From Candidatus Levyibacteriota bacterium (lineage in GTDB: Bacteria; Patescibacteriota; Microgenomatia; Levybacterales; UBA12049): DNA of 64,000 bases. Positions 1 to 64,000 of the stretch are shown here, piece by piece. How positions within the stretch are numbered: the stretch's first letter is position 1; every line of letters begins with the position of its first letter. The stretch covers positions 586,678-650,677 of the forward strand of contig CAVRKE010000002.1 in NCBI GenBank assembly GCA_963722305.1, written 5' to 3'. The notes under the pieces were generated by a model that was not told where the DNA came from, did not search any database, and saw nothing but the letters and a program-made list of their open reading frames with translations. A program made the position numbers and the translations under genes.

Positions 1-29
1 TTATGAAGAAGGTTGTAAAAAATGCTACG

Positions 30-175
30 CTTGTGGTTACTCCGAGTGTTAGCTAAGTAAAGTAAATATAGGTAAGCCCAGTGAAAGTCTGGGGCTGTGC
101 CGCAACTGTTAAAGTCAGAAAACTATATTTACAACCTTTCACCCGAGCAGGTAATTTGTCCTTCTCGGGAAAAGA
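30..175 (+). ncRNA. cobalamin riboswitch candidate
   Basis: Positions 70-112 read AGGTAAGCCCAGTGAAAGTCTGGGGCTGTGCCGCAACTGTTAA, matching the conserved riboswitch core (GGUGAAA..CUGG.GCUG..CCGCAACUGUAA). A B12-box-like AGTCAGAAAAC follows at 113-124. It lies directly upstream of B12-related genes. Confidence 0.6.
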
Positions 176-189
176 GAAGGATTTTTTTA

Positions 190-902
190 TGGAAAAAACA
201 AGTGAAAATTTAACGGGAAAATTTTTCGATAATAAAGGAATAATCATTATTTTCATAGTAGTGTTTTCCTTGCTTATCCCGTCTGTTTTTGCTTTTCAAA
301 ATTCACCAATCAATAAACAGACGGCGGTGTTGGGGTTGGCGGCAAAAGCTAATTCGTCATTTCCAACCCCGACTCCGCTTCAACCGGCGGTTTCTGTCCC
401 GACACCAACCGGTGTTCCCACTCCCACCCTGATTGTCACTCAGGCTCCGACTCCGACACCAACTATCACACCAACCCCGACATTAACTCCAACGCCAACC
501 GCGGCTACTCCGACTCCAACGCCGACAGTAACCCCTTCGCCGACACCAACCAGTGTGCCGACCCCCACACAAACCGACACTCCCACCCCAACTCCTACCA
601 CCCTTAAAATTCAAATCGGTATAGATTACGCCGGACAAAGGCCAACTGATTCTGATACGACTTCAGTTAATCAAGGACAAACCGCTTGGGATGCGGTGGT
701 AGCGGCAGTAGGCATCAGCAACATTCAATATACGGATTACGGTGGAAGCATGGGGATTTTTATTACCGGTTTTAATGGCGTTAACGCGGCCTCAAATCAG
801 TATTACGAATTTGAAGTCAATGGTGTATCATCAAACGTAGGAGTTTCCAGCTATAAAGTCAATGACGGCGACAAACTGAATTTTGTTTTAACCAGTGATT
901 AA
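190..902 (+). CDS. membrane-anchored PT-repeat protein with C-terminal DUF4430-like (transcobalamin-like) domain; candidate extracellular B12-binding protein
   Basis: ORF 81..902 with a likely true start at the ATG at 190 (MEKTSENL...) followed by a hydrophobic helix. It has a long Pro-Thr linker. The C-terminal ~100 aa (TAWDAVVAAVG...NGVSSNVGVSSYKVNDGDKLNFVL) resembles the DUF4430 fold. It shares an operon context with riboswitch, ECF S component and PduO. Confidence 0.45.
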
Positions 903-1425
903 CATGCATAAATTTAAAAATCTTAGCGGTCCGTTTTTAGTCATTTTTAGCGCGGCTTTAATCAGGCTTTTGCCGCATCCGCCAAACTTTACGCCGATTG
1001 CGGCCATGGCCCTTTTTGGCGGTGCTTACTTAAACAAAAAATTTGCTTTTAGCGTCCCGTTGGGAGCGATGTTTATTTCCGACATTTTTTTGGGTTTTCA
1101 TTCAACCATGCCTTATGTATACGGCAGCTTTATTTTGGCAGGTTTAATTGGTTTATGGCTTAAAAAGCATAAAAGTGCGAAAAATGTCCTTTGCTCAACG
1201 CTTCTATCATCAATCTTATTTTTCTTAATCACCAATTTTGGGGTGTGGGCGCAAGGGTGGTATCCAAGAAACTTAAGCGGTCTCTGGGAAAGCTATGTCA
1301 TGGGAATTCCCTTTTTCAAAAATACTGTTGCCGGCGACCTTTTCTACAGCGGAATTTTCTTCGGGACCTATGAATTGGTTCAGCTTCTTGTAAGCAAATA
1401 CAGCGTCAATAAAGCACATTCTTAA
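895..1425 (+). CDS. ECF transporter S-component-like membrane protein (CbrT-like, candidate cobalamin-specific)
   Basis: 176 aa with 5-6 predicted TM helices. Start overlaps upstream stop (operon). Context is B12 riboswitch plus PduO. Confidence 0.45.
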   Translation: MINMHKFKNLSGPFLVIFSAALIRLLPHPPNFTPIAAMALFGGAYLNKKFAFSVPLGAMFISDIFLGFHSTMPYVYGSFILAGLIGLWLKKHKSAKNVLCSTLLSSILFFLITNFGVWAQGWYPRNLSGLWESYVMGIPFFKNTVAGDLFYSGIFFGTYELVQLLVSKYSVNKAHS

Positions 1426-1434
1426 GGAGGATTT

Positions 1435-1980
1435 ATGCCAATTTACACCAAGTTCGGCGACAAAGGTAAAACTTCGCTATTTGGCGGAAAAACCGTTTCC
1501 AAGGGAGACTTACGGATTGAAGCCTACGGGAATTTGGATGAGCTGAATAGTTTTCTGGGCGTGGTTCTTTCTCAAGTCAAAGATAAAAAAATAAAAGCAG
1601 AGCTTCTACAAATTCAAAATGATTTATTTGAGATTGGCGCCAATCTGGCCGACGCAACGAAGCGAAAAAACCAGGAATTGGGACAAAAATTAAACACCCG
1701 GGTTTTGGAATTTGAAAAGAGAATAGATTTATTGACAACGAAACTGCCAAAACTGACTAACTTTATCTTGCCTTCGGGCAGGAGCGGTGCGCTGTTGCAC
1801 TTCGCCCGGACAATTGCCAGACGGGCCGAAAGAAGAACAGTGGTCTTAGCCGAAAAAGAAAAGGTTCTTCCCGCAGTGCTTATTTATCTAAACAGGCTTT
1901 CGGATTTACTCTTCACTTTTGCGCGAAGCATTAACTATCAGGAAAAGCAAAAAGAAACTATTTGGTCTGCAAAACCCTAA
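1435..1980 (+). CDS. pduO: PduO-type ATP:cob(I)alamin adenosyltransferase
   Basis: N-terminus MPIYTKFGDKGKTSLFGGKTVSKGDLRIEAYGNLDELNSFLG is the hallmark of the PduO/MMAB family. It has an RBS GGAGG 6 nt upstream. Confidence 0.8.
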   Translation: MPIYTKFGDKGKTSLFGGKTVSKGDLRIEAYGNLDELNSFLGVVLSQVKDKKIKAELLQIQNDLFEIGANLADATKRKNQELGQKLNTRVLEFEKRIDLLTTKLPKLTNFILPSGRSGALLHFARTIARRAERRTVVLAEKEKVLPAVLIYLNRLSDLLFTFARSINYQEKQKETIWSAKP

Positions 1981-2021
1981 TATTTATTGTTCTTTACTGG
2001 GCTAAATGTTATGATTAAGCT

Positions 2022-2477
2022 ATGGATAGTACTGCTCAAAACCAAAACCAGACCAATGATAATCAGCAACCGCCAGTTTCGTCTCAACCACAGGGACAAA
2101 GCCAACCTCCGGTAATCCCCGCAGGGGTAGGGTCGATTAATAAAGAGGCAGAAATGGCGCCGGTGAGTGATTTTGTGCAGCCTTCGGAGAAGCCGGTGGT
2201 AAAAGATAAAGAAGTGGCCGAGGCCGGAGTCAAAGAAGTGGCGCAAAGTGCGGAACTAAGCAAAGAGCATGAAAGGATTGGTATTAAGCCCGCGGCAGAG
2301 GCAACGCCGGTTCAGACCGAACCAAGCGGAAGCGTGCAATTGCCAATGACACAGACTCAGGCGACACAAGTTTTGCAGAAAAGCAAAAATATCAAGGATT
2401 CAATTGTCTGGCTGGCGATTTTAATGATTAAACACTTTAAAAAAATGCACCGGAAATTATTGAAAGGAGGAGCTTAA
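2022..2477 (+). CDS. hypothetical Q/P/E-rich low-complexity protein with C-terminal TM helix
   Basis: ORF. Composition is biased and it has a single hydrophobic stretch IVWLAILMI. It lies immediately upstream of the large ATPase. Confidence 0.35.
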   Translation: MDSTAQNQNQTNDNQQPPVSSQPQGQSQPPVIPAGVGSINKEAEMAPVSDFVQPSEKPVVKDKEVAEAGVKEVAQSAELSKEHERIGIKPAAEATPVQTEPSGSVQLPMTQTQATQVLQKSKNIKDSIVWLAILMIKHFKKMHRKLLKGGA

Positions 2478-2484
2478 AAAACCT

Positions 2485-4851
2485 ATGGGACCGAGACTGG
2501 AGATGGCGAACATTTTAGCTTTGTTGGTGCCCCTAACTGTAGTGGTGGTTGTATTATTACTTGTCGCCGGAGTTGTTGCCGGAGTAGGCTACCTTGTGCT
2601 GCTTTGGCTGCGAAACAGCGGCAGGGAAGGGCAATCCCTTGAGTCAACTCTTATTCAGGTAACCGTGCCCAGAGATAACGAGGTCAAAATTGACGCGGCG
2701 GAACAATTTTTTGCCAGTTTTGTCGGAATTAAAGCCAGCGGAATGTTCTCCTTCCTCAGATATAGGCCTCATATTGCTTTTGAAATAGTCGGTATGCCGG
2801 AAGACATCCGTTTTTATGTTTATGCCCCAAACAAATATAAAGATTTGGTGGAAAAGCAGATTAATGCATCATACCCGGACGCGGAAATAAAAGAAGTGGA
2901 CGAAAAAACTTCCAAAGAAGGCTATATTGTCGGCAACGAATACAACATTTTTTCCAAAGAGGGCAGAGTCGCTTTTGCCTCTTTTAAACTGGCCGATTCA
3001 AATTACAAACCAATTAAAGTTTTTAAAGATTTGGCGGTTGATCCGATGTCTTCTCTAACTTCGGTTTTGGCAAAGATGGGCCAGGGGGAGGGAGCGGCCA
3101 TTCAACTGATAATCTCCGGAGCGGATTCCGGCTGGAGCAAGAAAGGCCGAAAGTACATTGCTTCGACCAAAAAGGCCGAATCAAATCCGGAAACTGCCAA
3201 ATACTCGGCAGACCCGAAAGAATTGGAAGGAGTAGAAAATAAAATTTCCAAGCCGGGGTTTTACGCGGTGATAAGAGTCGTTGTCTCGTCAAGTTCACAA
3301 GAAGCGGCGGAGGCGCATTTGGCAAACATTGTCAGTGTTTTTGACCAGTTTAACGGTATCAATAAATTCAAGAAGAACAAGAATTGGATTAAAGGCAATT
3401 TTATCTCCGATTTCATTTACCGCTATTTGCCGGATCGGAATATGGCCATTTTGACCAGCGAAGAACTGGCCGGAATTTTCCACTTTCCTAATAAAAGCGT
3501 GGTGACGCCCCATATTCATTGGCTAAATGCCAAGCGGGCGCCGGCGCCGGCGCAAATCCCCAGCTCCGGCCTGTTCTTGGGTACCAGTACTTTTCGGGGC
3601 ATTGCTAAACCGGTTTACATTCAAAAAGACGATAGGAGGAGGCACATGTATGTGATTGGAAAAACCGGTGTCGGAAAATCGGAATTTTTGAAAGAGATGA
3701 TTTTGCAGGATATTAAAAATGGTGAAGGGGTTTGCTTTATCGACCCGCATGATACCATCGACAAACTGTTGCCACTAATTCCGCCGGAGCGGGCCGAAGA
3801 CGTTATCTTATTTGATCCCTCCGACACCCAACGGCCGATGGGTTTAAACATGCTGGAAGCGCAAACCGAAGAGGAGAAGCATTATATTGTCTCCTCAATT
3901 GTCGGGCTAATGTATAAACTGTATGATCCGAACAAAACCGGAATTATCGGACCAAGATTTGAGCATGCGATTAGAAACGCAATGCTCACAGTTATGTCGG
4001 AGAAGGGCAGTACCTTCATCGAAGTGGTTCGCGCCTTAACCGATGCCAATTTTGTCCAGGAATTGTTGCCGAAAGTGACCGACCCGATTGTCAGGCGCTA
4101 CTGGACCGACCAGATTGCCCAGACCAACGATTTCCATAAGTCCGAAGTGCTTGATTACATTGTTTCTAAATTCGGCCGTTTTGTCACCGATAAAATGATG
4201 CGTAATATAATCGGGCAGTCGGCCTCCGCTTTTGATTTTCGTAAAGTGATGGACGATGGTAAAATTCTGTTGGTTTCTTTGTCCAAAGGAAAAATCGGCG
4301 AGGAAAATGCCAGTTTCTTGGGGCTTATTTTGGTGCCGAAAATTTTGGTGGCAGCGATGAGTAGGCAAGATATTCCGGAAGAAAGCAGGCGTGATTTTTA
4401 TCTTTACGTTGACGAGTTTCAGAATTTTGCCACTCCCGATTTTGCTCAGATATTGTCGGAAGCAAGAAAATACAGACTCAACTTAGTTGTTGCCAACCAG
4501 TTTATCGGACAAATGGACGAAGACGTGAAAAACGCTATTTTTGGCAACGTTGGAACTTTAGTATCATTCAGGGTGGGAGTAACCGATGCAAATTATTTAG
4601 CTCATGAATTCCAGCCGGTATTCACCGAGGCAGATTTAATCAATGTTGATGTCTATAATGCCTACGTTAAAACCATTGTCCACAACGAGCCGATGAATCC
4701 TTTCTCGATGGATTTAACCCGCGATATGGCCAAAGCGGCAAGTATGGAAAACCCGCGCGTGGCGGAGCTAATTAGGGAACTCTCCAGACTAAAATACGGT
4801 AAAGAAATCAAAAGCCTCGAGGCCTCAATTGCACAGAGAGCCAGACTGTAG
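2485..4851 (+). CDS. membrane-anchored P-loop NTPase of the type IV coupling protein (VirD4/TraG/TraD, DUF87-like) superfamily
   Basis: 788 aa with an N-terminal TM helix. Walker A is VIGKTGVGKS. Walker B-like is LYVDEFQNF, followed by ARKYRLNLVVANQ, typical of the TraG/TraD C-terminal region. Confidence 0.55.
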   Translation: MGPRLEMANILALLVPLTVVVVVLLLVAGVVAGVGYLVLLWLRNSGREGQSLESTLIQVTVPRDNEVKIDAAEQFFASFVGIKASGMFSFLRYRPHIAFEIVGMPEDIRFYVYAPNKYKDLVEKQINASYPDAEIKEVDEKTSKEGYIVGNEYNIFSKEGRVAFASFKLADSNYKPIKVFKDLAVDPMSSLTSVLAKMGQGEGAAIQLIISGADSGWSKKGRKYIASTKKAESNPETAKYSADPKELEGVENKISKPGFYAVIRVVVSSSSQEAAEAHLANIVSVFDQFNGINKFKKNKNWIKGNFISDFIYRYLPDRNMAILTSEELAGIFHFPNKSVVTPHIHWLNAKRAPAPAQIPSSGLFLGTSTFRGIAKPVYIQKDDRRRHMYVIGKTGVGKSEFLKEMILQDIKNGEGVCFIDPHDTIDKLLPLIPPERAEDVILFDPSDTQRPMGLNMLEAQTEEEKHYIVSSIVGLMYKLYDPNKTGIIGPRFEHAIRNAMLTVMSEKGSTFIEVVRALTDANFVQELLPKVTDPIVRRYWTDQIAQTNDFHKSEVLDYIVSKFGRFVTDKMMRNIIGQSASAFDFRKVMDDGKILLVSLSKGKIGEENASFLGLILVPKILVAAMSRQDIPEESRRDFYLYVDEFQNFATPDFAQILSEARKYRLNLVVANQFIGQMDEDVKNAIFGNVGTLVSFRVGVTDANYLAHEFQPVFTEADLINVDVYNAYVKTIVHNEPMNPFSMDLTRDMAKAASMENPRVAELIRELSRLKYGKEIKSLEASIAQRARL

Positions 4852-4922
4852 AATTTGACAATCACCACAAAGAATCGTACTATATAAACATATCTATATA
4901 ATATTAATTTCAAAGTTCACTT

Positions 4923-5615
4923 ATGGCAAGAGTTATTGACAGGCAAAAAGCAATTGATTTAAGAAAGCAAGGTAAAACTTACGGTCAAATAAGGCAAGAA
5001 TTAGGAATTTCAAAAAGTACACTTTCAGATTGGTTAAGTAAATATCCTCTTAGCGAAAGACAGCTAACATTACTAGGAAATAATAAAAAGAACAGTAGGC
5101 AAGTTGCTATAGAAAAGACGATAATTGCCAAGCAAAAGAAACATCAATCCCGCATTGAATCTGCATATAAAGAACAGAAAAAATATTGGGTTTTTCTGTC
5201 TCAAAAAGAGCTCGAAATTGCCGGACTTTTTCTTTATTGGGGAGAGGGAAATAAAAGGTTAAATGGCTCGGTATTTATAAATAATACTGACCCAAGCGTT
5301 TTGAAATTTGCTTTGTATTGGTATATAAAAGGTTTGAGTGTTCCAAAAGAAAAAATAAAAGTAGACTTACATCTTTATAGCGATATGAATATACAAGAAG
5401 AGATTTCTTTTTGGAGTAGAACATTAAAATTGCCGGTGTCGCAATTCAGAAAACCTTATATTAAAGCCAGTACTAGGGTAGGGATAGATCAAAAAGGTTT
5501 TGGTCATGGAACTTGCGGTTTAAATGTTAATGATGTTTTGTTAAAAGAAAAAATCATAATGGGAATAAAGGCAATTTCAGATTATTATGCGTTAAAACTT
5601 GAGGCTATGATATAA
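4923..5615 (+). CDS. HTH domain + LAGLIDADG-like domain protein (paralog of 8713..9402)
   Basis: N-terminal resolvase-like HTH (GKTYGQIRQELGISKSTLSDW). The central motif AGLFLYWGEGNK resembles a degenerate LAGLIDADG motif. It has a strong promoter TTGACA-17-TACTAT at 4867-4895. Confidence 0.45.
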   Translation: MARVIDRQKAIDLRKQGKTYGQIRQELGISKSTLSDWLSKYPLSERQLTLLGNNKKNSRQVAIEKTIIAKQKKHQSRIESAYKEQKKYWVFLSQKELEIAGLFLYWGEGNKRLNGSVFINNTDPSVLKFALYWYIKGLSVPKEKIKVDLHLYSDMNIQEEISFWSRTLKLPVSQFRKPYIKASTRVGIDQKGFGHGTCGLNVNDVLLKEKIIMGIKAISDYYALKLEAMI

Positions 5616-5627
5616 TTATCACAGCTT

Positions 5628-5699
5628 GCGCCCGTAGTTCACCGGCAGAACAATTGTCTTATAAACAATAGGTATTTGGTTCGACTCCAAGCGGGCGCA
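5628..5699 (+). tRNA. tRNA-Ile (anticodon UAU)
   Basis: Hand-folded cloverleaf: acceptor GCGCCCG/CGGGCGC; D-arm GTTC-ACCGGCA-GAAC; anticodon arm ATTGT-CTTATAA-ACAAT; T-arm TTTGG-TTCGACT-CCAAG; discriminator A. An extended -10 TGaTATAAT lies upstream. CCA is not encoded. Confidence 0.75.
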
Positions 5700-5774
5700 C
5701 AGGGTTATTAAAAAGTTCAAGCAGACGCACTAATCATTGACAGGTATAAAATTTAAGGTTATCATTTAAACAAT

Positions 5775-6410
5775 ATGTCAGCAGATGGTGGATCTCCCGA
5801 TATTCAAGGTTCAACGGCTCCAGTTCCTTCTATAACAGAAGCTGGCGATTCAAAAACCCTTTTTAACCAAGCGCTTGTGGATAATCCTGGAAGAGCTTGG
5901 ATTATGGCAACATCTAATCTTAGAGCGGATACCGGAGCCAGTTCAGTTGGAGAAACTTCGCAAAGCCCATGGGTAGAAAAAGAGCAACAAGCCTTTGCGG
6001 CATTCGCAGAGAATGTAATTGCCAAGCCTGTGCCGGATGATCCAAATGAGCGGATAAAACTTCAGGCTGACATTGAGGGTCTTTTCGATTCAGCTAGGTT
6101 CAGGCCAGACGGTTATGAAAGTGGACATCCAAGCGAGTTGGCAATGCGAATTGCCGAAAAGATGATTGATGTTGATATGCAAATTCCCGGTAGAGGCGTT
6201 TTTGCGCTTCAGACGGCCGAGATGGCGCATATGCCTGAGGAACGAATCGAATCAATTCGTAAACAAATTTCGTCTCCTACGGCAGGTGAACTACTTCATC
6301 GGGCGGAACGGGCATATATTCTGGCGGCGAGAGATGTTATTAGAGCTCCATTTAGACTAGTAAGGCTAGTAAGTCGAAGGATAGGCCAAACTAAAAAAGG
6401 TTCCAAGTAG
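5775..6410 (+). CDS. hypothetical protein (higher GC than surroundings)
   Basis: ORF of 211 aa with no recognisable motif. Composition is A/E/R-rich. Confidence 0.4.
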   Translation: MSADGGSPDIQGSTAPVPSITEAGDSKTLFNQALVDNPGRAWIMATSNLRADTGASSVGETSQSPWVEKEQQAFAAFAENVIAKPVPDDPNERIKLQADIEGLFDSARFRPDGYESGHPSELAMRIAEKMIDVDMQIPGRGVFALQTAEMAHMPEERIESIRKQISSPTAGELLHRAERAYILAARDVIRAPFRLVRLVSRRIGQTKKGSK

Positions 6411-6429
6411 TAAATCTCCCTAATATAAT

Positions 6430-7290
6430 TTACAGTTCGGTTAAAACGGAGGTTTCTTTGCCGCGTTCCGGCACGTATTGCAGGTATCTTTCGGTGGTCG
6501 AAATTCGTTTGTGTCCCAACACTTTGGACAAAACCATCAACGATACGCCGTGTTTTAAGTGGTGGGAGACAAAAGTATGCCTTAAATCGTTGACTTTAGC
6601 ATCTTTTATTTCCGCTAATCTGAAATATCTTTCCACCGCGGTTCTAATGTTTCTGATTAAAAACGGTTTGCCGGATTTGGTAACGAAAATATGAGTTTCG
6701 GTAACTTTGGGCCTTACTTCCAAATACCTATTTAATGCTTCCTCGGCTCTTTTATTCAAGGGAACAATTCTTTCTTCGTGTTTTTCAAACGGAGCAATGT
6801 GTAAACCGGCTTTAGTCATGTCCGAAAGTCTTAAATTTGCCAACTCGCCGATTCTAATGCCGGTTTGCAGCAGTAATTCGATCACCGCAAACATGCGCGG
6901 ATCGTTTCTGGCGGCATCGCGTAAGGCTCTGTATTCGGTTGGCGTGAGCATTCTTGGTGCGGCCAGCTGGTATTTGGGGTGGGAGATTAAAAGCGAAGGG
7001 TCGTCGGTAACGTATTCGTTCACTTTCAAAAATCGGTAGAAAGTCCTGGTGGAGTTAATTTTTCTGGAAACTGACTTTGGAGTGTAGCCCTCTTTGGTTA
7101 ATTTGGCTAAAAAAGCTTCAATATCGTCCTTACTTACTTCATGAACATTATTTCTTTCCAGTTCTTCCAAAAACGTCAAAAGCTGGTCAATATCCTTGCC
7201 GTAGGCAACAACAGTCGAATTTGATTTTTTATTCTGTTTTAAAAAATTCTTAAACTCTTCGTGGGCATCGCGAAGTCCAATTTGCTTCAT
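6430..7290 (-). CDS. tyrosine site-specific recombinase (XerC/XerD/phage-integrase family)
   Basis: 286 aa with the C-terminal catalytic region ...LRHTFVSHHLKHGVSLMVLSKVLGHKRISTTERYLQY and an N-terminal SAM-like domain. Confidence 0.8.
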   Translation of the reverse strand: MKQIGLRDAHEEFKNFLKQNKKSNSTVVAYGKDIDQLLTFLEELERNNVHEVSKDDIEAFLAKLTKEGYTPKSVSRKINSTRTFYRFLKVNEYVTDDPSLLISHPKYQLAAPRMLTPTEYRALRDAARNDPRMFAVIELLLQTGIRIGELANLRLSDMTKAGLHIAPFEKHEERIVPLNKRAEEALNRYLEVRPKVTETHIFVTKSGKPFLIRNIRTAVERYFRLAEIKDAKVNDLRHTFVSHHLKHGVSLMVLSKVLGHKRISTTERYLQYVPERGKETSVLTEL

Positions 7291-7377
7291 ATTTCAACTC
7301 TGATGTCCTATAATATCACCAAATTTCACAATCGTCAAGTAGAAGAATCCAGCCTCCCCAATATGCTATCATAATAG

Positions 7378-7725
7378 TTGATATTTATGAAAAAAGCAGC
7401 CTTTATACTTATAGTGCTAATTTTGCTGTTTATAATCAATGGTTTACTCCATTCGATCTATGATTTATGGCATAAACAGGACTTATTAACCGTAGCTCAG
7501 AAACAGCTGACCCAGGAACAACTCAAAAACCAAAAATTAAAAGCAGGTCTTTCCTATGTTAACAGCCCGCAATTTATTGAAGAGCAGGCTCATGATAAAT
7601 TGTTTTTAGTTAAACCGGGGGAGCAGGAGGTTTTAGTGTCACCGGATTTGTTGAATAAGGGCCAAGTTCAAAAGCAAACCGAAAACATTCCTAACTGGCA
7701 AAAATGGCTCAATCTTTTCTTCTAA
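7378..7725 (+). CDS. septum formation initiator family protein (FtsB/DivIC-like)
   Basis: Small protein with an N-terminal TM helix followed by a coiled-coil segment (LTQEQLKNQKLKAGL), typical FtsL/DivIC architecture. Confidence 0.5.
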   Translation: MIFMKKAAFILIVLILLFIINGLLHSIYDLWHKQDLLTVAQKQLTQEQLKNQKLKAGLSYVNSPQFIEEQAHDKLFLVKPGEQEVLVSPDLLNKGQVQKQTENIPNWQKWLNLFF

Positions 7726-7735
7726 AGAGGTTTAT

Positions 7736-8275
7736 TTACTGGATTTGTGTAGCAAAATCATTTCGTGTTCTCCCAAGCATCTCTTTAGCACCTGTAACTG
7801 CAAGTCCATAATCCGTTACAACGTCCTCATGATCACTATCAGCTCTCTTATGCTTATAAATAATTGAAGGTTTATCTTTATCCTTACCGTCTAAAACATC
7901 ATTTAATTCTGTAGTAGTTAAAACATCTTCCAATTTCTTACTGATTATAATAGTTAAATCTTCTTCGTCTCCGCTTGTATCTCTTCTACTTAAATGAAAT
8001 CTTTTTCCTTGTCCTTCTGGTCCATCAAACGATTGTATTGGTTCAAAGCTATAAAGTCCTTTTCCTTTAGGGAATAGAGAAACAGATTTGTTATCTATAT
8101 CATTTTGACCAAAAAATAATTTAGTTATTGCTAGTTGTAAATCGGGAGCATCTCTAAATAAATCAACAAATGACCCTACTAGATTTTTTCCCTCTGAATT
8201 TAATTCGCTTCGGTTAAGCTTATAATCAGGGGCAAAATGTTGTGGTTTTGGTTGTTCTCCTCCTGTCTCAGGCAT
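7736..8275 (-). CDS. hypothetical protein
   Basis: ORF of 179 aa, D/E/K-rich, with no recognisable motif. Confidence 0.4.
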   Translation of the reverse strand: MPETGGEQPKPQHFAPDYKLNRSELNSEGKNLVGSFVDLFRDAPDLQLAITKLFFGQNDIDNKSVSLFPKGKGLYSFEPIQSFDGPEGQGKRFHLSRRDTSGDEEDLTIIISKKLEDVLTTTELNDVLDGKDKDKPSIIYKHKRADSDHEDVVTDYGLAVTGAKEMLGRTRNDFATQIQ

Positions 8276-8331
8276 AGTTAGATTCTATATAGGATATTAT
8301 AAATTGTCAAATCGAGGCTAAAAAAACTATG

Positions 8332-8602
8332 TTGCGGGGCTAGGAGTTGCGCCTAGCCTATGAGATTATGCTTTCTGTTTCTCCGGTTACCCAGAGTGTC
8401 GGACTATATCTTTCCCCTTCTTTTTCAAAAAGGAGGGGACTCAGCGTGTAGTCTCTACGGGATCTCGCTTTCGCTTGACTTCCCTCGGTATTACCCTAAA
8501 TAATAAATAAATGGGGTTTCACCGATATAGCTGAGTACTGTTTCAATATTACTATTAAAATGGCCCATTTTGAGCCTCATGTGCACTGTACACTACCCCG
8601 CG
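8332..8602 (-). tRNA. tRNA-Met(CAU)-like gene interrupted by a group I intron (initiator-like acceptor stem)
   Basis: On the minus strand: exon 1 is 8602..8573 (CGCGGGGTAGTGTACAGTGCACATGAGGCT). Exon 2 is 8370..8332 (CATAATCTCATAGGCTAGGCGCAACTCCTAGCCCCGCAA). Spliced, they give acceptor CGCGGGG/CCCCGCA with a C1-A72 mismatch, anticodon loop CUCAUAA and a T-arm CTAGG-CGCAACT-CCTAG. The 5' exon ends in U and the intron in G. A minus-strand promoter TTGACT-17-TATTAT sits 7 nt upstream. The D-loop lacks GG and the T-loop lacks T54-U55. Confidence 0.5.
8371..8572 (-). other. group I intron (ORF-less, ~202 nt) in tRNA anticodon loop
   Basis: Minus-strand R element CCGTAGAGACTACACG and S element AAAGATATAGTCCGAC form P7 (GACTA/TAGTC). 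The P9 hairpin CTCTGG-GUAA-CCGGAG has a GNRA loop. A short P1 forms between exon GGCU and intron GGCC. Confidence 0.55.
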
Positions 8603-8611
8603 CGTAACAGC

Positions 8612-8640
8612 ATAATAGCAAAGTCAAAGCTAATAGTCAA
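8612..8640 (-). promoter_or_regulatory. sigma70-like promoter for the intron-containing tRNA
   Basis: -35 TTGACT at 8640..8635, a 17-nt spacer, and -10 TATTAT at 8617..8612. Confidence 0.5.
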
Positions 8641-8677
8641 TAAAATTGCTCAAAGATTAACAATAATTAATTTACAA

Positions 8678-8706
8678 TTGACATAGCGCAATATCATGCT
8701 CATAAT
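8678..8706 (+). promoter_or_regulatory. sigma70-like promoter for 8713 ORF
   Basis: TTGACA at 8678-8683, a 17-nt spacer, CATAAT at 8701-8706, and ATG at 8713. Confidence 0.5.
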
Positions 8707-8712
8707 ATAAAT

Positions 8713-9402
8713 ATGCAACATAACCAGGTTGTTAAAAATAGAGTACGTCAGCTTCGCATGCAGGGCTTAAGTTTAGGGCAAATATATCAAGAAACAAGCA
8801 TTCCAAAAACGACTATTCGAAGCTGGATTATGGATATTAAGCTTTCCGAAAGACAATTAGATATATTAAAATCCAGAACTCAGAAAGCGTTACAAAAGGG
8901 AAGAATTAAAAAGCAAAAGCAAGATAAGGTTTCAAGACTTGATAACGAGAAGAAACTTTTACAAAAGGCGCTTTTGAAAATAGGGAATTTGAGCGATCGA
9001 GATTTACTCATGGCAGGAGTTGCTTTGTATTGGGGAGAGGGGTTTAAAAATAAACATGAGCATCGATTGGGTTTTTGTAATTCGGATCCGGAAATGATTA
9101 TGTTTTACATAAAATGGCTTGAAAAATGCTTTAGAATTAAAAAGGACGATGTAATTGCCAGATTAACTTTAAACGTAGCTTATAAAGAAAAAACAGAAGC
9201 TATAGAAAATTATTGGTTAAAAATTACAGGAATACCAAAAAATCAATTTAAAAATACTTTTTATCAGAAAACAAAATGGAAAAAACAATATAACGAGGAT
9301 AATTATCATGGCGTTTTAAGAATTCACGTAAAAGATAGTTTAAACATGTTGATTTCGACAAGAGGTTTTATTGAGGGAATGAAGTTGAGTGTGATAAAAT
9401 AG
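8713..9402 (+). CDS. HTH domain + LAGLIDADG-like domain protein (paralog of 4923..5615)
   Basis: N-terminal HTH (GLSLGQIYQETSIPKTTIRSW). The LLMAGVALYWGEGFKNK motif is comparable to LAGFVEGEGSF of the intron-encoded endonucleases in this window. Confidence 0.45.
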   Translation: MQHNQVVKNRVRQLRMQGLSLGQIYQETSIPKTTIRSWIMDIKLSERQLDILKSRTQKALQKGRIKKQKQDKVSRLDNEKKLLQKALLKIGNLSDRDLLMAGVALYWGEGFKNKHEHRLGFCNSDPEMIMFYIKWLEKCFRIKKDDVIARLTLNVAYKEKTEAIENYWLKITGIPKNQFKNTFYQKTKWKKQYNEDNYHGVLRIHVKDSLNMLISTRGFIEGMKLSVIK

Positions 9403-9408
9403 GTAAGC

Positions 9409-9482
9409 GCCAGGGTAGCTCAGTCGGTTAGAGCACAGCATTCATAACGCTGAGGTCGTGGGTTCGATCCCCACTCCTGGTA
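9409..9482 (+). tRNA. tRNA-Met (anticodon CAU, elongator-type)
   Basis: TAGCTCAGTCGGTTAGAGC D-arm; anticodon loop TTCATAA; T-arm GTGGG-TTCGATC-CCCAC; acceptor GCCAGGG/TCCTGGT. Close to the E. coli metT pattern, with no initiator features. Confidence 0.8.
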
Positions 9483-9549
9483 CTTTTGTCCGTGAACCTA
9501 TATTCCACAAAAATTCGTAAATTCTCGCAAAATCTCCTATAATACCCAC

Positions 9550-10785
9550 ATGCATGATATAAAAAAGTTCATTTTTTCCGGCTATGATATCAATCTTGGT
9601 CAAGGAATAGTCACCTTTCATTACTTGACTCAATCAGATAAACAGAGCCATGAATTCACGGAAAAGATCACGTTTCCTCCTGTGGTTTCTCAAACTCCGG
9701 ATAATTTACTGAAGTCCTTATTGAATAATCTCCTGTTAATTTTAGGGATTAGTTATTGGAAACTATATTGTCCTCAAGACATCATAATTGAACCATTTTC
9801 TTTAACTCAATATCAAGCAGAATTTTGGAATACAATATACACAAAGGGATTGGGCGAGTTTTTTTATAAAAATAAAATCGATTTTCGAAACCTAGTTAAT
9901 TTTCCTTATGAAGAACATGATGTAAAATCGGTACCGTTTGTAAGACAAAATAGGTCTCTTTTGGCTCTTGGTGGAGGAAAAGATTCGATTGTGTCGGCAG
10001 AGATACTGAAGACTCGAAAGACAAATTTTGACCTTCTTACCGTTGGAACCTCAATAATCCAGGATGAAGTAGCAAAAATTATCGGAAGAAAGGTTATTGT
10101 TATAAATCGTCAGATTGACCCCGCACTTTTTCAGTTAAATAAAAGCGGTAATGCCTATAACGGTCACATTCCAATTTCCGCAATCTATGCGTTTTTAGGC
10201 TTGATGGCAGCCATTTTTTATGACTACAGCTATGTGGTAGTCTCGAACGAAAAAAGCGCCAATTACGGCAACGTCGAATATTTAGGCGAGATGATCAATC
10301 ATCAATGGAGCAAGTCGGAGGAGTTTGAAAGCCTTTTTAAAAATTATGTTAACAATTTTATAACCCCTGATGTTTCCTATTACTCATTATTAAGAAAGTA
10401 CGATGAACTTGAAATCGCTGAATTATTCGTTAAACATAAGCAATACTTTAGCGTATTTTCTTCCTGTAATAATAATTTTAAAATTAACGAAAAAATTGAT
10501 TTAAATTCAAAATGGTGCGGCAAGTGTCCGAAATGCCTGTTTGTTTTTACTCTTCTTGCGGGACTTATGCCCAAAAAGGAGTTAATAAGCGTATTTGGCA
10601 GAAATCTTTTCGAAGACGAATCTCTGCTGCCAATTTTTAAAGAATTACTTGGTATTAAAGATTTCAAGCCTTTTGAATGCGTCGGTACTCCCTCTGAGGT
10701 CAAAACGGCTTTGGCCAAAGCTTACGATAGGGGAGAATTTTCCGGCAGTGTTTTAATGAGAGTCTATAAAAATGAAACTAGCTGA
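9550..10785 (+). CDS. PP-loop ATP pyrophosphatase superfamily protein; candidate MurL-like UDP-MurNAc-L-Ala-L-Glu epimerase
   Basis: SGGxDS-type PP-loop motif LALGGGKDS at about residue 140. C-terminal CGKCPKC cysteine cluster. The 3' end overlaps the murD start by 14 nt (translational coupling). Confidence 0.4.
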   Translation: MHDIKKFIFSGYDINLGQGIVTFHYLTQSDKQSHEFTEKITFPPVVSQTPDNLLKSLLNNLLLILGISYWKLYCPQDIIIEPFSLTQYQAEFWNTIYTKGLGEFFYKNKIDFRNLVNFPYEEHDVKSVPFVRQNRSLLALGGGKDSIVSAEILKTRKTNFDLLTVGTSIIQDEVAKIIGRKVIVINRQIDPALFQLNKSGNAYNGHIPISAIYAFLGLMAAIFYDYSYVVVSNEKSANYGNVEYLGEMINHQWSKSEEFESLFKNYVNNFITPDVSYYSLLRKYDELEIAELFVKHKQYFSVFSSCNNNFKINEKIDLNSKWCGKCPKCLFVFTLLAGLMPKKELISVFGRNLFEDESLLPIFKELLGIKDFKPFECVGTPSEVKTALAKAYDRGEFSGSVLMRVYKNETS

Positions 10786-12067
10786 TTTAAAAAACAAAAA
10801 AATTCTGATTGTCGGAAAAGGAGTTGAGGGGGAAGCCGTTGGGAGATATCTGAAGAAGAAATTTCCAAATATTACTATTGATGCCGTTGATAAAAAAGAC
10901 GGTCAAGATTACCTTGAAAAGCAAAGCAATTACGATATTGTTATTAAGTCACCGAGTGTAAAACCCGAAGTAATCAGTATTCCTTATACAACCGCAACAA
11001 ACCTTTTTTTAGCTAATGCCAAAGGGAAAATTATCGGAGTCACGGGAACTAAAGGCAAAAGCACAACTGCAACGTTAATCTACGAAATGCTTCAGAAACA
11101 GGGCTTCGATGCATATTTAGGTGGCAATATAGGTGTTTCCCCTTTAGATTTTTTGGATAAATTAGATACTCAATCATGGACAGTACTTGAATTATCTAGT
11201 TTTCAGTTGCAAGACTTAAAAATAAGCCCACACATTGCTGTTTTATTAATGATTGTTCCGGAGCACTTAGATTATCATCAGTCATTAGAAAAATACATTG
11301 ACGCAAAGAGGAATATTTTAAGGTTTCAAACAGCAGTGGACTTTGCGGTGATTAATAAAGATTATCCTGCAAGTAATGAGTCTGACGTAGAAACGCCGGC
11401 ACGCGTTTTTAGAGTCAGCAGAGAAAAAGAAGATGACAACGGTTGTTTTGTAAGAAGTAAGTCCGTTTGGATAAAAAAAGACGAAGAAGAATTAGAGATT
11501 ATTAAACTTAGTGAAATAAAACTTCTTGGAGAACACAATTTAGAAAATGTTTGTGCAGCGGCAATGGCGGCTTATCTTGCCGGGGTTTCTGTAGTAAACG
11601 TCGCTGCAGTTTTAATAACGTTTAGCGGCTTGGAGCATCGGTTAGAATTTGTTAGAAAAGTCGGAGATGTCAGTTTTTTTAATGATTCCTTGGCTACTCT
11701 CCCTCAAGCTACAGTGGAAGCGCTGAAAACTTTAAAGGAGACGGAAACTTTAATAACGGGAGGATTTGACAGGGGTTTGGATTATAAAGATTTAGCTAAA
11801 GCAATTGTTCAGTCCGGCATTAAGATACTTATTCTGTTTCCAACTACAGGAGCAAGAATTTGGAAGGAAATTTGTGAAGAAACAGATAATCCTCCTGAGA
11901 AATTTGACGTAACTACAATGGAACAGGCAGTCAGAATTGCTTTTGTGGAGACTACTCCGGGTAAAATTTGTTTAATGTCGCCTGCGTCAGCCAGTTTTAA
12001 TCTTTTTAAAAACTATAAAGACCGCGGAGATCAGTTTAAGGAAGAAGTTCTTAAATTAAAATCCTAA
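10772..12067 (+). CDS. murD: UDP-N-acetylmuramoyl-L-alanine--glutamate ligase (MurD family; possibly L-Glu-adding MurD2)
   Basis: Mur ligase motifs: N-terminal KILIVGKGVEG Rossmann, ATP-binding GVTGTKGKSTTATL, and the central/C-terminal Mur ligase domains. Confidence 0.8.
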   Translation: MKLADLKNKKILIVGKGVEGEAVGRYLKKKFPNITIDAVDKKDGQDYLEKQSNYDIVIKSPSVKPEVISIPYTTATNLFLANAKGKIIGVTGTKGKSTTATLIYEMLQKQGFDAYLGGNIGVSPLDFLDKLDTQSWTVLELSSFQLQDLKISPHIAVLLMIVPEHLDYHQSLEKYIDAKRNILRFQTAVDFAVINKDYPASNESDVETPARVFRVSREKEDDNGCFVRSKSVWIKKDEEELEIIKLSEIKLLGEHNLENVCAAAMAAYLAGVSVVNVAAVLITFSGLEHRLEFVRKVGDVSFFNDSLATLPQATVEALKTLKETETLITGGFDRGLDYKDLAKAIVQSGIKILILFPTTGARIWKEICEETDNPPEKFDVTTMEQAVRIAFVETTPGKICLMSPASASFNLFKNYKDRGDQFKEEVLKLKS

Positions 12068-12081
12068 TTTCTAATTTTTAA

Positions 12082-13311
<1,230 letters not shown>

Positions 13312-13376
13312 ATAATCCGCTGCTATAAGATAGATACATGGTAGAAACAGCTGTTGCAGGATACCGTTGCAAAAAC

Positions 13377-14520
13377 GGTCACCTGAATAGCCTCAAGAGT
13401 TCTCCAATTTCCTCAGGGTTTTTCATGGTCTGTTGAAGTGAAGATGTTCCATTTAACATTCTGAATTTAGCGGTACAATCGGTAAAGACTTTCAGTCTTC
13501 GTCTTAAGAAATATGCATTTAACCACATATCAGCGTGTTTAAATGATTCAAAACCTTTCAGCGGCTTTACTCTGGCTTCTAAGTGCGAGTTGTAACTTTC
13601 AATCAGATTAGTAGTGGTGGGAATAGTTCTGTTATTCATGTAGGTGTTTAATTGCGGTAATCTCCTTTGCATGTCTAAAAGGATCGCAGAAAGTAATGAA
13701 TCATGTTTGTAGGTATTATACAGTTTTGCGGCTAATGTGAGGAATTCATCTTCCGCTCTTTTGTGAGAGAACAAGTCTTCTATTCTCTGCATAAAAGGAA
13801 GATATGTTGTATCAGTTCTGACTCCAAGAGTTGTCCTGATATTCTCCTTGTAGTGATTATGGCAAAGTTGAGTAAGCACTTTAGGATATACTGACACACA
13901 GGCATCATAGATATTGGCATTGTCATCAGAAACAATGGCCTGTAAAGGATAATTCAATAATCGTAAGGAGTTGAAAAACGTCCGGCAAGTTTGGTAGCTT
14001 TCAGATTGGGAGAAAATATATGTTGGGATATCATGAGTAAGGTAATCAATCCCATACAAAACCGGAATCTTTCTTTCGTATCCCTTCACTTTAATATATT
14101 TTCCATCAACCACTAATATCCCACAGAACTTACTGCAGTATTTTCTTGTTACGTCTGCTAAATGAGGGAGCTCTCCTAATTCCTTAAGGCAGCGTCTGTA
14201 GGCAGTAGATGGGTCAATTTGGTAGGTTTTTCCTAAGGAGCGGAAAGATACTCCGGTCAGATGAGCAAACAGCAATTTTCCAGTGGAGTTTTTCTTTATC
14301 CTATTTATCTGAAACCATTTATTACACTTTCTACAAACATATTTAATTTTTCCTCTTCTTACTCCTTTACGGATAGTATTTTGGCTTTCGCAGTGGGGAC
14401 ATCTGTAAGATGCTGTTTTTTTTCACTCAAGGAGTATATCATCAACAAAGACAATTCTCACTGAGTGGAATTACTGCTTTTGTTTGTTAGAACAATCTAA
14501 ATACCCTCTTTCAGGTGACC
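13377..14520. mobile_element. IS element (ZF-DDE transposase family), copy 1
   Basis: 11-bp terminal inverted repeats GGTCACCTGAA at 13377-13387 and 14510-14520 (inverted) bracket the transposase gene. Confidence 0.55.
13379..14442 (-). CDS. zinc-finger DDE transposase, interrupted by a frame change at an A8 tract
   Basis: Main ORF 13379..14275 (VDGKYIKV...DDN...). An in-frame upstream extension encodes a C2C2 zinc finger (CPHCESQ...CRKCNKW) up to a stop just 5' of the A8 run (plus T-run 14416-14423). The ATG at 14442 is in the -1 frame. Confidence 0.6.
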
Positions 14521-14523
14521 AAA

Positions 14524-15009
14524 ATGCAACGGTCTCCTGTTGCAGAACCAGAGGCAAAACCGGTTTTGGAAGGAGTTCCCAAAGAGATAAAACAAACAGT
14601 CCCCGAAGCCTTAATCGTTAGAGCGAACGAAATTATTAGAGAAGCAAGAGTTGTAAGCCCAGGTATAGTACCCACTACAGTCACAACTCAAAGGGAGCCA
14701 GAAAAGCCAATAGACGACTCAGTTTATGAGGCTACTGTATTAACAGCAAAAAGACAAGGTATACCGGCAGCACAAATGATCACAACGTCACGAAGAATAT
14801 CTGGGAAAGGTCCGGAATCACTAACCAGATACACATTGTTTACAGCAGATGATGACAAATTGAAGATTGGTTTTGATAGAGGGCGTTTGATAGAGATTAG
14901 TGCTGACGAAGGTAGTACCCGAGTTGAATTTGGGCCTAAGTGGTACGTAGGAAATCTTTCTCCAGAACAGCAATCGAAATTATTAAGGAGAGTGGGCGTT
15001 AAAGTTTAA
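14524..15009 (+). CDS. hypothetical protein (higher GC, adjacent to IS)
   Basis: ORF 14515..15009. The likely start is the ATG at 14524, because the annotated GTG lies inside the IS inverted repeat. Confidence 0.35.
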   Translation: MQRSPVAEPEAKPVLEGVPKEIKQTVPEALIVRANEIIREARVVSPGIVPTTVTTQREPEKPIDDSVYEATVLTAKRQGIPAAQMITTSRRISGKGPESLTRYTLFTADDDKLKIGFDRGRLIEISADEGSTRVEFGPKWYVGNLSPEQQSKLLRRVGVKV

Positions 15010-15129
15010 TCTTGGGGCCCTCTTAAGAAAAATCTTCGGGTGCAATTCTCAAAACCGCAAAATAGCCTGGCTATCATAAATGATAGAACCCAATTGCTTG
15101 ACAATTCTTCTTTATTTTAGTATACTAGT

Positions 15130-15429
15130 ATGATGAGATTAAATTTAAAGTTTGGCCCAAGCTTAAATAAGGAGGAGAATAAGAGTAAAGATTTGGAGGA
15201 ATTAATTAACGTTCTTTTAAGCATTAAATCAAAAGAGGAAATGGAGGATTTTCTAAAAGGCATTTTAACAGCTAAAGAGCTTTTGGAGATTCCGAATCGA
15301 CTCAAAATTGTCAAAATGCTTAAAAAAGGCATTCCTCAGCACGAAATTGCCGGAAATTTAAAGGTCGGCGTGATGACTGTAACCAGAGGCTCAAAAGAGT
15401 TGCAAAATGGGAGATTTAAAAATGTATAA
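15130..15429 (+). CDS. TrpR-like YerC/YecD family DNA-binding protein
   Basis: About 99 aa with a C-terminal HTH (GIPQHEIAGNLKVGVMTVTRGSKEL) typical of the YerC/YecD Trp-repressor-like family. Promoter TTGACA-17-TATACT ends 3 nt before the ATG (leaderless). Confidence 0.65.
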   Translation: MMRLNLKFGPSLNKEENKSKDLEELINVLLSIKSKEEMEDFLKGILTAKELLEIPNRLKIVKMLKKGIPQHEIAGNLKVGVMTVTRGSKELQNGRFKNV

Positions 15430-15524
15430 ATATTCAAAATTAATTAAAGTATGGCGACAGCCTCTATTGGAGGCTTGTCTTTGTATGACTTAAACGTTTT
15501 TATTCAAATTATCATTCAAACACA

Positions 15525-15549
15525 AACCTCCAAAATGGAGGTTTTTTTG
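15525..15549 (+). terminator. intrinsic terminator / possible attenuator in trpB2 leader
   Basis: Hairpin AACCTCC-AAAAT-GGAGGTT followed by TTTTTT. A second upstream hairpin lies at 15452-15482. Confidence 0.55.
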
Positions 15550-15581
15550 TGGTTCGGATAACGCTCACCACCAGTTAGGAG

Positions 15582-16901
15582 GTGAAAATTATGCAAAATA
15601 CAAAAATATTATTGGAAGAAGAGGATATCCCGACGCATTTTTTAAATATTAATTACTATTTAAAAAAATACTTAGGAAAATTACCGGACCCGCCTTTGAA
15701 TCCGGCAACGAAAGAGCCGATTAAGGCGGAAGAATTGGCGCCGCTTTTTCCAATGGAGTTAATTAGGCAAGAAGTTTCCCTGGAAAAAGAAATCGAAATT
15801 CCGGAGAAGCTCAGGGAATTATATAAAATGTTCAGACCTAGCCCTTTGTTTAGGGCAAAACGCTTAGAAAAATTCCTAAAAACACCGGCACATATTTATT
15901 ACAAATATGAGGGGAATAACCCTTCCGGCAGCCATAAATTAAATACGGCTTTGGCTCAAGCTTACTATAACAAAAAGGAAGGAGTTAAAAGCTTATTGAC
16001 GGAAACCGGAGCGGGACAATGGGGAACGGCTTTAAGCATGGCGTGCAATTATTTTAAGCTCAATTGTGAAATCTTTATGGTTAAAGTTTCTTTTGAACAA
16101 AAACCATACAGGCGGATTTTGATGGAAATGTTTGGGGCAAAAGTGCATGCCAGCCCATCAATGGAAACTGAATTTGGCCGGAAGATTCTTAAACAGCATC
16201 CCGATTCGCCGGGGTCTTTGGGAATAGCCATCAGTGAGGCCTTAGAAGTTGTTCTCAAAAAGACAAATGCCCGTTATGCTTTAGGGAGCGTTCTTAATCA
16301 CGTGTTGCTGCATCAGACAATCGCTGGGCAGGAAACGCAAAAGCAGATGGAGATAGCGGGAGAATACCCGGACATCATGATTGGCTGTTGTGGTGGAGGT
16401 AGTAATTTTGCCGGACTAATTTTCCCATTTTTAGCGGATCAATTAGCCGGAGGGAACAAGATTAGATATATCGGCGTTGAACCTAAATCGTGTCCTTCAT
16501 TAACCAAAGGAGAGTACCGTTATGATTTCGGCGATATGTCGCAAAAGACGCCGCTTTTAAAGATGAAGACCATGGGCTCGGATTTTATGCCCAGTCCAAT
16601 TCATGCCGGAGGTTTAAGATACCACGGCATGGCACCACTTTTATCATTTCTTCAGGAAGAAAAACTGATGGAAGCAAAAGCCTATGGGCAACTGGAGGTT
16701 TTTAAGGCAGGCGTTGACTTTGCCAAAACCGAAGGAATTGTCCCGGCGCCCGAGTCTGCGCATGCAATTAAAGCGGCGATAGACGAGGCAATCATATGCA
16801 AAAAGGCCGGAATTAAAAAAGTGATTGTTTTTAATCTTTCCGGACATGGGTTGCTGGACTTAAAAGGTTATGATGATTATTTGCATCATAGACTAAAGTA
16901 A
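15582..16901 (+). CDS. trpB: tryptophan synthase beta chain, TrpB2-type (stand-alone)
   Basis: 439 aa PLP enzyme with a long N-terminal extension. Conserved HKLN lysine region ([12 protein letters not shown]) and the GGGSN loop ([10 protein letters not shown]). Confidence 0.85.
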
Positions 16902-16984
16902 AGCGTAGAGCGGAAGCTTTCGCCTCCGCTCTACAAAAGGGTTTGATTATGTTGGGTAAATAAAATACAATGAAAGGTGAAATT

Positions 16985-17956
16985 ATGAAAACGGTTTTTT
17001 CGGGAGTGCAGCCAAGTGGAAATTTACATATCGGAAATTATATCGGCGCAATTTCGCAATGGGTCAAAATCCAAAATGACAAAGATGCCTTTTTTTGCGT
17101 GGTAGATTTACACGCCATAACCGTTCCTCAAGATCCAAAGATTCTCAAGGAAAAGGTTCTTGAAGTAGCGGCTTTATATATTGCTTGCGGAATTGACCCT
17201 CAAAAAGCGCACATTTTTGTGCAATCAGAAAATCAAGATCATACCGAACTGGCTTGGATTTTGAATTGCATAACTTCATTTGGCCAATTGGAAAGGATGA
17301 CGCAGTTTAAGGAAAAGAGTGAAAAGCACGAAGCCAATGCCGGGCTGTTTGACTATCCGGTGTTAATGGCAGCGGATATTCTTTTGTATCAAACAGACGA
17401 AGTACCGGTGGGCGAAGACCAAAAACAACACGTTGAGCTAACCCGCGATTTGGCGGAAAAATTTAACGCAAAATTCGGTGAAGTTTTCAAGCTACCAATT
17501 CCGGTAATCCAAAAAGAAACTGCCAGGATTATGAGCTTGCAGGACCCGACTAGTAAAATGTCAAAATCAGATAATAACCCGCTGGCCACAGTCAACCTTT
17601 TAGATTCGGAAGAGCAAACCAGGGAGAAAATTAAAAAAGCCGTCACCGATTCCGGTTCACAAATTTCCAAAGACGAGGGTTCGGCTGCGATTTCCAACCT
17701 TCTGACTATTTATGCTTCATTCAAAAATCAATCCCTGAATGATTCTATAGATCAATTAGACGGAAAGTCTTATTCCGAGTTCAAAACTTTACTCGCGGAC
17801 CTGGTCGTTGCCAAAATGTCCGAAATTCAAAAAAAATATCGCGAGCTTCGCGCTAACGAAAATTCACTCCGCAAAATTTTGGACGAGGGAAGGGAATACG
17901 CCGTTAGTAAATCTTCAGTCACTCTTAGTAAAGTAAAAGAATTAGTGGGACTTTAA
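16985..17956 (+). CDS. trpS: tryptophan--tRNA ligase
   Basis: HIGH motif (GNLHIGNYIGA) and KMSKS motif (KMSKSDNN). ORF 16970 with a likely start at 16985 preceded by AAAGGTGA. Confidence 0.9.
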   Translation: MKTVFSGVQPSGNLHIGNYIGAISQWVKIQNDKDAFFCVVDLHAITVPQDPKILKEKVLEVAALYIACGIDPQKAHIFVQSENQDHTELAWILNCITSFGQLERMTQFKEKSEKHEANAGLFDYPVLMAADILLYQTDEVPVGEDQKQHVELTRDLAEKFNAKFGEVFKLPIPVIQKETARIMSLQDPTSKMSKSDNNPLATVNLLDSEEQTREKIKKAVTDSGSQISKDEGSAAISNLLTIYASFKNQSLNDSIDQLDGKSYSEFKTLLADLVVAKMSEIQKKYRELRANENSLRKILDEGREYAVSKSSVTLSKVKELVGL

Positions 17957-18022
17957 GCTCAAATTGTGCTATAATCCCTCCAGCCCGCAATTGCTACGTA
18001 AAGCGTTGCTGGCGGGAAAGCT

Positions 18023-19885
18023 ATGGCAAGCCTAGGCAAACCTAAAAAAGTCAGACATTTTAAGTTGAAGATGAAATTGTCGTGGAAGAATTTAATTCTT
18101 TACGCCTTTTTGATTATTTTTACCGGATTTGTTCTGCTGGGAATTAGTGCTCCGTCAGGTACCTCTTTACAAAGCAATAATACCAAAACAGTACCTTTAT
18201 CTCAGCTTATTGCCGATGTCAAACAGGGGAAGGTGTCCGAGATCGACGTTTCCTCGAATAAAATTGACGCGACTGAAAAATCAGTAACACTAGAGAGTTT
18301 CAAGGAAACGGACGCCGATGTCTACCAGCTGTTTAAAAACGCTAACGTTTCTTTAGGAAATACAAAAGTGGTTATTAAAGACGACACCACTTTAAATAAT
18401 TGGATTAATATTCTATCCGGAGTGTTGCCGATTGTGCTAATGATTGCCTTTTTCTACTTTATTTTTCGCCAGGCCAGGGGAGCGCAGGAAAGCGTGTTTT
18501 CCTTCGGTCAGTCAAAAGCTAAGCTCTACAACAAAGATACCCCGAAAGTTTCTTTTAAAGATGTGGCCGGAGTTGACGAAGCCAAACAGGAGTTAACCGA
18601 AGTGGTCGACTTTTTGAAAAATCCGGGGAAATATAAGGCGATGGGAGCGAGAACCCCCAAAGGCGTGTTAATGATTGGCCCGTCCGGTACCGGAAAAACA
18701 CTGTTGGCCAGAGCGACTGCCGGAGAAGCAGGGGTGCCGTTTTTCTCCATGGCGGGCTCGGAGTTTATGGAAATGCTGGTCGGAGTCGGCGCGTCAAGAG
18801 TTCGAGATTTGTTTAACACTGCCAAAAAAGCCCAACCGGCAATTATTTTTATTGATGAGGTTGATGCCATCGGCCGGCAAAGAGGTTATGGCTTAATGGG
18901 TGGACATGACGAAAGGGAACAGACTCTCAACCAGATTCTGGTGGAAATGGACGGTTTTGCACCGACCGAACAATTGGTGGTGATTGCCGCTACCAACCGC
19001 CCGGATGTTTTGGATCCGGCGCTGGTTAGGCCGGGCAGGTTTGACAGGCGCGTGGCCTTGGAGCTACCGGACGTCAAAGGTCGTGAGGCAATTCTCTCCA
19101 TCCATGCCAGAGGCAAGCCGTTTGAAAAAAACGTTGAGTGGGTAAAAATTGCCAAACGAACAGTGGGATTTTCGGGCGCGGATTTGGAAAACATGTTAAA
19201 TGAAGCAGCAATTTTGGCGGCGCGCTTGGGTAAAAAAGCGATTGACATGAAAGATTTGGAAGAGGCGGCCACTAAAGTCAAACTCGGCCCGGAAAAAAAG
19301 AGGTTGCAATCCGACGAAGACCGCAAAATGACCGCTTATCATGAGGCCGGACACGCCTTGGTTTCTTGGTTTATGCCGCACATGGATCCGGTGCACCGTA
19401 TTTCCATCGTTTCCCGCGGCATGTCTTTAGGGCACACGATGATGGAGCCGATGGACCGCGTGCATGAAACCAAAACCCATTTGGTCGAACAGATTTCGGT
19501 GATGCTTGGTGGAAGAGCGGCGGAGAGTTTGGTTTTTAACGAAGTCACAACCGGTGCCTCCGATGATATTGCCAAAGCCACCGAGGTTGCCAAGATGATG
19601 GTAACCGAATACGGCATGAGCGAATTAGGCCCGATCAGCCTGGAAAGTGACAGTAGAATGCCTTACGAACAACCGCAGGTTTCGGAAGACATGTCGGCTA
19701 AAATTGATTCACAGGTCAAGAAAATAACGGATGAAGGTTATAGGCAAGCTTTGGAAATTTTGAAGAAAGTAAGAGGGAAATTAGACATTTTGGCCGAAGA
19801 GCTTTTGCAAAAAGAAACTTTGGAGTCAGAACAGTTCGAAAAATTAATTGGGCCAAAACCGGCCACTGTCCCCGTCAAGGCTTAA
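18023..19885 (+). CDS. ftsH: ATP-dependent zinc metalloprotease FtsH
   Basis: TM helices. AAA Walker [12 protein letters not shown] region. Zinc-binding HEAGHA motif. Confidence 0.9.
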
Positions 19886-19943
19886 AGGTTCTTCACGTTG
19901 CTTATGATTGACAACAAAATCTTCAATATGAGATTATCAGATT

Positions 19944-20567
19944 GTGAAGAAAGCTGAATTCTCCAAAAAACAAGCAGTCAAATTTGGCTTTACCCTCACC
20001 AGGAAGCACTTCCTATTTTTTCTCGAAATTTTTATCATCGTGGTTTTTTTCACTGCGCTTTCGAGTTCTTTGAGGTTCATCATAAATAGCCAAAAAGAGT
20101 TAGTACTGTATTTGGCAGCTTATCTGATTTTGGCCGTTATTAATTATGTCATTGGCATCGGATTAATAAAAATATCTTTGGAATTTGTAGACGGGAAAAA
20201 ACCAAAGTTTTTAGCCCTTTTTTATTACAAACCAATTGTAAAATACATTTTGGCTTCGGCCGTTCAAGGAATTATTATTTTGTTAGGGTTTATTCTTTTA
20301 ATTATTCCGGGAGTTATTCTGGCAATCAGGCTGCAATACAGCCGCTATTTGGTGGTTGATAAAAACTTAGGTCCCATTGAGGCGGTTAAAACGAGCTGGA
20401 AGATAACCCGCGGCAACACTTGGAACCTTTTCTTTTTCGCAATTTTGCTCGTTTTAATTAATATTTTAGGCATACTTTGCTTTTTAGTCGGGCTGTTTGT
20501 AACAGCGCCTTTAAGCATGCTGGCTTTTACTTTTGTTTACCGAAAACTTCTTAATGTCAGCAAATAG
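19944..20567 (+). CDS. hypothetical integral membrane protein
   Basis: 207 aa with multiple predicted TM helices and no catalytic motif. Confidence 0.4.
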   Translation: MKKAEFSKKQAVKFGFTLTRKHFLFFLEIFIIVVFFTALSSSLRFIINSQKELVLYLAAYLILAVINYVIGIGLIKISLEFVDGKKPKFLALFYYKPIVKYILASAVQGIIILLGFILLIIPGVILAIRLQYSRYLVVDKNLGPIEAVKTSWKITRGNTWNLFFFAILLVLINILGILCFLVGLFVTAPLSMLAFTFVYRKLLNVSK

Positions 20568-20606
20568 TGATTAGCGTCTAGCGTCTAGTTCCTGTATAAT
20601 CAACCC

Positions 20607-21539
20607 ATGAAAAAATTAGTACTAATCGACGGTAACGCCATTATTCACCGCGCTTTTCATGCTCTTCCGCCGCTTACAACTCAAGATGGTACCCCAACCA
20701 ATGCGGTTTACGGATTTTTTATGATGCTTTTAAAGATTATCGAAGACCTCCGTCCCGAATACTTGGTGGTCTGTTTTGATAAAAAAGCGCCGACCTTCCG
20801 GAAACAAATGTATGTCGGATATCAGGCAACCAGACCAAAACCAGCGGATGATTTAGTACCACAGTTTGAGATGGTCCACAAGGCCTTGGATAGCGCCCAC
20901 ATTCAACATTTTGAGATTGACGGATACGAAGCGGATGATTTAATTGGGACGATTTCCAAAGAGGCTAAGCAAAAAGATTTACAGACGATTATTGTTTCCG
21001 GGGACCGGGATTTACTGCAGCTTGTCAATTCCAAAGTTTTGATGCTGGCGCCAATTGTTGGTATGACTAAAATGACGTTATTTGACGAAATAAAGGTGCG
21101 GGAAAAATATAAGTTGGAGCCCTGGCAGATCGTAGATTATAAGGCACTGGTTGGAGACGCGTCGGACAATTACCCCGGCGTTTCCGGAATTGGGCCAAAA
21201 ACCGCCGAAGGGCTTTTAAATAAATATCAAACCCTCGAAGGAATTTACGAGCACCTGGCGGAAATTTCGCCGCAAATTCAGGAAAAATTGGCTGTCGATG
21301 CCGAGCAAGCAGCCCTGGCCAAAAAACTGGCCACAATTGTGCTGGATGCACCGGTGAAACTTGAGGAGACGCAAGCAGAAATAGAAAAAATAGACAAAAA
21401 AGCCCTCAGAAAAGTTTTTCAGAACTTAGGTTTCAAAAGCCTTTTGGGAAGGCTCGAGAAAGAAGTTCGTGTTCAGAATCCTCATGAGCCTAAAGCTGCA
21501 AAAGATAAAGATGACAACGAGCAGATGAACTTATTATGA
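20607..21539 (+). CDS. stand-alone 5'-3' exonuclease (Pol I N-terminal FEN-like domain)
   Basis: LVLIDGNAIIHRAFHALP N-terminus and an H3TH region (YKALVGDASDNYPGVSGIGPKTA). Confidence 0.8.
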   Translation: MKKLVLIDGNAIIHRAFHALPPLTTQDGTPTNAVYGFFMMLLKIIEDLRPEYLVVCFDKKAPTFRKQMYVGYQATRPKPADDLVPQFEMVHKALDSAHIQHFEIDGYEADDLIGTISKEAKQKDLQTIIVSGDRDLLQLVNSKVLMLAPIVGMTKMTLFDEIKVREKYKLEPWQIVDYKALVGDASDNYPGVSGIGPKTAEGLLNKYQTLEGIYEHLAEISPQIQEKLAVDAEQAALAKKLATIVLDAPVKLEETQAEIEKIDKKALRKVFQNLGFKSLLGRLEKEVRVQNPHEPKAAKDKDDNEQMNLL

Positions 21540-22222
21540 AAGTCTTAAGAAAAGACGGACTGAAATATCTTGACGAAGGAAAAGGCGAAGTGCTTCTTTT
21601 TTTCCATGGTTGGGGAGTCAGCCCCTTTTCCTGCCAGAATTTAATTAATGTTTTAGCCTCAAAATACCGGGTGGTTGCGCCATTTTTTCGGTCCTTTAAT
21701 AATTTTGAGAATGACGAGAAAGTCATCAAAGAACTAATTCCAAATGAAGAAAAAATAATCGTCATCGGACACTCCGCCGGCGGAATTTCGGCCGTAGATT
21801 TCTGCGCACATTTTCCAGAGAAAGTAAAAGCCTTAATTCTAATGGATAGTTTGGGTGCAGTAGTCGATAAAACAATGTCGAAGTGGACGAAGAGGTGGTT
21901 TAAGGAATCATTGGATATTATCATTCGTCCCGATAACCTTTCGGGGACGCTGATTAAAGATTTTTTTTATCAAATCCATGCGCCAAGAAGGCTTTTACGA
22001 GATGCCAGATATATTATCAATAAAGAGGTTAAGTTGACAGCAGATTTTCCGGTTTTAATATTGTGGGGAAAAGAGGATGAATTAATCCCAATCGAAAACG
22101 GCTATAATTTGCAAAAAGTAATTAAGGGAGCAACACTAAAAGTAGTCGAGGGAAACCATTACTGGTTTTTAAAAAAACCGGAATTGTTGATACGTGAACT
22201 GAATGAATTTTTAAAATCATGA
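21536..22222 (+). CDS. alpha/beta hydrolase
   Basis: HGWG oxyanion motif and the GHSAGG nucleophile elbow. Confidence 0.6.
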   Translation: MKVLRKDGLKYLDEGKGEVLLFFHGWGVSPFSCQNLINVLASKYRVVAPFFRSFNNFENDEKVIKELIPNEEKIIVIGHSAGGISAVDFCAHFPEKVKALILMDSLGAVVDKTMSKWTKRWFKESLDIIIRPDNLSGTLIKDFFYQIHAPRRLLRDARYIINKEVKLTADFPVLILWGKEDELIPIENGYNLQKVIKGATLKVVEGNHYWFLKKPELLIRELNEFLKS

Positions 22223-22300
22223 CCCCGCACAAACTTACCTTCTCCCGAGGGCTACGTCCTCGCGTCGAAGGGGCGTTAATACGGGGCAGGAAGTAACTAT

Positions 22301-23458
22301 ATGAAGGTTGCATTGGTACATGATTATATTAAAGAGTACGGCGGGGCGGAAAGAGTGTTGGAAGTCCTAACCGAGATTTTTCCGCAGGCGCCGATTTATA
22401 CAGCGTTTTATAGGCAAAATTCGGAAGCATTTAAGCACTTTAAAGACAAGAAAATCATTGCGTCTTGGGTACAAAATTTCCCCTTTTTTGGAGAGAGACT
22501 TTACAGTCCTTTGCGGTTTTTGACGCCTTTAATTTGGGGCAGTTTTGACCTCTCGGAATATGATTTGGTGATTTCCTCGGCCAGTTGGTATATCAGCAAA
22601 GGTTTCAAAAAGAAAAATGAGAAATTCACGGAGATTTGCTACTGCCATACGCCGCCAAGATGGCTGTATGGATATTCGACGTCGGTTAATTTTCAAAAAT
22701 ACTGGCCGGTTAAAATTTACGCTTTGCTCATCGGCCATTTTCTAAGGCTTTACGACTTTAAACAAGCGCAAAAAGTTGATTATTTTATTGCTAATTCCAA
22801 AGAAGTTCAGTCCCGCATCAAAAAATTCTATCGTCGAGATTCAACAGTAATTTACCCGCCCGCAACGCTTTCGCTTGCGAAGCGGGCGGGCCCGCCGACA
22901 CCGAAAGGTGATTATTACTTCATCGTTTCAAGAATTGTTGGGGCTAAAGGTTTGGATTTGGCGGTGGAGGCGGCACTCAAGAGGGGATTCAAACTCAAAA
23001 TCGCCGGTTCGCCGGCCGGATATTCGTTCGAGCACGATAAATTGGTGAAGAAGGCAAGCTACAGCCCTGAGCGTAAGTCGAATGGGGTCAAATTTTTAGG
23101 TCAGGTCAGTGATGAAGAACTGGCAAAACTTTATAGGGGAGCCAAAGGCTTTTTGGCTCTGTCCCAGGATGAGGATTTTGGCATCACACCTGTAGAAGCA
23201 ATGTTTTGTGGTACACCGGTGATTGCTTTTAACGGCGGTGGATATAAAGAAACAGTGATTGATCCTTCGGCAGGCTCAGGACAAGCTCCAACAGGCGTTT
23301 TATTCAATAATTATTCGGTGGACGGTTTGATTGCGGCAGTCAAAAGGTTCGAAAGTTTAAAATTCAGCTCAGAGGCTTGTGTTGAGCAAGCTAAAAAGTT
23401 TTCTAAAGAAAGATTTATGAAAGAAATTAAGGAGTTTGTAGAAGAGAAAACGCGCTGA
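22301..23458 (+). CDS. glycosyltransferase family 4 (GT1-like)
   Basis: C-terminal GT4 signature (EDFGITPVEAMFCGTPVIA). Confidence 0.75.
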   Translation: MKVALVHDYIKEYGGAERVLEVLTEIFPQAPIYTAFYRQNSEAFKHFKDKKIIASWVQNFPFFGERLYSPLRFLTPLIWGSFDLSEYDLVISSASWYISKGFKKKNEKFTEICYCHTPPRWLYGYSTSVNFQKYWPVKIYALLIGHFLRLYDFKQAQKVDYFIANSKEVQSRIKKFYRRDSTVIYPPATLSLAKRAGPPTPKGDYYFIVSRIVGAKGLDLAVEAALKRGFKLKIAGSPAGYSFEHDKLVKKASYSPERKSNGVKFLGQVSDEELAKLYRGAKGFLALSQDEDFGITPVEAMFCGTPVIAFNGGGYKETVIDPSAGSGQAPTGVLFNNYSVDGLIAAVKRFESLKFSSEACVEQAKKFSKERFMKEIKEFVEEKTR

Positions 23459-23577
23459 GGTCACTTACAGAAAATTTTATCGCTTTCAGCTCAAGAATCC
23501 AAAGAGATACTCCTCAAGTTCGGGAGTTCGAATGAAAGCTCAAAAATTTCGTAAGCTCCCCGCGCTATAATAACAAT

Positions 23578-24444
23578 ATGCCGGAATTACCGGAAGTTGA
23601 AACATTAAAATTGGGTTTAAAAAAATATCTTGTCGGGCACAAAATCGAGGAGATTGAGGTGCGGGTGCCCAAAATTTTCCAAGGCGATGTTCAGAAAGTT
23701 ATTGGTGCCAAAGTCGTCGATATCAAAAGAATCGGTAAGGGTTTGATTATCGAGCTCGATAACGGTTTTGTACTGACTGTTCATTTAAAAATGACCGGGC
23801 AGCTGGTTTTTCAAGATAAAAACACTTCAGGTTCAGTGCTTTCTAAAAAAGTCGGTGGAGAAACACTCCCATCGAAATATTCGCACGTCATTTTCAGTTT
23901 AGATCACGGAGCAAAGCTATATTATAATGACCTGCGGCGTTTTGGTTGGATAAAAGTTGTCAAAAAATCAGATTTGAAGGATGTTGCTTTCTTTAAAGAA
24001 ATGGGGCCGGAACCCAAGGTGGGGAAGGATTTGGCCGGTAAAGAATTAACATCGGAATACTTCAAAAACACTATCCAGAAGGGTAACTTGCCGGTTAAAT
24101 TAATCTTAATGGACCAAAAACGAATCGGCGGAATTGGCAATATCTACGCTAACGATGCTTTGTTCTTGGCAGGAATTGATCCAAGGCGTAAAGGAAAAAC
24201 ACTCACGGATTCAGAACTCGAGAAGCTGTTCAAAGCCGTCCACGAAGTCATTAAGAAAAGCCTAAATTACGGCGGATCATCGGATGAAAATTACGTTAAC
24301 GTCTTAGGGCAGGAAGGTGCTTACCAAAACCACACTCTGGTTTACGGCAAAAAAGGCGAGAAATGCTCAGTTTGTGATGGAATAATCGAAAAAATCCAAC
24401 TCGGCGGTCGCGGCACCTACTTTTGCCCCAGGCATCAGAAATAA
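23578..24444 (+). CDS. mutM: formamidopyrimidine-DNA glycosylase (Fpg/Nei family)
   Basis: N-terminal MPELPEVE, H2TH region and a C-terminal zinc finger CSVCDG...CPRHQ. Confidence 0.85.
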   Translation: MPELPEVETLKLGLKKYLVGHKIEEIEVRVPKIFQGDVQKVIGAKVVDIKRIGKGLIIELDNGFVLTVHLKMTGQLVFQDKNTSGSVLSKKVGGETLPSKYSHVIFSLDHGAKLYYNDLRRFGWIKVVKKSDLKDVAFFKEMGPEPKVGKDLAGKELTSEYFKNTIQKGNLPVKLILMDQKRIGGIGNIYANDALFLAGIDPRRKGKTLTDSELEKLFKAVHEVIKKSLNYGGSSDENYVNVLGQEGAYQNHTLVYGKKGEKCSVCDGIIEKIQLGGRGTYFCPRHQK

Positions 24445-24569
24445 GCCCTGCACTAATTTCAAAACAAGACAATATTTGTAGTAATTTCATGTAAAATTGG
24501 TGCAGGGTAAAGTTTGCTTTTTACTGCGTTTAATGGTAGCATCTAAACTTAGAATTAAAGTTAAAGATT

Positions 24570-25271
24570 ATGGCAGTAAGAGACAGAATTGTGATGTCCA
24601 TCGGAGGCTCCCTCGTCGTCCCCAACGGTGGGATTGACACGAAGTTTCTAATCGAACTGAATAAGTTCATCCGCGAACAACTGGCGAAGAATCCAAACCG
24701 CCAGTTTTTTTTGGTTATTGGAGGTGGCTCAACCGCCGGACATTATATCGATGCGGGGAAAGAAGTAATTGGTGGGGAATTAACCCGTGATGACTTAGAT
24801 TGGCTGGGAATTCATACTACCAAACTCAACGCCCACCTTGTCCGCACCATTTTCCGCGACATTGCCCACCCCTACATTATCAAGCACTACGAAATAATCA
24901 GAAAAGTCACCGAGCCGGTAGTGGTGGCGGCGGGATGGAAGCCGGGTTGGTCAACCGATTACGACGCGGTAATGCTTTGCGAAGATTATGATGTTCGGGA
25001 AGTGGTTAATTTAAGTAATGTCGCCCAGGTTTACGATAAAGACCCGAAAGAACATAAGGATGCCAAGCCAATGGATAAAGTTTCTTGGGCGGATTTTCGA
25101 AAAATGGTCGGAGATGTCTGGGTGCCAAGAATGAATACGCCTTTCGACCCGGTGGCGGCGAAAAAAGCGGAAGAGTTGGGAGTTAAGGTGGCGGTTTTAG
25201 GTGGAGCAGACTTTGATAACATCCGGAAATACTTTAACCACGAAAAATTCGTCGGAACTGTGATAGAATAG
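24570..25271 (+). CDS. pyrH: UMP kinase, archaeal-type (amino acid kinase family)
   Basis: IVMSIGGSLVVP and VIGGGSTAGHYI blocks and the AAGWKPGWSTD...VYDKDPKEHKDAK region align with archaeal-type UMP kinases. Confidence 0.6.
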   Translation: MAVRDRIVMSIGGSLVVPNGGIDTKFLIELNKFIREQLAKNPNRQFFLVIGGGSTAGHYIDAGKEVIGGELTRDDLDWLGIHTTKLNAHLVRTIFRDIAHPYIIKHYEIIRKVTEPVVVAAGWKPGWSTDYDAVMLCEDYDVREVVNLSNVAQVYDKDPKEHKDAKPMDKVSWADFRKMVGDVWVPRMNTPFDPVAAKKAEELGVKVAVLGGADFDNIRKYFNHEKFVGTVIE

Positions 25272-25331
25272 CTTCAAGAAACGTTCGCGCTTAAGGCCTC
25301 CCGCTCAAGCGGGATCTCCGCGCTGAAATTT

Positions 25332-26405
25332 ATGCTCAAGTCAATTTTTTTACAAAATTTTCGCAGTTACCAAAAAATGGAATTTTCTTTCGAAGATATC
25401 AATTTAATTATTGGCCCAAACACTTCCGGCAAAAGTAATTTAATTGAAGCAATCTACCTTTTGTCAACCGGCAAAAGTTTTCGGACCGATAAAGACGCCC
25501 AGATGCTGGCGTTTAGAGAAGAAGTCGGTAGAGTAAAAGGAAAAACGGAAAATCCTTCGACAAGTTCAGGACAGTTGAGCGAGTTGGAAGTTGTACTGAC
25601 AAACGGAATGGTTGGAGGTATCGCCTCACAATATAAAAAATTCTTGGTTAACGGTGTGGCTAAAAGACGGGTCGATTTTGCCGGAAGGCTTTTAAGCGTT
25701 CTTTTTTCGCCTCAGGATTTAGAAATTATTGTTGATTCACCGTCGCTGAGGCGTAATTTCCTGGACGAAATTTTAGAGCAAGTGGATAGAAATTATCGGG
25801 CGGCCAATATCGCTTATGCCAAAGCGCTTAGGCAAAGAAATGCTCTGCTTGAATTAGCGAGGGAAACCGGTAACAGGAACCAAAAACAGCTTGAATATTG
25901 GGATAACCTGGTAATTGAAAACGGCAATGTCATAACGGCCAAAAGGGAAGAATTCGTTAACTTCCTAAACTCAGCGGCAAAAGAGATTTTTGATTTTGTG
26001 GTCGAATACGACAAGAGTCTGATTTCAAAACAGCGGCTTTTGCAGTACAAAAATGAAGAGGTGGCGGCCGGGGTGACTTTGGTCGGGCCGCACAGAGATG
26101 ATTTCTCAATTTTAATGGTAAATAATGCAAAAACGTTGCATGATGTTAAGTTTTATGGTTCGCGCGGCCAACAACGCCTGGCAATTTTGCAGCTGAAAAT
26201 GTTGGAACTTACCTTTATCGAAAAGGTGATGGGCGAAAGACCGCTACTTCTCTTGGATGATATTTTTTCCGAGCTTGACGAGAGCCATATCGTGATGATT
26301 TTGGCAGAAATCGGCAAACAGCAAACAATCATGACCACCACTCACAAAGAATTTATTCCCAAAAACTTGCTAAAATCAATGAGGATAATTAGTTTTGTAA
26401 AATAA
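25332..26405 (+). CDS. recF: DNA replication and repair protein RecF
   Basis: N-terminal FRSY...GPNTSGKSNL Walker A and a C-terminal LLLLDDIFSELD signature/Walker B. Confidence 0.85.
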   Translation: MLKSIFLQNFRSYQKMEFSFEDINLIIGPNTSGKSNLIEAIYLLSTGKSFRTDKDAQMLAFREEVGRVKGKTENPSTSSGQLSELEVVLTNGMVGGIASQYKKFLVNGVAKRRVDFAGRLLSVLFSPQDLEIIVDSPSLRRNFLDEILEQVDRNYRAANIAYAKALRQRNALLELARETGNRNQKQLEYWDNLVIENGNVITAKREEFVNFLNSAAKEIFDFVVEYDKSLISKQRLLQYKNEEVAAGVTLVGPHRDDFSILMVNNAKTLHDVKFYGSRGQQRLAILQLKMLELTFIEKVMGERPLLLLDDIFSELDESHIVMILAEIGKQQTIMTTTHKEFIPKNLLKSMRIISFVK

Positions 26406-26440
26406 ACCCTGCGCTTTTAAAGGTTGCAGGATTTAAAAAT

Positions 26441-27178
26441 ATGATTCAAAACACGCAAAAAGTGCAGGGTAAAAACATTGAATTTAAGGTTCAAAATGAC
26501 ACTTTGCGAGGATCACTGTTTATTCCCGATGGCCAAGGACCGTTTCCGGGAGTAATTTTTTATCACGGTTGGGGTTCAAACAGGAAAAATTATTTACCAA
26601 TGGCAGAAAAGCTGGCTGAAAAAGGTGTTATGGCGCTCGCTTTTGATTTTCGGGGCTGCGGCGAAAGCGGCGGAGAGTTTAAAAATCAAACAAACAGAAT
26701 GGGGATTGAAGACGGCAAAGCGGCTTTAGAATTCTTGCTCGAACAAAACGTAGACAAAGAAAGAGTCGGAATACAAGGGACAAGTTTTGGCGGATACGTC
26801 ACAGGAATGCTTTTGAATTATCCGGAATTCCAGTTTATAAAATCAATCGTTTTAAGAGTGCCGTCGGCTCATTCTGATATAAATTTTGGTGTTAGAGTAG
26901 ATGTTGAAAACGAATATTTTGCTCAAAGGGAAAATTGGATAAACTCAGGCTCGTATAGTAGTTTGGCTCAATTTAAAGGTAGCTTGCTAGTTATACGATC
27001 GGAGAACGATCAATTGCTGGCAGAAGAATTGGTTAACAAGTATTATGATGTAGCGGTTAATACTAAGGAAAGGAAACTTTATATTCACAAAAATGCCGGC
27101 CATAGTTTAAGTAATAATCCTAAAGCAATGAAAGAATTTCATGAAGTCACAGTTGATTGGTTTTTAAAAACATTATGA
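26441..27178 (+). CDS. alpha/beta hydrolase (dienelactone hydrolase / peptidase S9-like)
   Basis: HGWG and GTSFGG nucleophile motif. Confidence 0.6.
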   Translation: MIQNTQKVQGKNIEFKVQNDTLRGSLFIPDGQGPFPGVIFYHGWGSNRKNYLPMAEKLAEKGVMALAFDFRGCGESGGEFKNQTNRMGIEDGKAALEFLLEQNVDKERVGIQGTSFGGYVTGMLLNYPEFQFIKSIVLRVPSAHSDINFGVRVDVENEYFAQRENWINSGSYSSLAQFKGSLLVIRSENDQLLAEELVNKYYDVAVNTKERKLYIHKNAGHSLSNNPKAMKEFHEVTVDWFLKTL

Positions 27179-28074
27179 GTCAGTTCAATGTTAACGATTT
27201 AAAAAAACTGTATGTGCCGGCCTCGGATTCGCACAAGGGAGAGAATGGGAAGCTGTTGATTATCGGCGGGTCGGTTCTATTCCACGCTGCCTCACTTTGG
27301 GCTTTGCAAGTTGCCTCAAGAATTGTGGACATGGTTTTTTACTCCTCCGTTCCGGAAAACAACCAGCTGGTGGAAAAAGAAAAAGCGGAATTTCGAAACG
27401 GCATTATTGTGCCAAGAAACAAAATTGACCATTACATCGAAGATGCAGATTGTGTACTAATCGGTCCGGGTCTGCCGCGGGAGAGCGGAGTAGAGAAAGG
27501 CGACGACGATACCAAAGAGATGACAGAGGGTTTATTCCAAAAATACCCCAACAAAAAATGGGTGGTCGACGGAGGTAGCTTACAAGTGATTAAGCCGGAA
27601 ATTATTCCTCATGGGGCAATTTTGACGCCACACCATGGAGAGTTTTCCAAACTCTTTAATTTTCAATTTCCCCGCCTGCCAAAGTCTGGCACTGGCGGGC
27701 AGGCAATTTCTAGTTCTCAATCAAATTCAAATGAACAAATGCCCAAAATTCAAAACAAGGTGTCTGAAATGGCCAAAAAGTTCAATTGCACGATTTTACT
27801 CAAAGGCGAAAAGGATTTAGTTTCAAACGGAACAGATACGGTTCAGATTGCTGGTGGAAATGCGGGGATGACTAAAGGAGGAACAGGAGATGTTTTGGCA
27901 GGACTGGTAGCGGCTTTATACTGCAAAAACGAAGCTTATCTTTCCGCCGCTGTCGCTTCATTCATTAATAAAAAAGCCGGAGAAAGTGTGGCGCAAAAAA
28001 TGGGGATTTACTTCAACGCTTCGGATTTGGCCAACGAAATTCCGGTGGTTATGAAACAGTTATTGGAGAATTAA
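27157..28074 (+). CDS. nnrD: ADP-dependent NAD(P)H-hydrate dehydratase (YjeF C-terminal domain)
   Basis: Carbohydrate-kinase-like YjeF-C signature (GGNAGMTKGGTGDVLAG). Confidence 0.75.
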   Translation: MVFKNIMSQFNVNDLKKLYVPASDSHKGENGKLLIIGGSVLFHAASLWALQVASRIVDMVFYSSVPENNQLVEKEKAEFRNGIIVPRNKIDHYIEDADCVLIGPGLPRESGVEKGDDDTKEMTEGLFQKYPNKKWVVDGGSLQVIKPEIIPHGAILTPHHGEFSKLFNFQFPRLPKSGTGGQAISSSQSNSNEQMPKIQNKVSEMAKKFNCTILLKGEKDLVSNGTDTVQIAGGNAGMTKGGTGDVLAGLVAALYCKNEAYLSAAVASFINKKAGESVAQKMGIYFNASDLANEIPVVMKQLLEN

Positions 28075-28075
28075 G

Positions 28076-28363
28076 CTATTCTCCCTGCAGTCTTTCGGAG
28101 AGTTTGGAGAGCTGGACGGTAATTAAAACCGCCAGAGCAGTAATAATCAAAGCGTAAATTAAGAGCGAAATTATTCCCCCGCCGGCAGGAATCCACTTTT
28201 TGACGTAAGAATTGACAAATTCCTGAATAACGCTGTTCCAGGCCAGTGCGGCGACCAAACCAAAAGCGCTGGTCGATAAAGTGACCATTTGCTTGACGAT
28301 TTCAACGTGTAGTTTTTGGTCGTCTTTTTTCTTCGCTTTTGGCATATCTGGATTATAGCACAA
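28076..28363 (-). CDS. small membrane protein
   Basis: 95 aa with two hydrophobic helices and a Lys-rich N-terminus. Confidence 0.4.
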   Translation of the reverse strand: MCYNPDMPKAKKKDDQKLHVEIVKQMVTLSTSAFGLVAALAWNSVIQEFVNSYVKKWIPAGGGIISLLIYALIITALAVLITVQLSKLSERLQGE

Positions 28364-28487
28364 GACACAAATACTTAGGGAAAAACTCGGGAATTTTGTT
28401 ATAATAAAAGAGTAATTTTTAATTTTAAATTTGTAATTTTCATTGAATTTGATTAGAAATTAGAAATTAAGAATTAGAAATTTTCTT

Positions 28488-29537
28488 ATGTACACACCTA
28501 AGTTCGTTATCACTAATAAAATTTTAAAAAACATTGGTAGCATTGAAGCTTCGAAAGAAGTCATCGACAACGCACCGCTTTTGCCGTATTTCGAAAAAGA
28601 ATTTCGAGAAGACGCAATGGTCAGGACTGTTCATTACGGCACGCATATCGAGGGCAACGAACTGAATTTGTCGGAAGCGGAAAAAGTGCTTTTAGGCCAG
28701 CAGATTACAGCCCGCGATAGAGATATTCAGGAGGTCATTAACTACCGTAAAGTAATGGATTATATCGGTAGCCTTAAAGCCCAGGAGACAAAAATTGATG
28801 AGGACGTCATCAAGCATTTGCATAAGCTAACGGTTGAAAAAATTTTGGCAGCGGAGCAATGTGGGGTGTTTCGTAAAACCCAGGTGGTAGTGAAAAACAG
28901 CACTACCGGGGAAATTTCTTTCCGGCCGCCAATGGCTGTCGCGATTTCCTTCCAGATTAAAAATCTGCTGGAATTTGTCGAAAGTGCCAAAGACGAAGAC
29001 GTCCATCCGGTGCTAAAGTCGGGGATTGTTCATTACGAACTGGTCAGAATTCATCCGTTTTTAGACGGCAACGGTCGGGTGGCCAGAGCTTTGGCAACCT
29101 TGATTTTGTACCAGGACGGTTATGATATCCGTAAGTTTTTCTCTTTGGAGGAATATTTTGACGAAGATGCCGCATCTTATTACGAAGCTTTGCAAAGTGT
29201 GGAGAAAGGCAATGGCGATCTAACGCATTGGCTGGAATATTTCACTTTAGGTCTTTCAATCGAACTGGCCAAAATTAGGGGAAAGGTGGAGGGAATTTCG
29301 GTTGACGCCAAAATCAAGGAAAAATTAGGCGGTAGCCCGATTATGCTCACCCCAAGACAACTTAAGATTATCGAATATATTCAAAAAATCGGCTATCTCC
29401 AGAATCAGGCATTCGAGCAATTGTTTCCGATGGTCTCGGAAGATACGGTGCTTAATGAAATAAAAGCATTGGTCAGTGCTGGTATTATTAAAAAACACGG
29501 AGTAACCAAGGGCGCACGGTACATCATGACAGATTAA
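28488..29537 (+). CDS. Fic family protein
   Basis: Canonical Fic motif HPFLDGNGRVAR and a C-terminal winged-helix region. Confidence 0.85.
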   Translation: MYTPKFVITNKILKNIGSIEASKEVIDNAPLLPYFEKEFREDAMVRTVHYGTHIEGNELNLSEAEKVLLGQQITARDRDIQEVINYRKVMDYIGSLKAQETKIDEDVIKHLHKLTVEKILAAEQCGVFRKTQVVVKNSTTGEISFRPPMAVAISFQIKNLLEFVESAKDEDVHPVLKSGIVHYELVRIHPFLDGNGRVARALATLILYQDGYDIRKFFSLEEYFDEDAASYYEALQSVEKGNGDLTHWLEYFTLGLSIELAKIRGKVEGISVDAKIKEKLGGSPIMLTPRQLKIIEYIQKIGYLQNQAFEQLFPMVSEDTVLNEIKALVSAGIIKKHGVTKGARYIMTD

Positions 29538-29564
29538 TGATGAATGATTAAGGATTAATGAATT

Positions 29565-31328
29565 ATGAAATTTGAAGATTTGTCAAAGTATTTTGAAAAG
29601 CTTGAGGCAACTTCATCTCGTCTTGCGTTGATAGAAATATTGTCGGAGCTGTTTAAAGATAAAAATATTCAAGATTCTGATGAAATCGAGAAAATTATTT
29701 ACTTATTGCAAGGCAGAATTGCACCTTTCTTTGAACCTATTGAGATGGGTATGGCAGAAAAAACAGTTGCTGAGTCAATAGCTCAAGCCTCATACGGTTT
29801 ATACAATAGAGATGCAGTTTTACGAAAATATAGCGAGCTAGGGGATTTAGGTAAGGTAGCACAAGAAATCGCAGGACAAAATCTTCAAAAAAGAAAACTT
29901 AAGCCTGGAAATTTAACTGTTACTCAAGTATTCGGTCGTTTAAAAGAAATTGCTCAGACTTCAGGCAATGGAACTGTTGAAACAAGAATCGAAATTGTTT
30001 CTCAAGCATTATTAATGAGAAGTGTTGATCCGTCTTCTGAAAAGTATATAGTCCGCATTTTGCTTGGAAATCTGAGGTTGGGTATCGGTGACCCGACAGT
30101 TCTTGACGCTTTGGCCACGGCAAAGTTAGGTGATAAGTCGCAAAGAAAACTGTTGGAAGGTGCATACAACCGCACTTCAGATTTGGGTTTGATTGCCAAA
30201 ACCTTGTGGGATAGTGGATTAGGAGCTGTTCAGAAGTTAGAGCTGAGGGTTGGTTACCCTGTCCGTTCGGAATTATGCGAGCGTTTGCCAAATCCCGAGA
30301 AAGTGATCGAAAAAATGGGGGAAGTAGATGTCCAGTATAAATATGACGGGTTTAGGGTGCAAATTCACAAAAACGACGACGAAGTGCGCATGTTCTCGCG
30401 CAATTTGGAAGAAATGACCCACATGTTCCCGGAACTTATCGTTGCTGTCAAAAAACAAATCAAAGCCAAAACCATCATTCTTGATTCGGAAGCCTTAGCA
30501 TACAATCCGGAATCGGAAGAATTTTTGCCGTTCCAAGAAACTACTAAACGAAGACGCAAACATGGAATCGAAGAAATGGCCAAAAGTCTGCCGCTGAAAG
30601 CCTTTGTTTTCGATATTCTCTATAAAGATGGAGAGTCGCTTATCGACAAACCATTACAGGAAAGAATGGCAGTTCTCAAAGCGGTTTTGCCGGAAGATGA
30701 TGTACTCATCAGAACAAAAAATCAGACCATCGCTGACGCGAAAGTCTTAAGTGTTTTACTGGAGGACGCCATTTCTAAAGGTTTGGAAGGATTGGTTGTC
30801 AAGAAACTGGAAAGCCCGTATGAAGCAGGGGCGCGCAATTTCAATTGGGTCAAACTCAAGCGGCATTCCTCAGGTGAATTAAATGACACTATTGATTGTG
30901 TAATCTTGGGTTATATTAGCGGGAAGGGTAAGCGCACGGTTTTTGGAGCCGGCGCCTTACTGGTTGGAGTTTATGACCAAGAAAAGGACGAATTTGTCTC
31001 AGTCTCAAAGATCGGAACGGGACTGACGGACGAGGAGTGGAGAGAAGTGCACAAAAGAGCGGATAAAATCAGTCTTCAGCAAAAACCGGCCAGAGTCAGC
31101 TCAAATATTATTCCGTCGGTTTGGATAAAGCCGGAGATTGTTATCGAAATTCTGGCGGATGAAATTACCCGTTCACCAATCCATACTGCCGGTAAAACCG
31201 AGACAGAAGCGGGTTATGCCCTCAGATTTCCGCGTTTGGTTTCTTTCAGGGGTTCGGACAAAAAAGCCGAAGACGCAACCAGCGTGAAGGAATTAATTGA
31301 AATGTACTCTCAGCAAGGAAAACAGTAA
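29565..31328 (+). CDS. ATP-dependent DNA ligase (archaeal/eukaryal-type with N-terminal DNA-binding domain)
   Basis: Motif I KYDGFRVQIH (KxDGxR). Downstream adenylation and OB motifs (EGLVVK, FAFDILY). Confidence 0.85.
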   Translation: MKFEDLSKYFEKLEATSSRLALIEILSELFKDKNIQDSDEIEKIIYLLQGRIAPFFEPIEMGMAEKTVAESIAQASYGLYNRDAVLRKYSELGDLGKVAQEIAGQNLQKRKLKPGNLTVTQVFGRLKEIAQTSGNGTVETRIEIVSQALLMRSVDPSSEKYIVRILLGNLRLGIGDPTVLDALATAKLGDKSQRKLLEGAYNRTSDLGLIAKTLWDSGLGAVQKLELRVGYPVRSELCERLPNPEKVIEKMGEVDVQYKYDGFRVQIHKNDDEVRMFSRNLEEMTHMFPELIVAVKKQIKAKTIILDSEALAYNPESEEFLPFQETTKRRRKHGIEEMAKSLPLKAFVFDILYKDGESLIDKPLQERMAVLKAVLPEDDVLIRTKNQTIADAKVLSVLLEDAISKGLEGLVVKKLESPYEAGARNFNWVKLKRHSSGELNDTIDCVILGYISGKGKRTVFGAGALLVGVYDQEKDEFVSVSKIGTGLTDEEWREVHKRADKISLQQKPARVSSNIIPSVWIKPEIVIEILADEITRSPIHTAGKTETEAGYALRFPRLVSFRGSDKKAEDATSVKELIEMYSQQGKQ

Positions 31329-31347
31329 TTAAGACCAGTCCTCATTG

Positions 31348-31740
31348 CTAGTGCGAAGCATTACCGGCGCGTGTGCGAGTAGCAGGGAAAGCAGTAGGAG
31401 TTCTTCTAAGTAAGCCCCTTATTCTTGCCAAGACGCCTCGTCTTGGAGCAAAGGTAACGATATCTCTGGCAGAGAATTCTGGTCTTAACCTGGGTTGTTG
31501 TTCTATTCGTTCTTCTGTAAATTGTCTTCTGCCTTCTCGATCAAGAACTAGTTTCCCATGCTCATCGCGGGTTAAATGGTGCACCACTACTGCGGATACT
31601 TCTCTAACGCCTTCAGGCGTGATATCCACGGGACGATAAATAGCAGTAACAGTCCTTTCTAGCGTAGATACAGATGGTTTAGTAGACAATGTTAGATCAG
31701 CTCCAGCTAGCCTTCCTTCGAAATATTTTTCCCCTGCCAT
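31348..31740 (-). CDS. hypothetical Arg-rich protein
   Basis: ORF of 130 aa in a GC-rich stretch. A plus-strand ORF (31373..31639) overlaps it, so coding status is uncertain. Confidence 0.3.
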   Translation of the reverse strand: MAGEKYFEGRLAGADLTLSTKPSVSTLERTVTAIYRPVDITPEGVREVSAVVVHHLTRDEHGKLVLDREGRRQFTEERIEQQPRLRPEFSARDIVTFAPRRGVLARIRGLLRRTPTAFPATRTRAGNASH

Positions 31741-31912
31741 TAATTTAATTGTAACAGTAATAAATTATTTTGCCAAAGGGTAGATTGTGCTAAAATGTCG
31801 TTATGGAATTTGTCACCGACCTACATCTTTCCAACATATCTTACTTTTCGCCTTTTCAATTCTATTCGAATACGGCTCAAAGAGCAATTATTGTCGGACA
31901 GGCACTCCAAAT

Positions 31913-33274
31913 ATGGAATACGTAACAGATTTACATTTACATTCAAAATATAGCCGAGCTGTAAGCAAAGACATGAACCTTTATAATATGGCTTTGTGGG
32001 GAACTAAGAAGGGCTTTGACGTGTTAACAACCGGTGACTGGACGCATCCACTCTGGCTTAGAGAAATCAAGCAGGAGTTAGTTGAGGACACAGCGGGAAT
32101 CTTCAAATTCAAGGATAATTTGACGTTTAAAACCCGCTTTATCCTCACGGTGGAAATTTCCAGCATCTATTCCCAGGGCGGAAAAGTCCGCCGGATTCAT
32201 AACCTGGTTTTTTCACCTTCAATTCAAACTTCGGAAAAAATCGCCGCAGAACTCATTAAGCGGGGCTGCAATTTAACTTCCGACGGCAGGCCGATTATCG
32301 GTTTATCATCAATTCAACTGATGGAACTGATTTATTCAATCGATAAAAATGTTTTATTAGTTCCTTGTCACGCTTGGACGCCGTGGTTTGCTTTGTATGG
32401 CTCAAATTCCGGTTTTGATTCAATTGAGGAATGTTTCGGCGAGTACGCGGACAAAATTTACGGTGTTGAAACCGGTCTTTCCAGTGACCCCTACATGAAC
32501 TGGCAGATAAAAGAGTTGGAAAACCGTTCACTCATCTCAACTTCCGATGCGCATTCACTGCCAAAAATGGGCAGAGAAGCGACTGTCTTTGTAGACAAAG
32601 ACACAAATCCCAAATCCAAAATCCCAAATCACAAAATTACCTATCAGGACATCACAGATGCGATTAAGCAAAAACCGGAAGGCAGGCTCAAAATCGGCTA
32701 CACCATTGAATTTTATCCGGAAGAAGGAAAATACCATTACACCGGACACCGCAACTGCAGTTTTGTCCAGGACCCTAAAACTACCAGAGCAGAAGGCAAC
32801 ATTTGCCCGGTTTGCCACCGGCCACTGACGGTTGGGGTGATGCACCGGGTTGAGGAGCTGGCTAAAGCTACCCAGTTTCCGGATGAAGTGTTTAAGTCAA
32901 ACGCAAACGGGGTAAAATGGATTTTGGACCCAAGCAAGAAACACCCGCCGTTTGTCAAACTGGTGCCGCTAAACGAAATTATTGCCGAGAGTCTTTATTC
33001 CACCGTTTCAGCGCAAAAAGTGAAAGACCTTTATGACAGTCTTTGTAGAACATTCGGTTCGGAAATGGAAATTCTCCTTAAAATCTCCAGACAAGAGCTG
33101 GAAAAAGAAGCCGGGCCAAGGGTGGCCGAGGGGGTGGATAAGGTCAGACGGGGAGAGATTGTGATTGCCCCCGGTTACGACGGCCAATACGGAATTGTCA
33201 AAATCTGGGAAGACAGAAAAGTAGTCGAGAAGTCGCAAAAAGCAGCGGAAAGCCAATTGGGAATTGACTTTTAA
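31913..33274 (+). CDS. PHP-domain phosphoesterase family protein
   Basis: Start MEYVTDLHLHSKYSRA (PHP metal-binding HxH). The annotated N-terminal extension from 31787 is a translated repeat element. An in-frame heptamer-repeat insertion lies at 32604-32636. Confidence 0.65.
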   Translation: MEYVTDLHLHSKYSRAVSKDMNLYNMALWGTKKGFDVLTTGDWTHPLWLREIKQELVEDTAGIFKFKDNLTFKTRFILTVEISSIYSQGGKVRRIHNLVFSPSIQTSEKIAAELIKRGCNLTSDGRPIIGLSSIQLMELIYSIDKNVLLVPCHAWTPWFALYGSNSGFDSIEECFGEYADKIYGVETGLSSDPYMNWQIKELENRSLISTSDAHSLPKMGREATVFVDKDTNPKSKIPNHKITYQDITDAIKQKPEGRLKIGYTIEFYPEEGKYHYTGHRNCSFVQDPKTTRAEGNICPVCHRPLTVGVMHRVEELAKATQFPDEVFKSNANGVKWILDPSKKHPPFVKLVPLNEIIAESLYSTVSAQKVKDLYDSLCRTFGSEMEILLKISRQELEKEAGPRVAEGVDKVRRGEIVIAPGYDGQYGIVKIWEDRKVVEKSQKAAESQLGIDF

Positions 33275-33323
33275 ATTGTAGCAAGATACGCTAATCATAG
33301 TTTCGGAAAGGAGGTGAAAAATA

Positions 33324-33782
33324 ATGAACGCATTAGACACGCAGCTAAAACCATTACTTAAATTTCTTGATGAATATTATGCAAAAATCCCTGCTCTACC
33401 AAAAGGAGCTACGGAGTTTATAGTTAAAGTCGCTCCATGGCTGGCTTTAATTGGCGCAATTCTGTCCGTTTTATCAGTTATAAGTCTATATGGTTTGATG
33501 ACATACGTTGGCCCATTCGCAGCCTACGCAGGAGTGAGTGGATTTTCTATCACAATAGTTTTATCAATGATAGTTTTATTGGTTTGGGCAGTGCTATACT
33601 TATTAGCCTTTCCATCTCTTAAAGCAAGAAAGATAAAAGGTTGGAATTTAATGCTATATGGTATGCTCCTGTACATCCTTAGCGCCATTGTTAGGCTTAA
33701 CGTAATGGACATTGTCAGCTCTTTAATAGGAGCTTTAATAGGGTACTATTTCCTGTATCAAGTTAAATCCTATTATAACTAG
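33324..33782 (+). CDS. hypothetical membrane protein
   Basis: 152 aa, 3-4 TM helices, RBS GGAGGTG upstream. Confidence 0.45.
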   Translation: MNALDTQLKPLLKFLDEYYAKIPALPKGATEFIVKVAPWLALIGAILSVLSVISLYGLMTYVGPFAAYAGVSGFSITIVLSMIVLLVWAVLYLLAFPSLKARKIKGWNLMLYGMLLYILSAIVRLNVMDIVSSLIGALIGYYFLYQVKSYYN

Positions 33783-33831
33783 TTAGGGCTAAGACCGAAC
33801 CAGATGAGTATCCTTGCCTTGAGGATATATA

Positions 33832-34467
33832 ATGGTGGTGATGTTTGAAGATAGGGAAGACGCCGCACGAAAACTTTGTTTGAAACTTAAAAAATACCAA
33901 AATCGGAAAGACATTGTTGTTGTCGGTTTAACGCGGGGTGGAGTAGTGATTGCCAAAATAATTTCCGCTGCTCTTGGTTTAAAACTAAAAGCGTTAGTCG
34001 TCAAAAAAATTGGAGCGCCGGGAAATTTGGAGCTCGCAATCGGAGCGATGGTTTCGGCCAAAGATGTTTACTGGAATGAAGAGATTGTCAATGAATTAAA
34101 AATCAGCAATTGGGAAAAAGAATACTTACTTTTTCAAAAAGAAAAAGAAATCAAAAAGCTTGAAAAGTCACTTAAATTAGAAACAAAACCCTTTGAATAT
34201 AAAGATAAAAATGTTATGATTGTGGACGACGGCGTTGCTACCGGCGCAACGGTCATTGCAGCGGCGATTTACTTAAAAAGAAGTAAAGCCAGAGAGTTAA
34301 TTTTAGCGACACCGGTCATCTCGTCTGATATTATAGTAAATATTAAGAAATATTTTGATACAGTAATTCAGTTGCGGTCGGTTGGGAATTTTTACGCCGT
34401 TGGGCAATTTTACAAACACTTTGAGCAGATATCGGATGAGGAAGTTACGAGAATATTAAATATATGA
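33832..34467 (+). CDS. phosphoribosyltransferase-domain protein
   Basis: PRPP-binding loop VMIVDDGVATGATV. Confidence 0.65.
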   Translation: MVVMFEDREDAARKLCLKLKKYQNRKDIVVVGLTRGGVVIAKIISAALGLKLKALVVKKIGAPGNLELAIGAMVSAKDVYWNEEIVNELKISNWEKEYLLFQKEKEIKKLEKSLKLETKPFEYKDKNVMIVDDGVATGATVIAAAIYLKRSKARELILATPVISSDIIVNIKKYFDTVIQLRSVGNFYAVGQFYKHFEQISDEEVTRILNI

Positions 34468-35075
34468 AATTAATAGTGGGACTCGGTAACCCCGGTTTGA
34501 AACACGGAAAAACCAGACATAACCTCGGATTTATGGTGGTGGACGCATTTATAAAAGATTTTGAGTCGGCATCGCAAGCCTTATGGAAAGAAGATAAAAA
34601 ATTTCAAAGCCAAATGGCGGAAATTAATTGGCAGCCAAAAAAGGGAAAAGCCGAAAAAGTAATTTTGGCAAAACCGTTAACCTATATGAATGGTTCGGGT
34701 CTGGCCGTTTCCGCAATTGCCAAATTCTACAAAATTGACAGTGAGGACATCTGGGTTATTCATGATGAGGTCGACTTACCGCTTGGCAGCATGAAAATAC
34801 GCTTTGCCGGCGCATCGGCGGGGCATAAAGGGGTTGAATCAATTATCGAACAGTTGGGAACGGATAGATTCTGGAGATTTAGAATAGGCATCGGTCCGCA
34901 AAGAGAGAAAATCCAAGCCAAAAAAGTCAAAGCCATTGACAATTACGTTTTAGGAGAATTCTCTGAAGGCGAGAAGGGGAAAGCGCGGGAAATTGTCAAA
35001 AAGGGCATGAAAGCAATTGAAGATTCTCTGGAAAAAGGCTTGGAAAAAGCCATGAACCGCTTTAACACGAAATAG
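34464..35075 (+). CDS. pth: peptidyl-tRNA hydrolase
   Basis: LIVGLGNPG...TRHNLGF N-terminal signature and the catalytic His region. Confidence 0.9.
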   Translation: MKLIVGLGNPGLKHGKTRHNLGFMVVDAFIKDFESASQALWKEDKKFQSQMAEINWQPKKGKAEKVILAKPLTYMNGSGLAVSAIAKFYKIDSEDIWVIHDEVDLPLGSMKIRFAGASAGHKGVESIIEQLGTDRFWRFRIGIGPQREKIQAKKVKAIDNYVLGEFSEGEKGKAREIVKKGMKAIEDSLEKGLEKAMNRFNTK

Positions 35076-35196
35076 AATTTGTTGAGGTCGTACCGTCTTG
35101 ACGGTACTCTCCGCAAATAAATTTATATGCAGAAAGTTTCACGTCCATTCGGCTCCTTCGACGGGCTCAGGATTGTAATTTTGAGGTTATTAAATT

Positions 35197-35526
35197 ATGA
35201 AATCGGTTCAACAAATACTTAAAAATTTTAATCCTACCAAGGACAAATATATTTCCCGGGAATTCCAGTCGTTCGGAATTTATTTGGCCGAAGAAATGAA
35301 TGACTATAAAAACAGGGGAATGTGGATTAAACTGGCCAAAACCAACCACCGCTCGGTCTTGGAAGAAGTTTTATCTTTTGTTAAAGACTCAACCGCCGAC
35401 AACAAAATAGCGTTATTCCTCTGGAAGTTGAAACAGATAAAATCAAATCCCAAATCCCAAATCACAAATCCCAAGGGGGAATCCCAAACCCTAGATTCCA
35501 AATCACAAAAAAATGAGCAAGTTTGA
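35197..35526 (+). CDS. hypothetical protein with heptamer-repeat-encoded C-terminus
   Basis: ORF. The last ~25 codons are encoded by the CCAAATC/ACAAATC tandem repeats (35441-35510). Confidence 0.3.
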   Translation: MKSVQQILKNFNPTKDKYISREFQSFGIYLAEEMNDYKNRGMWIKLAKTNHRSVLEEVLSFVKDSTADNKIALFLWKLKQIKSNPKSQITNPKGESQTLDSKSQKNEQV

Positions 35527-35860
35527 TTTAAGAGAAAGAATTTTGAAGTTTGTTTTGGCTGTAATTGACTTAACAAAAAAATTACCCCAAGATAGGACAA
35601 ATGCAGTTCTGATAAATCAGATAATACGCTGCGTAACCTCAATTGGAGCTAATTACGAGGAGGCTGATGGTGCAAGAAGTAAGAAAGAATTTGTATCAAC
35701 AATGGGGATTGTTAAAAAGGAAGCTAAGGAAACCAAGTATTGGTTGGAAATTATAAAAATGTCATTACCGCCTTTTAAAGATAGAATAGAAATTCTCCAA
35801 GTAGAAAATGAAGAATTAATTAAAATTGTCGCTAAAATAATAATTAACAGTAATAATTGA
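35513..35860 (+). CDS. four-helix-bundle protein (23S rRNA intervening-sequence protein family)
   Basis: About 115 aa with the conserved IGANYEEA...KETKYWLE blocks of the 23S-IVS four-helix-bundle family. Confidence 0.7.
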   Translation: MSKFDLRERILKFVLAVIDLTKKLPQDRTNAVLINQIIRCVTSIGANYEEADGARSKKEFVSTMGIVKKEAKETKYWLEIIKMSLPPFKDRIEILQVENEELIKIVAKIIINSNN

Positions 35861-35894
35861 GATTTGGTCATTGGGTTTTGTGATTTAGAAAATT

Positions 35895-36167
35895 ATGGTA
35901 ACAGCCAGAATTTATATCTTAGGTTTTGTCCAAGGAGTGGGATACAGATATTTTGTTAAATCAAACGCCCGTAAGCTTGGTCTAAAAGGTTGGGCTAAAA
36001 ATACGGAGGATGGCAGGGTAGAAATCCTCGCTCAAGGTCCGAAAGAGGCAATCGAGAAACTGATTAAAATTTGCGAAAAAGGGCCGTTTTTATCCGAAGT
36101 AAAATCGGTCCAAATTGAGTGGGAAGAGACAGCAGAAAAATTCCAGAGTTTTGACATCAGCCATTAA
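35895..36167 (+). CDS. acyP: acylphosphatase
   Basis: VQGVGYR and GWAKNTEDGRVE signatures. Confidence 0.85.
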   Translation: MVTARIYILGFVQGVGYRYFVKSNARKLGLKGWAKNTEDGRVEILAQGPKEAIEKLIKICEKGPFLSEVKSVQIEWEETAEKFQSFDISH

Positions 36168-37285
36168 GACTTTCTCTCAGAGAAAAAAAGACTGGCCAAA
36201 AACGTCACAATCGGCACAGACAGTAATAGTCCAAGACTGCCGGCCAGTATCTTCACCACTTCGTCGGAAACCATTTCGCTATTTAAAACTATCCAATAAG
36301 GGACTTTGGCCGGATTTAAGACAAAAAAGATAAACACCGCAAAAGCTGAACCGGCATAGGCTAAGATTAACGTATTGACCAAAGAAGCAATATGCTCTTT
36401 GCCAACGGCAAAGCCTTTTTCAAACAGAGCCACGAATTTAAGTTTTGGGTCGGCTTTTTTCAGTTCCAAAATAGTCATCGCCTGAGTAGTAGTAATGTCA
36501 TTTAAAGCACCCAGTGTGGCGATAATAATCCCGCTTAAGAAAAGCCCTTTTAAATTGATCAGGCTGGTTGTGCCGACTTGCAAGGCGAAGGCGTCTTCGT
36601 TGCCGATACCACTGATATTGGTGAAGCTGACCGCAAAGATTGCCAGCCAGGCAGTCAGAAAAATTGAGATAAGAGTTGAGCTTAAAGCAATGGTAGTTTT
36701 CCAGGAGACGCCGTGAGCCAGGTAAGTTGTCAGCAAAATAATAACCGTGGCGCCGATTAAGGTAATGGTGAGCGGATCATTCCCTTTGAGGATATTTGGC
36801 ACAATATAGAGAAGAATGATTGCAAAGCTTAAGCCCATGCCCAAAAGTGAGCCAAAGCCCTTTAGTCCGGCAATAAGAATAACGGCAATACAAAATATAC
36901 CTAAAAATATGAAGATATTATTCAGTCTGTAGGCATCGTAGACAGAGTAAGAAACTTTATTATTTTGGTCGGTAACTTTATCGACGATTATTTCCTGGCC
37001 TTCAACTACGAACTGGTCCTTAGTGATTTGCGATTCATCTCCGTTTCCAACCACCACAATTTTGCCTTTTTGCGGACCATCCTCGATCTGCACTTTAAGA
37101 GTCTGAAAATAGCTTTTATAGCCTTGATTGTCTCTTTGACCTTCTTTGCTGATGCTAACGACTTGAGCCTTAAAATAGTCTTCCTTGGGTGCGTTTGGTG
37201 CGGATGGCAAGTTTTGGGCGAAAATTTTTGCAGGGATAAGCAAGACTAAGAGCAGGAAAATAAATAGTAACAATATTTTCGGCAT
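36164..37285 (-). CDS. YibE/F-like integral membrane protein
   Basis: 373 aa with a signal/anchor, a soluble segment, then at least 6 TM helices. The assignment rests on architecture only. Confidence 0.45.
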   Translation of the reverse strand: MPKILLLFIFLLLVLLIPAKIFAQNLPSAPNAPKEDYFKAQVVSISKEGQRDNQGYKSYFQTLKVQIEDGPQKGKIVVVGNGDESQITKDQFVVEGQEIIVDKVTDQNNKVSYSVYDAYRLNNIFIFLGIFCIAVILIAGLKGFGSLLGMGLSFAIILLYIVPNILKGNDPLTITLIGATVIILLTTYLAHGVSWKTTIALSSTLISIFLTAWLAIFAVSFTNISGIGNEDAFALQVGTTSLINLKGLFLSGIIIATLGALNDITTTQAMTILELKKADPKLKFVALFEKGFAVGKEHIASLVNTLILAYAGSAFAVFIFFVLNPAKVPYWIVLNSEMVSDEVVKILAGSLGLLLSVPIVTFLASLFFSERKS

Positions 37286-37316
37286 AGATATTGATTATAG
37301 CAAATTAAAAATATTA

Positions 37317-38580
37317 GATAGCGTACCATTCTTCGTCTGCTAAATCGTTGCATTTAGATTATCATGTTGAGACAATCAATTAAGTATCCTCTTCCGGAAG
37401 AAGCTAGGAGGTGAATTATGAGGAAAAAAAATACGTTGTCCGATCTGTCAATCACTTTCAACAAGACGGGCTGGAAACAGATGGGTAGGAAAAGAAAAAC
37501 GGTATCAGAAGCAGCGTTTCGTTTGTCTTAATTGCCACAAATACTTCAGTTTTAAACACAGGAAAGGAATAATCGGTCAAGCACTTCAGAAGAAGGTCTT
37601 CCGTGACAGTTTGGAAGGCAGAAGCAGCATTCGCACCATTGCCAGACGAAAGAGGCTCTCCAAAACCACAGTTTCATTAGCCGTTCTGGAGGTTGCCAAA
37701 CAAACAAAAGGCAGTATCTGGATAGCCAAACATTTTCAGCCTAAGTGGGGACATGTACTCTCGGTGGATGGGAAAATCATTCGTGTCTTTGATCCAATAG
37801 CCGAGCGGTTTCAAGGAAGCGGTCATGAGAAATCATATCTTCTGAAAAAGACCTGGTTAGCGGGTGTGGATGTGATGACCAAAGATTTACCCCATTACCA
37901 AATGGCTGAGGGAGAAACCAAAATCGATCTGTATGAGTACTTCAAAACATTGAAAAATGATATTGGCTATGATTTAAAAGTGTTAGTCTGTGACGGAAAT
38001 CCGGAGACAATGACAGGAGCACAGAGAATCTACGGTCCAAGTATCGGTGTTCAGCTCTGTGTCAGGCATTTCATTGAAACACTTAAAACAATCGCCAGGG
38101 AAGAAAAGCGGGAGGAGAGGAAGATAACCGAAAACCTGGTTGGTTACGTCTGGTTAGCGCTGGCAATGAGAAAAGAGGAAGAGTGTTTAGAGCAATTAAA
38201 GGTACTTCAGACACTAGCGAAGACCCGCTGCCAAAGACTAATCATGCAAAGCTTAAATCAACATCTGTTTTTACTGACCACCCATTTTCGCTTTCACGAT
38301 CAATACTTTGTTCCCAGCTACAACAATGACGCTGAGAACCTGTTTAAGCAACTAAGCTTGAGGTTAAAAAGCTGGAATATGTTCAGAAACAAAGAAAATG
38401 CAGAGCATTACTTAAAAACCTGGGCATTGGCTAGAAGATTTACCAAGTTTACCGATTGCAGAGGTGATATGAACAGATTAAAGAATGGGAAAGCGCCACT
38501 GGAATTAGCGGGAGTAAACATTAGGGGAATTGATTACCTAAATTTGTAACTGAAAAGCAGACGAAATTTGGTACGCTATC
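37317..38580. mobile_element. IS element (ZF-DDE transposase family), copy 2, with 8-bp target site duplication
   Basis: Imperfect 25-bp inverted repeats GATAGCGTACCATTCTTCGTCTGCT (37317-) and the reverse complement ending at 38580. They are flanked by direct repeats AAATATTA (37309-37316 and 38581-38588). Confidence 0.7.
37418..38549 (+). CDS. zinc-finger DDE transposase, with +1 frame change at an A8 tract after the start codon
   Basis: ATG at 37418 with RBS AGGAGG. The A8 run at 37424-37431 shifts to the +1 frame, which encodes the zinc finger (CPIC...CLNCH) and is continuous with ORF 37611..38549 (DDE core). Confidence 0.6.
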
Positions 38581-38629
38581 AAATATTACTTATTGACAAA
38601 TGCAACTTAGTTGCATATAATACTCAATT

Positions 38630-39025
38630 ATGGTTTCAACTCAGCTTAATTTTAAAAAAACACCGGCGCGGTTGGCGATAAACGGTTTTCTTTCAAATTC
38701 AAAGATTCCGGTAGACGTTGAGCAAATAATCAAATATTTAAGATCAAAACAGCTTGATACCAATAAAGTAACTGTTTATCGGAATTTAGACTTTCTTTTC
38801 AAAAATAAGATAATCGAGAGGGTAGAGTTTGGGGAAGGGAAGTATCGATATGAGCTGAAAAAAAATCACCACCACCACCTAATTTGCACCAATTGCGGTA
38901 AAATTCAAGACGTTGAGACAAACGCAGTTGAAAAATTAGAGAAACAGATTCAAGAAGATAAACGTTTTAAGGTACAAAGTCATTCTCTGGAGTTTTTCGG
39001 ACTTTGTGCCAATTGCCAAAAATAA
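38630..39025 (+). CDS. zur: Fur family transcriptional regulator (likely Zur)
   Basis: Fur-family HTH, His-rich HHHH, and CxxC...CxxC (CTNCGK...CANCQK). Sits upstream of znuABC. Confidence 0.75.
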   Translation: MVSTQLNFKKTPARLAINGFLSNSKIPVDVEQIIKYLRSKQLDTNKVTVYRNLDFLFKNKIIERVEFGEGKYRYELKKNHHHHLICTNCGKIQDVETNAVEKLEKQIQEDKRFKVQSHSLEFFGLCANCQK

Positions 39026-39029
39026 AAAT

Positions 39030-39947
39030 ATGAATAAAAAATTAATACTATTGTTGGGAATCTTAATCGTAGTATTTGCGGTAGTTTTACTGTTTAATTT
39101 TGGCTCAACGAAAAAAACCGGCGACGGAAAACTGCAAGTCGCTGCCTCTTTTTACCCGATGTATTTTTTTGCGTCAAGAATCGGCGGAGATAAGGCAGAT
39201 GTGGTCAGTATTACGCCGGCGTCAGCAGAGCCTCACGATTATGAGCCGACTACCCAGGATTTAGTCGGTATCCAGAATAGCAATATGTTAGTCTTAAACG
39301 GCGGGGCTTTGGAAGCCTGGGGAAATAAAATTAAAGGGCAACTGCCTGCAAATGTTCTGGTTGTGACCGCAGGAGAAGGGCTAGCCAATAAACAGCTTAA
39401 CGAAAACGGACAGATAATTCAGGATCCGCATGTTTGGCTTGATCCGATTTTGGCCAAAAAAGAAGTTGAGGTTATCGAAAAAGGGTTTGAAAAACTTGAT
39501 CCAAAAGATAGCTCATATTTTCAGGCAAACGCTCAAAAACTGGATGGCGAGCTTGATGTTCTTAATGCAGATTATACGTACGCCTTCACAAATTGCGTGC
39601 AAAAAGATTTTGTGACTTCCCATGCTGCTTTTGGGTACTTGGGTGCGCAATACGGGATTACTCAAATTCCAATTTCCGGCGTTTCGCCGGATGAGGAGCC
39701 CTCAACGCAAAAAATGGTTGAAATTACCAACTTAGTCAAGGCTAAAAATATCAAAGTAATTTTTTTTGAAAGCCTAGTCAGTCCAAAATTATCAGACACG
39801 ATTGCCAACGAAACCGGCGCCAAGGCGATGGTTTTGGATCCGATTGAGGGATTAACTAAAGATGAAATCCAAAGCGGCCAAAATTACTTGACAATTATGA
39901 GGCAAAACCTCAATAATCTACAAATAGCCTTACAATGCCAGAAATAA
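39030..39947 (+). CDS. znuA: metal ABC transporter substrate-binding protein (ZnuA/TroA family)
   Basis: Signal anchor followed by the cluster-9 SBP fold (HDYEPT, DPHVWLDP). Confidence 0.75.
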   Translation: MNKKLILLLGILIVVFAVVLLFNFGSTKKTGDGKLQVAASFYPMYFFASRIGGDKADVVSITPASAEPHDYEPTTQDLVGIQNSNMLVLNGGALEAWGNKIKGQLPANVLVVTAGEGLANKQLNENGQIIQDPHVWLDPILAKKEVEVIEKGFEKLDPKDSSYFQANAQKLDGELDVLNADYTYAFTNCVQKDFVTSHAAFGYLGAQYGITQIPISGVSPDEEPSTQKMVEITNLVKAKNIKVIFFESLVSPKLSDTIANETGAKAMVLDPIEGLTKDEIQSGQNYLTIMRQNLNNLQIALQCQK

Positions 39948-40687
39948 ACCACAAAACCACCATCATTGAACTTAAAAACGTTTTCTTTGCTTACGAGAAA
40001 GAATTTGTCGTTAAAGATGTTTCTTTAGTAGTGCATAAAGGCGATTACTTAGGAATTATCGGGCCAAACGGAGGAGGGAAATCAACGCTTTTAAAACTGA
40101 TTTTAGGACTTCTAACACCGACCAAAGGGGAAATTGAGCTGTTTGGAAAACCGATCGCCAAATTCAAAGACTGGCCAAAGTTTGGTTATATCTCACAAGT
40201 GGTAACGCATACCGACCCGCATTTTCCGATGACTGTTCAGGAAGTCGTGGCCATGGGAAGGTATCCAAGACTGGGACTGATGCATTTTCCAACCAAAAAA
40301 GACAAACTCAAAGTTCAAGAGGCTTTGGAACAGGTGGAGATGTGGGAGTTTCGTAGCCGCTTAATCGGCGATTTGTCCGGTGGGCAGAAACAACGGGTGT
40401 TTATTGCCCGGGCTCTGGCTGGGGGCCCTGAAATAATTGTTTTAGATGAGCCAACAGCCGGAGTCGATGTTAAAACCCAGAAACAATTTTATACATTATT
40501 ACAGAAACTAAATAAAGAATTAGAATTGACGCTTATTCTTGTTTCTCACGAGCTCGATGTTATTGAACACGAAGCAACTGAGATTGCCTATATCAACGGA
40601 GAATTAGTTTATTACGGAGCGGCTGACCAGTTTGTGCATAGTGAATACTTCGAAAAATTAACCGAGAAAGGGGAGCATCATGTTTGA
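39935..40687 (+). CDS. znuC: metal ABC transporter ATP-binding protein
   Basis: Walker A GPNGGGKST, signature LSGGQKQR, Walker B ILDEP. Confidence 0.8.
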   Translation: MPEINHKTTIIELKNVFFAYEKEFVVKDVSLVVHKGDYLGIIGPNGGGKSTLLKLILGLLTPTKGEIELFGKPIAKFKDWPKFGYISQVVTHTDPHFPMTVQEVVAMGRYPRLGLMHFPTKKDKLKVQEALEQVEMWEFRSRLIGDLSGGQKQRVFIARALAGGPEIIVLDEPTAGVDVKTQKQFYTLLQKLNKELELTLILVSHELDVIEHEATEIAYINGELVYYGAADQFVHSEYFEKLTEKGEHHV

Positions 40688-41480
40688 TATTTTTCAGTAC
40701 GGATTTATTTTGCGGGGAATCGAAGTAGGGTTGATTATCGGCGCGATATCACCTTTAATCGGTATTTTTTTGGTGCTTCGCCGCTATTCACTCATTGCCG
40801 ATACGCTTTCCCATGTGTCTTTGGCGGGAGTTGCGATTGGTCTTTTACTAAACGTTAATCCACTTTTAACAGCAATTGGCGTCTCGGTTTTGGCATCATT
40901 TGTCATTGAAAAATTAAGGCTTTCCAAAAAAGTTTACGGCGAGTCGGCCTTATCGATTTTTCTTTCCGGAAGCCTAGCAATTGCTCTAATCATCCTTAGC
41001 CTTGCCCATGGATTTAGCGTTGACCTTTTCAATTATCTTTTTGGGAGTATCTTAACGGTGAAGCAATCGGATGTCTATATTATTTTGGGAGTTGGAATTA
41101 TCGTTCTTCTTTCAATAATTTTACTTTACAAAGAGCTGATTTACATTACTTTTGATGAAGAAGCGGCTAAAGTAGGTGGAATCCCGACGAAACTGATTAA
41201 TAATATTTTTATTGTACTGGCCGCTCTAACAGTTGCTTTGGCAATTCCAATCGTTGGTATCCTTTTGATATCGGCTTTAATTGTAATTCCGGTTGTGGCT
41301 GCCTTACAGCTTAAAAAAAGTTTTTGGAAAACACTTGTTTTAGCTGAAATATTCTCTTTAATCTCGGTGTTTTTAGGAGTAGTAGCATCTTTCTATCTTA
41401 ATCTTCCTGCGGGGGGAGCAATAGTAGTTACAACGCTGATTATTTTTGTTCTGACTCTGTTTTATCAAAAGATGAAGTAG
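40680..41480 (+). CDS. znuB: metal ABC transporter permease
   Basis: 266 aa, 8 TM helices, ABC-3 family pattern. Confidence 0.8.
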   Translation: MFDIFQYGFILRGIEVGLIIGAISPLIGIFLVLRRYSLIADTLSHVSLAGVAIGLLLNVNPLLTAIGVSVLASFVIEKLRLSKKVYGESALSIFLSGSLAIALIILSLAHGFSVDLFNYLFGSILTVKQSDVYIILGVGIIVLLSIILLYKELIYITFDEEAAKVGGIPTKLINNIFIVLAALTVALAIPIVGILLISALIVIPVVAALQLKKSFWKTLVLAEIFSLISVFLGVVASFYLNLPAGGAIVVTTLIIFVLTLFYQKMK

Positions 41481-41524
41481 GGGACTAGTTCAGATTCTGG
41501 AGGAGTCTTACTACTAATTTAATC

Positions 41525-42421
41525 CTAGTCTACTGTAAGTTTGCATTGGGCATCAACCGACCATTTTTTGTTGGCACTTTCAGCGGTTATGGCGCCTTGA
41601 ATCGTCTGATACGGACAAGCTCCAACAATCGGAGTTCCATTAATAAAGAAACTGGGGGTGCCGGAAACGCCGGCTTTTTGGCCGTCCGCTAAATCCTGGC
41701 TTACTTTACTTTCATCGGTTTTGTTACTCAGGCAATTCCTAAACGTAGTTTCATCCATCCCTAAACTGACGGCCGCTTGGGTTAAAGTATCGGTATTATA
41801 CATGCTGGTGTCGGATTCCGACGGCTGGTTTTTATAAAGGTAATCATGGAAATCCCAGAACTTACCTTGGTCATTAGCGCATTCGGCCGCATCTGCTGCG
41901 ACCACCGAAGCCTGTTGTCCGTCAGCGGAGTTACCGGGAAGAAAAGCGAAATTTCTAAAGACAAACTTCACTTTGCCGGTATTCACAAAATTTTGGAGAA
42001 TTTGCGGTTCGGTGTTGGTAAAGAACTGTTCGCAGAACGGGCAGCGAAAATCGGCAAATTCAATAATGGTCACTTTAGCTTTTGGGTTACCTTTAGCCGG
42101 GAAATGTCCGAGGCTAACATTAACTTTGGTTCCCGCAGCTGGGGCATTCGGTTGAGCAGTTTGTGCTCCTGCTGCAGCCTGTTGATTGTTGGCTGTCTGG
42201 CCCTTTTCCAGATATTGAACTTTTGTAAACAAAACCCCGATTAAAAAAGCAGCGATTACCAAAAGGGCAACTAAAATTTGATTCGAAGATCTTGGCAGAA
42301 CCTTTTTCCAATCTACTCTTTCCAGTGCCACCTTTAGAGGAAGTTTAGTTTCCGAGGTTCTTAATGTCGGTTTATCAATTTCCAAGGCAGGGGTTTTTTG
42401 GGTAGCAACTCTTTTTGGCAT
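41525..42421 (-). CDS. DsbA-like thiol:disulfide oxidoreductase with N-terminal membrane anchor
   Basis: Thioredoxin-fold active site CPFC, a TM anchor and a Q/A-rich linker. Confidence 0.65.
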   Translation of the reverse strand: MPKRVATQKTPALEIDKPTLRTSETKLPLKVALERVDWKKVLPRSSNQILVALLVIAAFLIGVLFTKVQYLEKGQTANNQQAAAGAQTAQPNAPAAGTKVNVSLGHFPAKGNPKAKVTIIEFADFRCPFCEQFFTNTEPQILQNFVNTGKVKFVFRNFAFLPGNSADGQQASVVAADAAECANDQGKFWDFHDYLYKNQPSESDTSMYNTDTLTQAAVSLGMDETTFRNCLSNKTDESKVSQDLADGQKAGVSGTPSFFINGTPIVGACPYQTIQGAITAESANKKWSVDAQCKLTVD

Positions 42422-42469
42422 AAAAGGATTGTATAGTTTTTAAAAAACTTTTGTCAAGTGCTAAAATTC

Positions 42470-43321
42470 GGGTTCTCCTACCCTGTTGGTAAAGCATGTA
42501 GCGTGTTTTGCAAGTAATGGTAAGGAGATTTAAACATTTCCGGTCTGGAAAATCTGCAGTAAAATTCACAGACATATTCTTCAAGCTTTTCTTCACTGAC
42601 ATGGTGGTACATCCTCCGGATAAAAGTCCTTAAAACGCCAAACATTCCTTCAATTTCAGAGGTGTTGGTAAACTCAAATTTCTTGTGAATGTCTGTCATA
42701 TGGAATAGAGGATAATACTTATCAATATTTTTGTAAATAGTAGAGCCATCTGTATTTAGTTGAGACTCTGGTTTAACGTAAGTTCTAACAAAATCAATTG
42801 CATCTTTCTTCGCTGGGGCATCAGAGGAGAGGATTTGATAAGCAAGCTTTCTGGTTCCTCTCTCCTTTCCCATGAGAAGTGCGGTATTACCAAATCTGCC
42901 AAAGTAGGCCTCATCAAGCTGGACAATATGCTCTAGAAGCCTCTGATCTCTTGGTAATTGTTCTCTGAACAAGTCAAAGTAATGTCTGACTCCCTTCTCA
43001 GACAAAGAAGTTAGATCTTCAGTCTGTTTAACCGGCATTTGTTTTGTCCAGCACCAGAGAATTAACCAAAATCTCTGCAAAGGAATCTTCACATTGCAAA
43101 GCCAGGTATGGGAAAACAGCGAGAACTTAATCTGACATTGTCTACATCTGTATCTTTTTTCAAAGCGAACAATATTCCAGGATTTGCACTTTGGACAGAA
43201 GATATTTCTACCAAAAACAGTTCTTCTGAGAAACTTTTTAATCTGGGCATCCGTAGGTACTTGTTTTAAATGGTACATAATCATATTCTAACGATTTTGT
43301 ACCAACAGGGTGGGATTACCC
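42470..43321. mobile_element. IS1595-family insertion sequence with 8-bp target site duplication
   Basis: 22-bp imperfect inverted repeats GGGTTCTCCTACCCTGTTGGTA at 42470- and at 43321- (inverted). They are flanked by perfect direct repeats TAAAATTC (42462-42469 and 43322-43329). Confidence 0.8.
42478..43284 (-). CDS. IS1595-family transposase
   Basis: N-terminal zinc finger (CPKCKS...CRQCQ) and a DDE core (LDEAYF, TDGSTIYKNI). Confidence 0.8.
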   Translation of the reverse strand: MIMYHLKQVPTDAQIKKFLRRTVFGRNIFCPKCKSWNIVRFEKRYRCRQCQIKFSLFSHTWLCNVKIPLQRFWLILWCWTKQMPVKQTEDLTSLSEKGVRHYFDLFREQLPRDQRLLEHIVQLDEAYFGRFGNTALLMGKERGTRKLAYQILSSDAPAKKDAIDFVRTYVKPESQLNTDGSTIYKNIDKYYPLFHMTDIHKKFEFTNTSEIEGMFGVLRTFIRRMYHHVSEEKLEEYVCEFYCRFSRPEMFKSPYHYLQNTLHALPTG

Positions 43322-43796
43322 TAAAATTCAACTTTTGCATCAGGTGACTGAAAAAGAAACTTAAAGAAGTCAAAATATTCGGTTTCTTCTTCTCGGCTTT
43401 TTTTATGGAAAAAGAAAGCTTTTTGTTCTTTGCGAAGATCATCTTTCATATTCCGTAAAAGGTTTTTAAATTGTAATGTTTTTCCGTCTAATACTTTCAT
43501 AATATTTCACCCCCTTAGAAGACACGAAAAGCAGCATACGAAAATGTCACTGGTAAAGCAGTAATTGTTTAGACAGAAATGTTGTAAGCGGGCTAACAAA
43601 TGTTTTTAATTGAGTAAAGAAAGAGATAAAGGTGTATTAACAAGGCGCAAAAAATAAAAGAGGAGCGTTATCAAATAATCTATTAAACAAACCTTTCTTT
43701 TTATAATTGGATATGATTTATATTCATGGAGCTGGTAAGATTATACGTTGACAGGGGAAAAACTGTCTGCTATGGTAATACAACGAGGAGGTGAGT

Positions 43797-44120
43797 ATGG
43801 CAGATTTAAACATTACAGATCAGAATTTTGAGGCAGAAGTACTAAAATCGGAGATTCCCGTCTTGGTGGATTTTTGGGCAGAGTGGTGCCATCCTTGTCG
43901 GATTGTCGGGCCGATTATCGAAGAGTTGGCCACGGATTATGACGGAAAAATTAAAGTCCGCAAAGTGAACGTTGACTTAACCCAAGTTTCAGGCAACTAC
44001 GGAATTATGAGTATCCCAAGCGTTTTGCTTTTTAAAAACGGGAAAGTGGTGTCAACCATGGTTGGAGCGCAAAGTAAAGATAGTTACAAAAAAGAAATAG
44101 ATAGTGTTTTGGGAAGTTAG
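43797..44120 (+). CDS. trxA: thioredoxin
   Basis: Active site WCHPC in a thioredoxin fold. Promoter TTGACA-17-TATGGT at 43748-43776. Confidence 0.85.
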   Translation: MADLNITDQNFEAEVLKSEIPVLVDFWAEWCHPCRIVGPIIEELATDYDGKIKVRKVNVDLTQVSGNYGIMSIPSVLLFKNGKVVSTMVGAQSKDSYKKEIDSVLGS

Positions 44121-44237
44121 CATTTCGGGGTCCTGCCGGAAGTTTCCCTCCCGCCAGTGCTCGTTCAGGGTGAAACAAGCTTCAGTGAACTGCGCGCTGT
44201 CAGGAGCCTTTCCACTTCCGTCACCCCTCACAGTATG

Positions 44238-45248
44238 GATAAATTATACGACATAATTATTCTTGGCTCAGGTCCTGCCGGTTTAACCGCCGCAATTTAC
44301 ACCACCCGCGCTGATTTAAAGACGCTGGTGATTGCCGGAGTGAAGTCGGGCGGACAATTAATGCTAACAACATTGGTGGAAAATTTCCCTGGTTTTCCCG
44401 AAGGAATTCAAGGCCCGGATTTAATGGCCAACATACGCAGTCAAGCGGAAAAATTCGGCGCGGAGTTTGTGGACGATGATTTTACAAGCGCAGATTTTAG
44501 CTCACAGCCATTCAAAGTCAGCGTTGGCAATAAAACTTATCAGGGAAAAGCGGTGATTATTGCCACCGGGGCAGAGAATAAGTGGTTAGACGTTCCCGGT
44601 GAAAAAGAAAAAATCGGCCGCGGAGTATCTTCCTGTGCACCCTGTGACGCAGCCTTTTTCCGGAATAAAAACGTCATCGTTGTCGGCGGCGGAGACAGCG
44701 CCATGGAAGAAGCCTTAGTCTTAGCAAAGTTTGCCACCAACGTAATCATTGTGCACCGCCGGGACAGTTTCAGGGCTTCAGAAATTATGATAAAAAGGGT
44801 GATGGAAAACCCGAAAATTCATGAGTTTTTTAACGCGGAAATCATTGAAGTGCTCGGAGAGCAGAAGGTCGAGAAGGTTAAGGTAAGAGTGAGGCCATCG
44901 GATAAAGCTTTGCCGTCAAAATCAAAGGAAGAAATCGAAAAAATTACGCCGGCATTGTTACAATTCAAAGTTCTGGAAAAAGATGCGGAAACCATCACCG
45001 GCACAATTGTTATCGATGGAGTGTTTGTGGCTATCGGGCACCGGCCAAACACGGCAAACTTCAAAAATATCGAGCTTGATGAGGGAGGTTTTATCAAAGT
45101 TCATGACCATTTCTTAACCAATATTGACGGGGTGTTTGTCGCCGGCGATGTCCACGACAACCAGTATAAACAGGCCATTACCGCCGCCGGTTACGGCTGC
45201 TCAGCCGCTCTTGAACTTCAGAAATGGTTAGCTAGTCAATCCTCATAA
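44238..45248 (+). CDS. trxB: thioredoxin-disulfide reductase
   Basis: FAD site IIILGSGPAG, redox-active CAPCD and the NADPH site GGGDSA. ORF 44157, with a likely start at 44238. Confidence 0.8.
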   Translation, partial: DKLYDIIILGSGPAGLTAAIYTTRADLKTLVIAGVKSGGQLMLTTLVENFPGFPEGIQGPDLMANIRSQAEKFGAEFVDDDFTSADFSSQPFKVSVGNKTYQGKAVIIATGAENKWLDVPGEKEKIGRGVSSCAPCDAAFFRNKNVIVVGGGDSAMEEALVLAKFATNVIIVHRRDSFRASEIMIKRVMENPKIHEFFNAEIIEVLGEQKVEKVKVRVRPSDKALPSKSKEEIEKITPALLQFKVLEKDAETITGTIVIDGVFVAIGHRPNTANFKNIELDEGGFIKVHDHFLTNIDGVFVAGDVHDNQYKQAITAAGYGCSAALELQKWLASQSS

Positions 45249-45298
45249 TTTTCGCCGGCTGCAACAATCTCGCCGTATCATAGTAATATTCAACAAAC

Positions 45299-46894
45299 TT
45301 ATTTCTTTTCGTAGAAATAGATATATTTCTGGTTAAAAGAAGTGGGTGGGAAAGCCCGACTGACTATATCGGAATCGTTACCATTGTAAACATTTTTACC
45401 GACCTCAAGTTTTTTTAGAACATACTTATCGGCTATCTGTTTCCATAAATTAACAAAACATTCGGATTGGTTTTTGGTGTTTAGGGTAGCTTGGTTCAAA
45501 TCAGCAAAGTAAATCCAGCGAATATTGTCTTTATTAGTAATTGAGCGTGGCCCCGTATATTGACCGGTTTTTCCATCGCAAATAAGGGAAAAGAAGGGCA
45601 CTTTTGAATCAAGATATACCGCGTAGGAATAGCTTCCTAAATATAAATCTCCCTGATGATAGTTTTTCTTAAAATAGCCGGCAAGTATCGGTAAATATGT
45701 TTGATATTTTTTTGTTAATTCTATTTTATATGCATCAAATACATTAACTTCTTTAACGTAGTGATTTATAATCTGCAAGGGGAATGTATTTAGAATCGAA
45801 GTACTAATAAAAAAAATGCTTAATAAGAGTAGGAACAATATATTTTTCTTTCGTAGGAAATAATAAATTACTCCGTAAAGCAATACTAATATCGGGGCAA
45901 GGTGAATAATATATCTCCCGTGGGGGACCAGGAAAACAGTAACCAGCGAAAGGTGCACGAGCATCCATATCGAAACAAGATAAATAAACTTGCTAAACTT
46001 TTTTCTGCCCAAGAAGAAAATAATTGGTACAAGAATTAGAGGGAACAAATAGGCGTTAATATAGGAAATACTCTTACCTGCCAGCAATGGAATATTGGTG
46101 AGACTGTGTGCGGCCATAAAGACATTGCTGTTATATGGTCTAAATATTAAGAACCAAAATATAGCAAAGGCCGTTTCGACGATAATTATTGTAAAAAGAA
46201 TTTTATTCCTTTTAATTAGAAGCACTATAAATACAACTATTAGACAGCTAAGCCAAATTAAATAATTGCTAAAAAAGAGCAAGAGTAAGCTTACAAAAAA
46301 CAAGATGTAATTATTTCGGTCCAGTCGATGCCAGATATATTTAACTAGTAAATAAAATACGCATAAAGAGAAAAAACTTGATAGGCTATAATATCTTGCC
46401 TGTCTTGAATACAAAAAAAACGGGAGTAAAAATATCAGCTGAAGAGAAAGAAGAAAACTGATTAATTTATTTTGGAAAATTAATGTCGATGTTTTAAATA
46501 ATAAAATTACGCTTAAGACTCCACAAAGAGCGAAGAATAGACGTGTTCCCCAGAGATTATTACCAAAAATTAATATGCCGGCAAGCGTAACATAATGCTG
46601 AAGCCAGGGATGCCAGGTCCAAATATATTTGCCAAAAATTAATCTTGAATCTATTCCATTGGCTGTAGAAACAAACACTTGTCCTGTCCAGGCAGTAGGA
46701 ACGCCATTTGTCAATATTGATGTTGCCAAAAGCACAGTTTCCGGCTCATCTAATGAATACTCCTGGCCTGAAAGATTGGTGCAAAATATGGCAACGCCAA
46801 TAACGATAGTCAGTATTAAAAGTAGATTGTTTTTTAAAAAAGCGAAACTTAAATGATTTGTTAATCCCTTTTTAAACGTATCCTTTATCTTCAT
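45299..46894 (-). CDS. large polytopic membrane glycosyltransferase (GT39/GT83 ArnT/PMT-like)
   Basis: 531 aa, more than 10 TM helices and an N-terminal periplasmic-loop architecture. Assignment is by architecture only. Confidence 0.45.
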   Translation of the reverse strand: MKIKDTFKKGLTNHLSFAFLKNNLLLILTIVIGVAIFCTNLSGQEYSLDEPETVLLATSILTNGVPTAWTGQVFVSTANGIDSRLIFGKYIWTWHPWLQHYVTLAGILIFGNNLWGTRLFFALCGVLSVILLFKTSTLIFQNKLISFLLSLQLIFLLPFFLYSRQARYYSLSSFFSLCVFYLLVKYIWHRLDRNNYILFFVSLLLLFFSNYLIWLSCLIVVFIVLLIKRNKILFTIIIVETAFAIFWFLIFRPYNSNVFMAAHSLTNIPLLAGKSISYINAYLFPLILVPIIFFLGRKKFSKFIYLVSIWMLVHLSLVTVFLVPHGRYIIHLAPILVLLYGVIYYFLRKKNILFLLLLSIFFISTSILNTFPLQIINHYVKEVNVFDAYKIELTKKYQTYLPILAGYFKKNYHQGDLYLGSYSYAVYLDSKVPFFSLICDGKTGQYTGPRSITNKDNIRWIYFADLNQATLNTKNQSECFVNLWKQIADKYVLKKLEVGKNVYNGNDSDIVSRAFPPTSFNQKYIYFYEKK

Positions 46895-47127
46895 TTGGGA
46901 ATGGTCTTTTAAGCAAAAGCCAGATTAATAAGTTGATTTATCTTTCATTACTTTGTCTAGGATTTTGTTGCCGGGTCAATGTTAGTCAAAAAGATTATTA
47001 ATAATAAAGGTTCCACTATAGATGTATTCTAAGCTAAGGTATTTTTATTTGTCAACAAACCTGTAATTTAAATTACATACAGCAGAGTAGAAATTGCGTA
47101 TTCTAAGCTCCTAAGTCATCTGAATTT

Positions 47128-47643
47128 ATGGAAGAAGAAAATAAAACGCAAGTTTCTGGAAAACGTCCATTTTGGCAGTGGGCTTTTTTAGGTGTTGTGG
47201 TGGTAATAGTAGTTTATGGGCTGGTTTATTATTTTGTTTTAGCAAAGCAACCAAGTAGTCAGAGTATGACTTCTGCAGCTTCATCTATGAAGCCAACCAT
47301 GGCGCCAAAACCAACAGCAGGGACAGCGATGCAGAAATTTTCCGACTCAAGTGACTACCAGTATAGCTACAAGATTTTCCCCGGAGCTTTAGCGAGCGAA
47401 TCAAAGCAGGCAATGGCCGGTTTTGCGATGACTACAAAAGTCATGCCGGATGGTTCAACTCAAGTGACCCTAACCGCCCAGAACCCACTTTATAAAACTC
47501 AGCAGTATATGGTAAAACCGGGAGACACACTCTACTTCATCGAAAGAAATCTTAAGGACGACGATCCGGAAAAAGATACAGATAAGATGATGCTCGATGA
47601 TACCGCCATTTTAGTCGACCCCCAAGGGAATATTATTCAATAA
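47128..47643 (+). CDS. hypothetical membrane-anchored protein
   Basis: ORF with one N-terminal TM helix. Confidence 0.4.
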   Translation: MEEENKTQVSGKRPFWQWAFLGVVVVIVVYGLVYYFVLAKQPSSQSMTSAASSMKPTMAPKPTAGTAMQKFSDSSDYQYSYKIFPGALASESKQAMAGFAMTTKVMPDGSTQVTLTAQNPLYKTQQYMVKPGDTLYFIERNLKDDDPEKDTDKMMLDDTAILVDPQGNIIQ

Positions 47644-47654
47644 CAATTAAATAT

Positions 47655-48032
47655 ATGGTTGAAGCAAAAAGACGACGAAAATCGCAGTTTGAAGTTCTTC
47701 TGGTGGAAAGTCGTGTATTCGGCGTAGATATTGCTCGATTGGCGGTGGATAAATTAAGAACTCCTACTGAAATGCAGGAGTTTTTAGACGGATTTGCAGC
47801 TTCTCTTAATCCATTCCACGATCCGCAAAGAAACGCGGATGCTCTTGAACAGGCCAAAAGCAGACTTATGGCTCAGACGAATGTTGCACGATTTTATGAT
47901 GATTATTTAAGATGGACAAAGTTTTTAACAGTAGGTACTCTTTCCGCAAGACCGGAAACTCCTCTTCTACAGTCGGTTGCTGGTCCAAGACAAAGTAATT
48001 TAGGCAATTCATCCCCAAGGCGTGCTCCATAA
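47655..48032 (+). CDS. hypothetical protein
   Basis: ORF of 125 aa. Confidence 0.35.
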   Translation: MVEAKRRRKSQFEVLLVESRVFGVDIARLAVDKLRTPTEMQEFLDGFAASLNPFHDPQRNADALEQAKSRLMAQTNVARFYDDYLRWTKFLTVGTLSARPETPLLQSVAGPRQSNLGNSSPRRAP

Positions 48033-48141
48033 AACTTCGATAATGACTTGAGGCAGGAGAATACCGCTTATATTTGACATCTTCAATTCTTAGTGAAATA
48101 CTCAAACTAGAGGTTAGAGCTTAAATAAAGCTTAAAAGGGG

Positions 48142-48387
48142 GTGAGAAAAATGCAGCAATGTGAAAGTTGCGGAATGCCACTTCAATTAAACACAACATC
48201 AAAAGTTGACGACCGTTATTGTATTTATTGCCAAGATCAGGAGACGGGGGAATTAAAATCAAGGGACGCGGTCAGGGAAGGAAGTATCAGGGCGACGATG
48301 GGCTCAATGGGAAAAACCAGAGAAGAGGCGGAAAAGATGGCAGACGAAATGATGCCAAAACTGCCGCGCTGGCAAGCCCAGCCATAA
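48142..48387 (+). CDS. zinc-ribbon protein
   Basis: CESCG...CIYCQ four-cysteine ribbon. RBS GGGGGTGAG upstream. Confidence 0.45.
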   Translation: MRKMQQCESCGMPLQLNTTSKVDDRYCIYCQDQETGELKSRDAVREGSIRATMGSMGKTREEAEKMADEMMPKLPRWQAQP

Positions 48388-48406
48388 AGTCTGTTATACT
48401 ATTTTA

Positions 48407-49615
48407 GTGACGGAAAAAGTTCCCCAAATCATGATAGCGCAAATAAAACTGTTTCTGCAGAAAAACCGAAGCGTCTTAGCAATTTTTGGAATCTTCACTG
48501 TTGCCTGTATTTTGTTAATTGCCATTTTGAGCTACAAAACTACTACTCAGGGTATGCAGAATTTCAAACTTTCCGCTCAGTTGGAAGCCACCGCTGCCAA
48601 GCTTAACAACTTGCAAAACCAAAACCAATACAAAATTAACCAAAGCTTAAAAGCCAGCATTAACAATATCCAGACTACTTATAAATCTTCGCTTGGTTTG
48701 TACCAAAGAATTCTGGATTTACAGGCCCAAAAACAAGACACAAGCGATTTGGATAAACAGTTTGCGCAAAGCTTAAGCTATCTGTCAGATCTAAATTATG
48801 CTTCTGCTTCGGCCAGTTTAAATTTACTGGCAACGGAGATTAAAAATAAAGAGGATGCGCTGGCTGCGGCTCAGGTTCAAGCTCAAGTTGCCCAAAATGT
48901 TACTCAAAGCAACACGCCACCGGGCAGCGGATTTTCGGTTCAGTCTGTCACAACCGACAATGGGAAGTTTACAGTATATATAGTAGCGGCGGATTTAAAC
49001 TCCACGCGAGTCATTGTTGACACGGCTTCCAACAGCGATTGCAGTAATAATTGTCCGGTGCTGCCTTTGTCCGATTATGTGGGAAGAAATGGCGCGTTTG
49101 CCGGCATTAACGGTTCGTTTTTCTGTCCGGCCGAATATCCAAGTTGCGCGGGGAAGACCGGTTCGTTTGACCTTTTGGTGATGAATAAAAATAAAGTCTA
49201 TTTTAATTCCGCCAATAATGTTTACTCAACCAACCCGGCGGTGATTTTTTACGGCAACAGCGCGCGTTTTGTCGGTCAAGCGCTTGAGTGGGGAAGGGAC
49301 ACCGGTGTTGACGCGGTTTTGTCCAACTATCCGTTGTTGGTATCAGGTGGAAATATTGTCTACGGCGGAGGTGGCGACCCCAAGTTTTCGCAAAACGGAG
49401 CCAGAGGCTTTATTGCCAATAAAGGTAGCACGGTTTACATCGGTGATGTTTTAAACGCCACCATGACGGATAGTGCCAAAGTACTCAAGGCTTTGGGTAT
49501 GGATAATGCAATGAACTTGGACGAAGGCGGCTCAACGGCTTTATGGGCCAACGGTAATTATCAGTTAGGTCCGGGCCGCAATATCCCCAACGCCATTCTA
49601 TTCACCCACAAATAA
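48407..49615 (+). CDS. membrane-anchored protein with C-terminal phosphodiester glycosidase (NAGPA-like) domain
   Basis: N-terminal TM, a coiled-coil, and a C-terminal domain with PLLVSGG, ARGFIANKGSTVYIG and AMNLDEGGSTALW blocks. Confidence 0.6.
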   Translation: MTEKVPQIMIAQIKLFLQKNRSVLAIFGIFTVACILLIAILSYKTTTQGMQNFKLSAQLEATAAKLNNLQNQNQYKINQSLKASINNIQTTYKSSLGLYQRILDLQAQKQDTSDLDKQFAQSLSYLSDLNYASASASLNLLATEIKNKEDALAAAQVQAQVAQNVTQSNTPPGSGFSVQSVTTDNGKFTVYIVAADLNSTRVIVDTASNSDCSNNCPVLPLSDYVGRNGAFAGINGSFFCPAEYPSCAGKTGSFDLLVMNKNKVYFNSANNVYSTNPAVIFYGNSARFVGQALEWGRDTGVDAVLSNYPLLVSGGNIVYGGGGDPKFSQNGARGFIANKGSTVYIGDVLNATMTDSAKVLKALGMDNAMNLDEGGSTALWANGNYQLGPGRNIPNAILFTHK

Positions 49616-49659
49616 TTTTTCAGTTTCACTTAAGTTTTAAAGTGGTATAATTCTTACCA

Positions 49660-50394
49660 ATGAATGTTAAAAACAAAATTGCCATTGTGACCGGAGCATC
49701 TTCGGGAATTGGATTGGCAACAGCTAAACTTCTTTCTCACAAAGGCGCTACAGTGGTGCTGGCGGCGCGCTCACTTGATAAGCTCAAAAAACTTTCTCAG
49801 GAGCTCCCTGGGGCATCACTGGTCGTCCAAACCGACATACAAGACGAAAAGCAAATCAAAAATCTCATTCAGGTAACCCTCAACAAATTTGGGCGAATAG
49901 ACGTTCTAATTAATAATGCCGGTCGGGGGTACGATGCATATGTTGAAGAAATCGAAACCGATAAATGGAAAGAACTCATCAGCCTTAATTTAATTGGACC
50001 GCTTTTGGCAATTCAACAAGTAGTCCCACAGATGAAAAAACTGGGTGAAGGTGCAATCGTCAATATTTCCTCGGGAACCGCTTTAATGGCCTTGCCCGGC
50101 ATGAGTGCTTATTCTTCACTGAAACGCGCTTTAGTCGGGCTGTCCTTAACCGCCAACGAAGAACTGAAAAACGACAAGATTACCGTCAGCGTAATTTATC
50201 CGTATATTACTGCCACTGATTTTGAAAAAAATACCATCAAAACCAAAAGAGTTCAGTCTCAAAACGAAGACGAGGGCGATTGGGATGCAAAAGCCGACCC
50301 GCCGGAATTAATTGCCAAGAAAGTGTTAGAAGCGATTGAAACCGGAAAAGCGGAACTTTACGCCCACGACTGGATGGCCCGCCCGCCACGCTAG
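49660..50394 (+). CDS. SDR family oxidoreductase
   Basis: TGASSGIG cofactor motif and the YxxxK catalytic pair. Confidence 0.8.
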   Translation: MNVKNKIAIVTGASSGIGLATAKLLSHKGATVVLAARSLDKLKKLSQELPGASLVVQTDIQDEKQIKNLIQVTLNKFGRIDVLINNAGRGYDAYVEEIETDKWKELISLNLIGPLLAIQQVVPQMKKLGEGAIVNISSGTALMALPGMSAYSSLKRALVGLSLTANEELKNDKITVSVIYPYITATDFEKNTIKTKRVQSQNEDEGDWDAKADPPELIAKKVLEAIETGKAELYAHDWMARPPR

Positions 50395-50439
50395 CCAAAG
50401 CCGGTGAAGGCATTGCGGGCAGGGAAAACGAGGTTAATT

Positions 50440-50919
50440 ATGGACCAAAATAAAATCATCAGAAAAGAACTTCTAAGCCTTCTTGGCGGCGGTAACGCGC
50501 ATATGAGTTTGGAAGAAGCGGTCGAGAATTTCCCCGAGGATAAAATTAACGACCTCTTTCCTAACGGAGAATATACTCCCTGGCACCTGTTAGAACATAT
50601 CCGTCTAAGCCAAAACGACATTTTGGATTTTATCGTCAATGCAAATTATCGGGAAAAAGACTGGCCAAAAGACTACTGGCCGGCCCGAAGCAAAAAAGCC
50701 ACCATCAAAGACTGGCAGAAAACCATCAGTCAAATTCAAAAAGATAATCAAGCGTTGCAACAACTTGTCAACAATTCCAAAACCGATTTGTACGCTAAAA
50801 TCCCCTGGGGAGAAGGGCAGACCATTTTTCGGGAAATTCTGACGGTTTCCGACCACAACGCTTACCACATCGGTGAGTTTGCCATCATGCGCCAAGCAAT
50901 GGGTACCTGGCAAAGGTAA
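50440..50919 (+). CDS. DinB-like four-helix-bundle protein
   Basis: ORF 50404, with a likely start at 50440. H..H metal-site pattern (WHLLEH ... NAYHIGE). Confidence 0.45.
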   Translation: MDQNKIIRKELLSLLGGGNAHMSLEEAVENFPEDKINDLFPNGEYTPWHLLEHIRLSQNDILDFIVNANYREKDWPKDYWPARSKKATIKDWQKTISQIQKDNQALQQLVNNSKTDLYAKIPWGEGQTIFREILTVSDHNAYHIGEFAIMRQAMGTWQR

Positions 50920-50921
50920 CA

Positions 50922-51431
50922 ATGACAAAAATCACTGTTCTTCAAGGAGATATCAGCAAACAATCTGTCGATGTGATAGTCAATGCCGCCAATAGAATGC
51001 TGCTTGGCGGCGGAGGAGTAGACGGGGCAATTCATCAAGCCGCCGGCCCGAAACTTCTGGAAGAGTGTAAAGCTTTGGGCGTCTGTCAGACCGGCGAAGC
51101 CAAAATAACCCGCGGCTACAATTTGCCGGCCAAATTTGTCATTCATACTGTCGGACCGGTTTATGGGAGAGAATTTGGTAACGAATCAAAACTGCTGAGG
51201 AATTGCTACAAGAATTCACTCTTGCTGGCTAAACAACATCATCTTAAAACCATTGCTTTTCCGGCAATTTCCACCGGTGTTTACGGATTTCCAAAAGTTG
51301 AGGCGGTTACGATCGTTCACTCCGTACTGCAGGAATTCACAAAAGACAATTATTTTAGCGAAATCCGCCTGGTTGTTCATTCGGAAGAGGACAAAAAGCT
51401 ATATGACAAGTATTTTTCGGCTGTAGTATAA
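50922..51431 (+). CDS. macro domain protein (O-acetyl-ADP-ribose deacetylase-like)
   Basis: VNAANRMLLGGGGVDGAIHQAAG signature. Confidence 0.8.
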   Translation: MTKITVLQGDISKQSVDVIVNAANRMLLGGGGVDGAIHQAAGPKLLEECKALGVCQTGEAKITRGYNLPAKFVIHTVGPVYGREFGNESKLLRNCYKNSLLLAKQHHLKTIAFPAISTGVYGFPKVEAVTIVHSVLQEFTKDNYFSEIRLVVHSEEDKKLYDKYFSAVV

Positions 51432-51440
51432 TCTTTCTAA

Positions 51441-52004
51441 ATGAAAAATGTTTTAATTTTGCATGGAACTCAGGCTAATTCAAAATCAAATTGGCTGCCT
51501 TGGCTAAAAGAGGAACTGGCTAAAAAGGGAATGAAAGTTTGGTTACCGGATTTGCCGAATCCAAACCTTCCAAGCCTCAAAAACCATGTCAAATTCATTT
51601 TGTCCAACAAAGATTGGAAGTTCAATAAGGATTCAATTATTGTCGGACATTCTTCCGGCGCGATTGCGATTCTGGCAATTTTAAGTGAACTTCCGGAAAA
51701 TGTTGTTGTGGATAAATGTATTCTGGTTAGTTATTTTACCAAAGATTCTCCGGGGGGGGCATGGAAACCAAACAGAATTTTCTTTGATTATAAGTTTGAC
51801 TTCGCCAAAATAAAAAAACACGCTAAAAAGTTTATCATCATTCACTCCGATAACGATCCATATGGTCCGCTTAAAGACGTGAAAGTTTTGGCCCAAAAAT
51901 TAGATGCGCAACTTATCATCAAAAAAGGCCAGGGCCATTTTAACCTCGAAAAAGGGGAGGAGTACCGCCAATTCCCATTCTTATCAGGGTTGATAGAGAA
52001 ATAA
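51441..52004 (+). CDS. RBBP9/YdeN-like serine hydrolase
   Basis: About 187 aa alpha/beta fold with a GHSSG nucleophile and the HSDNDPYGP region. Confidence 0.6.
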   Translation: MKNVLILHGTQANSKSNWLPWLKEELAKKGMKVWLPDLPNPNLPSLKNHVKFILSNKDWKFNKDSIIVGHSSGAIAILAILSELPENVVVDKCILVSYFTKDSPGGAWKPNRIFFDYKFDFAKIKKHAKKFIIIHSDNDPYGPLKDVKVLAQKLDAQLIIKKGQGHFNLEKGEEYRQFPFLSGLIEK

Positions 52005-52060
52005 TTCCGCCTCAATTTGACTTTTTAATTAAGTAGTGCCAGTCTTAAGAAAGAAGGGGG

Positions 52061-52270
52061 GTGAGAAACTTGCTGTCCTCAAAAATGTTCTACAAAATAG
52101 CGGGAGTGGTGTTTGCAATTGTTGGCGTCTTGCACCTTTTAAGAGTAATTTTAGGTTGGAATTTGGTTTATGCCGGTTGGGATTTTCCGGCCTGGTTAAG
52201 TCTGGTGGCAGCGGTTGTGCTTTTCTATCTTTCTTTCAACGCGTTTAAACTAGCGGGGTTATTAAAATAG
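52061..52270 (+). CDS. small membrane protein
   Basis: Two hydrophobic helices. Competes with overlapping frame 52036..52248. Confidence 0.3.
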   Translation: MRNLLSSKMFYKIAGVVFAIVGVLHLLRVILGWNLVYAGWDFPAWLSLVAAVVLFYLSFNAFKLAGLLK

Positions 52271-52359
52271 AAAAGAACAAAAGCAGAAATAATTCCTAGC
52301 AATGCCAGTATAAGAGCTTATAGTGGAATAATTTCCCTCGTTTTGCTATAATCCCCACC

Positions 52360-52920
52360 ATGGCAAAAGCAGAAGAGGGCCCAAGCAGGGTTCAAGACAG
52401 CGAAATAGAACAAAACTACACTTATCATCCGTTTGAAGAGGTGAAAAGTGCGTTGGCAAGTTTAGGGTATGGTCCGAGCAAAATGCTGGTTGATGCTGTT
52501 TATGTCCGAAAAGACGGAATGCAGGCGGTGGGAGTGCTGACGGTAACCGAAGGGCATTGCCGCGACCACTTCGGCTTATTCAGGGGAGTAGACCAAGGGG
52601 AAGCTGCAGGTCAAACCTTAATTTTGCTGCATTGTTTTACAGACGGAATTCCGGAAGGGCAAAGTCCACTTCTTAGACATATCGCTATTGATACGGAAAA
52701 TCCCGCACCCGAAGGAGTAGTTTTAAATATGTTTGTCGATAAAACCGGGAACCGGGGAAATATTTTTTCGGGGAGAGCAAACGTTGAATCCGGAGCCGGA
52801 GTAATTTCAAGAGTAGAGATGTCGGGAAGAATTTTACCAACGGAATTGGCTAGAAAACTTATCGAATGGCGAAGAAAGAGAGAGCTTGAACATCCTGCCA
52901 GATTTCAACTTAAACCCTAA
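52360..52920 (+). CDS. hypothetical protein (GC-rich island)
   Basis: ORF of 186 aa. Confidence 0.4.
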   Translation: MAKAEEGPSRVQDSEIEQNYTYHPFEEVKSALASLGYGPSKMLVDAVYVRKDGMQAVGVLTVTEGHCRDHFGLFRGVDQGEAAGQTLILLHCFTDGIPEGQSPLLRHIAIDTENPAPEGVVLNMFVDKTGNRGNIFSGRANVESGAGVISRVEMSGRILPTELARKLIEWRRKRELEHPARFQLKP

Positions 52921-52981
52921 ATAACTTCCACCGCTCCCACCGCTGATTGATTTTTTAAAAATAAATCGCTAGAATGCCGTT

Positions 52982-53344
52982 ATGGCATTTCCTCATATAG
53001 AAGCAACAGGATATATAGGAACAACGGGGGGAATATTTCCGGCTAAAGACCTTCCATTATTCCGAACTATCGCGGATATATTTACAGAAAGAGGTGGGCG
53101 GGTTGGGATTACAGTAGGAAAAAGAGAAGATCTATTAGGACGTCCTTTGGGGGCAGATGAAGTAAGATTAATTATTAATTCGTCAAAACCTCTTGAGAGA
53201 TTTTGGAGAGTTGCTGATCCTGCCAAGCAACTTAGAACGGATCTTACTAAACAGGGTATTACGGAAGAAGAGGTAGCGCTAAGAGTCGATGCCCACATAA
53301 GAGAAGCAATTGACCGATTATTTTCTATGCCACAGTCAAGTTAG
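52982..53344 (+). CDS. hypothetical protein (GC-rich island)
   Basis: ORF of 120 aa, followed by the GC-rich 3' motif. Confidence 0.4.
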   Translation: MAFPHIEATGYIGTTGGIFPAKDLPLFRTIADIFTERGGRVGITVGKREDLLGRPLGADEVRLIINSSKPLERFWRVADPAKQLRTDLTKQGITEEEVALRVDAHIREAIDRLFSMPQSS

Positions 53345-53454
53345 TAATCTTTCTTCGCCGCCCCTGCCGAGCGGGGAATAATTCTCCCTCAAAATTGGTA
53401 ACTGTAAGTTAAATTACTGAATGCTCTTTTAATAAAGCTGATAATCACTTCATT

Positions 53455-53838
53455 ATGTTAACAAATTCTGCGGTTATGCCAACCATTCCGGTCACGGATA
53501 TAAGTAGAGCCATTGATTTTTACGTCAATAAGCTGGGACTAAAACAAAACCCGATGAGCATGGAAAAGGACGGGGCGTTGTTTGATGCCGGCAAAGGAAC
53601 AATGTTATATCTTTACCAAAGGGCTGCGTCTAAAGCCGATCATACTCTGGCTAGTTTTGCGGTAGAGAATTTGGAACAAACAATGGGTGAGCTTTTGGAA
53701 ACGGGCGTTACTTTTGAGCACTATGACATGCCCGGACTGAAAACCGACGAAAAAGGCGTTGCAACGAATGGAAATATCAAATCAGCCTGGTTTAAAGACC
53801 CCGACGGTAACATTTTGGGACTTGTCGAAGTAAAGTAG
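53455..53838 (+). CDS. VOC/glyoxalase family protein
   Basis: About 127 aa, with glyoxalase-like beta-alpha-beta-beta-beta pattern residues. Confidence 0.65.
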   Translation: MLTNSAVMPTIPVTDISRAIDFYVNKLGLKQNPMSMEKDGALFDAGKGTMLYLYQRAASKADHTLASFAVENLEQTMGELLETGVTFEHYDMPGLKTDEKGVATNGNIKSAWFKDPDGNILGLVEVK

Positions 53839-53860
53839 ATAGTAAATAATCTCGCCCCGA

Positions 53861-54589
53861 TTGACTTTTAGTTATCACAGTCATATAATTCCTCGCATTA
53901 TGACAGGAGAAATACCAGCAGCAATCAATAGAGCAAACTCCGGAGCAGTAGCCGAAATTCAATCCGCGGCAGCTACTGCTGATACATCCCCGCTTTCACC
54001 AATAAAGCTAATTATTAAGCAAGACGTCAGAAGAATTGGGACAATGCTGGGCAATATCAGTTTAGGTTCTTTGGCAGCAAAGGCGGGAATAGATGCTTAT
54101 TGGGGTATTGATAACGTTGCCGTCAAACCGTATTTGGTAAGAAAAGAAGTTTTCCAAAAAGGCCAGTCGGATTTGGAAATCATTTTGGAATTATTGGGCC
54201 AAGAGGGATATGCCGCTAGAATAGAACAGGCAGCGGAGAGACAGACCGCAGGAAAACCGCTAACGGTTAGTCAAGTGGTAGAAAAAACTCCATTGACAAG
54301 AGCAGATCGGTTGGGCGAAAAAACAGTAAGAGATATTGGCAAAGATTATGCAGAAATGCTGACTACTTGTTGGGGCACAAACAGAGAATTACCCATGTCT
54401 GACAAAATTGGCCCTCAGGCCCCGGATACGGCCTTACTTTTAGCCAGAAGAGAAGCAAGCTTTTTAGTTTCTAATGCCCTCAGAGAAGTTTTAAGTATGT
54501 TAGGGCAAGCAAATTACGCGTTTAGAATTAGTCAAGCGGTATATTGCAAAGTTTACGGTAATCCCGCTGCAGCCACTGTATCGCAATAA
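53861..54589 (+). CDS. hypothetical protein (GC-rich island)
   Basis: ORF of 242 aa, followed by the GC-rich 3' motif. Confidence 0.4.
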   Translation: MTFSYHSHIIPRIMTGEIPAAINRANSGAVAEIQSAAATADTSPLSPIKLIIKQDVRRIGTMLGNISLGSLAAKAGIDAYWGIDNVAVKPYLVRKEVFQKGQSDLEIILELLGQEGYAARIEQAAERQTAGKPLTVSQVVEKTPLTRADRLGEKTVRDIGKDYAEMLTTCWGTNRELPMSDKIGPQAPDTALLLARREASFLVSNALREVLSMLGQANYAFRISQAVYCKVYGNPAAATVSQ

Positions 54590-54631
54590 CGCCGCCCCCG
54601 CCGGGGTTTATGCTATTATGTGTAGTTAATT

Positions 54632-55069
54632 ATGGATAGTGCAGTAAATGAAGGGATAAAGCCCCCGCCTTCAGCAGAAATTATGCTTAAAGGGGAATAC
54701 TCCAGGTATAAAGCTTTTATGGGAATGGCACAAGAAGCAGAAAATCAAAGAGATGTTCCAAGTCAGGACCAACATGTGCTTGAAGCAGGAGAAATTATTG
54801 CCGGGCTAAGCGATATGATTATGCAGGATGGTGTAAATAGAGCTGGGCTTACTCAAGCTCACTTGGACTTAATAAAAGTATTTTCCGAAAAGGCTAGATT
54901 TTATCTTGACCATAATCAAAATAGGGCAGGTATTTTAGGGATATCATTACTTTTTAATCCATTGGGTTCAAGGCTCAGCGGTAAAACTGAAATGGAGAAG
55001 CTACTCGAAGAAGCGTATCCAATTGAACCTGCAAATAAAACAAATCCGAGTGAACCTCAAGGTTCATAA
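54632..55069 (+). CDS. hypothetical protein (GC-rich island)
   Basis: ORF of 145 aa, followed by the GC-rich 3' motif. Confidence 0.4.
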   Translation: MDSAVNEGIKPPPSAEIMLKGEYSRYKAFMGMAQEAENQRDVPSQDQHVLEAGEIIAGLSDMIMQDGVNRAGLTQAHLDLIKVFSEKARFYLDHNQNRAGILGISLLFNPLGSRLSGKTEMEKLLEEAYPIEPANKTNPSEPQGS

Positions 55070-55153
55070 TTCCGCCGCCCCCGCCGGAGTTGTAATGAGT
55101 AGGCTGAGATACATAGGTACCACTTTTGAACTACAATAGCGGTTCAAAAGGAG

Positions 55154-56242
55154 GTGAAACCTATGAAATCAAAAGCACATAAGCCGGCATTGTATCATCC
55201 ATGGGGATACACAACCTGGAGAGCAATTGAAAAGGGAAAAGATAACTACTGGGATTATCTTCGTATTCAGGCAAAGTTGAATAAACTATCTCCAAAAGGA
55301 CAACTTCATTTGGAATGGGTAATCTTTTACTACACGTTTGGAGAAAGAAACGTTAGTAAAACCACTAAGCACTTTGGTATTGCAAGAAAGACTCTAAGAG
55401 TCTGGTTAAAACGGTTTGACGGTAAGTTTATCAAAAGTCTTGAAGAGAAACCGAAAAGACCAAAACAAGTTAGGACATGGATGGTATCTCAAAAAGAAGA
55501 GGAGCAAATTATTGCGCTTCGAAAAGAAAACATGGAGCTTGGTAAAAGAAAATTAAAGATTCTCTACGCTAGAAAATACCAGGAGAATATCTCAACTTGG
55601 AAGATTGAACGGGTAGTAAGAAAGCACAAATTATTCCAAGAGAAAAAGAACGGATACGTTAAAAGAAGACCTAAACAGCCTCGAATTCGTATCCATAAGG
55701 TAAAAGAACTATTACAGGAATATCCTACGGGAGTAGTCTGGCATACGGACAGTATTATTATCTGGTGGTATGGCACAAGAAAAGTTATCTTCACAGCCTT
55801 AGAGAACAAAACTAAGCTTGGCTTTGCCAGAGTATACAAAACAAACTCTTCGGCAAATGCTGCAGACTTTCTGAAACGACTAAGCTATTTAAGCAATAAT
55901 CAGCTTGCCATTATTCACTCTGACAATGGATCTGAGTTTGATAAGGATTTTGCAAGAGTATGTGAAATACTTTCCATCCGACAAGTATTCTCCCGCCCCC
56001 ATACGCCCAAGGATAATCCTTGTCTTGAGAAGTTTAATCATACAGTACAAAGAGAGTGGCTTAGTTTTTCTGTCATAGGGCTTGATGAAATTGATGAAGC
56101 AAATATTGATTTAACAGAATGGTTAGTCAAATACAACAGTATTCGTCCGCATCAAGCCCTTGACTACAAAACTCCTTTGGACTATGCTTATGAGCAATCT
56201 CCTCAACTGGTACCAATGACCCCAGCCCAATCATGTAATTGA
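55154..56242 (+). CDS. IS481/IS3-like transposase (HTH + rve integrase core)
   Basis: DDE integrase core (HTDS, SDNGSEF, PHTPKDNPCLEKFNHT). RBS AAAGGAGGTG upstream. Confidence 0.8.
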   Translation: MKPMKSKAHKPALYHPWGYTTWRAIEKGKDNYWDYLRIQAKLNKLSPKGQLHLEWVIFYYTFGERNVSKTTKHFGIARKTLRVWLKRFDGKFIKSLEEKPKRPKQVRTWMVSQKEEEQIIALRKENMELGKRKLKILYARKYQENISTWKIERVVRKHKLFQEKKNGYVKRRPKQPRIRIHKVKELLQEYPTGVVWHTDSIIIWWYGTRKVIFTALENKTKLGFARVYKTNSSANAADFLKRLSYLSNNQLAIIHSDNGSEFDKDFARVCEILSIRQVFSRPHTPKDNPCLEKFNHTVQREWLSFSVIGLDEIDEANIDLTEWLVKYNSIRPHQALDYKTPLDYAYEQSPQLVPMTPAQSCN

Positions 56243-56249
56243 CCGAATA

Positions 56250-56438
56250 GTGTATAATAAAAACATGAAATTGGAAGATTTAATCAAATTACAAAACAAA
56301 TGGGTTGCATTTTCCAAAGATAGAAAAAAAGTGGTCGAAAAAGCGAGCACTTTGGAAAATCTACTAAAAAAAATTGGTGATCAAAGAGATCTGGTTGTTT
56401 CTTTTATGCATCCCGCCGACAAATTTCTTTCACCTTAA
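56250..56438 (+). CDS. small protein upstream of aspartic protease
   Basis: ORF of 62 aa. Stop 13 nt before the protease ATG. Confidence 0.35.
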   Translation: MYNKNMKLEDLIKLQNKWVAFSKDRKKVVEKASTLENLLKKIGDQRDLVVSFMHPADKFLSP

Positions 56439-56451
56439 ATTCAATTGCCCA

Positions 56452-56880
56452 ATGAAAAATATCACCTTTTACTACGTTCCTGAAGTTGGAAAAGATTTAA
56501 CCACAGGAAAAGTCTTTGAAATTTTAAGGCCTAAAATTCCAGTTCGTTTATCCGTTAATCATAACGTTTCAAAAATATTAGTTGATTGCCTTTTTGATAC
56601 AGGAGCTGATAGAAATTTGTTCCCAGCTGCTTGGGGAAGAAGCTTGGGATTGAAAATAGAGAAAGGGAAATTGGTTAAAACAATGGGAATCGGCGGAAAA
56701 GAAATCAAGGCTTATGCCCACCAGGTTGTTTTATATATCCAAGGGAATAAAATTATCACGGAAGCCGATTTTACCGACGAAAATAATACGCCATTACTTG
56801 GTAGAGGAGGTTTTATGAACCATTTTGACGATATAGTTATAAACGAGAAGAAAAAATTCATCAAATTATCTTTTGCCTAA
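56452..56880 (+). CDS. retropepsin-like (clan AA) aspartic protease
   Basis: Catalytic motif LFDTGADRNL. ORF 56374, with a likely start at the ATG at 56452. Confidence 0.55.
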   Translation: MKNITFYYVPEVGKDLTTGKVFEILRPKIPVRLSVNHNVSKILVDCLFDTGADRNLFPAAWGRSLGLKIEKGKLVKTMGIGGKEIKAYAHQVVLYIQGNKIITEADFTDENNTPLLGRGGFMNHFDDIVINEKKKFIKLSFA

Positions 56881-56923
56881 GCTTCACGACCGCCGCCCCC
56901 GCCGGGCGGGAAATAATCTAGCC

Positions 56924-57049
56924 CCGATTTTGTTTTTTGGGTTCAAAGATTTTTAAACATTTTTCACAGAAATAAAATCCTTTACCATTATCATACTTAG
57001 TTTTACATTCTTCACAGAGTTTTTCCCTAATTGGATCTTTCATTTGTCC
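56924..57049 (-). CDS. small zinc-ribbon protein (41 aa)
   Basis: Minus-strand ORF MKDPIREKLCEECKTKYDNGKGFYFCEKCLKIF... with RBS AAAGGAGGAC 5 nt upstream. Has CxxC...CxxC. Confidence 0.35.
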
Positions 57050-57168
57050 TCCTTTCAGAGAATTTATTCTCATATATTAATTATACGCTTTAGGGGTATT
57101 TTTTCATTTTTAGCTTCGTTGACTTTATTTTTAAAAGAGAGTATAAGAAAATAAGAAAGTATAAAAAT

Positions 57169-57633
57169 ATGATATGGATTGTAATAGCGATATTAATAGC
57201 TGGTTTTTTCATAGCGAGAGCAATTCAGAATAATTCTCCTAAAACAAAGGGAAACAATATTAACAATCAAATAAATGAGATTGAAAAACAAGCATATAAT
57301 TACTTTGCTCAAGCGATTGATTTATATAAACAAAGTTTAGCCGAAGCTAAAACACGAAAAGACAAAACTTCTGTTAATTCTGACGAAGGAAAAATAAAAA
57401 GTATTGAAGCTGATGAAATTAAATATATTACTCTAAAAGAAAAATTAAAACATGCTTCTATGGAAGAAAGATTGGCTCTTGTTCAGGATTGGCGTGATTT
57501 AATGGAAATTGTATTAAATAGAGCATTTGCATTTCAGCCACCAGTAGTAGAGATAGATGAAGAAAGCTTGAAAAGAGGTGGAATTAGAGCAAAAGAAATA
57601 ATTAAGAGATTTGATAAAAGATTTAAAGCATGA
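57169..57633 (+). CDS. hypothetical membrane-anchored protein
   Basis: N-terminal TM helix. Terminator-like hairpin CCCGAC...GTCGGGATTTT at 57693-57738. Confidence 0.4.
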   Translation: MIWIVIAILIAGFFIARAIQNNSPKTKGNNINNQINEIEKQAYNYFAQAIDLYKQSLAEAKTRKDKTSVNSDEGKIKSIEADEIKYITLKEKLKHASMEERLALVQDWRDLMEIVLNRAFAFQPPVVEIDEESLKRGGIRAKEIIKRFDKRFKA

Positions 57634-58164
57634 ACCTAACCTAAAAGTGGTATAATATTAGTATAGGTTTTTTAAAACCCGACAGAGTGCAGACAAAATA
57701 GCTGCAAGACGTCGGGATTTTGCGTAATTAAGGGGTATTGATAACCCTATCTTAATTGACATTTATGGTCAGTTTTATAAAGCATATAAGAAGGCTGTTG
57801 TCTTCACATATATAAGATAACTATTATTAAAAATATATAAATTACTTGACAAAATTGGCCTAAAATATATATGTAGGCACGAAAATAATACAAAGTAGGG
57901 TATTTGGGGGTAAAATTAATATATGAAGCTAAAATGGTCTAAAATAAACAAATTATTAATTAAGCTTTTGAGTAAAAAGAATATAATTTTTATTATTCTA
58001 TTGGTTTATTTTTGCATCTCGCATAGTATTGTCGCATTGATTCTTTTATTTTTAACAGGCTACAAGGCAAAATTTAATATTGGTGGTTTTTTCAAAGCTG
58101 ATAATAAATAACCACCCTTGACCCGTTCGGCTCCGCTCAGGGTTGCGCTCCGATAAATCGGAGC

Positions 58165-58193
58165 TTGACACTGTTTTGAACCTATGGTAATAT
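58165..58193 (+). promoter_or_regulatory. rRNA/tRNA operon promoter
   Basis: TTGACA (58165-58170), a 17-nt spacer, TAATAT (58188-58193), upstream of tRNA-Ala and 23S. Confidence 0.55.
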
Positions 58194-58363
58194 CATTTGT
58201 ACGTGAATGAATCCCGATTAGGTTCGGGAGGAATTTATTTTATGATGACACTAAGAAAATTAACTTTTTCAACCGCGTAGGCGGTTTTTGTGGCTTCTTA
58301 TAACTAAATTCCCTCGTTCACTAGTACTTTTAATAATTTAGCTTACGGGATCCCGAAACTTTG

Positions 58364-58436
58364 GGGCCGTTAGTTCACCCGGTAGAACACTTCATTTGCA
58401 ATGAAGAGGTAGGCGGTTCGAGTCCGCCACGGTCCA
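58364..58436 (+). tRNA. tRNA-Ala (anticodon UGC)
   Basis: Acceptor GGGCCGT/ACGGTCC with the G3-U70 identity pair. D-arm GTTC-ACCCGGTA-GAAC. Anticodon loop TTTGCAA. T-arm GGCGG-TTCGAGT-CCGCC. Confidence 0.85.
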
Positions 58437-58596
58437 CCGGATAAACAACGATTCGGGTTCAAATTACTCATTATCTAGAAAGTAGCGCTTGCCACACGAC
58501 GTGGCCGCTACTTTCTAGATACGAAATGAGTTGGCCAATGAAGTACATCGGAGATGACTTCATGGCCATGAAGCGAGTTCTAACTCTGCTTCATTG

Positions 58597-58608
58597 GCTC
58601 TTTAACAA
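58597..58608 (+). promoter_or_regulatory. boxA-like antitermination element
   Basis: GCTCTTTAACAA matches the rRNA leader boxA consensus (TGCTCTTTAACAA) between tRNA-Ala and 23S. Confidence 0.5.
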
Positions 58609-58914
58609 GTGAGGAGAAGGCCCATTGAATTTTTCCGATTTATTTCGGAAGAGTTTAATGGGAAGATTTTTAATCTACTCATAATGCCGATAATGGATGC
58701 CTAGGAGGCTTTGACCGAGGAAGGACGCATACGGCGGCGATACTCGTTGGGGAGGTGCCATAAACCTTTGATCCAGCGGTTTCCGAATGGGGTAACCCAC
58801 CAGCTTGTCTGGTGGCCAAAAATGAACTTGGACTCGTAAGAGTTCATATAACTTTTGGCCGGGTACGGCGTGAACTGAAACATCTAAGTAACGCCAGGAA
58901 TATAAATCATCCGA

Positions 58915-58946
<32 letters not shown>

Positions 58947-60743
58947 CAGTCTAAACTTGTGCGCAGCACAAGAAATCACAAATCACAATGACCAAATCTC
59001 AATTAATTTTGGGATTTGGATTTTGGAGCTTGGGGTTTCTCGCGTTGCGCGCGAGGGTTGCAGGGCAGACGATATTCGATTAAATTCAGGTAGCAGAAGG
59101 ATCCGGAATGGTCCTCCACAGAGAGTGAAAGACTCGTACGCGAAACTTGAATTTACGATAGTCTGTTCCTAAGTACCATGGGGTACGGTGAAACCCTGTG
59201 GGAATCTGGGGCGGCCACGTTCCAAGACTAAATATCAAAGTCTACCGATAGTGAACTAGTACCGCGAGGGAAAGGTGAAAAGCACCCCGGGAGGGGAATG
59301 AAATAGAACTGAAATTGTCGGCTAACAAGCAGGCAGAGTCGAGCGCAAGCGAGATGATGCCGTGCCTATTGAAGAATGAACCGGTGAGTTATTGATTGCA
59401 GTATAGCTTAACCAAGCTTGTCTTGGGGAGGCGTAGTGAAAGCGTGCCCTAACCGGGCGATTAATTGCAGTCATTAGACCCGAAACTGGGTGAGCTAACC
59501 TTGAGCAGGGTGAATGTTGACGAAAGTTAGCAGGAGGCCCGAACTCGTAGCAGCAGCAATTGCTTGAGATGACTTGAGGTTAGGGGCAATATGCCAAACG
59601 AACCCAGAGATAGCTGGTTCTCCCCGAAATATATTTTGGTATAGCGGTTATTTGTAATACGCTGAGGTAGAGCACTGGATGATCATTTGCGTCGCAAGAC
59701 GTAGGGATTAACCAAACTCCGAATGCAGCCGTATGTTTAATAACTAGTCAGACTCGTCGGGCTAAGCCGATGGGTCAAAAGGGAAACAGCCCAGACTCCC
59801 ATCTAAGGCCTCTAAATAAAGGCTAAGTTTTGAACGAAGTCAAATTTCATAGACAACCAGGAAGTTGGCTTAGAAGCAGCCATCTTTTAAAGAAAGCGTA
59901 ACAGCTCACTGGAGGATGATATTTGGCGCGAAAAATTTATCGAGGATTAAGCCTTTTGCCGAAGTTGGAGTTCCTATTTTATTAATTTAAGGTAGGGAGG
60001 TAGGGGAGCGTTCTATTTGCAGTGAAGCCGAGGTGTAAACCGAGGTGGAGCGGATAGAAGTGAGAATGCCGGTATGAGTAGCGAAATGCATGTGAGAATC
60101 GTGCACGCCGAATATCCAAGGTTTCCTCCGCAATGTAAGTCAGCGGAGGGTTAGTCGGTCCTAAGGGTGTGCCTCGTTAAAGGGGCGTAGCCCGATGGAT
60201 AAGTCGTTGAAATTCGACTACAGAATGTGAACCGTTCAAGGGAAGGACGAAAGTGGAAGAGCTGAGTCCCGTTCGCGGGATTTAAGCAGTAAGATAGTGA
60301 TAACTGGTAAATCCGTTATCGTGTTTAATCAAGCTGCAAATAAAAGGGATTAGTAATAATTCCGATTTAGTAGCTTTCAGTTTCCGAGAAAATTTTCATT
60401 GAGTCCCAAGAGCAATCGAAGGACAAATTCATATTTTTCCGTACCGCAAACCGACACAGGTGGATTGGTCGAGAAGACTAAGGCGATCGAGTGACAGATG
60501 TTCAAGGAACTCGGCAAAAAAGCTAGGCGTAACCTATGGGAGATGCCTTGTCCTGATTAGTTTCAGGATTGCAACAAAAGTTTATTTACCGACTGTTTAT
60601 CTAAAACACAGGTCCCTGCAAAGCCGAAAGGCAAAGTATAGGGGCTGACGCCTGCCCAGTGCTGGTAAGTCAAATATCGTGAATAAAACGTCGCAAGATG
60701 TCAGTTTGTGATATAAGCTCCAGTAAACGGCAGCAGTAACTAT

Positions 60744-61452
60744 AAGAAATTGTAGTTATAAAATTTAGCTATATGCTGGAAAATCTGTACCGCAACTGTT
60801 TAAAACAGACGGTTGAAGTATCTGGCGTTACTATGTTATATTTAATGTAGTGAAAAAACGTCCAGCGCAGACAATCAGCAGGAAAGACCTTGATCGGAAG
60901 AATTTAGGCTATTTTATAGCGGGGTTTGTAGAAGGAGAAGGGAGTTTTAATGTATCACTTCGTAAAAAAAGTGATTATAAGGTTAAATGGCAAATTGTTT
61001 TAAGTTTTAATGTTTCCCAAAAAGATCCATCAGTTCTTTTTATAATAAAAAAAGAACTAGGATGTGGAATAATTAAAACAAGAAAAGATGGTTTGCATTC
61101 TCTAGATATTACAAACTCTCAAGAAATAGTCAAAAAAGTTATTCCATATTTCACAAGATATCCTTTACTATCTAATAGTAAAATTAATAACTTTAATATA
61201 TTCTGTAAAATCTCAAAGCTTGTTGAAAGCGGAGAGCATAGAGATATTAAGGGATTAAAAAGAATTTTACTTTTAAGAGAAAAATTAAATGAAGGTAAAG
61301 GAAGAACAAGGAAATATGGATATAATGATATATTTCCGATTGAGGAATCCTCAGAGACTATACGCTAAACCCGCTTATAAGCGGTGATGATATAGTCCGA
61401 CCTCATGGACGACCATGAGACTCTGTATTCAATCAGAGCAAGTAACAATGTG
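60744..61452 (+). mobile_element. group I intron 1 in 23S (E. coli position ~1917 region) with LAGLIDADG ORF
   Basis: The 5' exon ends ...GTAACTAT. The R element TCAGAGACTATACG overlaps the ORF end. The S element GATGATATAGTCCGACC is present. The intron ends ...CAATGTG before the 14-nt exon AACTGTTCTATGGT. Confidence 0.65.
60850..61368 (+). CDS. LAGLIDADG homing endonuclease (intron-encoded)
   Basis: Single-motif LAGLIDADG: LGYFIAGFVEGEGSF. Confidence 0.8.
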   Translation: MKKRPAQTISRKDLDRKNLGYFIAGFVEGEGSFNVSLRKKSDYKVKWQIVLSFNVSQKDPSVLFIIKKELGCGIIKTRKDGLHSLDITNSQEIVKKVIPYFTRYPLLSNSKINNFNIFCKISKLVESGEHRDIKGLKRILLLREKLNEGKGRTRKYGYNDIFPIEESSETIR

Positions 61453-61466
61453 AACTGTTCTATGGT

Positions 61467-61712
61467 AACACTTCGTTGCTTTAGAAAAAGTGTTTTAGAA
61501 ATCTAACTATATGCTGGAATAACTCAGAATCCAACAGTACCAGAAATGGTAAAAATCTGTTTGGTGGAGTCAATCAGCAGGGAAGATCCCGATCTCTCGG
61601 GAAACCCTCAGAGACTAAACGTTAGAGTCGCCATTCAGGCGATAAGATATAGTCCGACCTCCGATGCGAATCGGAGAATCTAGATTTGCAAGATCTAGGA
61701 TTAACATAATTG
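61467..61712 (+). other. group I intron 2 in 23S (E. coli ~1931 region), ORF-less
   Basis: R element GGGAAACCCTCAGAGACTAAACG and S element ATAAGATATAGTCCGACC. Ends ...AACATAATTG immediately before exon AGCGAAGTTCC. Confidence 0.6.
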
Positions 61713-62183
61713 AGCGAAGTTCCTTGTCGGGCGAGTTCCGACCCGCACGAAAGGCAGAACGAGTAAATAACTGTCTTGAACATCTACTCGGCGAAATTGA
61801 GATGGCCGTGAAGACGCGGCCTAATTGTACATGGACAAAAAGACCCCGGGAGCTTTACTGTAGCTTGGCATTTGAAAGTATATTCTAACTGTTTAGAATA
61901 GGAGGGAGCTTTGGCAATAGTGAAATACCTCTCTTTGGAATATGCAATCATTACCTCTAGCCGCATAAAAATTCGGCAGAGGGACAGTGTCTGGCGGGCA
62001 GTTTAACTGGGGCGATTGACTCCTACAATGCAACGGAGTCGTATAAAGGTTGGCTAACTGCGGATAGAAATCGCAGTGATAGTGCAAACGCATAAGCCAG
62101 CTTGACTGCGAGACCTACAAGTCGAGCAGGTGGGAAACCAGATGTTAGTGATCCTGTATGGCGTAGTGGTACGCCTACAGCTT

Positions 62184-62216
<33 letters not shown>

Positions 62217-62247
62217 GATCGCATCCAAGCGTCCACAGCGACGATGC

Positions 62248-62305
<58 letters not shown>

Positions 62306-62320
62306 CCGGCTGTTCGCCGG

Positions 62321-62355
<35 letters not shown>

Positions 62356-62363
62356 AAGACAGT

Positions 62364-63146
62364 AAAGTTGACCGTTGCTGTCTTCCTTCAAGCGTTTTGA
62401 TACCCTAAAGAGGGAATTGAAGGGCTCTTAATGAGTATAAATCTAGCTAAATGCTGGAAACTCCGAGAATCTCAGGCTACTTGACAAATTAAAAAGAATA
62501 GAGTTATTCTATCTCTATGTCAAGTAAAAATGTCTTGAGTGCGGACAATCAGCAGGCAACTAGGCAAGTGTCAGATGAATATCTAGCAGGTTTTACTGAT
62601 GGAGAAGGTTGTTTCTATGTGGGATTTGGTAAAAGAAACGATTTGCCGCTAAAATGGCAAGTGATTACCGAATTTCACGTCAGCCAAAATCCGGGCGGGA
62701 GAAACCTTTTAGAGTTGTTCAAAAAACGTCTCGATTGCGGTTATTTAAAGCCCAATCATGCTAAAAATCCAAAAGATAAATCTTGGATTTTGATAGTTAA
62801 AGATAGGGATGATCTAAGAAAAAAGGTAATTCCTTTTTTCAAGAATAATCCGCTTTTAACTTCAAAACAACAAGATTTTATAATTTTTTCAAAAGTGCTT
62901 CAAATTATCGAACAAGGTAAGCATTTAAGAAAGACAGGCTTGAAAGAAATTGCAGAATTAGTTTTTAGCAGTCAGAGAACAACTAATAAAAGATATTCAA
63001 AACAAATGATACTTTCTTAGTACCTCAGAGACTATGTGTTAGACCCGCCAATGAGGCGAGGAAGATATAGTCCGAACTGCATAGCGATATGTAGAGCGTA
63101 GTAGAAATACTTACGCCCTCCGAAAAAACGGAGAGTAACATAATTG
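62364..63146 (+). mobile_element. group I intron 3 in 23S (E. coli position ~2593 region) with LAGLIDADG ORF
   Basis: The 5' exon ends ...GTAAGACAGT. R is CCTCAGAGACTATGTG and S is GAAGATATAGTCCGAAC. Ends ...AACATAATTG before exon TCGGTCTCTATCC. Confidence 0.65.
62517..63020 (+). CDS. LAGLIDADG homing endonuclease (intron-encoded)
   Basis: Motif YLAGFTDGEGCF. Paralogous to the 60850 ORF (shared KWQ..., VIPFF blocks). Confidence 0.8.
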   Translation: MSSKNVLSADNQQATRQVSDEYLAGFTDGEGCFYVGFGKRNDLPLKWQVITEFHVSQNPGGRNLLELFKKRLDCGYLKPNHAKNPKDKSWILIVKDRDDLRKKVIPFFKNNPLLTSKQQDFIIFSKVLQIIEQGKHLRKTGLKEIAELVFSSQRTTNKRYSKQMILS

Positions 63147-63279
63147 TCGGTCTCTATCCTGTACAATCGTTGATATTTGAGAAGATTCGTCCCTAGTACG
63201 AGAGGACTGGGATGAGGGAATCCCTGGTGTGCCGGTTGTTTCCGAATAGGAGCAGCGCCGGGTAGCTAGATTCCCAACC

Positions 63280-63310
<31 letters not shown>

Positions 63311-63604
63311 GGCCTTCAAGATAAGATATCGTGTGCCCGTAAGGGTACTAAAACCCCTTCTAGACTAGGAGGTTGATAGGCGGACAGTGTAAGCGCCGTA
63401 AGGTGTTTAGCTTACCCGTACTAATGGTTTTTAGAGTAGATTGAAAATGATATTTCTCCTCACCTTTAAGGAGCCAAGTTTGACTTGGCGACGCAATCCT
63501 CCTAAGATTGCTCCGTGAGCCGTGTTCGAATAGAACTGAAAAGGCGAACGGTAAAATCGGGAGGATAAAGAGCGCCTTGAACATTAACAATTGAAGATGG
63601 AAAT

Positions 63605-63718
63605 TTTCTGGTAATTTGTGCGAAGTGGCACCACCTCTTCCCATTCCGAACAGAGAAGTGAAACGCTTCAGCGCCTACGATACTGATTTATATTGGGACA
63701 ATAGGTCATTGCCAGAAA
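63605..63718 (+). rRNA. rrf: 5S ribosomal RNA
   Basis: CCCATTCCGAACAGAGAAGTGAAACG...AGCGCC.ACGATACTG core. Terminal helix TTCTGGTAA/TTGCCAGAA. Confidence 0.85.
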
Positions 63719-63757
63719 TTTTCTGTTTTCAATGGTTCGACAAGCTCACCACTATAG

Positions 63758-63784
63758 TTAAAAATCCCCGCGAGGGGATTTTTT
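63758..63784 (+). terminator. intrinsic terminator after 5S rRNA
   Basis: AAAAATCCCCGCGAGGGGATTTTTTT: GC hairpin plus T-run. Confidence 0.8.
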
Positions 63785-63856
63785 TGTGGCTGGTAGGTTC
63801 TAAAACGAAGTGCAACACTTGAGGTAAAATCAATTACCGAAAGGAGGTGTTGCGCT

Positions 63857-64000
63857 ATGTATAATCATTTAACTCTTGTAGAGCGGGAAGAGCTTTATGC
63901 GCTTAAGCATGCAGGACTAAGTCTGGGAGATATTGCAGATAAATTAGGACGAAACAAAGGCACTCTGTCTCGTGAACTCAAAAGAAACAGAACATATACC
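63857..64000 (+). CDS. IS30-family transposase, N-terminal fragment (truncated by window end)
   Basis: MYNHLTLVEREELYALKHAGLSLGDIADKLGRNKGTLSRELKRN is the typical IS30 HTH N-terminus. RBS AAAGGAGGTG upstream. Confidence 0.6.
   Translation, partial: MYNHLTLVEREELYALKHAGLSLGDIADKLGRNKGTLSRELKRNRTYT

Follow-up and report, generated by a model that had tools for sequence, protein, structure and literature searches.

We found a locus in a CPR bacterium that we read, with a probability of roughly 80%, as a B12-repressed salvage operon feeding the AdoCbl-dependent reductase NrdJ, which is encoded directly upstream. The locus lies in a 64-kb stretch of DNA (hereafter, the window) from an organism with a tiny genome (~679 kb), and the order of its elements is nrdJ, a cobalamin riboswitch, a DUF4430 gene, a DUF6580 gene, and pduO. 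The original prediction had described the riboswitch and the three genes as a self-consistent salvage module, and comparative genomics well beyond the window backs this description. The new aspect is the putative transporter, which belongs to an uncharacterised family distinct from both CbrT and BtuM.

Many microbes need B12, but few make it. The genomes of CPR bacteria are minimal, and these organisms rely on their neighbours; thus, their uptake systems reveal their lifestyle. For most auxotrophs, the membrane importer of B12 is unidentified, as stated in the report on BtuM (PMC6072759). Our locus and 80 related loci provide a concrete candidate importer family, DUF6580, which, if the more tentative reading of the family given below is true, would fill part of this gap in auxotrophs without BtuCDF. 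In our literature search, no mention of DUF6580 or PF20221 was found, and the combination of "cobalamin riboswitch" and Patescibacteria gave no papers.

Layout of the locus and the genes flanking the putative transporter

All features described here are on the + strand. The window opens with the 3' end of nrdJ (1-52), which encodes a class II ribonucleotide reductase dependent on AdoCbl and ends in the stop codon TAG (50-52). The gene was read beyond the start of the window on an upstream-extending Logan contig (L001), and its 280-aa partial product matched Ribonuc_red_lgC (2.8e-6) and TSCPD (2.2e-15). The original prediction did not mention nrdJ and let the regulatory element start at position 30, which falls within this gene; the aptamer, assigned to RF01689, starts at 54. 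Only one base separates the nrdJ stop codon from the aptamer, and transcription would therefore most likely enter from nrdJ.

Three ORFs with stop codons follow at 189-902, 904-1425, and 1435-1980. They are closely spaced, with gaps of 1 nt and 9 nt, and with the called starts at 189, 904, and 1435 they do not overlap, contrary to what had been claimed. The start of ORF1 had been placed at 81, but the GTG at this position is inside the aptamer and was thus rejected. The start is ATG 189, and the public gene calls agree.

ORF1 (189-902) encodes a protein of 237 aa, the length also given in the public gene call. Its C-terminal region at 603-899, similar to the transcobalamin beta-domain, matched PF14478 (DUF4430) at 681-893 with an E-value of 4.6e-10 and 40.2 bits (cut-off, 23.8). 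A search with the 80-aa DUF4430 domain in a word-indexed protein database gave 8 proteins; the family was instead rebuilt from the related loci, and the profile was made from 47 domains. This profile matched haptocorrin (4kki, 1e-5), transcobalamin (5no0, 8.4e-5), and intrinsic factor (2pmv, 1.5e-3), as well as the bacterial protein 3u7z (5.5e-4). The Pfam match above the cut-off and the profile matches to B12-binding beta-domains bear out the earlier assignment of the C-terminus to a DUF4430-like fold, and ORF1 is homologous to the beta-domains of the three carriers named above. Transcobalamin has an alpha-toroid partner, whereas ORF1 has the beta-domain only, with a Pro/Thr-rich linker of about 80 residues inserted (360-602). 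A gene for an alpha-toroid partner was observed in three related loci. Most counterparts of ORF1 in the related loci, and its close database homologues, are 100-150 aa long, too short to hold such a linker.

A hydrophobic signal/anchor segment (residues 17-36; 237-296) and the linker suggest export or anchoring of the ORF1 protein. In our model, the protein would be membrane-anchored or secreted, and the linker would extend the DUF4430 domain outward, where the corrinoid would be captured. The binding of B12 by bacterial DUF4430 proteins is a predicted role. A surface B12-scavenging role and an N-terminal export signal or anchor were proposed for bacterial DUF4430/SLBB proteins in 2007 (Burroughs et al., PMC1796856).

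ORF3 (1435-1980; 181 aa) encodes a PduO-type ATP:cob(I)alamin adenosyltransferase, in agreement with the original prediction. The product matched PF01923 (Cob_adeno_trans; E 7.6e-56, 189.3 bits against 24) and passed the equivalog-domain model TIGR00636 (PduO_Nterm; 188.7 bits, cut-off 108.45). We found 37 relatives in the PDB, including B. subtilis YvqK (1RTY, the best match, 1.3e-41), L. reuteri PduO (3CI1, 3.1e-33), and human MMAB (2IDX, 1.7e-29). ORF3 is homologous to these three proteins over the full length (E 1e-41 to 1e-29). It shares the N-terminal TKxGDxGxT motif with the PduO-type enzymes, and this single-domain 181-aa form shows nothing notably different from them. A strong Shine-Dalgarno sequence for ORF3, AAGGAGG (1424-1430), overlaps the stop codon of ORF2. 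The enzyme would supply AdoCbl to NrdJ.

DUF6580 and its probable role in the import of corrinoids

ORF2 (904-1425; 173 aa) encodes a membrane protein that matched PF20221 (DUF6580) with an E-value of 3.6e-57 and 193.6 bits (gathering score, 27). Its AlphaFold (AF2) model had a pLDDT of 93 and a pTM of 0.86. In a Foldseek search of the PDB with this model, the top five matches were all S-components: BtuM, FolT, ECF-FolT, 4huq_S, and RibU. The TM-scores (query-normalised) were 0.53-0.61 and the probabilities 0.82-0.99, with weak E-values of 0.16-0.74; the best match was BtuM with hydroxycobalamin (8ovv; TM 0.61, probability 0.99). The predicted structure is the six-helix S-component fold. The original prediction of an ECF S-component-like protein stands as far as the small polytopic form and the fold are concerned, but the Pfam family is DUF6580, and the match to ECF_trnsprt (PF12822) was below the threshold (13.6 bits vs 30.7, E 0.068). 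From the predicted fold and the gene context in 80 other genomes, ORF2 is a putative corrinoid importer, which would most likely carry the corrinoid over the membrane.

The DUF6580 family comprises 6267 clusters at 50% identity (E up to 1e-3), found in CPR, Bacteroidota, Ignavibacteriota, and Omnitrophota. Complete CPR genomes with a DUF6580 gene include CP066685.1 and OY969116.1. Longer members were inspected for Rosetta-stone fusions, and their N-terminal extensions, which resemble mis-called starts or read-through, were uninformative. The invariant polar residues of the family are H25, N28, D60, H66, N111, W115, and Y120. With the topology deduced from the positive-inside rule, these residues are predicted to be in or near the outward-facing loops, on the substrate side of S-components.

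We compared ORF2 with the two S-component-type B12 importers, and its membership in either family was rejected because the defining features were missing. A PDB search with the single ORF2 sequence gave no matches. BtuM of Thiobacillus denitrificans (Rempel et al. 2018, PMC6072759; PDB 8OVV) is a solitary transporter of about 20 kDa, similar in size to ORF2, and has an invariant cobalt-ligating cysteine, C80. No column of the DUF6580 alignment reaches more than 21% cysteine, and the family has the invariant His25 instead; BtuM chains were not matched by the DUF6580 profile at E up to 10. BtuM is mostly proteobacterial, in contrast to the phyla listed above. In the case of CbrT, the rejection is on sequence: the protein fragment matches the Pfam family ECF_trnsprt (E 3.2e-9, residues 9-102) and not DUF6580, and the DUF6580 profile reached it (6fnp_A) with an E-value of 0.37 and 13.8 bits.

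We then considered the gene context of DUF6580 in 80 loci from other genomes. They were taken as the closest among 566 or more relatives, which biases the sample; the following counts apply to this sample. At least one B12 marker was present in 74 of the 80 loci. A cobalamin-clan riboswitch on the same strand was found in 48 loci, and all 52 riboswitch matches in the 460 kb scanned were on the strand of the DUF6580 gene. DUF4430 was observed in 41 loci and a TonB-dependent receptor in 25, and no locus had both. An adenosyltransferase gene was present in 29 loci (PduO in 23 and the non-homologous CobA/BtuR in six), and NrdJ in 24. A third of the loci are from Bacteroidota or Ignavibacteriota and adjoin BtuB-like receptors, and four Bacteroidota loci have a riboswitch with DUF6580 as the sole gene behind it. 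A point against our reading is that, in about ten sister genomes, the riboswitch is located after pduO, governs another gene (family X), and does not precede the transporter genes. Family X was sought in the window and was absent.

CPR cells have no outer membrane. The distribution of the partner genes suggests a division of labour, in which B12 is captured by a transcobalamin-like surface binder in cells that lack this membrane and by BtuB in diderms. We put forward, as a possible and still tentative extension of the operon model, that DUF6580 is a third, unrecognised family of S-component-fold corrinoid importers, widespread (>6000 clusters) and free of an ECF module. The invariant loop-1 residue His25 may handle cobalt, as against the cysteine in BtuM, and the substrate would come from a lineage-specific outer partner, namely a tethered DUF4430 protein in CPR or a BtuB-type TonB receptor in diderms. 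In our main reading of the operon as well, ORF2 would most likely work independently of a dedicated ECF module, in a BtuM-like manner.

The same operon logic would also hold if DUF6580 were a group-II ECF S-component that docks on a shared EcfA-EcfA'-EcfT encoded elsewhere, with ATP-driven import of B12 like that by ECF-CbrT. We regard this reading as possible, with reserve, and one ground for it is the nrdJ-cbrS-cbrT-pduO cluster of L. delbrueckii (Santos et al. 2018, PMC5997447; PDB 6FNP). The gene order is identical to that in the window (class II reductase, small gene, S-component-type membrane protein, PduO), and the CbrT module is encoded elsewhere. The logic of the cluster is also alike: B12 is imported by an auxotroph and converted to the adenosyl form for use by NrdJ (PMC5997447). 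A DUF4430 gene adjoins rtpR in L. rhamnosus, and by this analogy cbrS is probably the counterpart of the DUF4430 gene. CbrT was also the only PDB match of the DUF6580 profile, and the similarity of ORF2 to ECF_trnsprt, weak as it is, recurs in one member of the family (P0093) that has both Pfam matches. Bacterial SLBB/DUF4430 genes are, moreover, often located beside CbiO/CbiQ-like genes (PMC1796856).

Several observations are against docking on an ECF module. No ECF gene was found in the 64-kb window of this ~679-kb genome, and its sole ABC ATPase (39935-40687) belongs to ZnuABC. No cluster of ABC ATPases recurred beside DUF6580 among the 80 closest loci. The AxxxA motif in helix 1 of S-components serves for docking on EcfT. 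CbrT has a helix 1 of this type and needs EcfAA'T, whereas the motif was found in none of the 47 aligned DUF6580 members. ECF modules are uncommon in Bacteroidota and Ignavibacteriota, the source of the third of the sampled loci that have BtuB-like receptors. The best fold match was the solitary BtuM, and BtuM itself had been predicted from neighbouring BtuB-type receptors (PMC6072759), a pairing mirrored by the diderm relatives of ORF2.

It is improbable that heme, cobinamide, a lower-ligand precursor, or another compound takes the place of complete cobalamin as the substrate of the DUF4430/DUF6580 pair. The L. sakei operon Lsa1836-1840, which is a precedent for the pairing of a transcobalamin-like protein with an S-component, combines ECF genes with transcobalamin alpha- and beta-like genes and was assigned to heme uptake (bioRxiv 10.1101/864751). 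The reviewers of the SLBB paper also warned of varying ligands (PMC1796856), and CbrT carries cobinamide as well (PMC5997447). However, the pair is flanked by a cobalamin riboswitch, nrdJ, and an adenosyltransferase gene here and in many genomes, and its diderm counterparts are paired with BtuB-type TonB receptors under riboswitch control. Genes for corrinoid remodelling were not recurrent in the neighbourhoods of the 80 closest DUF6580 loci.

It is similarly improbable that DUF6580 is a sensor, or that it anchors the DUF4430 protein to the membrane or acts as its receptor there, with another protein as the importer. Some sensor kinases have membrane modules of the S-component fold (PMC11109136), but the DUF6580 proteins are about 175 aa long and have no output domain. 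The 25 loci with an outer-membrane B12 receptor adjoining DUF6580 have no DUF4430 gene, and there the missing step is the inner-membrane importer. The predicted position of the invariant polar residues at the substrate site of S-components also points to transport.

The class II riboswitch and its expression platform

The region 54-131 is a cobalamin riboswitch aptamer of class II (RF01689, AdoCbl-II). In a cmscan analysis of the whole window, it matched the covariance model over its full length (positions 1-81 of 81) with 53.7 bits, above the gathering score of 36.5, and an E-value of 2.6e-10 for 64 kb. The original prediction of a cobalamin riboswitch in front of the genes was correct at the level of the clan, but its family, RF00174, was not the best one at this site. 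RF01689 belongs to clan CL00101, for which one best-scoring family is reported per site; RF01689 was the match kept, and RF00174 was ruled out as the best family at 54-131. Orthologous aptamers are present at the equal position in L002, L005, L008, L014, L023, L028, L044, L064, and L075 among the related loci. The predicted ligand is cobalamin; the selectivity for particular cobalamins varies among class II riboswitches and is unreadable from the sequence (PMC6158498). The text of the CbrT paper does not contain the word riboswitch (PMC5997447).

The aptamer is followed by a J1/13 linker of 9 nt (132-140). The linker in the env8 riboswitch has 7 nt, and the function was kept with longer linkers of up to ~27 nt (PMC5028336). 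The P13 stem is formed by 141-143 and 150-152, and the L13 loop (144-149) has the sequence CGAGCA. The P13/L13 motif was found in 20 of the 21 RF01689 matches. P13 was paired in 100% of cases, with compensatory changes in all three pairs, and its covariation score was reached by none of 500 shuffles. The L13 loop contains the G-A-G signature; in env8, two purines at this position are unpaired, which is a strictly conserved trait of the class II family (PMC5028336). From this sequence, L13 is a candidate kissing-loop partner of L5.

In the region from P13 onward, we found two alternative structures. In the centroid structure, CCCGAG (142-147) pairs with CUCGGG (164-169) to form an antiterminator (142-169), and this pairing is mutually exclusive with both P13 and the terminator. 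The intrinsic terminator (158-188), detected by a terminator scan and in the minimum-free-energy structures, consists of a 9-bp hairpin (158-182) and a T-run (182-188). The two structures are near-isoenergetic, with free energies of -17.8 kcal/mol for the terminator and -14.9 kcal/mol for the antiterminator. An antiterminator pair overlapping a terminator was observed in the window and in nine related loci. The 3' arm of the terminator contains a Shine-Dalgarno-like sequence, AGAAGGA (175-181), which would be buried by the hairpin.

These pairings suggest the following mechanism. When cobalamin is bound, L5 would kiss L13, and the P13 hairpin would be locked. CCCGAG would then be barred from CUCGGG, and the terminator would form; transcription would halt, and the Shine-Dalgarno sequence would be hidden. 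When B12 is scarce, the antiterminator would form, and the three proteins would be produced. That the RNA element is chiefly the terminator of nrdJ, with the three genes transcribed from an unregulated promoter of their own, is very improbable: the hairpin and U-tract are a competent terminator located 100-130 nt past nrdJ, but the U-tract directly adjoins ATG 189, so that a promoter would not fit between the switch and the genes. A scan of the final 400 nt of nrdJ gave no sigma-70-like site on the + strand (CPR promoters being poorly known), and the L13/antiterminator design is sensible only for conditional read-through.

The B12-repressed operon thus presents a class II riboswitch as a putative conditional terminator within an operon, located between the gene for a B12-consuming enzyme and the genes for B12 supply. 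Compared with env8HyCbl (PMC5028336), the Rfam family, the compact aptamer, the short J1/13 linker, P13, and the G-A-G of L13 are the same. Control in env8 is translational, with the ribosome-binding site contained in L13 (PMC5028336), whereas here some 40 nt lie between P13/L13 and the start codon downstream. The L13/P13 sequence here doubles as the 5' half of the antiterminator, and the terminator would also hide the Shine-Dalgarno sequence. In addition, the switch in the window is internal to an operon and immediately follows a coding gene. The close spacing at its 3' side is shared with relatives: of the 21 loci analysed, 12 have their first start codon 0-2 nt 3' of the U-tract.

The riboswitch, the genes around it and its reach

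The analysis confirms the original observation and, with corrections, supports the predicted B12 salvage module of three genes. From the sequence, the system would be an operon, repressed by B12, that captures, imports and adenosylates the vitamin for a ribonucleotide reductase. It is a variant of an already known type of module. The window begins inside a gene, and we extended it upstream by about 790 nt with L001, a public contig coding for a DUF6580 protein identical to that of ORF2. As the product of this upstream gene has the C-terminal end of a ribonucleotide reductase barrel and a TSCPD domain, it is NrdJ, the class II, adenosylcobalamin (AdoCbl)-dependent reductase. The nrdJ stop codon lies at 50-52 (+).

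The ORF list and family scans confirmed three co-directional genes, ORF1 to ORF3, on the + strand. They had been thought to overlap, but their starts at 189, 904 and 1435 leave gaps of 1 and 9 nt. GTG 81 was rejected as the start of ORF1, because this codon falls within the aptamer; ATG 189 yields a 237-aa product, the same as in public gene calls. ORF3 has a strong Shine-Dalgarno sequence (AAGGAGG, 1424-1430, +), and family scans and PDB relatives identified its product as the expected PduO-type corrinoid adenosyltransferase, which is unremarkable.

The Rfam scan detected a single riboswitch in the whole window, at 54-131 (+). The predicted cobalamin clan was correct, but the family was the compact class II (RF01689, AdoCbl-II; score 53.7 bits, gathering score 36.5, E = 2.6e-10, full model covered) and not RF00174. 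The aptamer starts one base past the nrdJ stop codon. Tight gene-aptamer junctions of 5-8 nt were also found after nrdJ in four loci of other genomes carrying a DUF6580 gene (L002, L008, L028 and L044); in L007 a junction of this kind follows pduO. No sigma-70-like site was detected on the + strand within the final 400 nt of nrdJ; promoters in CPR bacteria are poorly known. Because of the tight junction and the lack of such a site upstream, we infer that the switch is intra-operonic and sets whether transcripts from nrdJ read on. As class-II cobalamin riboswitches range from AdoCbl-selective to MeCbl-selective (PMC6158498), the form of cobalamin sensed here is not readable from the sequence.

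Downstream of the aptamer, the terminator scan gave a 9-bp hairpin (158-182, +), with AGAAGGA, a Shine-Dalgarno-like sequence, in its 3' arm, and a run of seven T (182-188, +) abutting ATG 189. RNA folding gave two near-isoenergetic structures, the terminator (-17.8 kcal/mol) and an antiterminator (-14.9 kcal/mol) in which CCCGAG (142-147) pairs with CUCGGG (164-169). Terminator and antiterminator overlap in nine related loci as well as in the window. We compared the window with 20 RF01689 matches beside DUF6580 genes in other genomes; in 12 of these 21 loci the first start codon lies 0-2 nt past the U-tract. The motif YCCGAGCAGR occurs 3' of the aptamer in 20 of the 21, including the window, and folds into a stem of 3-4 bp whose loop is CGAGCA. 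In 18 sequences this stem, P13, was 100% paired, with compensatory changes in all three pairs and a covariation score that none of 500 shuffles reached. In env8, a characterised class-II cobalamin riboswitch, ligand-dependent regulation requires L5 and the P13 loop to form a kissing loop; the P13 loop carries two unpaired purines, strictly conserved across the class-II family, and a 7-nt linker leads to the hairpin (PMC5028336). The 9-nt linker and the G-A-G loop signature of the window resemble these features, and thus we assigned 141-152 (+) to P13/L13. Bound cobalamin would stabilise the kissing loop and P13, which would keep CCCGAG from the antiterminator so that the terminator forms. Whereas L13 of env8 itself carries the ribosome-binding site, the L13/P13 sequence of the window would instead be withheld from the antiterminator.

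In the clade of the window, the transporter genes are not always under riboswitch control, since about ten sister genomes have the order nrdJ, DUF4430, DUF6580, pduO, riboswitch and then a gene of a family that we call X; in seven others X follows pduO inside the switch-controlled string. In all, X follows pduO in 18 loci, directly behind a cobalamin riboswitch in about 10 of these. The regulon therefore has at least one further member, an orphan family not found in the window (examples: L020:4351-5748, L010:4309-5391, L007:1331-2842 and L075:4127-5680). X is restricted to CPR (360-550 aa; 83 homologues, all annotated as hypothetical), matches no Pfam family, and has a C-terminal zinc-ribbon-like CxxC...CxxC and invariant E, S and C residues. 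Its confident AlphaFold model (pLDDT 82.5) had no PDB fold match (best TM-score about 0.1).

The predicted capture protein and the DUF6580 membrane protein

The ORF1 product has a hydrophobic segment (residues 17-36), a Pro/Thr-rich linker (58-138) and no lipobox in its sequence. As predicted, its C-terminus is a transcobalamin-like DUF4430 domain (165-235, E = 4.6e-10). We built a profile from 47 DUF4430 domains of related loci; it matched B12-binding beta-domains, namely those of haptocorrin (4kki, 1e-5), transcobalamin (5no0, an isolated beta-domain, 8.4e-5) and intrinsic factor (2pmv, 1.5e-3), and also 3u7z, a bacterial structural-genomics protein. The putative surface B12-scavenging role is not new; Burroughs et al. 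(2007) proposed that bacterial members of the DUF4430 clade are secreted or surface B12 scavengers (PMC1796856). Most DUF4430 relatives in related loci and close database homologues are 100-150 aa long, with an anchor and the domain alone; the long linker is particular to the lineage of the window. Three related loci (L064:1564-2979; L009:4066-5418, -; L045:29-1366) also code, adjoining the DUF4430 and DUF6580 genes, for proteins of roughly 450 aa that have the fold of the transcobalamin alpha-domain, a prenyltransferase-type alpha-alpha toroid. This observation suggests a split, two-gene transcobalamin in some CPR genomes.

The locus is valuable mainly because it gives DUF6580, the Pfam family of ORF2 (E = 3.6e-57), a well-supported assignment that can be tested. 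DUF6580 comprises 6267 clusters at 50% identity (E up to 1e-3; 4475 at E up to 1e-10) and was not mentioned in the literature searched. ORF2 scored only 13.6 bits against ECF_trnsprt, matched no NCBIfam model and had no PDB relative by single-sequence search. The sole PDB-sequence profile match of DUF6580 was CbrT of ECF-CbrT (E = 0.37). The AlphaFold model, built from 47 sequences (pLDDT 93, pTM 0.86), agrees with the predicted resemblance to ECF S-components: its five best PDB fold matches are all S-components (BtuM with hydroxycobalamin, FolT, ECF-FolT, 4huq_S and RibU), with a TM-score of 0.61 and a probability of 0.99 for BtuM, although the E-values are weak (0.16-0.74). S-components bind their substrates at outward-facing loops. 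The invariant or near-invariant polar residues of DUF6580 (H25, N28, D60, H66, N111, W115 and Y120) would lie in or beside loops that are extracellular by the positive-inside rule. ORF2 belongs to neither named B12 family: the invariant cysteine that defines BtuM (PMC6072759) is absent from DUF6580, and a CbrT fragment falls in ECF_trnsprt rather than in DUF6580.

DUF6580 loci in other genomes and energy coupling

Scanning a single genome per species gave at least 566 DUF6580 loci, of which the best 80, biased toward relatives at 45-78% identity, were kept. Their hosts are Patescibacteria, Ignavibacteriota, Bacteroidota, Omnitrophota, a Rokubacterium and a Nanoarchaeon. At least one B12 marker was present in 74 of the 80 and two or more in 52. 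The Rfam scan of all 80 (460 kb) yielded 52 riboswitches of the cobalamin clan, spread over 48 loci and all on the strand of the DUF6580 gene (only upstream in 30 loci, only downstream in 15, on both sides in 3); switch and gene share an operon-like string in 27. NrdJ was found in 24 loci, PduO in 23, the non-homologous CobA/BtuR adenosyltransferase in 6 and thioredoxin in 7. DUF4430 occurred in 41 loci and TonB-dependent receptors in 25 (Plug domain in 17 of 17 tested, beta-barrel in 16 of 17). Because the two never share a locus (0 of 80), they fit alternative outer capture devices feeding one inner-membrane protein. In four Bacteroidota loci (L029, L037, L062 and L072), DUF6580 is the sole gene after its own switch; a second switch comes next, in front of a TonB-dependent receptor and, after it, a beta-propeller protein that has a Por secretion tail and may be BtuG-like.

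Santos et al. described CbrT of L. delbrueckii within an nrdJ-cbrS-cbrT-pduO cluster (PMC5997447), the gene order of the window. In L. rhamnosus a DUF4430 gene adjoins rtpR (PMC9963975), which makes cbrS the probable counterpart of the DUF4430 gene. L. sakei has an ECF operon that includes secreted proteins resembling transcobalamin alpha and beta; its authors assigned it to heme (bioRxiv 10.1101/864751). The window differs from the nrdJ-cbrS-cbrT-pduO module in its transporter family and its intra-operonic class-II riboswitch, and possibly in energy coupling. The 64-kb window has no ECF gene; its only ABC ATPase with an LSGGQ signature belongs to a ZnuA/ABC ATPase/ABC-3 permease (ZnuABC) operon for Zn/Mn uptake (39006-41480, +). 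No ABC ATPase recurs among the 80 loci, none of the 47 aligned DUF6580 members has an AxxxA motif in helix 1, and the diderm relatives resemble the BtuB-BtuM situation. For these reasons we put ECF-independent action of ORF2 at a little better than even, and its use by an ECF module at about one in three.

Neighbouring genes in the window

A 151-aa ORF without a family match (2022-2477, +) lies 41 nt after pduO, with no terminator-like site in the gap, and is followed by a 788-aa VirD4/TrwB/DUF87-like ATPase with an N-terminal membrane segment (2485-4851, +). In 11-13 related CPR loci, homologues of these two genes likewise come after the B12 genes; they may share the B12 operon transcript, or this may be just synteny from close relatedness. 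A helix-turn-helix protein (4923-5615, +), a tRNA gene (5628-5699, +) and a tyrosine recombinase (6430-7290, -; Phage_integrase, E = 4.7e-29) near the ATPase gene form a possible border of an integrated element.

An rve-family, transposase-like integrase (55154-56242, +) and a small aspartyl-protease-like ORF (56374-56880, +) lie just upstream of the rRNA operon. In the region 58668-63717 (+), the 23S rRNA gene (3737 nt against a 2925-position model) holds a LAGLIDADG endonuclease ORF (60850-61368) as well as a group I intron (61457-61676). A second LAGLIDADG ORF (62517-63020) separates its main body from an LSU 3' fragment (63176-63324), followed by 5S rRNA; such an intron-bearing, split layout is typical of CPR rRNA operons.

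Follow-up and report, generated by a model that had tools for sequence, protein, structure and literature searches.

An alternative route to the D-glutamate of peptidoglycan, formed by the enzymes MurD2 and MurL, was first described in Xanthomonas oryzae in 2017 (PMC8788868, PMC5808125). In this pair, L-Glu is ligated to the precursor and is then converted to D-Glu by an ATP-dependent epimerisation (PMC8788868, PMC5808125). The MurL of X. oryzae requires ATP and Mg2+, yields AMP and converts L to D but not the reverse (PMC8788868, PMC5808125), and such an activity is known only from the enzymes of X. oryzae, Micromonospora and Salinispora (PMC8788868). According to the reviews of the field, the pair is confined to a relatively small number of genera, which makes it a narrow-spectrum antibiotic target, and MurL is a protein without a recognisable domain whose mechanism is unclear; they name only some Proteobacteria and actinobacteria, and add low-similarity relatives from cyanobacteria, one fungus and one amoeba (PMC8788868, PMC5808125).

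The same physiological end, the D-Glu of the stem peptide, is reached by glutamate racemase (MurI), by D-amino-acid aminotransferase and by the bifunctional DapF of Chlamydia (PMC5885031). MurI uses free glutamate in a cofactor-independent and reversible reaction, whereas MurL, which is not homologous to it, takes a dipeptide linked to a nucleotide and spends ATP in a reaction that runs one way only. Our literature search found nothing on MurL in Patescibacteria/CPR, nor on glutamate racemase in CPR. Here we analyse a gene pair in a window of 64,000 nucleotides (the whole stretch of DNA studied), which belongs to a 679-kb contig. The genome of the host, a Levybacteria-like CPR bacterium, is small. 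We predict, with a probability of roughly 85%, that the pair constitutes a racemase-independent D-Glu route of the X. oryzae MurD2/MurL type.

The murL-murD gene pair

The first gene of the pair starts with ATG and encodes a MurL homologue of 411 amino acids, and the second encodes a MurD-type ligase (Table 1). The murL stop codon, TGA, lies at 10783..10785 and the murD ATG at 10772, so that the two genes share 14 nt (ATGAAACTAGCTGA, read directly from the sequence), just as an earlier note on this DNA had stated. A scan of the region 9300..13500 for promoters and terminators gave sites that were not in excess of those in shuffled sequence.

Table 1. Positions in the window of the two genes, their overlap and the residues discussed in the text
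Feature	Coordinates	Strand	Basis
MurL	9550..10785	+	NF041275, Pfam MurL_N/MurL_epimerase_C, AF2 model, Foldseek QueC/TtuA/QatC
PP-loop LALGGGKDS, residues 138-146, predicted ATP pyrophosphate-binding loop	9961..9987	+	conservation, profile alignments
Four-cysteine cluster C306...C323-x2-C326-x2-C329 (SSCNNNF...WCGKCPKC), predicted structural Zn site, QueC type	10465..10536	+	conservation, hhalign
Cys377 in KPFECVGTP, MurL-specific, outside the QueC-like core	10678..10680	+	invariant in 78/78 sequences
murL/murD overlap	10772..10785	+	direct sequence reading; overlapping, abutting or fused in 72/76 related loci
MurD2-type ligase	10772..12067	+	TIGR01087, Pfam Mur_ligase_M/Mur_ligase_C, MurD2 signature residues
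Glu164 (E. coli MurD Asp182, X. oryzae MurD2 Glu197)	11261..11263	+	HMMER/MAFFT alignments
Leu307 (E. coli MurD Lys319)	11690..11692	+	HMMER/MAFFT alignments
Arg334 (E. coli MurD Lys348, MurD2 Arg358)	11771..11773	+	HMMER/MAFFT alignments
Phe409 (E. coli MurD Leu416, MurD2 Phe435)	11996..11998	+	HMMER/MAFFT alignments

Homology of the first protein to MurL, which the earlier note had suggested, is borne out over the full length. Residues 4-409 align with positions 7-411 of the 447 in NF041275, the MurL model of NCBIfam (E 7.7e-111, 370.7 bits), the precomputed annotation for exactly this protein gives the Pfam domains MurL_N and MurL_epimerase_C, and the identity to proteins of Frateuria, Dokdonella and Rhodanobacter (Rhodanobacteraceae/Xanthomonadales) is 36-41%. 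The score is below the equivalog cut-off of NF041275, which is 700 bits, and NCBI's own rule would thus not give the protein the name MurL; the Frateuria and Dokdonella proteins exceed this cut-off with 778 and 766 bits, while CPR homologues reach only 280-400 bits. Since the model was built for, and tuned to, Xanthomonadales only, we read the low score as divergence and not as exclusion from the family. The protein thus resembles the MurL of Xanthomonas in its full-length homology, in both Pfam domains and in having a MurD-type ligase immediately downstream. It differs in its modest identity to the Xanthomonadales proteins and its place below the cut-off, in a C-terminus that is about 40 residues shorter (411 against about 450 amino acids), and in its host, a CPR bacterium; its activity is a predicted one.

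The linkage of the two genes is strong among their relatives. We collected 80 related loci from species-representative genomes, 76 of which had enough flanking sequence, and in 72 of these 76 informative loci murL is either fused to a MurD gene or followed immediately by one on the same strand. Single stop-free MurL-MurD reading frames account for 22 of the related loci; likewise, about 22 of the best 150 cluster representatives (50% identity) are MurL-MurD fusions of 800-900 amino acids, one of them in reverse order. The fusion proteins match both the MurL and the murD models and recur on many contigs. The overlap in the window, and the gene fusions in relatives, would keep both enzymes co-expressed.

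The family is also large. It comprises 2,675 clusters at 50% identity, and at least about 600 stretches in species-representative genomes match MurL. About two thirds of the 80 related loci carry CPR/Patescibacteria labels, as do most of the closest relatives among the MurL matches listed. The neighbour-joining tree of the family is midpoint-rooted, with neither outgroup nor support values, and for this reason we draw no direction of horizontal transfer from it.

Predicted fold and conserved residues of MurL

Three parts can be distinguished in the protein: MurL_N (approximately residues 1-130), a QueC-like PP-loop core (approximately 131-340) and a C-terminal helical part that carries Cys377. 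The loop LALGGGKDS is the sole match to [SG]GGxDS in the six-frame translation of the entire window. The PP-loop of SGGxDS type described in the earlier note is therefore present, although its exact motif is GGGKDS, with Gly in place of the first Ser of the classical PP-loop, as in most members of the family. In an alignment of 78 sequences, 12 of them from Xanthomonadales, G142, G143, D145 and S146 are conserved in at least 97%. The C-terminal CxxC-x-C cluster of the same note is likewise a real cysteine cluster, with the spacing CxxCxxC (CGKCPKC) and a position at about three quarters of the protein. It sits between two further invariant cysteines, C306 before it and C377 after it; C306, C323 and C326 are found in 78/78 sequences and C329 in 77/78. 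Around Cys377, the residues P374, V378 and G379 are conserved in at least 97% of the same sequences. This cysteine is a candidate for the catalytic acid/base or for a thioester nucleophile. The window protein and the 12 Xanthomonadales sequences are identical at all strongly conserved positions, namely G142, G143, D145, S146, H206, E234, H251, K255, C306, C323, C326, C329 and C377, that is, the likeness to the Xanthomonadales relatives extends over the PP-loop, the four-cysteine cluster, Cys377 and the His, Glu and Lys positions.

The AF2 model of the protein has a pLDDT of 92.3 and places GGGKDS after the strand 133-139, in keeping with PP-loop enzymes, where the loop comes behind the first strand of a Rossmann-like alpha/beta core. 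The top Foldseek match of this model is QueC (3bl5, E 6.8e-6, target TM 0.66), and further matches are TtuA, QatC, Cap9, MJ0690, MnmA, ArgG, ThiI and GMP synthase. When the single sequence was searched against the PDB, no match was significant (MJ0690 had E 0.22, and a match to NDUFS5 was spurious). A profile built from 31 diverse MurL homologues matches TtuA (E 3.6e-6) and MJ0690 (E 1.6e-4) precisely on the PP-loop segment, which is aligned to SGGKDS. With hhalign, the comparison with E. coli QueC gives E 6e-5 at a probability of only 65%, for a single QueC sequence; it pairs the PP-loop with SGGQDS and the cysteine cluster with LTCYNGF...GCGHCAAC. The equivalent cysteines bind Zn in QueC structures. 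Because the MurL profile matches TtuA and MJ0690 and the fold matches QueC, TtuA, MnmA and ArgG, the PP-loop reading goes beyond a motif match. On the basis of a confident structure model and of the profile searches, MurL belongs among the PP-loop ATP pyrophosphatases, closest to QueC.

MurL resembles QueC, QatC and Cap9 in the fold of the core, in the PP-loop motif and in a cysteine site of the form SC...CGxCxxC, and the adenylation of a carboxylate with release of AMP, as in QueC, fits the published data on MurL. The differences are also substantial. The identity to QueC is about 12-20%, and MurL has 411 amino acids against the single domain of about 220-230 in QueC, with an extra N-terminal domain of about 130 residues and, towards the C-terminus, a helical domain that contains Cys377. 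In MurL, Gly replaces the first Ser of SGGxDS, and its genes show no conserved linkage with those for queuosine.

Specificity residues of the ligase

The ligase scores 351 bits with the TIGR01087 murD model, contains the Pfam domains Mur_ligase_M and Mur_ligase_C and is about 30-34% identical to the MurD2 of Xanthomonadales. Its residues were mapped onto those of characterised enzymes by HMMER and MAFFT alignments, in which 70 MurL-linked MurDs were scored; the canonical MurD proteins used for contrast were two sequences only, those of E. coli and S. agalactiae, complemented with statements in the review. The Xanthomonadales MurD2 in the alignment have E/I/R/P/F at positions 182/319/348/414/416 (E. 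coli numbering), which reproduces the published E197/R358/P433/F435 and validates the mapping.

The relevance of these positions comes from mutagenesis. A double mutation at E197 and R358 switched the X. oryzae MurD2 from L-Glu to D-Glu, and mutations of P433 and F435, including P433A, left its stereospecificity unchanged (PMC8788868); in addition, the published K319T mutant of E. coli MurD accepts L-Glu. Among the 70 MurL-linked MurDs, position 182 is E in 62 and D in 8, position 348 is Arg in all, position 416 is aromatic or His in all, and position 319 is always I, L or F, whereas the E. coli and S. agalactiae enzymes have K there. At position 414, 66/70 have Pro and 3 have Ala, the window ligase among the latter: its Ala407 is the residue of E. 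coli type (A414) where MurD2 has Pro433. Compared with X. oryzae MurD2, the window ligase is thus a MurD-family enzyme with the same Glu, Arg and Phe at E197, R358 and F435 and a hydrophobic residue instead of Lys319, and it departs from it by Ala for Pro433 and by Leu, not Ile, at 319. The D-Glu-specific streptococcal MurD also has Arg at position 348 (PMC8788868); since, moreover, Asp182 occurs in 8/70 linked MurDs, no single residue is diagnostic. The residues discriminating between the two stereoisomers, which the earlier note had proposed to examine, fall on the L-Glu side in the window: Glu164 and Arg334 are present and Lys319 is absent. Phe also occupies position 416.

Proposed pathway and alternative explanations

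The full-length MurL homology together with the MurD2-type residues of the ligase supports the MurL/MurD2 reading of the earlier note; the support computed here comprises homology, gene linkage and fusion, ligase signature residues, the PP-loop fold and conserved residues. By analogy, the window pair would have the same activities as the Xanthomonas enzymes. In the first step, the MurD2-type ligase would join L-glutamate, not D-glutamate, to UDP-MurNAc-L-Ala using ATP. MurL, with its QueC-like PP-loop ATP pyrophosphatase core and its four-cysteine, probably zinc, site, would then most likely adenylate the alpha-carboxylate of the terminal glutamate, a site that we infer. Carboxylates are activated in this way by QueC, NAD synthetase and asparagine synthetase. 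Adenylation would acidify the alpha-proton, either directly or via an oxazolone or a Cys377 thioester, and once a proton had returned from the opposite face, hydrolysis would yield the D-epimer irreversibly. The end product of the route would be the normal substrate of MurE. The logic of adenylation enabling epimerisation appears to fit both the PP-loop fold and the published release of AMP, and the parts given here to Cys377 and to the four-cysteine site are putative. On this scheme, glutamate racemase may be dispensable in the host. MurI catalytic motifs are absent from the six-frame translation of the 64-kb window, and its 42 ORFs give no match to Asp_Glu_race or Aminotran_4, the window being less than 10% of the 679-kb contig.

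The extent of that scan bears on another explanation, according to which the organism also has a racemase or another source of D-Glu, the ligase is dual- or D-Glu-specific, and MurL repairs or proofreads precursors with mis-incorporated L-Glu instead of serving as the main route. The exclusion of murI, of D-amino-acid aminotransferase and of a moonlighting DapF extends over 64 kb of the contig, the ligase has the Ala of E. coli MurD at position 414, and Arg348 by itself does not conflict with the use of D-Glu, as the streptococcal enzyme shows (PMC8788868). We nevertheless regard this explanation as improbable, given that both residues of the MurD2 specificity switch are of L-Glu type, that Lys319 is absent and that the window has no MurI or Aminotran_4 signal; furthermore, the fusion of the pair in many relatives argues for an obligatory two-step pathway. 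Less probable still, in our opinion, is that adenylation by the MurL of CPR bacteria serves some other modification of the stem-peptide glutamate, such as amidation of the alpha-carboxylate to isoglutamine with ammonia, which would replace or accompany epimerisation. The nearest folds, QueC and its relatives, are indeed carboxylate-adenylating amidating enzymes, and the CPR sequences score low with the Xanthomonadales model, but the Xanthomonadales clade to which the characterised genera belong shares with CPR every residue conserved in at least 97%, the pair has no linked glutaminase or other ammonia-donating partner, and the L-Glu-type residues of the partner ligase make sense only if an epimerase follows.

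The neighbourhood of the pair prompts a third possibility. A tRNA-guanine transglycosylase gene (tgt) is found at 12121..13311, just downstream of murD, and it could be thought that the PP-loop protein serves queuosine/tRNA modification in the manner of QueC and stands next to murD only incidentally. QueC is the best structural match, and JGI names one homologue 7-cyano-7-deazaguanine synthase. We rejected this reading, which is close to refuted, because only 3 of the 80 related loci have tgt in the vicinity of the pair, as against 72/76 with a MurD adjacent or fused; in addition, the low identity to QueC and the extra N- and C-terminal domains speak against it, and the full-length match is to MurL.

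Implications

The two window genes are clearly related to the MurD2/MurL pair already known from Xanthomonas, and their identification is correct but incremental. In contrast to the picture given in the reviews, however, the MurL family is large, its closest relatives listed are mostly CPR/Patescibacteria and natural fusions are common, and MurL does have a recognisable core, a QueC-like PP-loop domain that explains the stoichiometry of ATP to AMP. This core and the invariant residues provide targets for mutagenesis, namely D145/S146, the four-cysteine site and Cys377. There is also a consequence for annotation, as NCBI has the MurL family as 'hypothetical protein' outside Xanthomonadales and the partner as D-glutamate ligase.

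We put forward a broader view only tentatively, and consider it somewhat doubtful as a whole: the MurL/MurD2 route, often in fused form, and not a racemase, might be the usual source of D-Glu in much of CPR/Patescibacteria, with Xanthomonadales as a shallow branch of a mainly CPR family, and MurL might be a PP-loop/zinc enzyme derived from QueC, which adenylates the terminal alpha-carboxylate of the peptide and employs the invariant Cys377 either as the acid/base that inverts the stereocentre or as a nucleophile that forms a transient thioester. For the biology of CPR bacteria, the route would close what is likely to be a 'missing murI' gap in reconstructions of their metabolism.

Genomic Context of the Gene Pair

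An earlier note on this DNA proposed a candidate MurL/MurD2 pair, in which a 411-aa ORF overlaps the start of murD by 14 nt. The ORF coordinates agree with this description, as the ATG of the murD-type ORF precedes the TGA of murL by 14 nt when read directly in the sequence. The PP-loop motif LALGGGKDS reported in that note is present at MurL residues 138–146, being the sole [SG]GGxDS match in the six-frame translation of the window. The reported cysteine cluster is present too, with a different spacing: instead of CxxC-x-C, the segment CGKCPKC (C323, C326, C329) gives CxxCxxC. Two more cysteines, C306 and C377, are invariant in an alignment with 69 close and 31 diverse homologues.

Features of the window (positions on the forward strand)
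Feature	Position	Strand	Remarks
AdoCbl-II (cobalamin) riboswitch	54..131		region with DUF4430 and DUF6580 ORFs, 54..1425
Mobile-element genes	2485..4851, 6430..7290, 13379..14275, 42478..43284, 55154..56242
HTH paralogue	4923..5615		~230 aa
tRNA-Ile	5628..5700		anticodon TAT
HTH paralogue	8713..9402		~230 aa
tRNA-Met	9409..9483		anticodon CAT, immediately 5' of murL
murL ORF	9550..10785	+	ATG start, TGA stop 10783..10785, 411 aa
murD-type ORF	10772..12067	+	ATG 10772, 431 aa
tgt	12121..13311
ATP-dependent DNA ligase	29565..31328
23S rRNA region	58668..63324
ORFs interrupting 23S rRNA	60850..61368, 62517..63020
Group I intron in 23S rRNA	61457..61676
Detached 3' LSU fragment	63176..63324
5S rRNA	63607..63717

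The window has a G+C content of 41%. Its 23S rRNA match, preceded by tRNA-Ala(TGC), spans 3,737 nt versus 2,925 nt for the model, and the window contains no 16S rRNA; intron-rich 23S genes with inserted ORFs and unlinked from 16S are common in bacteria of the candidate phyla radiation (CPR). The riboswitch lies directly upstream of the DUF4430 and DUF6580 ORFs, with which it possibly forms a B12-regulated uptake or binding module. Each HTH paralogue ends just before a tRNA gene (Ile-TAT or Met-CAT), and the two share 33% identity (E 3e-22) and the segment YWGEG; tRNA-Ile with anticodon TAT is uncommon in bacteria. The DNA ligase combines DNA_ligase_A_N, M and C (N-terminal, adenylation and C-terminal) domains, a type typical of archaea and eukaryotes. 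The mobile-element load is notable for a small genome, including a VirD4/TraG-like coupling protein, a tyrosine recombinase, a Mutator-family transposase that closely follows tgt, an IS1595 transposase and an rve integrase.

Family Assignment and Distribution

The proposed homology to MurL is borne out by the NCBIfam model NF041275 (UDP-N-acetyl-alpha-D-muramoyl-L-alanyl-L-glutamate epimerase), which matches residues 4–409 with E 7.7e-111 and 370.7 bits, a score below the equivalog cut-off of 700 bits. The Pfam copy used in our direct domain search contains no model for this protein; precomputed annotations assign PF26299 MurL_N and PF26298 MurL_epimerase_C to an identical one, which is encoded on an NCBI contig of 679,204 bp. 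The closest named relatives are Candidatus Levybacteria (57–63% identity), and many close homologues are named as epimerase by JGI and "hypothetical" at NCBI. Family membership is already implicit in the Pfam and JGI annotations. The ligase passes the murD model TIGR01087 (351 bits versus a 212-bit cut-off) and has Mur_ligase_M and Mur_ligase_C domains. Judged by sequence, the pair is assigned to the MurL/MurD2 system.

In Xanthomonas oryzae, MurL (XOO_1319) converts the terminal L-Glu, which MurD2 has ligated to UDP-MurNAc-L-Ala, into D-Glu as the second step of the pathway, requiring ATP and Mg2+, yielding AMP and acting only in the L-to-D direction (PMC8788868, PMC5808125). According to the reviews, MurL is devoid of conserved domains that are known and occurs in some Gamma- and Alphaproteobacteria and rare actinobacteria, with low-similarity relatives in cyanobacteria, a fungus and an amoeba (PMC8788868, PMC5808125). 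Our scan of one genome per species gave at least 598 confirmed MurL-matching stretches, the best 80 of which were surveyed as loci. CPR/Patescibacteria labels predominate among these closest relatives (54 of 80), which goes beyond the earlier note; they include Levyi-, Roizman-, Woese-, Morani-, Uhr-, Staskawicz-, Taylor-, Falkow-, Peri-/Peregrini-, Gracili- and Saccharibacteria, Paceibacterota and others. Our literature search found no paper linking MurL with CPR/Patescibacteria. Searched exhaustively, 1.84 billion cluster representatives yielded 2,675 matching clusters at E ≤ 1e-3, with 1,213 reaching E ≤ 1e-30.

Another 13 of the 80 loci belong to Xanthomonadales/Lysobacterales (Dokdonella, Luteibacter, Rhodanobacter, Frateuria), with 36–41% identity to the window MurL. 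Scores of 778 and 766 bits against NF041275 mark those from Frateuria and Dokdonella as true equivalogs. Every residue conserved at ≥97% in 78 sequences is identical in 12 Xanthomonadales sequences and the window MurL. In a rough neighbour-joining tree, from which neither rooting nor transfer direction is inferred, Xanthomonadales form a single tight clade amid much deeper CPR diversity, and the window MurL adjoins a Levyibacteriota genome. Seven loci (L002, L004, L036, L047, L051, L060, L062) carry CPR-like MurL-MurD pairs under the labels uncultured Gammaproteobacteria, Weeksellaceae or Holdemanella biformis, with 41–53% identity to the window MurL and 31–52% G+C; the likely explanation is mis-binning or mislabelling of CPR contigs, or alternatively horizontal transfer.

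Linkage and Ligase Specificity

Among the 76 surveyed loci with enough flank, again from the best 80 of at least 598, 72 have, directly downstream and in the same orientation, a MurD-like frame that overlaps murL, abuts it or is fused to it, and 22 of these are a single stop-free frame covering both proteins. The linkage is looser in L020, L024, L070 and L073 (MurD 0.5–3.3 kb downstream), and no MurD was found within 6 kb of the homologue in L052 (Paceibacterota). Natural fusions are frequent, a second addition to that note: among the best 150 cluster representatives, about 22 are proteins of 800–900 aa whose N-terminal half contains the GGGKDS loop and whose C-terminal half contains the Mur-ligase loop GxKGKST, one fusion having the reverse order. 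The three fusions tested match both NF041275 and TIGR01087; a Candidatus Kuenenbacteria fusion occurs on 45 contigs and the reverse-order one on several. Such fusions are classic evidence of a shared pathway.

Residues were mapped by a HMMER alignment to E. coli MurD (numbering verified via K115, N138, E157, H183, K198, R302 and D317) and a 73-sequence MAFFT alignment, which agree. E. coli D182, K319, T321, K348, A414, L416 and F422 correspond to Glu164, Leu307, Thr309, Arg334, Ala407, Phe409 and Tyr415 in the window ligase. At 182/319/348/414/416, Xanthomonadales MurDs have E/I/R/P/F in both the MAFFT and an independent HMMER alignment; the mapping is sound because these reproduce the published MurD2 residues E197, R358, P433 and F435. 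The E197D/R358K change switches MurD2 completely to D-Glu, P433A and F435L leave its stereospecificity unaffected, and E. coli MurD K319T accepts L-Glu (PMC8788868). The residues discriminating D- from L-Glu, which the earlier note had singled out for inspection, are of the L-Glu type in the window ligase, with both determinants (Glu164, Arg334) and without Lys319. In the 70 MurL-linked ligases scored, position 348 is always Arg, 319 is Ile, Leu or Phe and never Lys, 62 have Glu and eight have Asp at 182, and 66 have Pro at 414. The window ligase and its Levyibacteriota relative both show the minority state, Ala407 in the former. The canonical contrast set is small, with D/K/K/A/L in E. coli and T/K/R/A/W in S. 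agalactiae. No single position is diagnostic alone. The loss of Lys319 is universal in the 70 MurL-linked sequences, a third addition to the earlier note.

Fold and Candidate Mechanism

The AlphaFold2 model of MurL (69-sequence alignment) is confident, with mean pLDDT 92.3 and pTM 0.92. Its top Foldseek match in the PDB is QueC 3bl5 (E 6.8e-6, target TM 0.66), also 2pg3, followed by TtuA, the QueC-like QatC and Cap9, MJ0690 and MnmA, and further by argininosuccinate synthase, ThiI and GMP synthase, all of them PP-loop ATP pyrophosphatases. PDB sequence searches returned no MurL structure; the 31-sequence profile matched TtuA PH0300 (E 3.6e-6) and MJ0690 (E 1.6e-4) at the loop segment. With hhalign, MurL and E. 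coli QueC align over 181 columns (E 6e-5, probability 65%), pairing GGGKDS with SGGQDS and SSCNxNF...WCGxCPKC with LTCYNGF...GCGHCAAC, whose cysteines are the four zinc ligands of QueC. Both the PP-loop and the Cys4 cluster align, and MurL has a predicted QueC-like PP-loop plus Cys4 architecture, a fourth addition to the earlier note.

PP-loop enzymes adenylate a substrate oxygen with release of PPi, and carboxylates are adenylated by QueC, NAD synthetase and asparagine synthetase. For MurL, adenylation has been hypothesized and AMP is released (PMC8788868, PMC5808125). Carboxylate adenylation by a PP-loop matches both this AMP release and the hypothesis, to which it gives a structural basis. 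Inversion of the alpha-carbon could then proceed by direct enolisation of the acyl-adenylate, through an oxazolone with the carbonyl of the preceding L-Ala, or via a thioester formed by Cys377, which is invariant and MurL-specific, with invariant H206, H251, E234 and K255 as candidate acid/base groups.

Alternative Readings and Outlook

The neighbouring tgt suggested a QueC-like role in queuosine metabolism, which we rejected, as tgt lies near the pair in only three of the 80 loci. That the homologue amidates rather than epimerises is unlikely, given that its conserved residues are fully common to the Xanthomonadales clade and that it is paired with an L-Glu-type ligase. We see only a slim chance that MurL is redundant with an undetected murI or serves in repair; the six-frame translation of the 64 kb contains no MurI motifs, and among its 42 ORFs there is neither an Asp_Glu_race nor an Aminotran_4 match, nor another Mur ligase. 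Beyond this locus, we think that MurL/MurD2 may serve as the regular source of D-Glu across much of the CPR, with Cys377-based chemistry after adenylation, a tentative reading to which we give a probability of about 35%.

Follow-up and report, generated by a model that had tools for sequence, protein, structure and literature searches.

Start-proximal A-tracts place zinc-finger transposases out of frame with their start codons in two IS256-like elements of a Levyibacteriota genome and in most of their relatives

Programmed transcriptional realignment is described for insertion sequences (IS) of the IS630 family, for the IS3-family member IS1447 and for IS of Deinococcus and Nostoc (A8-A10), all with a conserved A-run at the frame junction of the transposase (PMC1088944, PMC3711429, PMC6211511). 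Slippage at A8-A9 is known in IS elements (Baranov 2005, PMC1088944), and in IS1447 slippage at A7 was shown experimentally, in both directions (PMC6211511). The known runs separate two substantial ORFs that slippage fuses, orfA, whose product binds DNA or has a regulatory role, and orfB. Antonov et al. (2013, PMC3711429) tell transcriptional realignment from ribosomal frameshifting by a direction of shift that varies among orthologs. IS1 (A6C) and IS3 (A_AAA_AAG) employ programmed -1 ribosomal frameshifting at an A-rich slippery site. For the prokaryotic Mutator-like transposases of the ISMich2 group, a conserved -1 frameshift is predicted (Guerillot 2014, PMC3942029). In Escherichia coli, A-tracts close to the transcription start site (TSS) favour productive slippage (PMC12709180). 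In the literature searched there was no report of the IS group described here, of start-proximal tracts, or of such recoding in IS256-like zinc-finger elements or in Patescibacteria.

The window, a stretch of 64,000 nucleotides from a Candidatus Levyibacteriota bacterium (contig CAVRKE010000002.1), carries two IS with an A-run near the start of the transposase gene. Copy 1 (13360..14536, minus strand, 1177 bp) is IS256-like with an N-terminal zinc finger. Its borders were set from a 100% identical copy elsewhere (L117/L118) and from a search for inverted repeats (IRs) and target-site duplications (TSDs); the limits 13377-14520 assigned to it by an earlier, sequence-only reading located the element but fall slightly inside its true ends. 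The left terminal IR (GAGACCGTTGCATTTTGGTCACCTGAA) is at 14510..14536 on the minus strand and the right IR at 13360-13387, and a 9-bp TSD (CTGTTGCAG) flanks the element at 13351..13359 and 14537..14545. Copy 2 (37317..38580, plus strand, 1264 bp) has IRs at 37317-37340 and 38557-38580 and an 8-bp TSD (AAATATTA) at 37309..37316 and 38581..38588. The two had been called paralogs; because their proteins are only 25% identical, they are two different elements and not recent paralogs.

Copy 1 matches Pfam PF00872 with 32.6 bits (cut-off 21) and the 4-Cys domain NF048018 with 31.2 (cut-off 27). Copy 2 has no Pfam match; the best PDB match of its AlphaFold model (pLDDT 89.5) is the ISCth4 transposase of the IS256 family (E 3e-8, TM 0.52). 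The D/D/E columns of the IS256/Mutator catalytic core are invariant, and the N-termini of both copies give weak NCBIfam matches to IS1. Against the NCBIfam models for IS256 (NF033543) and its Zn-binding variant (NF048019), both with a cut-off of 150, copy 1 scores 62 and 50.7 bits and copy 2 scores 24. The IS256 family is described in ISfinder as having imperfect terminal IRs of about 24-41 bp and TSDs of 8-9 bp, and ends of this type are present in copy 1 (IRs of 27/28 bp, 9-bp TSD) and in copy 2 (IRs of 24 bp, 8-bp TSD). The window elements resemble ISCth4 and IS256 in predicted structure and in the ends, with IRs of 24-28 bp and TSDs of 8-9 bp, but they are about 14% identical to these in sequence, score far under the IS256 cut-offs, and carry an extra N-terminal 4-Cys ribbon. 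The single uninterrupted transposase ORF of classical IS256 members is absent from both copies and from 86 of 97 relatives. Sequence comparison suggests that the window elements are distant IS256 relatives or a separate subgroup.

The A8 tract right after the start, pointed out by the sequence-only reading, is present in both copies, at 14416..14423 on the minus strand in copy 1 (T8 on the plus strand) and at 37424..37431 on the plus strand in copy 2. The frame encoding the zinc finger and the DDE transposase has no start codon of its own in either. In copy 2 the Shine-Dalgarno sequence (SD) AGGAGGTGA (37406..37414) is followed by the ATG (37418..37420), AGG and the tract. The transposase frame (37422..38549, plus strand, 375 codons and stop) is +1 relative to this ATG, as had been read earlier, and opens at 37422, just past a TGA (37419-37421) that overlaps the ATG and closes the frame upstream; the codons before the TGA contain no start. 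Frame 0 from the ATG (37418-37531) encodes merely an unconserved peptide of 37 aa. The CxxC...CxxC zinc ribbon of copy 2 is at 37437..37535 on the plus strand. In copy 1 the transposase frame (13379..14422, minus strand, 347 codons and stop; open 14422..13382) is without ATG, GTG or TTG ahead of the zinc finger, whose CxxC...CxxC ribbon is at 14324..14401 on the minus strand. This frame is -1 relative to the ATG at 14442-14440 and +1 relative to a GTG at 14426-14424 that adjoins the tract. The -1 offset reported before is arithmetically right, but the ATG from which it was counted is doubtful as a start, since it lies directly upstream of, and abuts, a predicted -10 hexamer and probably falls outside transcripts made from the element's own promoter. 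The promoter-like site (14433..14461, minus strand) comprises a -35 GTGAGA, a 17-nt spacer and a TG-extended -10 TATACT (14438-14433), and the predicted TSS is the G at 14426, about 7 nt downstream of the -10. The start of copy 1 is probably the GTG at this predicted TSS, and a homologous GTG is found at the same distance from the -10 in L038, L049 and L097. With the GTG as start, both copies would require the same change, A8 to A7 or A10. A likeness formerly seen between GAG(T)GAAAAAAAAC and GAGGAAAAAAAAT proved superficial, because the start contexts of the two copies differ. The window holds 10 A8/T8 tracts in total, none longer than 8, and the remaining eight are all inside intact, uninterrupted ORFs. 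A8 as such is not rare in the window, but a frame break at such a tract, conserved in relatives, goes beyond chance.

This conservation was surveyed in 97 non-redundant related loci, mostly from MAGs of Patescibacteria. A start-proximal A-tract puts the gene out of frame in 86 of the 97. Among the 83 loci whose tract is A6 or longer, 81 are out of frame (A6, n = 12; A7, n = 32; A8, n = 37), the two in frame being one A7 and one A9, whereas loci with tracts shorter than A6 are in frame in 9 of 14 cases (Fisher p = 7e-8 against the A6-or-longer class); 9 of the 11 in-frame relatives carry only A3-A5. Comparison of related IS copies had been named by the sequence-only reading as a check on its proposal, and the outcome supports recoding at the RNA or protein level. 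In the zinc-finger frame, ATG, GTG and TTG are wholly absent before the first Cys in 80 of 99 loci. Over the 64 codons from the tract to the first internal start, 10 frameshifted family-2 elements (relatives of copy 2) gave a dN/dS of 0.18 (dS 1.37); all four Cys are invariant in these elements, and frame 0 is rich in stops at variable positions. The start-less zinc-finger codons are therefore under purifying selection and hence belong to a translated region. Among family-2 elements of only 64-78% identity, exactly A8 is maintained. In-frame relatives were also inspected by eye for N-terminal length, a test meant to tell insertion from deletion, and both lengths occur. Out-of-frame copies are mobile, and both window elements are intact, mobile IS256-like IS: an A8 copy 100% identical to copy 1 is present at a second site, flanked there by a separate 9-bp TSD, five copies of one relative occur within one MAG (L044-L048), and another relative (P0161) occupies at least two insertion contexts with A8 in every case. 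A further relative (P0036) is multicopy, yet has neither A-tract nor in-frame start, a case that counts against slippage as the explanation. The hosts of relatives include Microgenomates, WWE3 and Saccharibacteria.

The region upstream of the tract differs between the two copies. A TANNNT hexamer ending 6-7 nt before the start codon is found in 31 of 56 loci of family 1, that of copy 1, and SD-like motifs in only 6 of 56; together with the promoter predicted at 14461-14433 in copy 1, this indicates that the mRNA of copy 1 and of most of family 1 is probably leaderless. The mRNA of copy 2 is, from its sequence, leadered with a strong SD. The frameshifted close relatives of copy 2 keep this SD, all having a strong one 3 nt ahead of the ATG, and an SD of this type is absent from the three in-frame A4/A5 relatives. 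In family 2 the SD of the start codon lies 9 nt ahead of the tract. A conserved RNA hairpin as stimulator was considered for family 2 and dropped, as RNAalifold gave 5 weak pairs and zero covariation around the SD, start and tract.

Programmed recoding, most likely by transcriptional slippage, is somewhat favoured as the device that sets the transposase frame; we infer transcription as the level at which it would act. By design, the start codon of the gene would be in another frame than the transposase itself, N-terminal DNA-binding zinc finger included, and recoding would take place at the A-run, which lies within the first 1-6 codons and measures A8 in the window and A6-A8 in relatives. By realignment of RNA polymerase on the template T-run, mRNAs with A7, A9 or A10 would be formed. 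Full-length transposase would come only from events that remove one A or add one or two, and since all other expression events would end in a short unconserved peptide, the transposase would stay scarce. Transcription is favoured over translation because the direction is mixed in family 1 (29 loci need -1 and 25 need +1), differing even between close relatives such as L056 and L057, and because the A_AAA_AAN heptamer is in the wrong phase for -1, being in phase at 42 of the 52 loci that need +1 and at only 2 of the 30 that need -1. Where the -10 box would stand 6-7 nt ahead of the start codon, as in copy 1 and most of family 1, RNA polymerase would pass the tract with a nascent RNA of only 4-11 nt. 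Slippage in the elongation phase is usually thought to need 8-9 A's, and the tracts of A6-A7 fall under this length; many loci, moreover, require the loss of one A or the gain of two, which also speaks against slippage. Proximity to the 5' end finds no support as a factor relaxing the length requirement, as tract length and distance from the start codon are uncorrelated (Spearman rho 0.06). For the leaderless members, copy 1 included, a more specific version, which is rather unlikely, holds that the frame would be fixed in initial transcription, with the start codon at the very 5' end of the transcript, the A-run from +4 and slippage in the initially transcribing complex, after the fashion of productive reiterative initiation, deciding whether the 5'-terminal AUG or GUG is in frame with the transposase. 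If true, this would link promoter-proximal slippage with leaderless translation in a way not described before; such a link would be widespread in mobile elements of Patescibacteria and might be sensitive to ATP/NTP pools or growth state.

A shift made by the ribosome, with initiation at the ATG or GTG and tRNA-Lys slipping on AAA AAA (+1 for copies 1 and 2, -1 for many relatives in family 1), is a serious rival, though somewhat unlikely. The direction is uniform in family 2 (+1 at 31 of 32 out-of-frame loci), and by the criterion of Antonov et al. this fits a ribosomal mechanism. Re-pairing of tRNA-Lys would be perfect on every tract, A6 is enough for ribosomes though short for RNA polymerase, and the SD 3 nt before the ATG in frameshifted relatives of copy 2, missing in those in frame, also accords with a ribosomal shift. 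In the E. coli literature, ribosomal protein L9 restrains frameshifting. Many hosts are from lineages in which L9 is reported absent (Microgenomates, WWE3 and Saccharibacteria; bioRxiv 10.1101/2022.01.07.475337), and in such hosts the lack of L9, together with the empty E site of the first elongation cycles, may help slipping. The mixed direction in family 1 argues against the ribosome, as does the heptamer, which is out of phase at nearly all loci where it would be needed and commonly in phase where it would be counter-productive. Sites of +1 frameshifting usually need a slow or stop codon, and no such codon consistently follows the tract; nor is there a conserved stimulatory RNA structure by RNAalifold in family 2. 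Initiation within the zinc-finger frame itself, perhaps at a near-cognate codon inside the A-rich stretch or beyond it, would make the upstream ATG irrelevant. A-rich unstructured 5' regions favour initiation, and copy 2 has an ATA in this frame directly after the tract. This ATA is unconserved, being ACA in relatives, 42 of 82 loci have a stop in the zinc-finger frame at most 6 nt ahead of the tract, and the loci conserve an adjacent out-of-frame ATG or GTG that is canonically spaced from a promoter or SD; the short tracts of the in-frame relatives would also be left unexplained, and such initiation is highly improbable.

Homopolymers are classical contingency loci, and the sequence-only reading had considered a phase-variable switch, in which replication slippage would turn the DNA tract from ON to OFF lengths and back, the assembled alleles happening to be OFF. 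An in-frame long tract does occur once among the surveyed loci (A9 in L082, whose sister L077 has A8 out of frame), and the truncated remnant L149 carries an in-frame A7. Tract length is invariant, though, across 23 independent assemblies of three elements (A8 in 3 of 3 for copy 1; constant in ten plus ten for two relatives), and identical multicopy elements are all OFF where an ON donor would be expected. The exact retention of A8 across the divergence of family 2 and the purifying selection in OFF lineages likewise disfavour a switch. Nine restored ON proteins, from four elements, are absent among about 15 billion proteins in which the OFF calls are present; the zinc-finger segment had the remnant L149 as its single match in the protein collection, by a word index that is insensitive for a 70-aa query. 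A phase-variable switch is thus very unlikely. Sequencing or assembly errors, or decaying pseudogenes, are scarcely to be credited. Homopolymers are error-prone on some platforms, and the full zinc finger is missing from 76/120 and 110/120 of the top database matches. The two independent sequencing errors that had been named as the alternative are excluded by the clean state of the other A8/T8 tracts of the window and the agreeing assemblies, the same state recurs in dozens of independent short-read metagenomes, and decay is contradicted by the intact ORFs, the low dN/dS, the intact TSDs and the identical copies at different sites. The missing zinc fingers reflect truncation of these genes by gene callers, and other gene calls invent N-termini ("..YEKN..") from a wrong-frame reading of ATGAAAAAA; as a result, annotations wrongly present an entire abundant IS group in the candidate phyla radiation as lacking the zinc finger or as broken. 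The roughly 100 natural variants, which differ in tract length, phase and the presence of a leader, form a phylogenetically broad test bed in which transcriptional and ribosomal slippage can be separated in hosts with reduced ribosomes, many without L9.

Compared with known systems, the window elements are closest to the IS with transcriptional realignment. They share with these a homopolymeric A-run at the frame junction that is kept among homologs, a frame that is recovered when one or two nucleotides are gained or lost, a direction that varies among relatives in family 1 though not in family 2, and a presumed role in keeping the transposase level low. With the -1 frameshifting of IS1 and IS3 they share an A-rich slippery site and a transposase with an N-terminal zinc finger, but loci that need -1 do not keep the heptamer in phase, the shift required in both window copies is +1, and the slippery site stands before the zinc finger instead of after it. 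In the endosymbionts Buchnera and Blochmannia, Tamas in 2008 and Wernegreen in 2010 reportedly found conserved poly(A) frameshifts that polymerase infidelity rescues. These resemble the present case in their small AT-rich genomes and in frame-disrupting A-runs maintained by selection; they differ in affecting housekeeping genes through internal runs of A9-A11, which are neither in mobile elements nor at the start codon. The ISMich2 group is of the Mutator/IS256 superfamily and its conserved frameshift was read as regulation, but its members belong to another clade and have two substantial ORFs with one direction of shift, and no start-proximal homopolymer is described for it (PMC3942029). Reiterative initiation (Bacillus subtilis pyrG; E. 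coli genome-wide, PMC12709180) likewise involves slippage on A/T tracts near the TSS with the extra nucleotides retained; there the tract starts at +1 to +3 and affects the 5' UTR or promoter output, whereas in elements of the copy 1 type it would start at +4 of a putative leaderless mRNA, and slippage there would determine the reading frame. From the known realignment elements, finally, the window type differs in that the run lies in codons 2-6, no OrfA product exists, the DNA-binding zinc finger is downstream of the shift, and the tracts, A6-A8, are shorter. Recoding at the very start of the gene would act as a pure throttle and not as a two-protein device, and would work with such short tracts; it would be a throttle of a known kind, placed unusually, just after the start codon.

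Copy 1 occupies 13360-14536 on the minus strand, with 27/28-bp imperfect terminal inverted repeats and a 9-bp target-site duplication, CTGTTGCAG, on both flanks (13351-13359 and 14537-14545). The plus strand carries copy 2 (37317-38580), whose inverted repeats measure 24 bp and whose flanks bear an 8-bp duplication, AAATATTA. A single long open frame in each element (copy 1, 347 codons; copy 2, 375 codons) specifies a zinc ribbon, CxxC...CxxC, at the N-terminus and a DDE domain behind it (the ZF frame). Their proteins share just 25% identity, so the copies, called paralogs in a sequence-only reading, represent two distinct elements rather than recent paralogs. Copy 1 clears the Pfam cut-off for Mutator transposases, and its N-terminal part clears that of the NCBIfam "IS256_N_4Cys" domain. 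Copy 2 has no above-threshold match in Pfam or NCBIfam; the top match of its AlphaFold model (pLDDT 89.5) is the ISCth4 transposase of the IS256 family (E 3e-8, TM 0.52). Both score far beneath the NCBIfam IS256 cut-offs, and both are IS256-like elements outside the curated IS256 family. At 14525-14544 (minus strand), the copy 1 left inverted repeat and the flank or target duplication together form a hairpin resembling a terminator (TGCAAC...GTTGCA, then TTTT), which could stop read-through transcription entering the element or could be a coincidence. A third transposase gene (55154-56242, plus strand, 362 aa, GTG start), unrelated to both copies, looks integrase/rve-like by eye; the next ORF (56250-56438, 62 aa) holds an in-frame A8 (56366-56373).

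Both copies carry the A8 tract previously noticed, and in both it leaves the ZF frame out of phase with the start codon. In copy 2 the tract (37424-37431, plus strand) is preceded by AGGAGGTGA-N3-ATG-AGG, and the ZF frame begins at 37422, right behind a TGA overlapping the ATG, in the +1 frame relative to it. In copy 1 the tract (14423-14416, minus strand) lies where the ZF frame opens, at 14422 behind a TGA. No ATG, GTG or TTG is present in the ZF frame upstream of the zinc finger in either copy. The -1 frame earlier assigned to copy 1 holds relative to the ATG at 14442-14440; this codon, however, directly precedes a -10 hexamer and is probably outside the transcript. A promoter scan yielded a -35 box GTGAGA set 17 nt from a TG-extended -10 box TATACT (14438-14433), with the transcription start predicted at ~14426, the G of the GTG adjoining the run (14426-14424), relative to which the ZF frame is +1. 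With that ATG untranscribed, both window copies would need one and the same correction, A8 to A7 or A10.

The closest relatives of copy 1 (L038, L049 and L097) show the same order of -10 box, 6 nt, GTG and run. Of 56 loci from relatives of copy 1 (family 1), 31 have a TANNNT hexamer whose end lies exactly 6 or 7 nt ahead of the start codon, and just 6 have SD-like motifs. A -10-like hexamer at such spacing without an SD is a signature for inferring leaderless genes, and by motif position alone many family-1 members look leaderless. Most family-1 elements also conserve a palindrome, TT(G/C)ACTnAGT(C/G)AA or TTTCACTnAGTGAAA, that overlaps the -35 region or lies directly 5' of it, ~15-25 nt ahead of the -10 box (window form CACTCAGTG, 14459-14467, minus strand); it could serve as an operator or for transposase binding. 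Copy 2, like its close relatives, is leadered. The perfect SD AGGAGGTGA (window 37406-37414) is found in all A8 frameshifted elements of this group (among L001-L011), and the three in-frame A4/A5 relatives (L006, L007 and L012) lack an SD and carry TAGAAT 10 nt ahead of the ATG; a strong SD appears to accompany the frame break.

The DNA survey took in 37 metagenome loci from family 2 (relatives of copy 2) and 79 family-1 genome loci, the latter chiefly from Patescibacteria MAGs (among them Woesebacteria, Shapirobacteria, Collierbacteria, Gottesmanbacteria, WWE3, Saccharibacteria, Peregrinibacteria and Doudnabacteria). The majority of close homologs in protein searches are annotated without the zinc finger. 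The 97 non-redundant loci share a start codon (88 ATG and 9 GTG, assigned by proximity), an A-run 0-11 nt later, and the first zinc-finger Cys shortly after. The gene is out of frame in 86 and in frame in 11. Tracts of A6 or longer, a homopolymer whose absence from related copies would have told against the sequence-only reading, are out of frame in 81 of 83 loci and in frame in 2; for shorter tracts the figures are 5 and 9 of 14 (Fisher p = 7e-8, which overstates independence, as the loci are phylogenetically related). A long run goes with an out-of-frame gene, and an in-frame gene with a short run. Counted free of start assignment, 80 of 99 loci lack any canonical start in the ZF-frame stretch that runs from the upstream stop to the first Cys.

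The only in-frame alleles seen with a long tract are L082 (A9), L084 (GTG...A7) and the truncated remnant L149. L082, on a contig labelled Flavobacterium sp. MAG, is the sole one behind an ATG apart from L149, and could be a natural in-frame (ON) mutant or a mis-assembly; its sisters L077 and L072 have A8 or A7 and are out of frame. L149 (467-685) is a copy 2-type remnant with an SD and an in-frame ATG GAT A7 TC start, its DDE part lost after the zinc finger. The P0036 element (L129-L138), a GC-richer, multicopy family-1 relative, has neither an A-run nor a canonical in-frame start before the zinc finger and is unexplained by the tract model; a G-run in its zinc-finger loop varies among assemblies (GGCGGGGGGGGGATC versus GGCGGGGGAGGTATC, plus a form 3 nt shorter). 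In 16 of 44 full-zinc-finger family-1 calls (P0005, P0027, P0028, P0043 and others), an upstream start is used and (Y/H/D)EK(K/R/N) stands just ahead of the first Cys; such N-termini arise when a fortuitous ATG further upstream leads the gene caller to read ATGAAAAAA in the -1 frame, and are thus annotation artefacts of the recoding site.

Ten frameshifted family-2 elements give a dN/dS of 0.18 (dS saturated) over the 64 codons that separate the run from the first internal start codon, and all four zinc-finger Cys are invariant; the ATG frame of these elements has many stops at variable positions. Judged by these substitution patterns and by the mobility described next, the out-of-frame genes are functional. 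Constraint on codons that lack a start, with the break kept in 86 of 97 relatives, supports the earlier proposal of recoding by slippage or frameshifting. An identical A8 copy of copy 1 is inserted at another site with its own 9-bp duplication, CGTTTCTCG. The right end of this insertion (L117 2417-2480) is duplicated in tandem (64 bp) ahead of the target-site duplication, a feature that could stem from misassembly or from aberrant transposition. One relative is present in five copies within one MAG, and another in at least two insertion contexts.

That artefact or decay explains the frame break is highly improbable. The window contains ten A8/T8 runs and none longer, and the 8 outside both elements all lie within unbroken ORFs. 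Copy 1 was recovered at 100% identity over 1177 bp, A8 included, in one ENA contig and one Logan contig; a family-2 relative has A8, and a family-1 relative A7, in 10 of 10 independent sample assemblies each. Sequencing artefact was rejected on these grounds, and with it the suggestion of two independent sequencing errors. The proposed phase-variable switch at the DNA level is also improbable, since it predicts the ON state in freshly transposed identical copies, which are OFF (out of frame). Moreover, none of nine restored ON proteins from four elements is present among ~15 billion proteins, which do include their truncated calls.

Transcriptional slippage, in which RNA polymerase would slip at the A-run and give an in-frame mRNA, is the somewhat favored mechanism. 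Programmed ribosomal frameshifting at the run is less probable yet still a strong contender; absence of ribosomal protein L9 could ease ribosomal slippage. For many of the hosts, L9 is reported absent from the lineage (bioRxiv 10.1101/2022.01.07.475337). Against the ribosome, however, shift direction in family 1 is mixed (29 versus 25 loci), opposite even in near-identical relatives, and varying direction is a mark of transcriptional rather than ribosomal recoding (Antonov et al. 2013, PMC3711429). The canonical in-phase -1 heptamer is likewise present in 42 of 52 loci needing +1 but only 2 of 30 needing -1, and no conserved stimulatory structure was found around the site in family 2, both of which favor transcriptional realignment. 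So does precedent: slippage at A8-A9 in other IS (Baranov 2005, PMC1088944), and A7 slippage in both directions, experimentally proven in IS1447 (PMC6211511). Some points count against transcription or give it no support: A6-A7 tracts are short for elongation-phase slippage, the shift direction of family 2 is uniform, and tract length showed no relation to distance from the 5' end at the surveyed loci. For leaderless mRNAs it is plausible that slippage in the initially transcribing complex would fix the frame, since productive reiterative initiation is known at A/T tracts (PMC12709180). Non-canonical initiation in the ZF frame itself is considered very unlikely.

A-run recoding is common in IS1, IS3, IS5 and IS630 (Baranov 2005, PMC1088944; Antonov 2013, PMC3711429; PMC6211511), where it fuses orfA, encoding a DNA-binding or regulatory protein, to orfB. 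In the window elements, in contrast, no OrfA product exists, the site lies within codons 2-6 and the shift precedes even the DNA-binding zinc finger; together with their relatives they have A6-A8 runs and both shift directions, and many are seemingly leaderless. The ISMich2 group, for which a conserved -1 frameshift was predicted (Guerillot 2014, PMC3942029), resembles them in being Mutator-like with a conserved frameshift. No description of start-proximal A-run recoding in this type of IS was found in the searchable literature. A-run recoding in IS is known; new, as far as that literature shows, is a site at codons 2-6, ahead of the zinc finger and without an OrfA.

Follow-up and report, generated by a model that had tools for sequence, protein, structure and literature searches.

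Inverted heptanucleotide arrays around a PF05635 gene, and an apparently related ORF-less hairpin in the 23S rRNA gene, of a Levyibacteriota bacterium

Intervening sequences (IVSs) in bacterial rRNA genes, together with the conserved ORF that goes with them, have been known since about 1990. In the classical cases the IVS stem is excised by RNase III without religation, leaving a fragmented 23S rRNA, and the known sites are helices 9, 25 and 45. To our knowledge, neither the origin of IVSs nor the role of the encoded protein has yet been explained. Avd, a protein of diversity-generating retroelements (DGRs), binds nucleic acid and a reverse transcriptase, and the cyanobacterial STRR repeats, reportedly described by Mazel et al. 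in 1990, are said to have the unit TTGGTCA. In Coxiella, heptameric repeats stand in tandem in the 5' stem of the IVS, directly ahead of the S23p ORF; RNase III cuts at the first repeat, and the number of heptamers varies among strains (PMC4990558). The PF05635 family is homologous to Avd (PMC10053308). In the candidate phyla radiation (CPR), Tsurumaki et al. (2024, PMC11270868) describe short, ORF-less, non-intron insertions in rRNA genes that were suggested to be IVS-like, and Table S4 of the same source gives 22 PF05635 ORFs in CPR rRNA insertions. TAACTGA heptanucleotide repeats, and heptanucleotide repeats in many bacteria, are reported in a further study (PMC4679880), and palindromic tandem sets of hepta- and octanucleotides in Geobacter have been taken as regulator binding sites (PMC2700814).

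We analysed a 64-kb stretch (64,000 nucleotides, hereafter the window) of a Candidatus Levyibacteriota genome. Its only PF05635 gene (35513-35860) lies between a gene for a 109-aa protein and the acylphosphatase gene, 23 kb from the 23S gene and outside any rRNA gene, and is bracketed by two repeat-built arms.

35444..35512, + strand: upstream (5') arm of the cassette; C/A-rich 7-nt units AAATCCC/AAATCAC; direct-repeat family D1 and inverted repeats I1-I4 and I6
35513..35860, + strand: PF05635 gene, 115 aa; PF05635 E = 3.3e-18, TIGR02436 E = 2.3e-24, PDB 2RLD E = 7e-16
35854..35890, + strand: downstream (3') arm of the cassette; G/T-rich units TTGAGAT TTGGTCA TTGGGTT TTGTGAT TT; includes the TGA stop

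The PF05635 match of the 115-aa ORF (66.3 bits against a cut-off of 33.8) spans profile positions 6-104 of 106, the TIGR02436 match reaches 85.7 bits (cut-off 24), and the closest solved structure to the protein is 2RLD. The upstream arm, which a period-7 tract at 35438-35477 overlaps, reaches as far as the start codon of the PF05635 gene and also codes for the lengthened C-terminus of the 109-aa protein encoded before it. A distance of 5 nt separates the end of the downstream arm from the acylphosphatase ATG, and this arm contains a motif, TTGAGAnTTGGTCATTGnnnnTTGTGATTT, that is invariant in four orthologous cassettes. The neighbours of the cassette are pth, the 109-aa gene, acylphosphatase (acyP) and a gene for a YibE_F-family protein, and the 109-aa, PF05635 and acylphosphatase genes are all co-oriented. 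A scan of the + strand around the cassette found no sigma-70-like promoter and no terminator. A PADLOC search returned no match for the PF05635 protein or the 109-aa protein, the latter also being without a match in Pfam and NCBIfam, and no reverse transcriptase was found in the 10-kb syntenic loci. The inverted repeats around the ORF (I1-I4 and I6) are 72-94% complementary, and the best pairing, 35459-35474 with 35871-35886 (16 nt, 94% complementary), is kept in both the minimum-energy and the centroid folds of the 481-nt locus. With inverted arms around a PF05635 ORF, the 35.5 kb locus is built like an rRNA IVS. The 481-nt whole-locus fold was no better than those of shuffled sequences (z = -0.8); this unremarkable fold and the imperfect complementarity flanking the ORF were counted against the explanation that we favour below.

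Comparison with relatives at the syntenic site showed both filled and empty states.

L257: empty site; identity to the window 84% for pth, 94% for the upstream gene (a 90-aa gene) and 84% for acyP; PF05635 absent
L258: empty site; identity to the window 77% for pth, 90% for the upstream gene and 67% for acyP; PF05635 absent
L001: cassette; identity to the window 58% for pth, 72% for the upstream gene, 55% for acyP and 76% for the PF05635 protein
L007: cassette; identity to the window 58% for pth, 66% for the upstream gene, 45% for acyP and 79% for the PF05635 protein
L008: cassette; identity to the window 56% for pth, 62% for the upstream gene and 70% for the PF05635 protein

In the two closest relatives, L257 and L258, the stop codon of the upstream gene stands 1-4 nt 5' of the acylphosphatase ATG, with no arms and no ORF, and nearly all of the 890 homologs of the 109-aa protein are 89-92 aa long. 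About 447 nt (35444-35890), comprising arm, ORF and arm, are present or absent as one unit whose boundaries fall at the arm ends, and the cassette is a discrete insertion relative to the closest relatives. No direct repeats are evident at its ends. The relatives that carry it are distant in their host genes (56-58% identity in pth, 45-55% in acyP), and their PF05635 proteins are 70-79% identical to that of the window. The distribution is patchy and the cassette has diverged less than the genomes that carry it, as would be expected either if it had spread laterally to a preferred site or if it had been lost repeatedly. Its arm is conserved among hosts whose housekeeping proteins differ by more than 40%, so the arm is old and predates this genome. 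The closest homologs are from Levybacteria/Microgenomates. Close PF05635 homologs on contigs of about 1 kb were considered as possible rRNA fragments and rejected as such, all having the same two-gene arrangement outside rRNA.

The second repeat-built element of interest lies within the 23S gene (58668-62404).

58956..59055, + strand: ORF-less 23S hairpin, replacing the small domain I hairpin at RF02541 positions 274-296
58973..59005, + strand: shared 33-nt copy in the 5' arm of the 23S hairpin, AAATCAC AAATCAC AATGACC AAATCTC AATTA; reverse complement of the cassette 3' arm

The Rfam alignment places 84 nt of extra sequence in the loop of the hairpin at these model positions, which we take to be helix 15 of domain I. 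The inserted region folds as a single 39-bp hairpin (-50.7 kcal/mol, z = -6), with a 12-bp G+C-rich clamp at its base, a stem of 7-nt units and the apex UUAAUU at 59003-59008; its best self-period is 7. No Rfam family matched when hairpins of this kind were searched. A metagenome scan with a conserved 23-mer just 5' of the helix yielded 120 loci, and both anchors were present in 118 23S genes drawn from the scan loci, the window and L101. The helix measures at most 39 nt in 104 of these 118 genes and at least 60 nt in the other 14, reaching at least 90 nt in 13 (about 12% have long inserts). All 14 long inserts lack an ORF and fold as hairpins with stems of 22-73 bp (37-73 bp among those 13 that reach 90 nt), with z from -5.6 to -10.4 and a dominant period of 7 in seven, 8 in five, 9 in one and 10 in L151 (63 nt). 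Each has a different dialect of repeat units, L101 having that of the window. Inserts of 104-157 nt with different sequences occur in L150, L153, L165, L186 and L230. As in IVSs, the 23S copy is extra sequence at a helix tip with terminal inverted repeats and a long stem, and its presence is sporadic, since L175, L191, L228 and L240 share the downstream 23S flank of the window and have a 14-nt hairpin only. It lies outside the known IVS sites at helices 9, 25 and 45, in domain I before helix 25.

The stretch shared by the two sites is 33 nt long. Positions 35854-35886 (+), within the downstream arm of the cassette, are identical to the reverse complement of 58973-59005 at 31 of 33 positions, reading TAATTGAGATTTGGTCATTG[GGTT/TGAT]TTGTGATTT with the two mismatches in the alternative segment. 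An exact 20-mer within it spans three different 7-nt units and the non-repeat bases AATTA; the exact 19-mer CAATGACCAAATCTCAATT occurs at two sites in the whole window, 35855-35873 (-) and 58986-59004 (+), against 0.01 matches expected from shuffles with up to 3 mismatches allowed. The shared element reported by a sequence-only reading of this DNA is therefore real, in view of the 31/33 identity and the 0.01 matches expected. That reading had found the right sites, and its coordinates (35860-35893 and 58977-59010) were about 4 nt off, with three mismatches given where there are two. It was also right in placing a palindromic insertion in domain I, the 39-bp hairpin with its 84 extra nt, and in assigning the adjoining gene to the four-helix-bundle family of 23S IVSs, as the PF05635 and TIGR02436 matches attest; the shared copy overlaps the stop codon of that gene. 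The possibility it had raised, that the match would reduce to CAAAT repeats lacking the core, did not hold, yet the core itself consists of common 7-nt words, TGACCAA and ATCTCAA.

How common these words are was apparent from species-representative genomes, where TTGGTCATTGNNNNTTGTGATTT occurs in at least 118 places in many phyla. Among the matches listed, about 34 are from CPR, about 30 from Desulfobacterota-type genomes and about 10 from Planctomycetes, with others in Aminicenantes, Omnitrophota, Gammaproteobacteria and Chloroflexi; again among the matches listed, the TTG-periodic pattern continues in 68 of 119 instances (background 3.6%), and about half have a complementary arm nearby. Since the shared word is this widespread across phyla, the match speaks for family membership and not for an rRNA origin of the 35.5 kb locus. 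We read it as placing both sites in one repeat family and one dialect, and not as showing that either descends from the other. Outside the common 19-nt word the two copies of the window agree at 13 of 22 positions. The likeness of the two window copies is little greater than that among unrelated family members, an observation that was likewise counted against the favoured explanation.

Hairpins of this type also occur in more than one copy per genome. In L172 the insert recurs almost unchanged, G+C-rich clamp included, at the helix 25 tip (model position 583/584), L186 has a copy of its insert in the 23S-5S spacer, and L143 and L243 have partial insert copies. On a Patescibacteria contig (L015), two palindromes of about 225 nt, differing by 4 mismatches, stand in two unrelated intergenic spacers, with no direct repeats evident at their ends. 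Such hairpins demonstrably copy within genomes between rRNA helix tips, rRNA spacers and ordinary intergenic spacers.

Arrays of this build accompany PF05635 genes well beyond the window. At nine CPR loci, every one of the 11 PF05635 genes is preceded by a C/A-rich array and followed by a G/T-rich one, and 11 of the 23 period-7 tracts fall in the 140 nt next to the gene ends, which amount to 3.4% of the sequence (p = 7e-11). The units form dialects that vary by paralog or clade (AAATCCC, TTAATGA, ATAGATA, CAATCTC, AAATTCC), and the two arms of one locus co-vary, upstream and downstream arms of one dialect giving a duplex energy of -28.0 kcal/mol and those of different dialects one of -18.9 (p = 3e-9); duplex z-scores are weak in several orthologs. 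A cultured sample consisted of ten hits in PLSDB plasmids from 5 phyla, its members being six cyanobacteria, Chlorohelix, Treponema, Chondrinema, Bernardetia and Monoglobus. At these cultured loci, period-7 arrays adjoin the PF05635 gene in 10 of 10, 19 of 23 tracts are no more than 200 nt from an end of the gene (15% of the sequence, p = 2e-12), and no tracts of period 5, 6 or 8 were found. Where arrays stand on both sides, their units are reverse-complementary, as in GTGATTA x11 / TAATCAC and CAGTGAC / GTCACTG x13. Inverted 7-nt arrays are thus general to the PF05635 gene family, in all six phyla sampled. The PF05635 gene is co-oriented with both neighbours in 12 of the 14 loci with clearly annotated neighbours, and it often separates the genes for subunits of one system: RND adaptor and permease, hsdS and hsdR, csx2 and cas1, and, twice, DUF1156 and Swt1-HEPN. 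The converse association was sought among shared-word loci from other genomes. Among the matches listed, 115 of 118 have no PF05635 gene within the ~8-kb locus (~4 kb), the profile used having been built from CPR-type sequences, so that distant PF05635 members were possibly missed. PF05635 genes beside the shared word in other phyla were accordingly rejected as a general rule, being found, with relaxed thresholds, at only 3 of the 118 loci among the matches listed. It follows from the 115 loci that the hairpins mostly exist with no such gene nearby.

The explanation that we consider probable assigns the two copies, as arms, to members of a single family of imperfect palindromes whose stems would serve as RNase III substrates. 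Members of this family are built of tandem units of about 7 nt, with a C/A-rich 5' arm and a G/T-rich 3' arm. The 23S member is an ORF-less, IVS-type extension of a domain I helix tip, and the 35.5 kb member combines the same kind of arms with a gene for a PF05635 four-helix-bundle protein in a cassette of about 447 nt between two co-oriented housekeeping genes. The shared 33 nt would then come from a common family origin, through copying or gene conversion, and not from excision out of the rRNA operon. Having no promoter of its own, the cassette would presumably be transcribed with the host operon. The arms are expected to form a long imperfect duplex in the transcript, of 16 bp around the ORF and of 39 bp in the 23S rRNA. 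RNase III cuts duplexes of this kind in classical IVSs, and after such a cut the element may be removed from the host RNA, or tolerated in it, without religation. The elements occur at rRNA helix tips and between cistrons, where cutting without rejoining would do no harm. Given this IVS-like build and these positions tolerant of unrejoined cutting, the arms most likely act as an RNA duplex processed by the host RNase III. The anatomy, the filled and empty sites, the co-variation of the arms, the spread of the family and the intragenomic copies are what the sequences show; cleavage by RNase III, fragmentation of the 23S rRNA and any role of the protein are what we infer here. A signature search of the ORFs of the 64-kb window gave no RNase III candidate; this result was counted against the explanation, as were the 115 shared-word loci with no PF05635 gene and the finding of no PF05635 ORF in any of the 120 sampled 23S loci. 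Two features count against the proposed processing: several stems are weak, and the upstream arm lies inside the coding tail of the 109-aa gene, so that cleavage there would yield a non-stop mRNA.

The sequence-only reading had suggested that the 35.5 kb locus derives from an rRNA IVS or exchanges with one. Under direct derivation, either the 23S hairpin would have arisen from a cassette by loss of the ORF or the cassette would be a former 23S IVS now outside the rRNA gene, the two copies being each other's closest relatives; we regard this as unlikely. When the 23S hairpin is reverse-complemented and aligned with the cassette minus its ORF, the two are colinear with a score of 41, against 19 in the other orientation; however, this extra score comes from one arm alone, the second arm of the 23S hairpin aligning with the upstream arm of the cassette at about 75% identity in either orientation. 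Such identity is generic similarity between heptad repeats, and an impression by eye that both arms are specifically shared was rejected, the alignment being specific for one arm only. The 23S apex keeps AAAA followed by TTAATTGA, which corresponds to the A-run before the ATG of the cassette together with its last codon and stop (TAATTGA), and this gives weak support to an ORF-deleted origin of the 23S hairpin. The 20-mer including AATTGA is also found in the orthologous cassettes, and both copies are of one dialect while the other tracts of the window differ. Against this, 5 of 119 instances from unrelated genomes, among the matches listed, equal the cassette in their likeness to the 23S arm; the cassette arm, conserved across distant hosts, predates this genome; and no ORF-bearing insertion was found at this helix in the 120 sampled 23S loci. 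A search for the four-helix-bundle gene in rRNA operons, which the same reading had proposed, gave nothing either in the rRNA operon of the window, where the ORFs within the 23S gene encode LAGLIDADG endonucleases, or at the 120 related 23S loci that were sampled. What stands of the earlier suggestion is the IVS-like anatomy at 35.5 kb, the ORF-less hairpin of the same type in the 23S gene, the discrete insertion and the intragenomic copying of such hairpins among rRNA tips, rRNA spacers and intergenic spacers; what is not supported is a derivation of the locus from the rRNA operon, with only one arm specific, unrelated instances (5 of 119 among the matches listed) equally close and the cassette arm old.

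Somewhat less probable again is that the arrays are DNA or RNA binding sites for a protein, the hairpin being secondary: either for an Avd-like PF05635 pentamer, in autoregulation or maintenance of the element, or for a global regulator. The homologous Avd binds nucleic acid and a reverse transcriptase, and Avd-like binding of the arrays by the PF05635 protein is possible. The association of arrays with PF05635 genes across all sampled phyla, with units specific to each locus, would suit such binding, and a precedent exists in Geobacter, where palindromic hepta- and octanucleotide repeat sets were read as regulator sites (PMC2700814). Yet most hairpins of the family have no PF05635 gene within ~4 kb, among the matches listed, and loci with proteins 40-60% identical have very different units.

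We give still less weight to the view that there is no homology at all, the tracts being independent slippage repeats of a limited set of compositionally favoured heptamers and the match a convergence. The window has 8 period-7 tracts, against 0-3 for periods 5, 6, 8 and 9 and none in shuffles, and several unrelated period-7 dialects fill its short spacers (12057-12092, 28411-28483 and 29529-29576). One tract of the window is in frame within a gene.

32597..32637, + strand: in-frame 7-nt tract in the cassette dialect, CAAATCC CAAATCC AAAATCC CAAATCA C; codes NPKSKIPNHK in a 453-aa PHP-type gene

As an insertion this tract was rejected: the L001 ortholog has an equally long tract in another dialect, and this pair shows units evolving in concert within a tract, as slippage would have it. 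The recurrence of the shared word across many phyla points the same way, and heptanucleotide repeats are reported to be the commonest long-unit simple repeats in bacteria (PMC4679880). What convergence does not readily account for is an exact 20-mer of three units plus AATTA that occurs twice against 0.01 expected, nor would local slippage produce inverted co-varying arms and near-identical copies of 145-225 nt at separate sites. Least probable of all, and to our minds very improbable, is that these are terminators or mRNA-stabilising stem-loops like REP, with the 23S copy a neutral expansion segment kept in the mature rRNA: many family members do stand right after stop codons or in short spacers and fold stably throughout, but the arms are not followed by a U-run, the terminator scan of the + strand was empty, the arm adjoins the next start codon, and a terminator would do harm within an rRNA gene or where subunits of one complex are encoded side by side.

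Returning to the palindrome family with RNase III-type processing, the same observations allow a broader and more tentative proposal, which we hold to be possible rather than probable. PF05635 genes and inverted 7-nt arrays may together form one mobile cassette across bacteria that rides on host transcripts, is removed in a stem-dependent manner (by RNase III) without religation and is confined to sites where this is harmless; classical IVSs would be a special case, and ORF-less heptad hairpins, such as the 23S one and many of the STRR type, would be its non-autonomous relatives. If true, this cassette model would explain why PF05635 genes stand between subunit genes of CRISPR, restriction-modification and efflux operons. 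It predicts that RNase III cuts the arms in both contexts, that copies spread within genomes and that the protein binds or depends on the arrays. One repeat-built stem in two settings, as an ORF-bearing clean insertion outside rRNA and as an ORF-less hairpin in the 23S gene, offers a concrete handle on the nature of IVSs. The literature that we covered, which is incomplete, contains no report of an inverted 7-nt bracket around non-rRNA PF05635 genes, of a filled/empty-site polymorphism of such a cassette, or of arms common to PF05635 cassettes and ORF-less rRNA hairpins.

Among known systems, the Avd/DGR elements differ in that no reverse transcriptase and no template/variable repeat pair stands beside the PF05635 gene, here or in the syntenic loci. 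MITE and REPIN elements are similar in being short noncoding palindromes with several near-identical copies per genome and a related ORF-bearing form; here, in contrast, the arms are tandem arrays and not unique terminal repeats, and no target-site duplication is evident. The heptanucleotide repeats described as STRR, TAACTGA and the Geobacter sets share the 7-nt unit, the location in spacers, often before a start codon and occasionally in frame, and the patchy occurrence across phyla, and TTGGTCA, the STRR unit, is also a unit of the shared element. Those reports treat the repeats as direct arrays or putative regulator sites, and we found in them no link of inverted arrays to PF05635 genes or rRNA tips. 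The short CPR insertions (PMC11270868) resemble the 23S hairpin in coming from a matching lineage, in being under 200 nt and in having no ORF and no intron character, as far as the accessible part of that source describes them; the 7-nt palindromic build, the copies at several sites per genome and the sharing with non-rRNA PF05635 cassettes are not described in that part. Compared with the classical IVSs, the ORF-bearing copy is here outside rRNA, and the rRNA copy is ORF-less and sits in a domain I helix. With those of Coxiella burnetii (helix 45, with S23p) and Leptospira the elements described here have in common the inverted-repeat stem, the PF05635 ORF in the loop and the sporadic distribution.

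Where the cassette (a PF05635 four-helix-bundle gene between two arms of 7-nt, or heptad, repeats) is present, the last ~10 codons of the gene upstream are swapped for a heptad-encoded tail (KSQIPNPKSQ...), and this gene overlaps the PF05635 start.

35197-35526, gene upstream of the PF05635 gene, conserved ~90-aa Levybacteria protein

The upstream protein has 890 homologs, many at 80–94% identity, and no match in Pfam, NCBIfam or PADLOC. One homolog (P0099), from a near-identical genome, showed 100% identity to residue ~75, beyond which the heptad tract was translated in a different frame (…KIKSQIPNHKSQGGIPNPRFQITKK); such a shift suggests an indel within or close to the repeats, or else a sequencing error.

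Heptad repeats were also found within a second coding sequence of the window, a PHP-type gene, and in its ortholog in L001, a more distant relative that carries the cassette.

32597-32637, in-frame heptad tract in the PHP-type gene (ortholog coordinates L001 2840-2880 and 2307-2350)
31348-31740, minus strand, 129-aa ORF filling the ligase/PHP-gene spacer

In the L001 ortholog the tract is just as long, and each unit starts with G where the window has C, which looks like a concerted change. The ortholog also contains an additional in-frame heptad-encoded insertion of 16 aa elsewhere. The 129-aa ORF, on the opposite strand, is without a Pfam match; the same spacer in L001 holds another PF05635 gene, flanked by repeat arms of its own.

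Period-7 tracts of other dialects (unit sequences) occupy short intergenic spacers of the window, with the units TAATTTC, TAATTTT/AGAAATT (a hairpin) and GATTAAT. Most stop just 5' of start codons, and none has a PF05635 gene nearby.

12057-12092, period-7 spacer tract
28411-28483, period-7 spacer tract
29529-29576, period-7 spacer tract

Further annotation of the window placed an aptamer near its start and several elements in and beyond the called 23S gene (58668-62404), whose real end is probably at ~63324, a second intron included.

54-131, AdoCbl-II riboswitch aptamer (53.7 bits)
60850-61368, LAGLIDADG_1 endonuclease ORF in the 23S gene
61457-61676, group I intron in the 23S gene
62517-63020, second LAGLIDADG_1 endonuclease ORF
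63176-63324, fragment matching the 3' part of an LSU model, 3' of the called 23S end (62404)

The ORF-less heptad hairpin of the window 23S (helix 15) recurs in an identical dialect in a 23S fragment from a contig binned as Gammaproteobacteria (L101), which also has the tRNA-23S arrangement of the window; this contig may be mis-binned. One Patescibacteria contig (L015) carries two mutually inverted palindromic copies of ~225 nt with 4 mismatches (3340-3630 and 5800-6090), one in the hisS/signal peptidase spacer and the other in the LytR/der spacer; their near-identity indicates recent spread within the genome. In Desulfobacterota-type genomes, the hairpin loops at L009 ~4580-4650 and L070 ~6330-6400 (minus strand) have in common a conserved, non-repeat core of ~45 nt (…CCTTTGAAACTCAAATCGAC…GTCGATGGCC…), which could represent a small RNA or the core of an element.

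On plasmids of cultured bacteria (L262-L271), four-helix-bundle genes lie between csx2 and cas1, hsdS and hsdR, an RND adaptor and permease, or, in two phyla, DUF1156 and Swt1-HEPN. Such positions may explain why the family has been reported as 'associated' with CRISPR and defence loci (PMC10910872).
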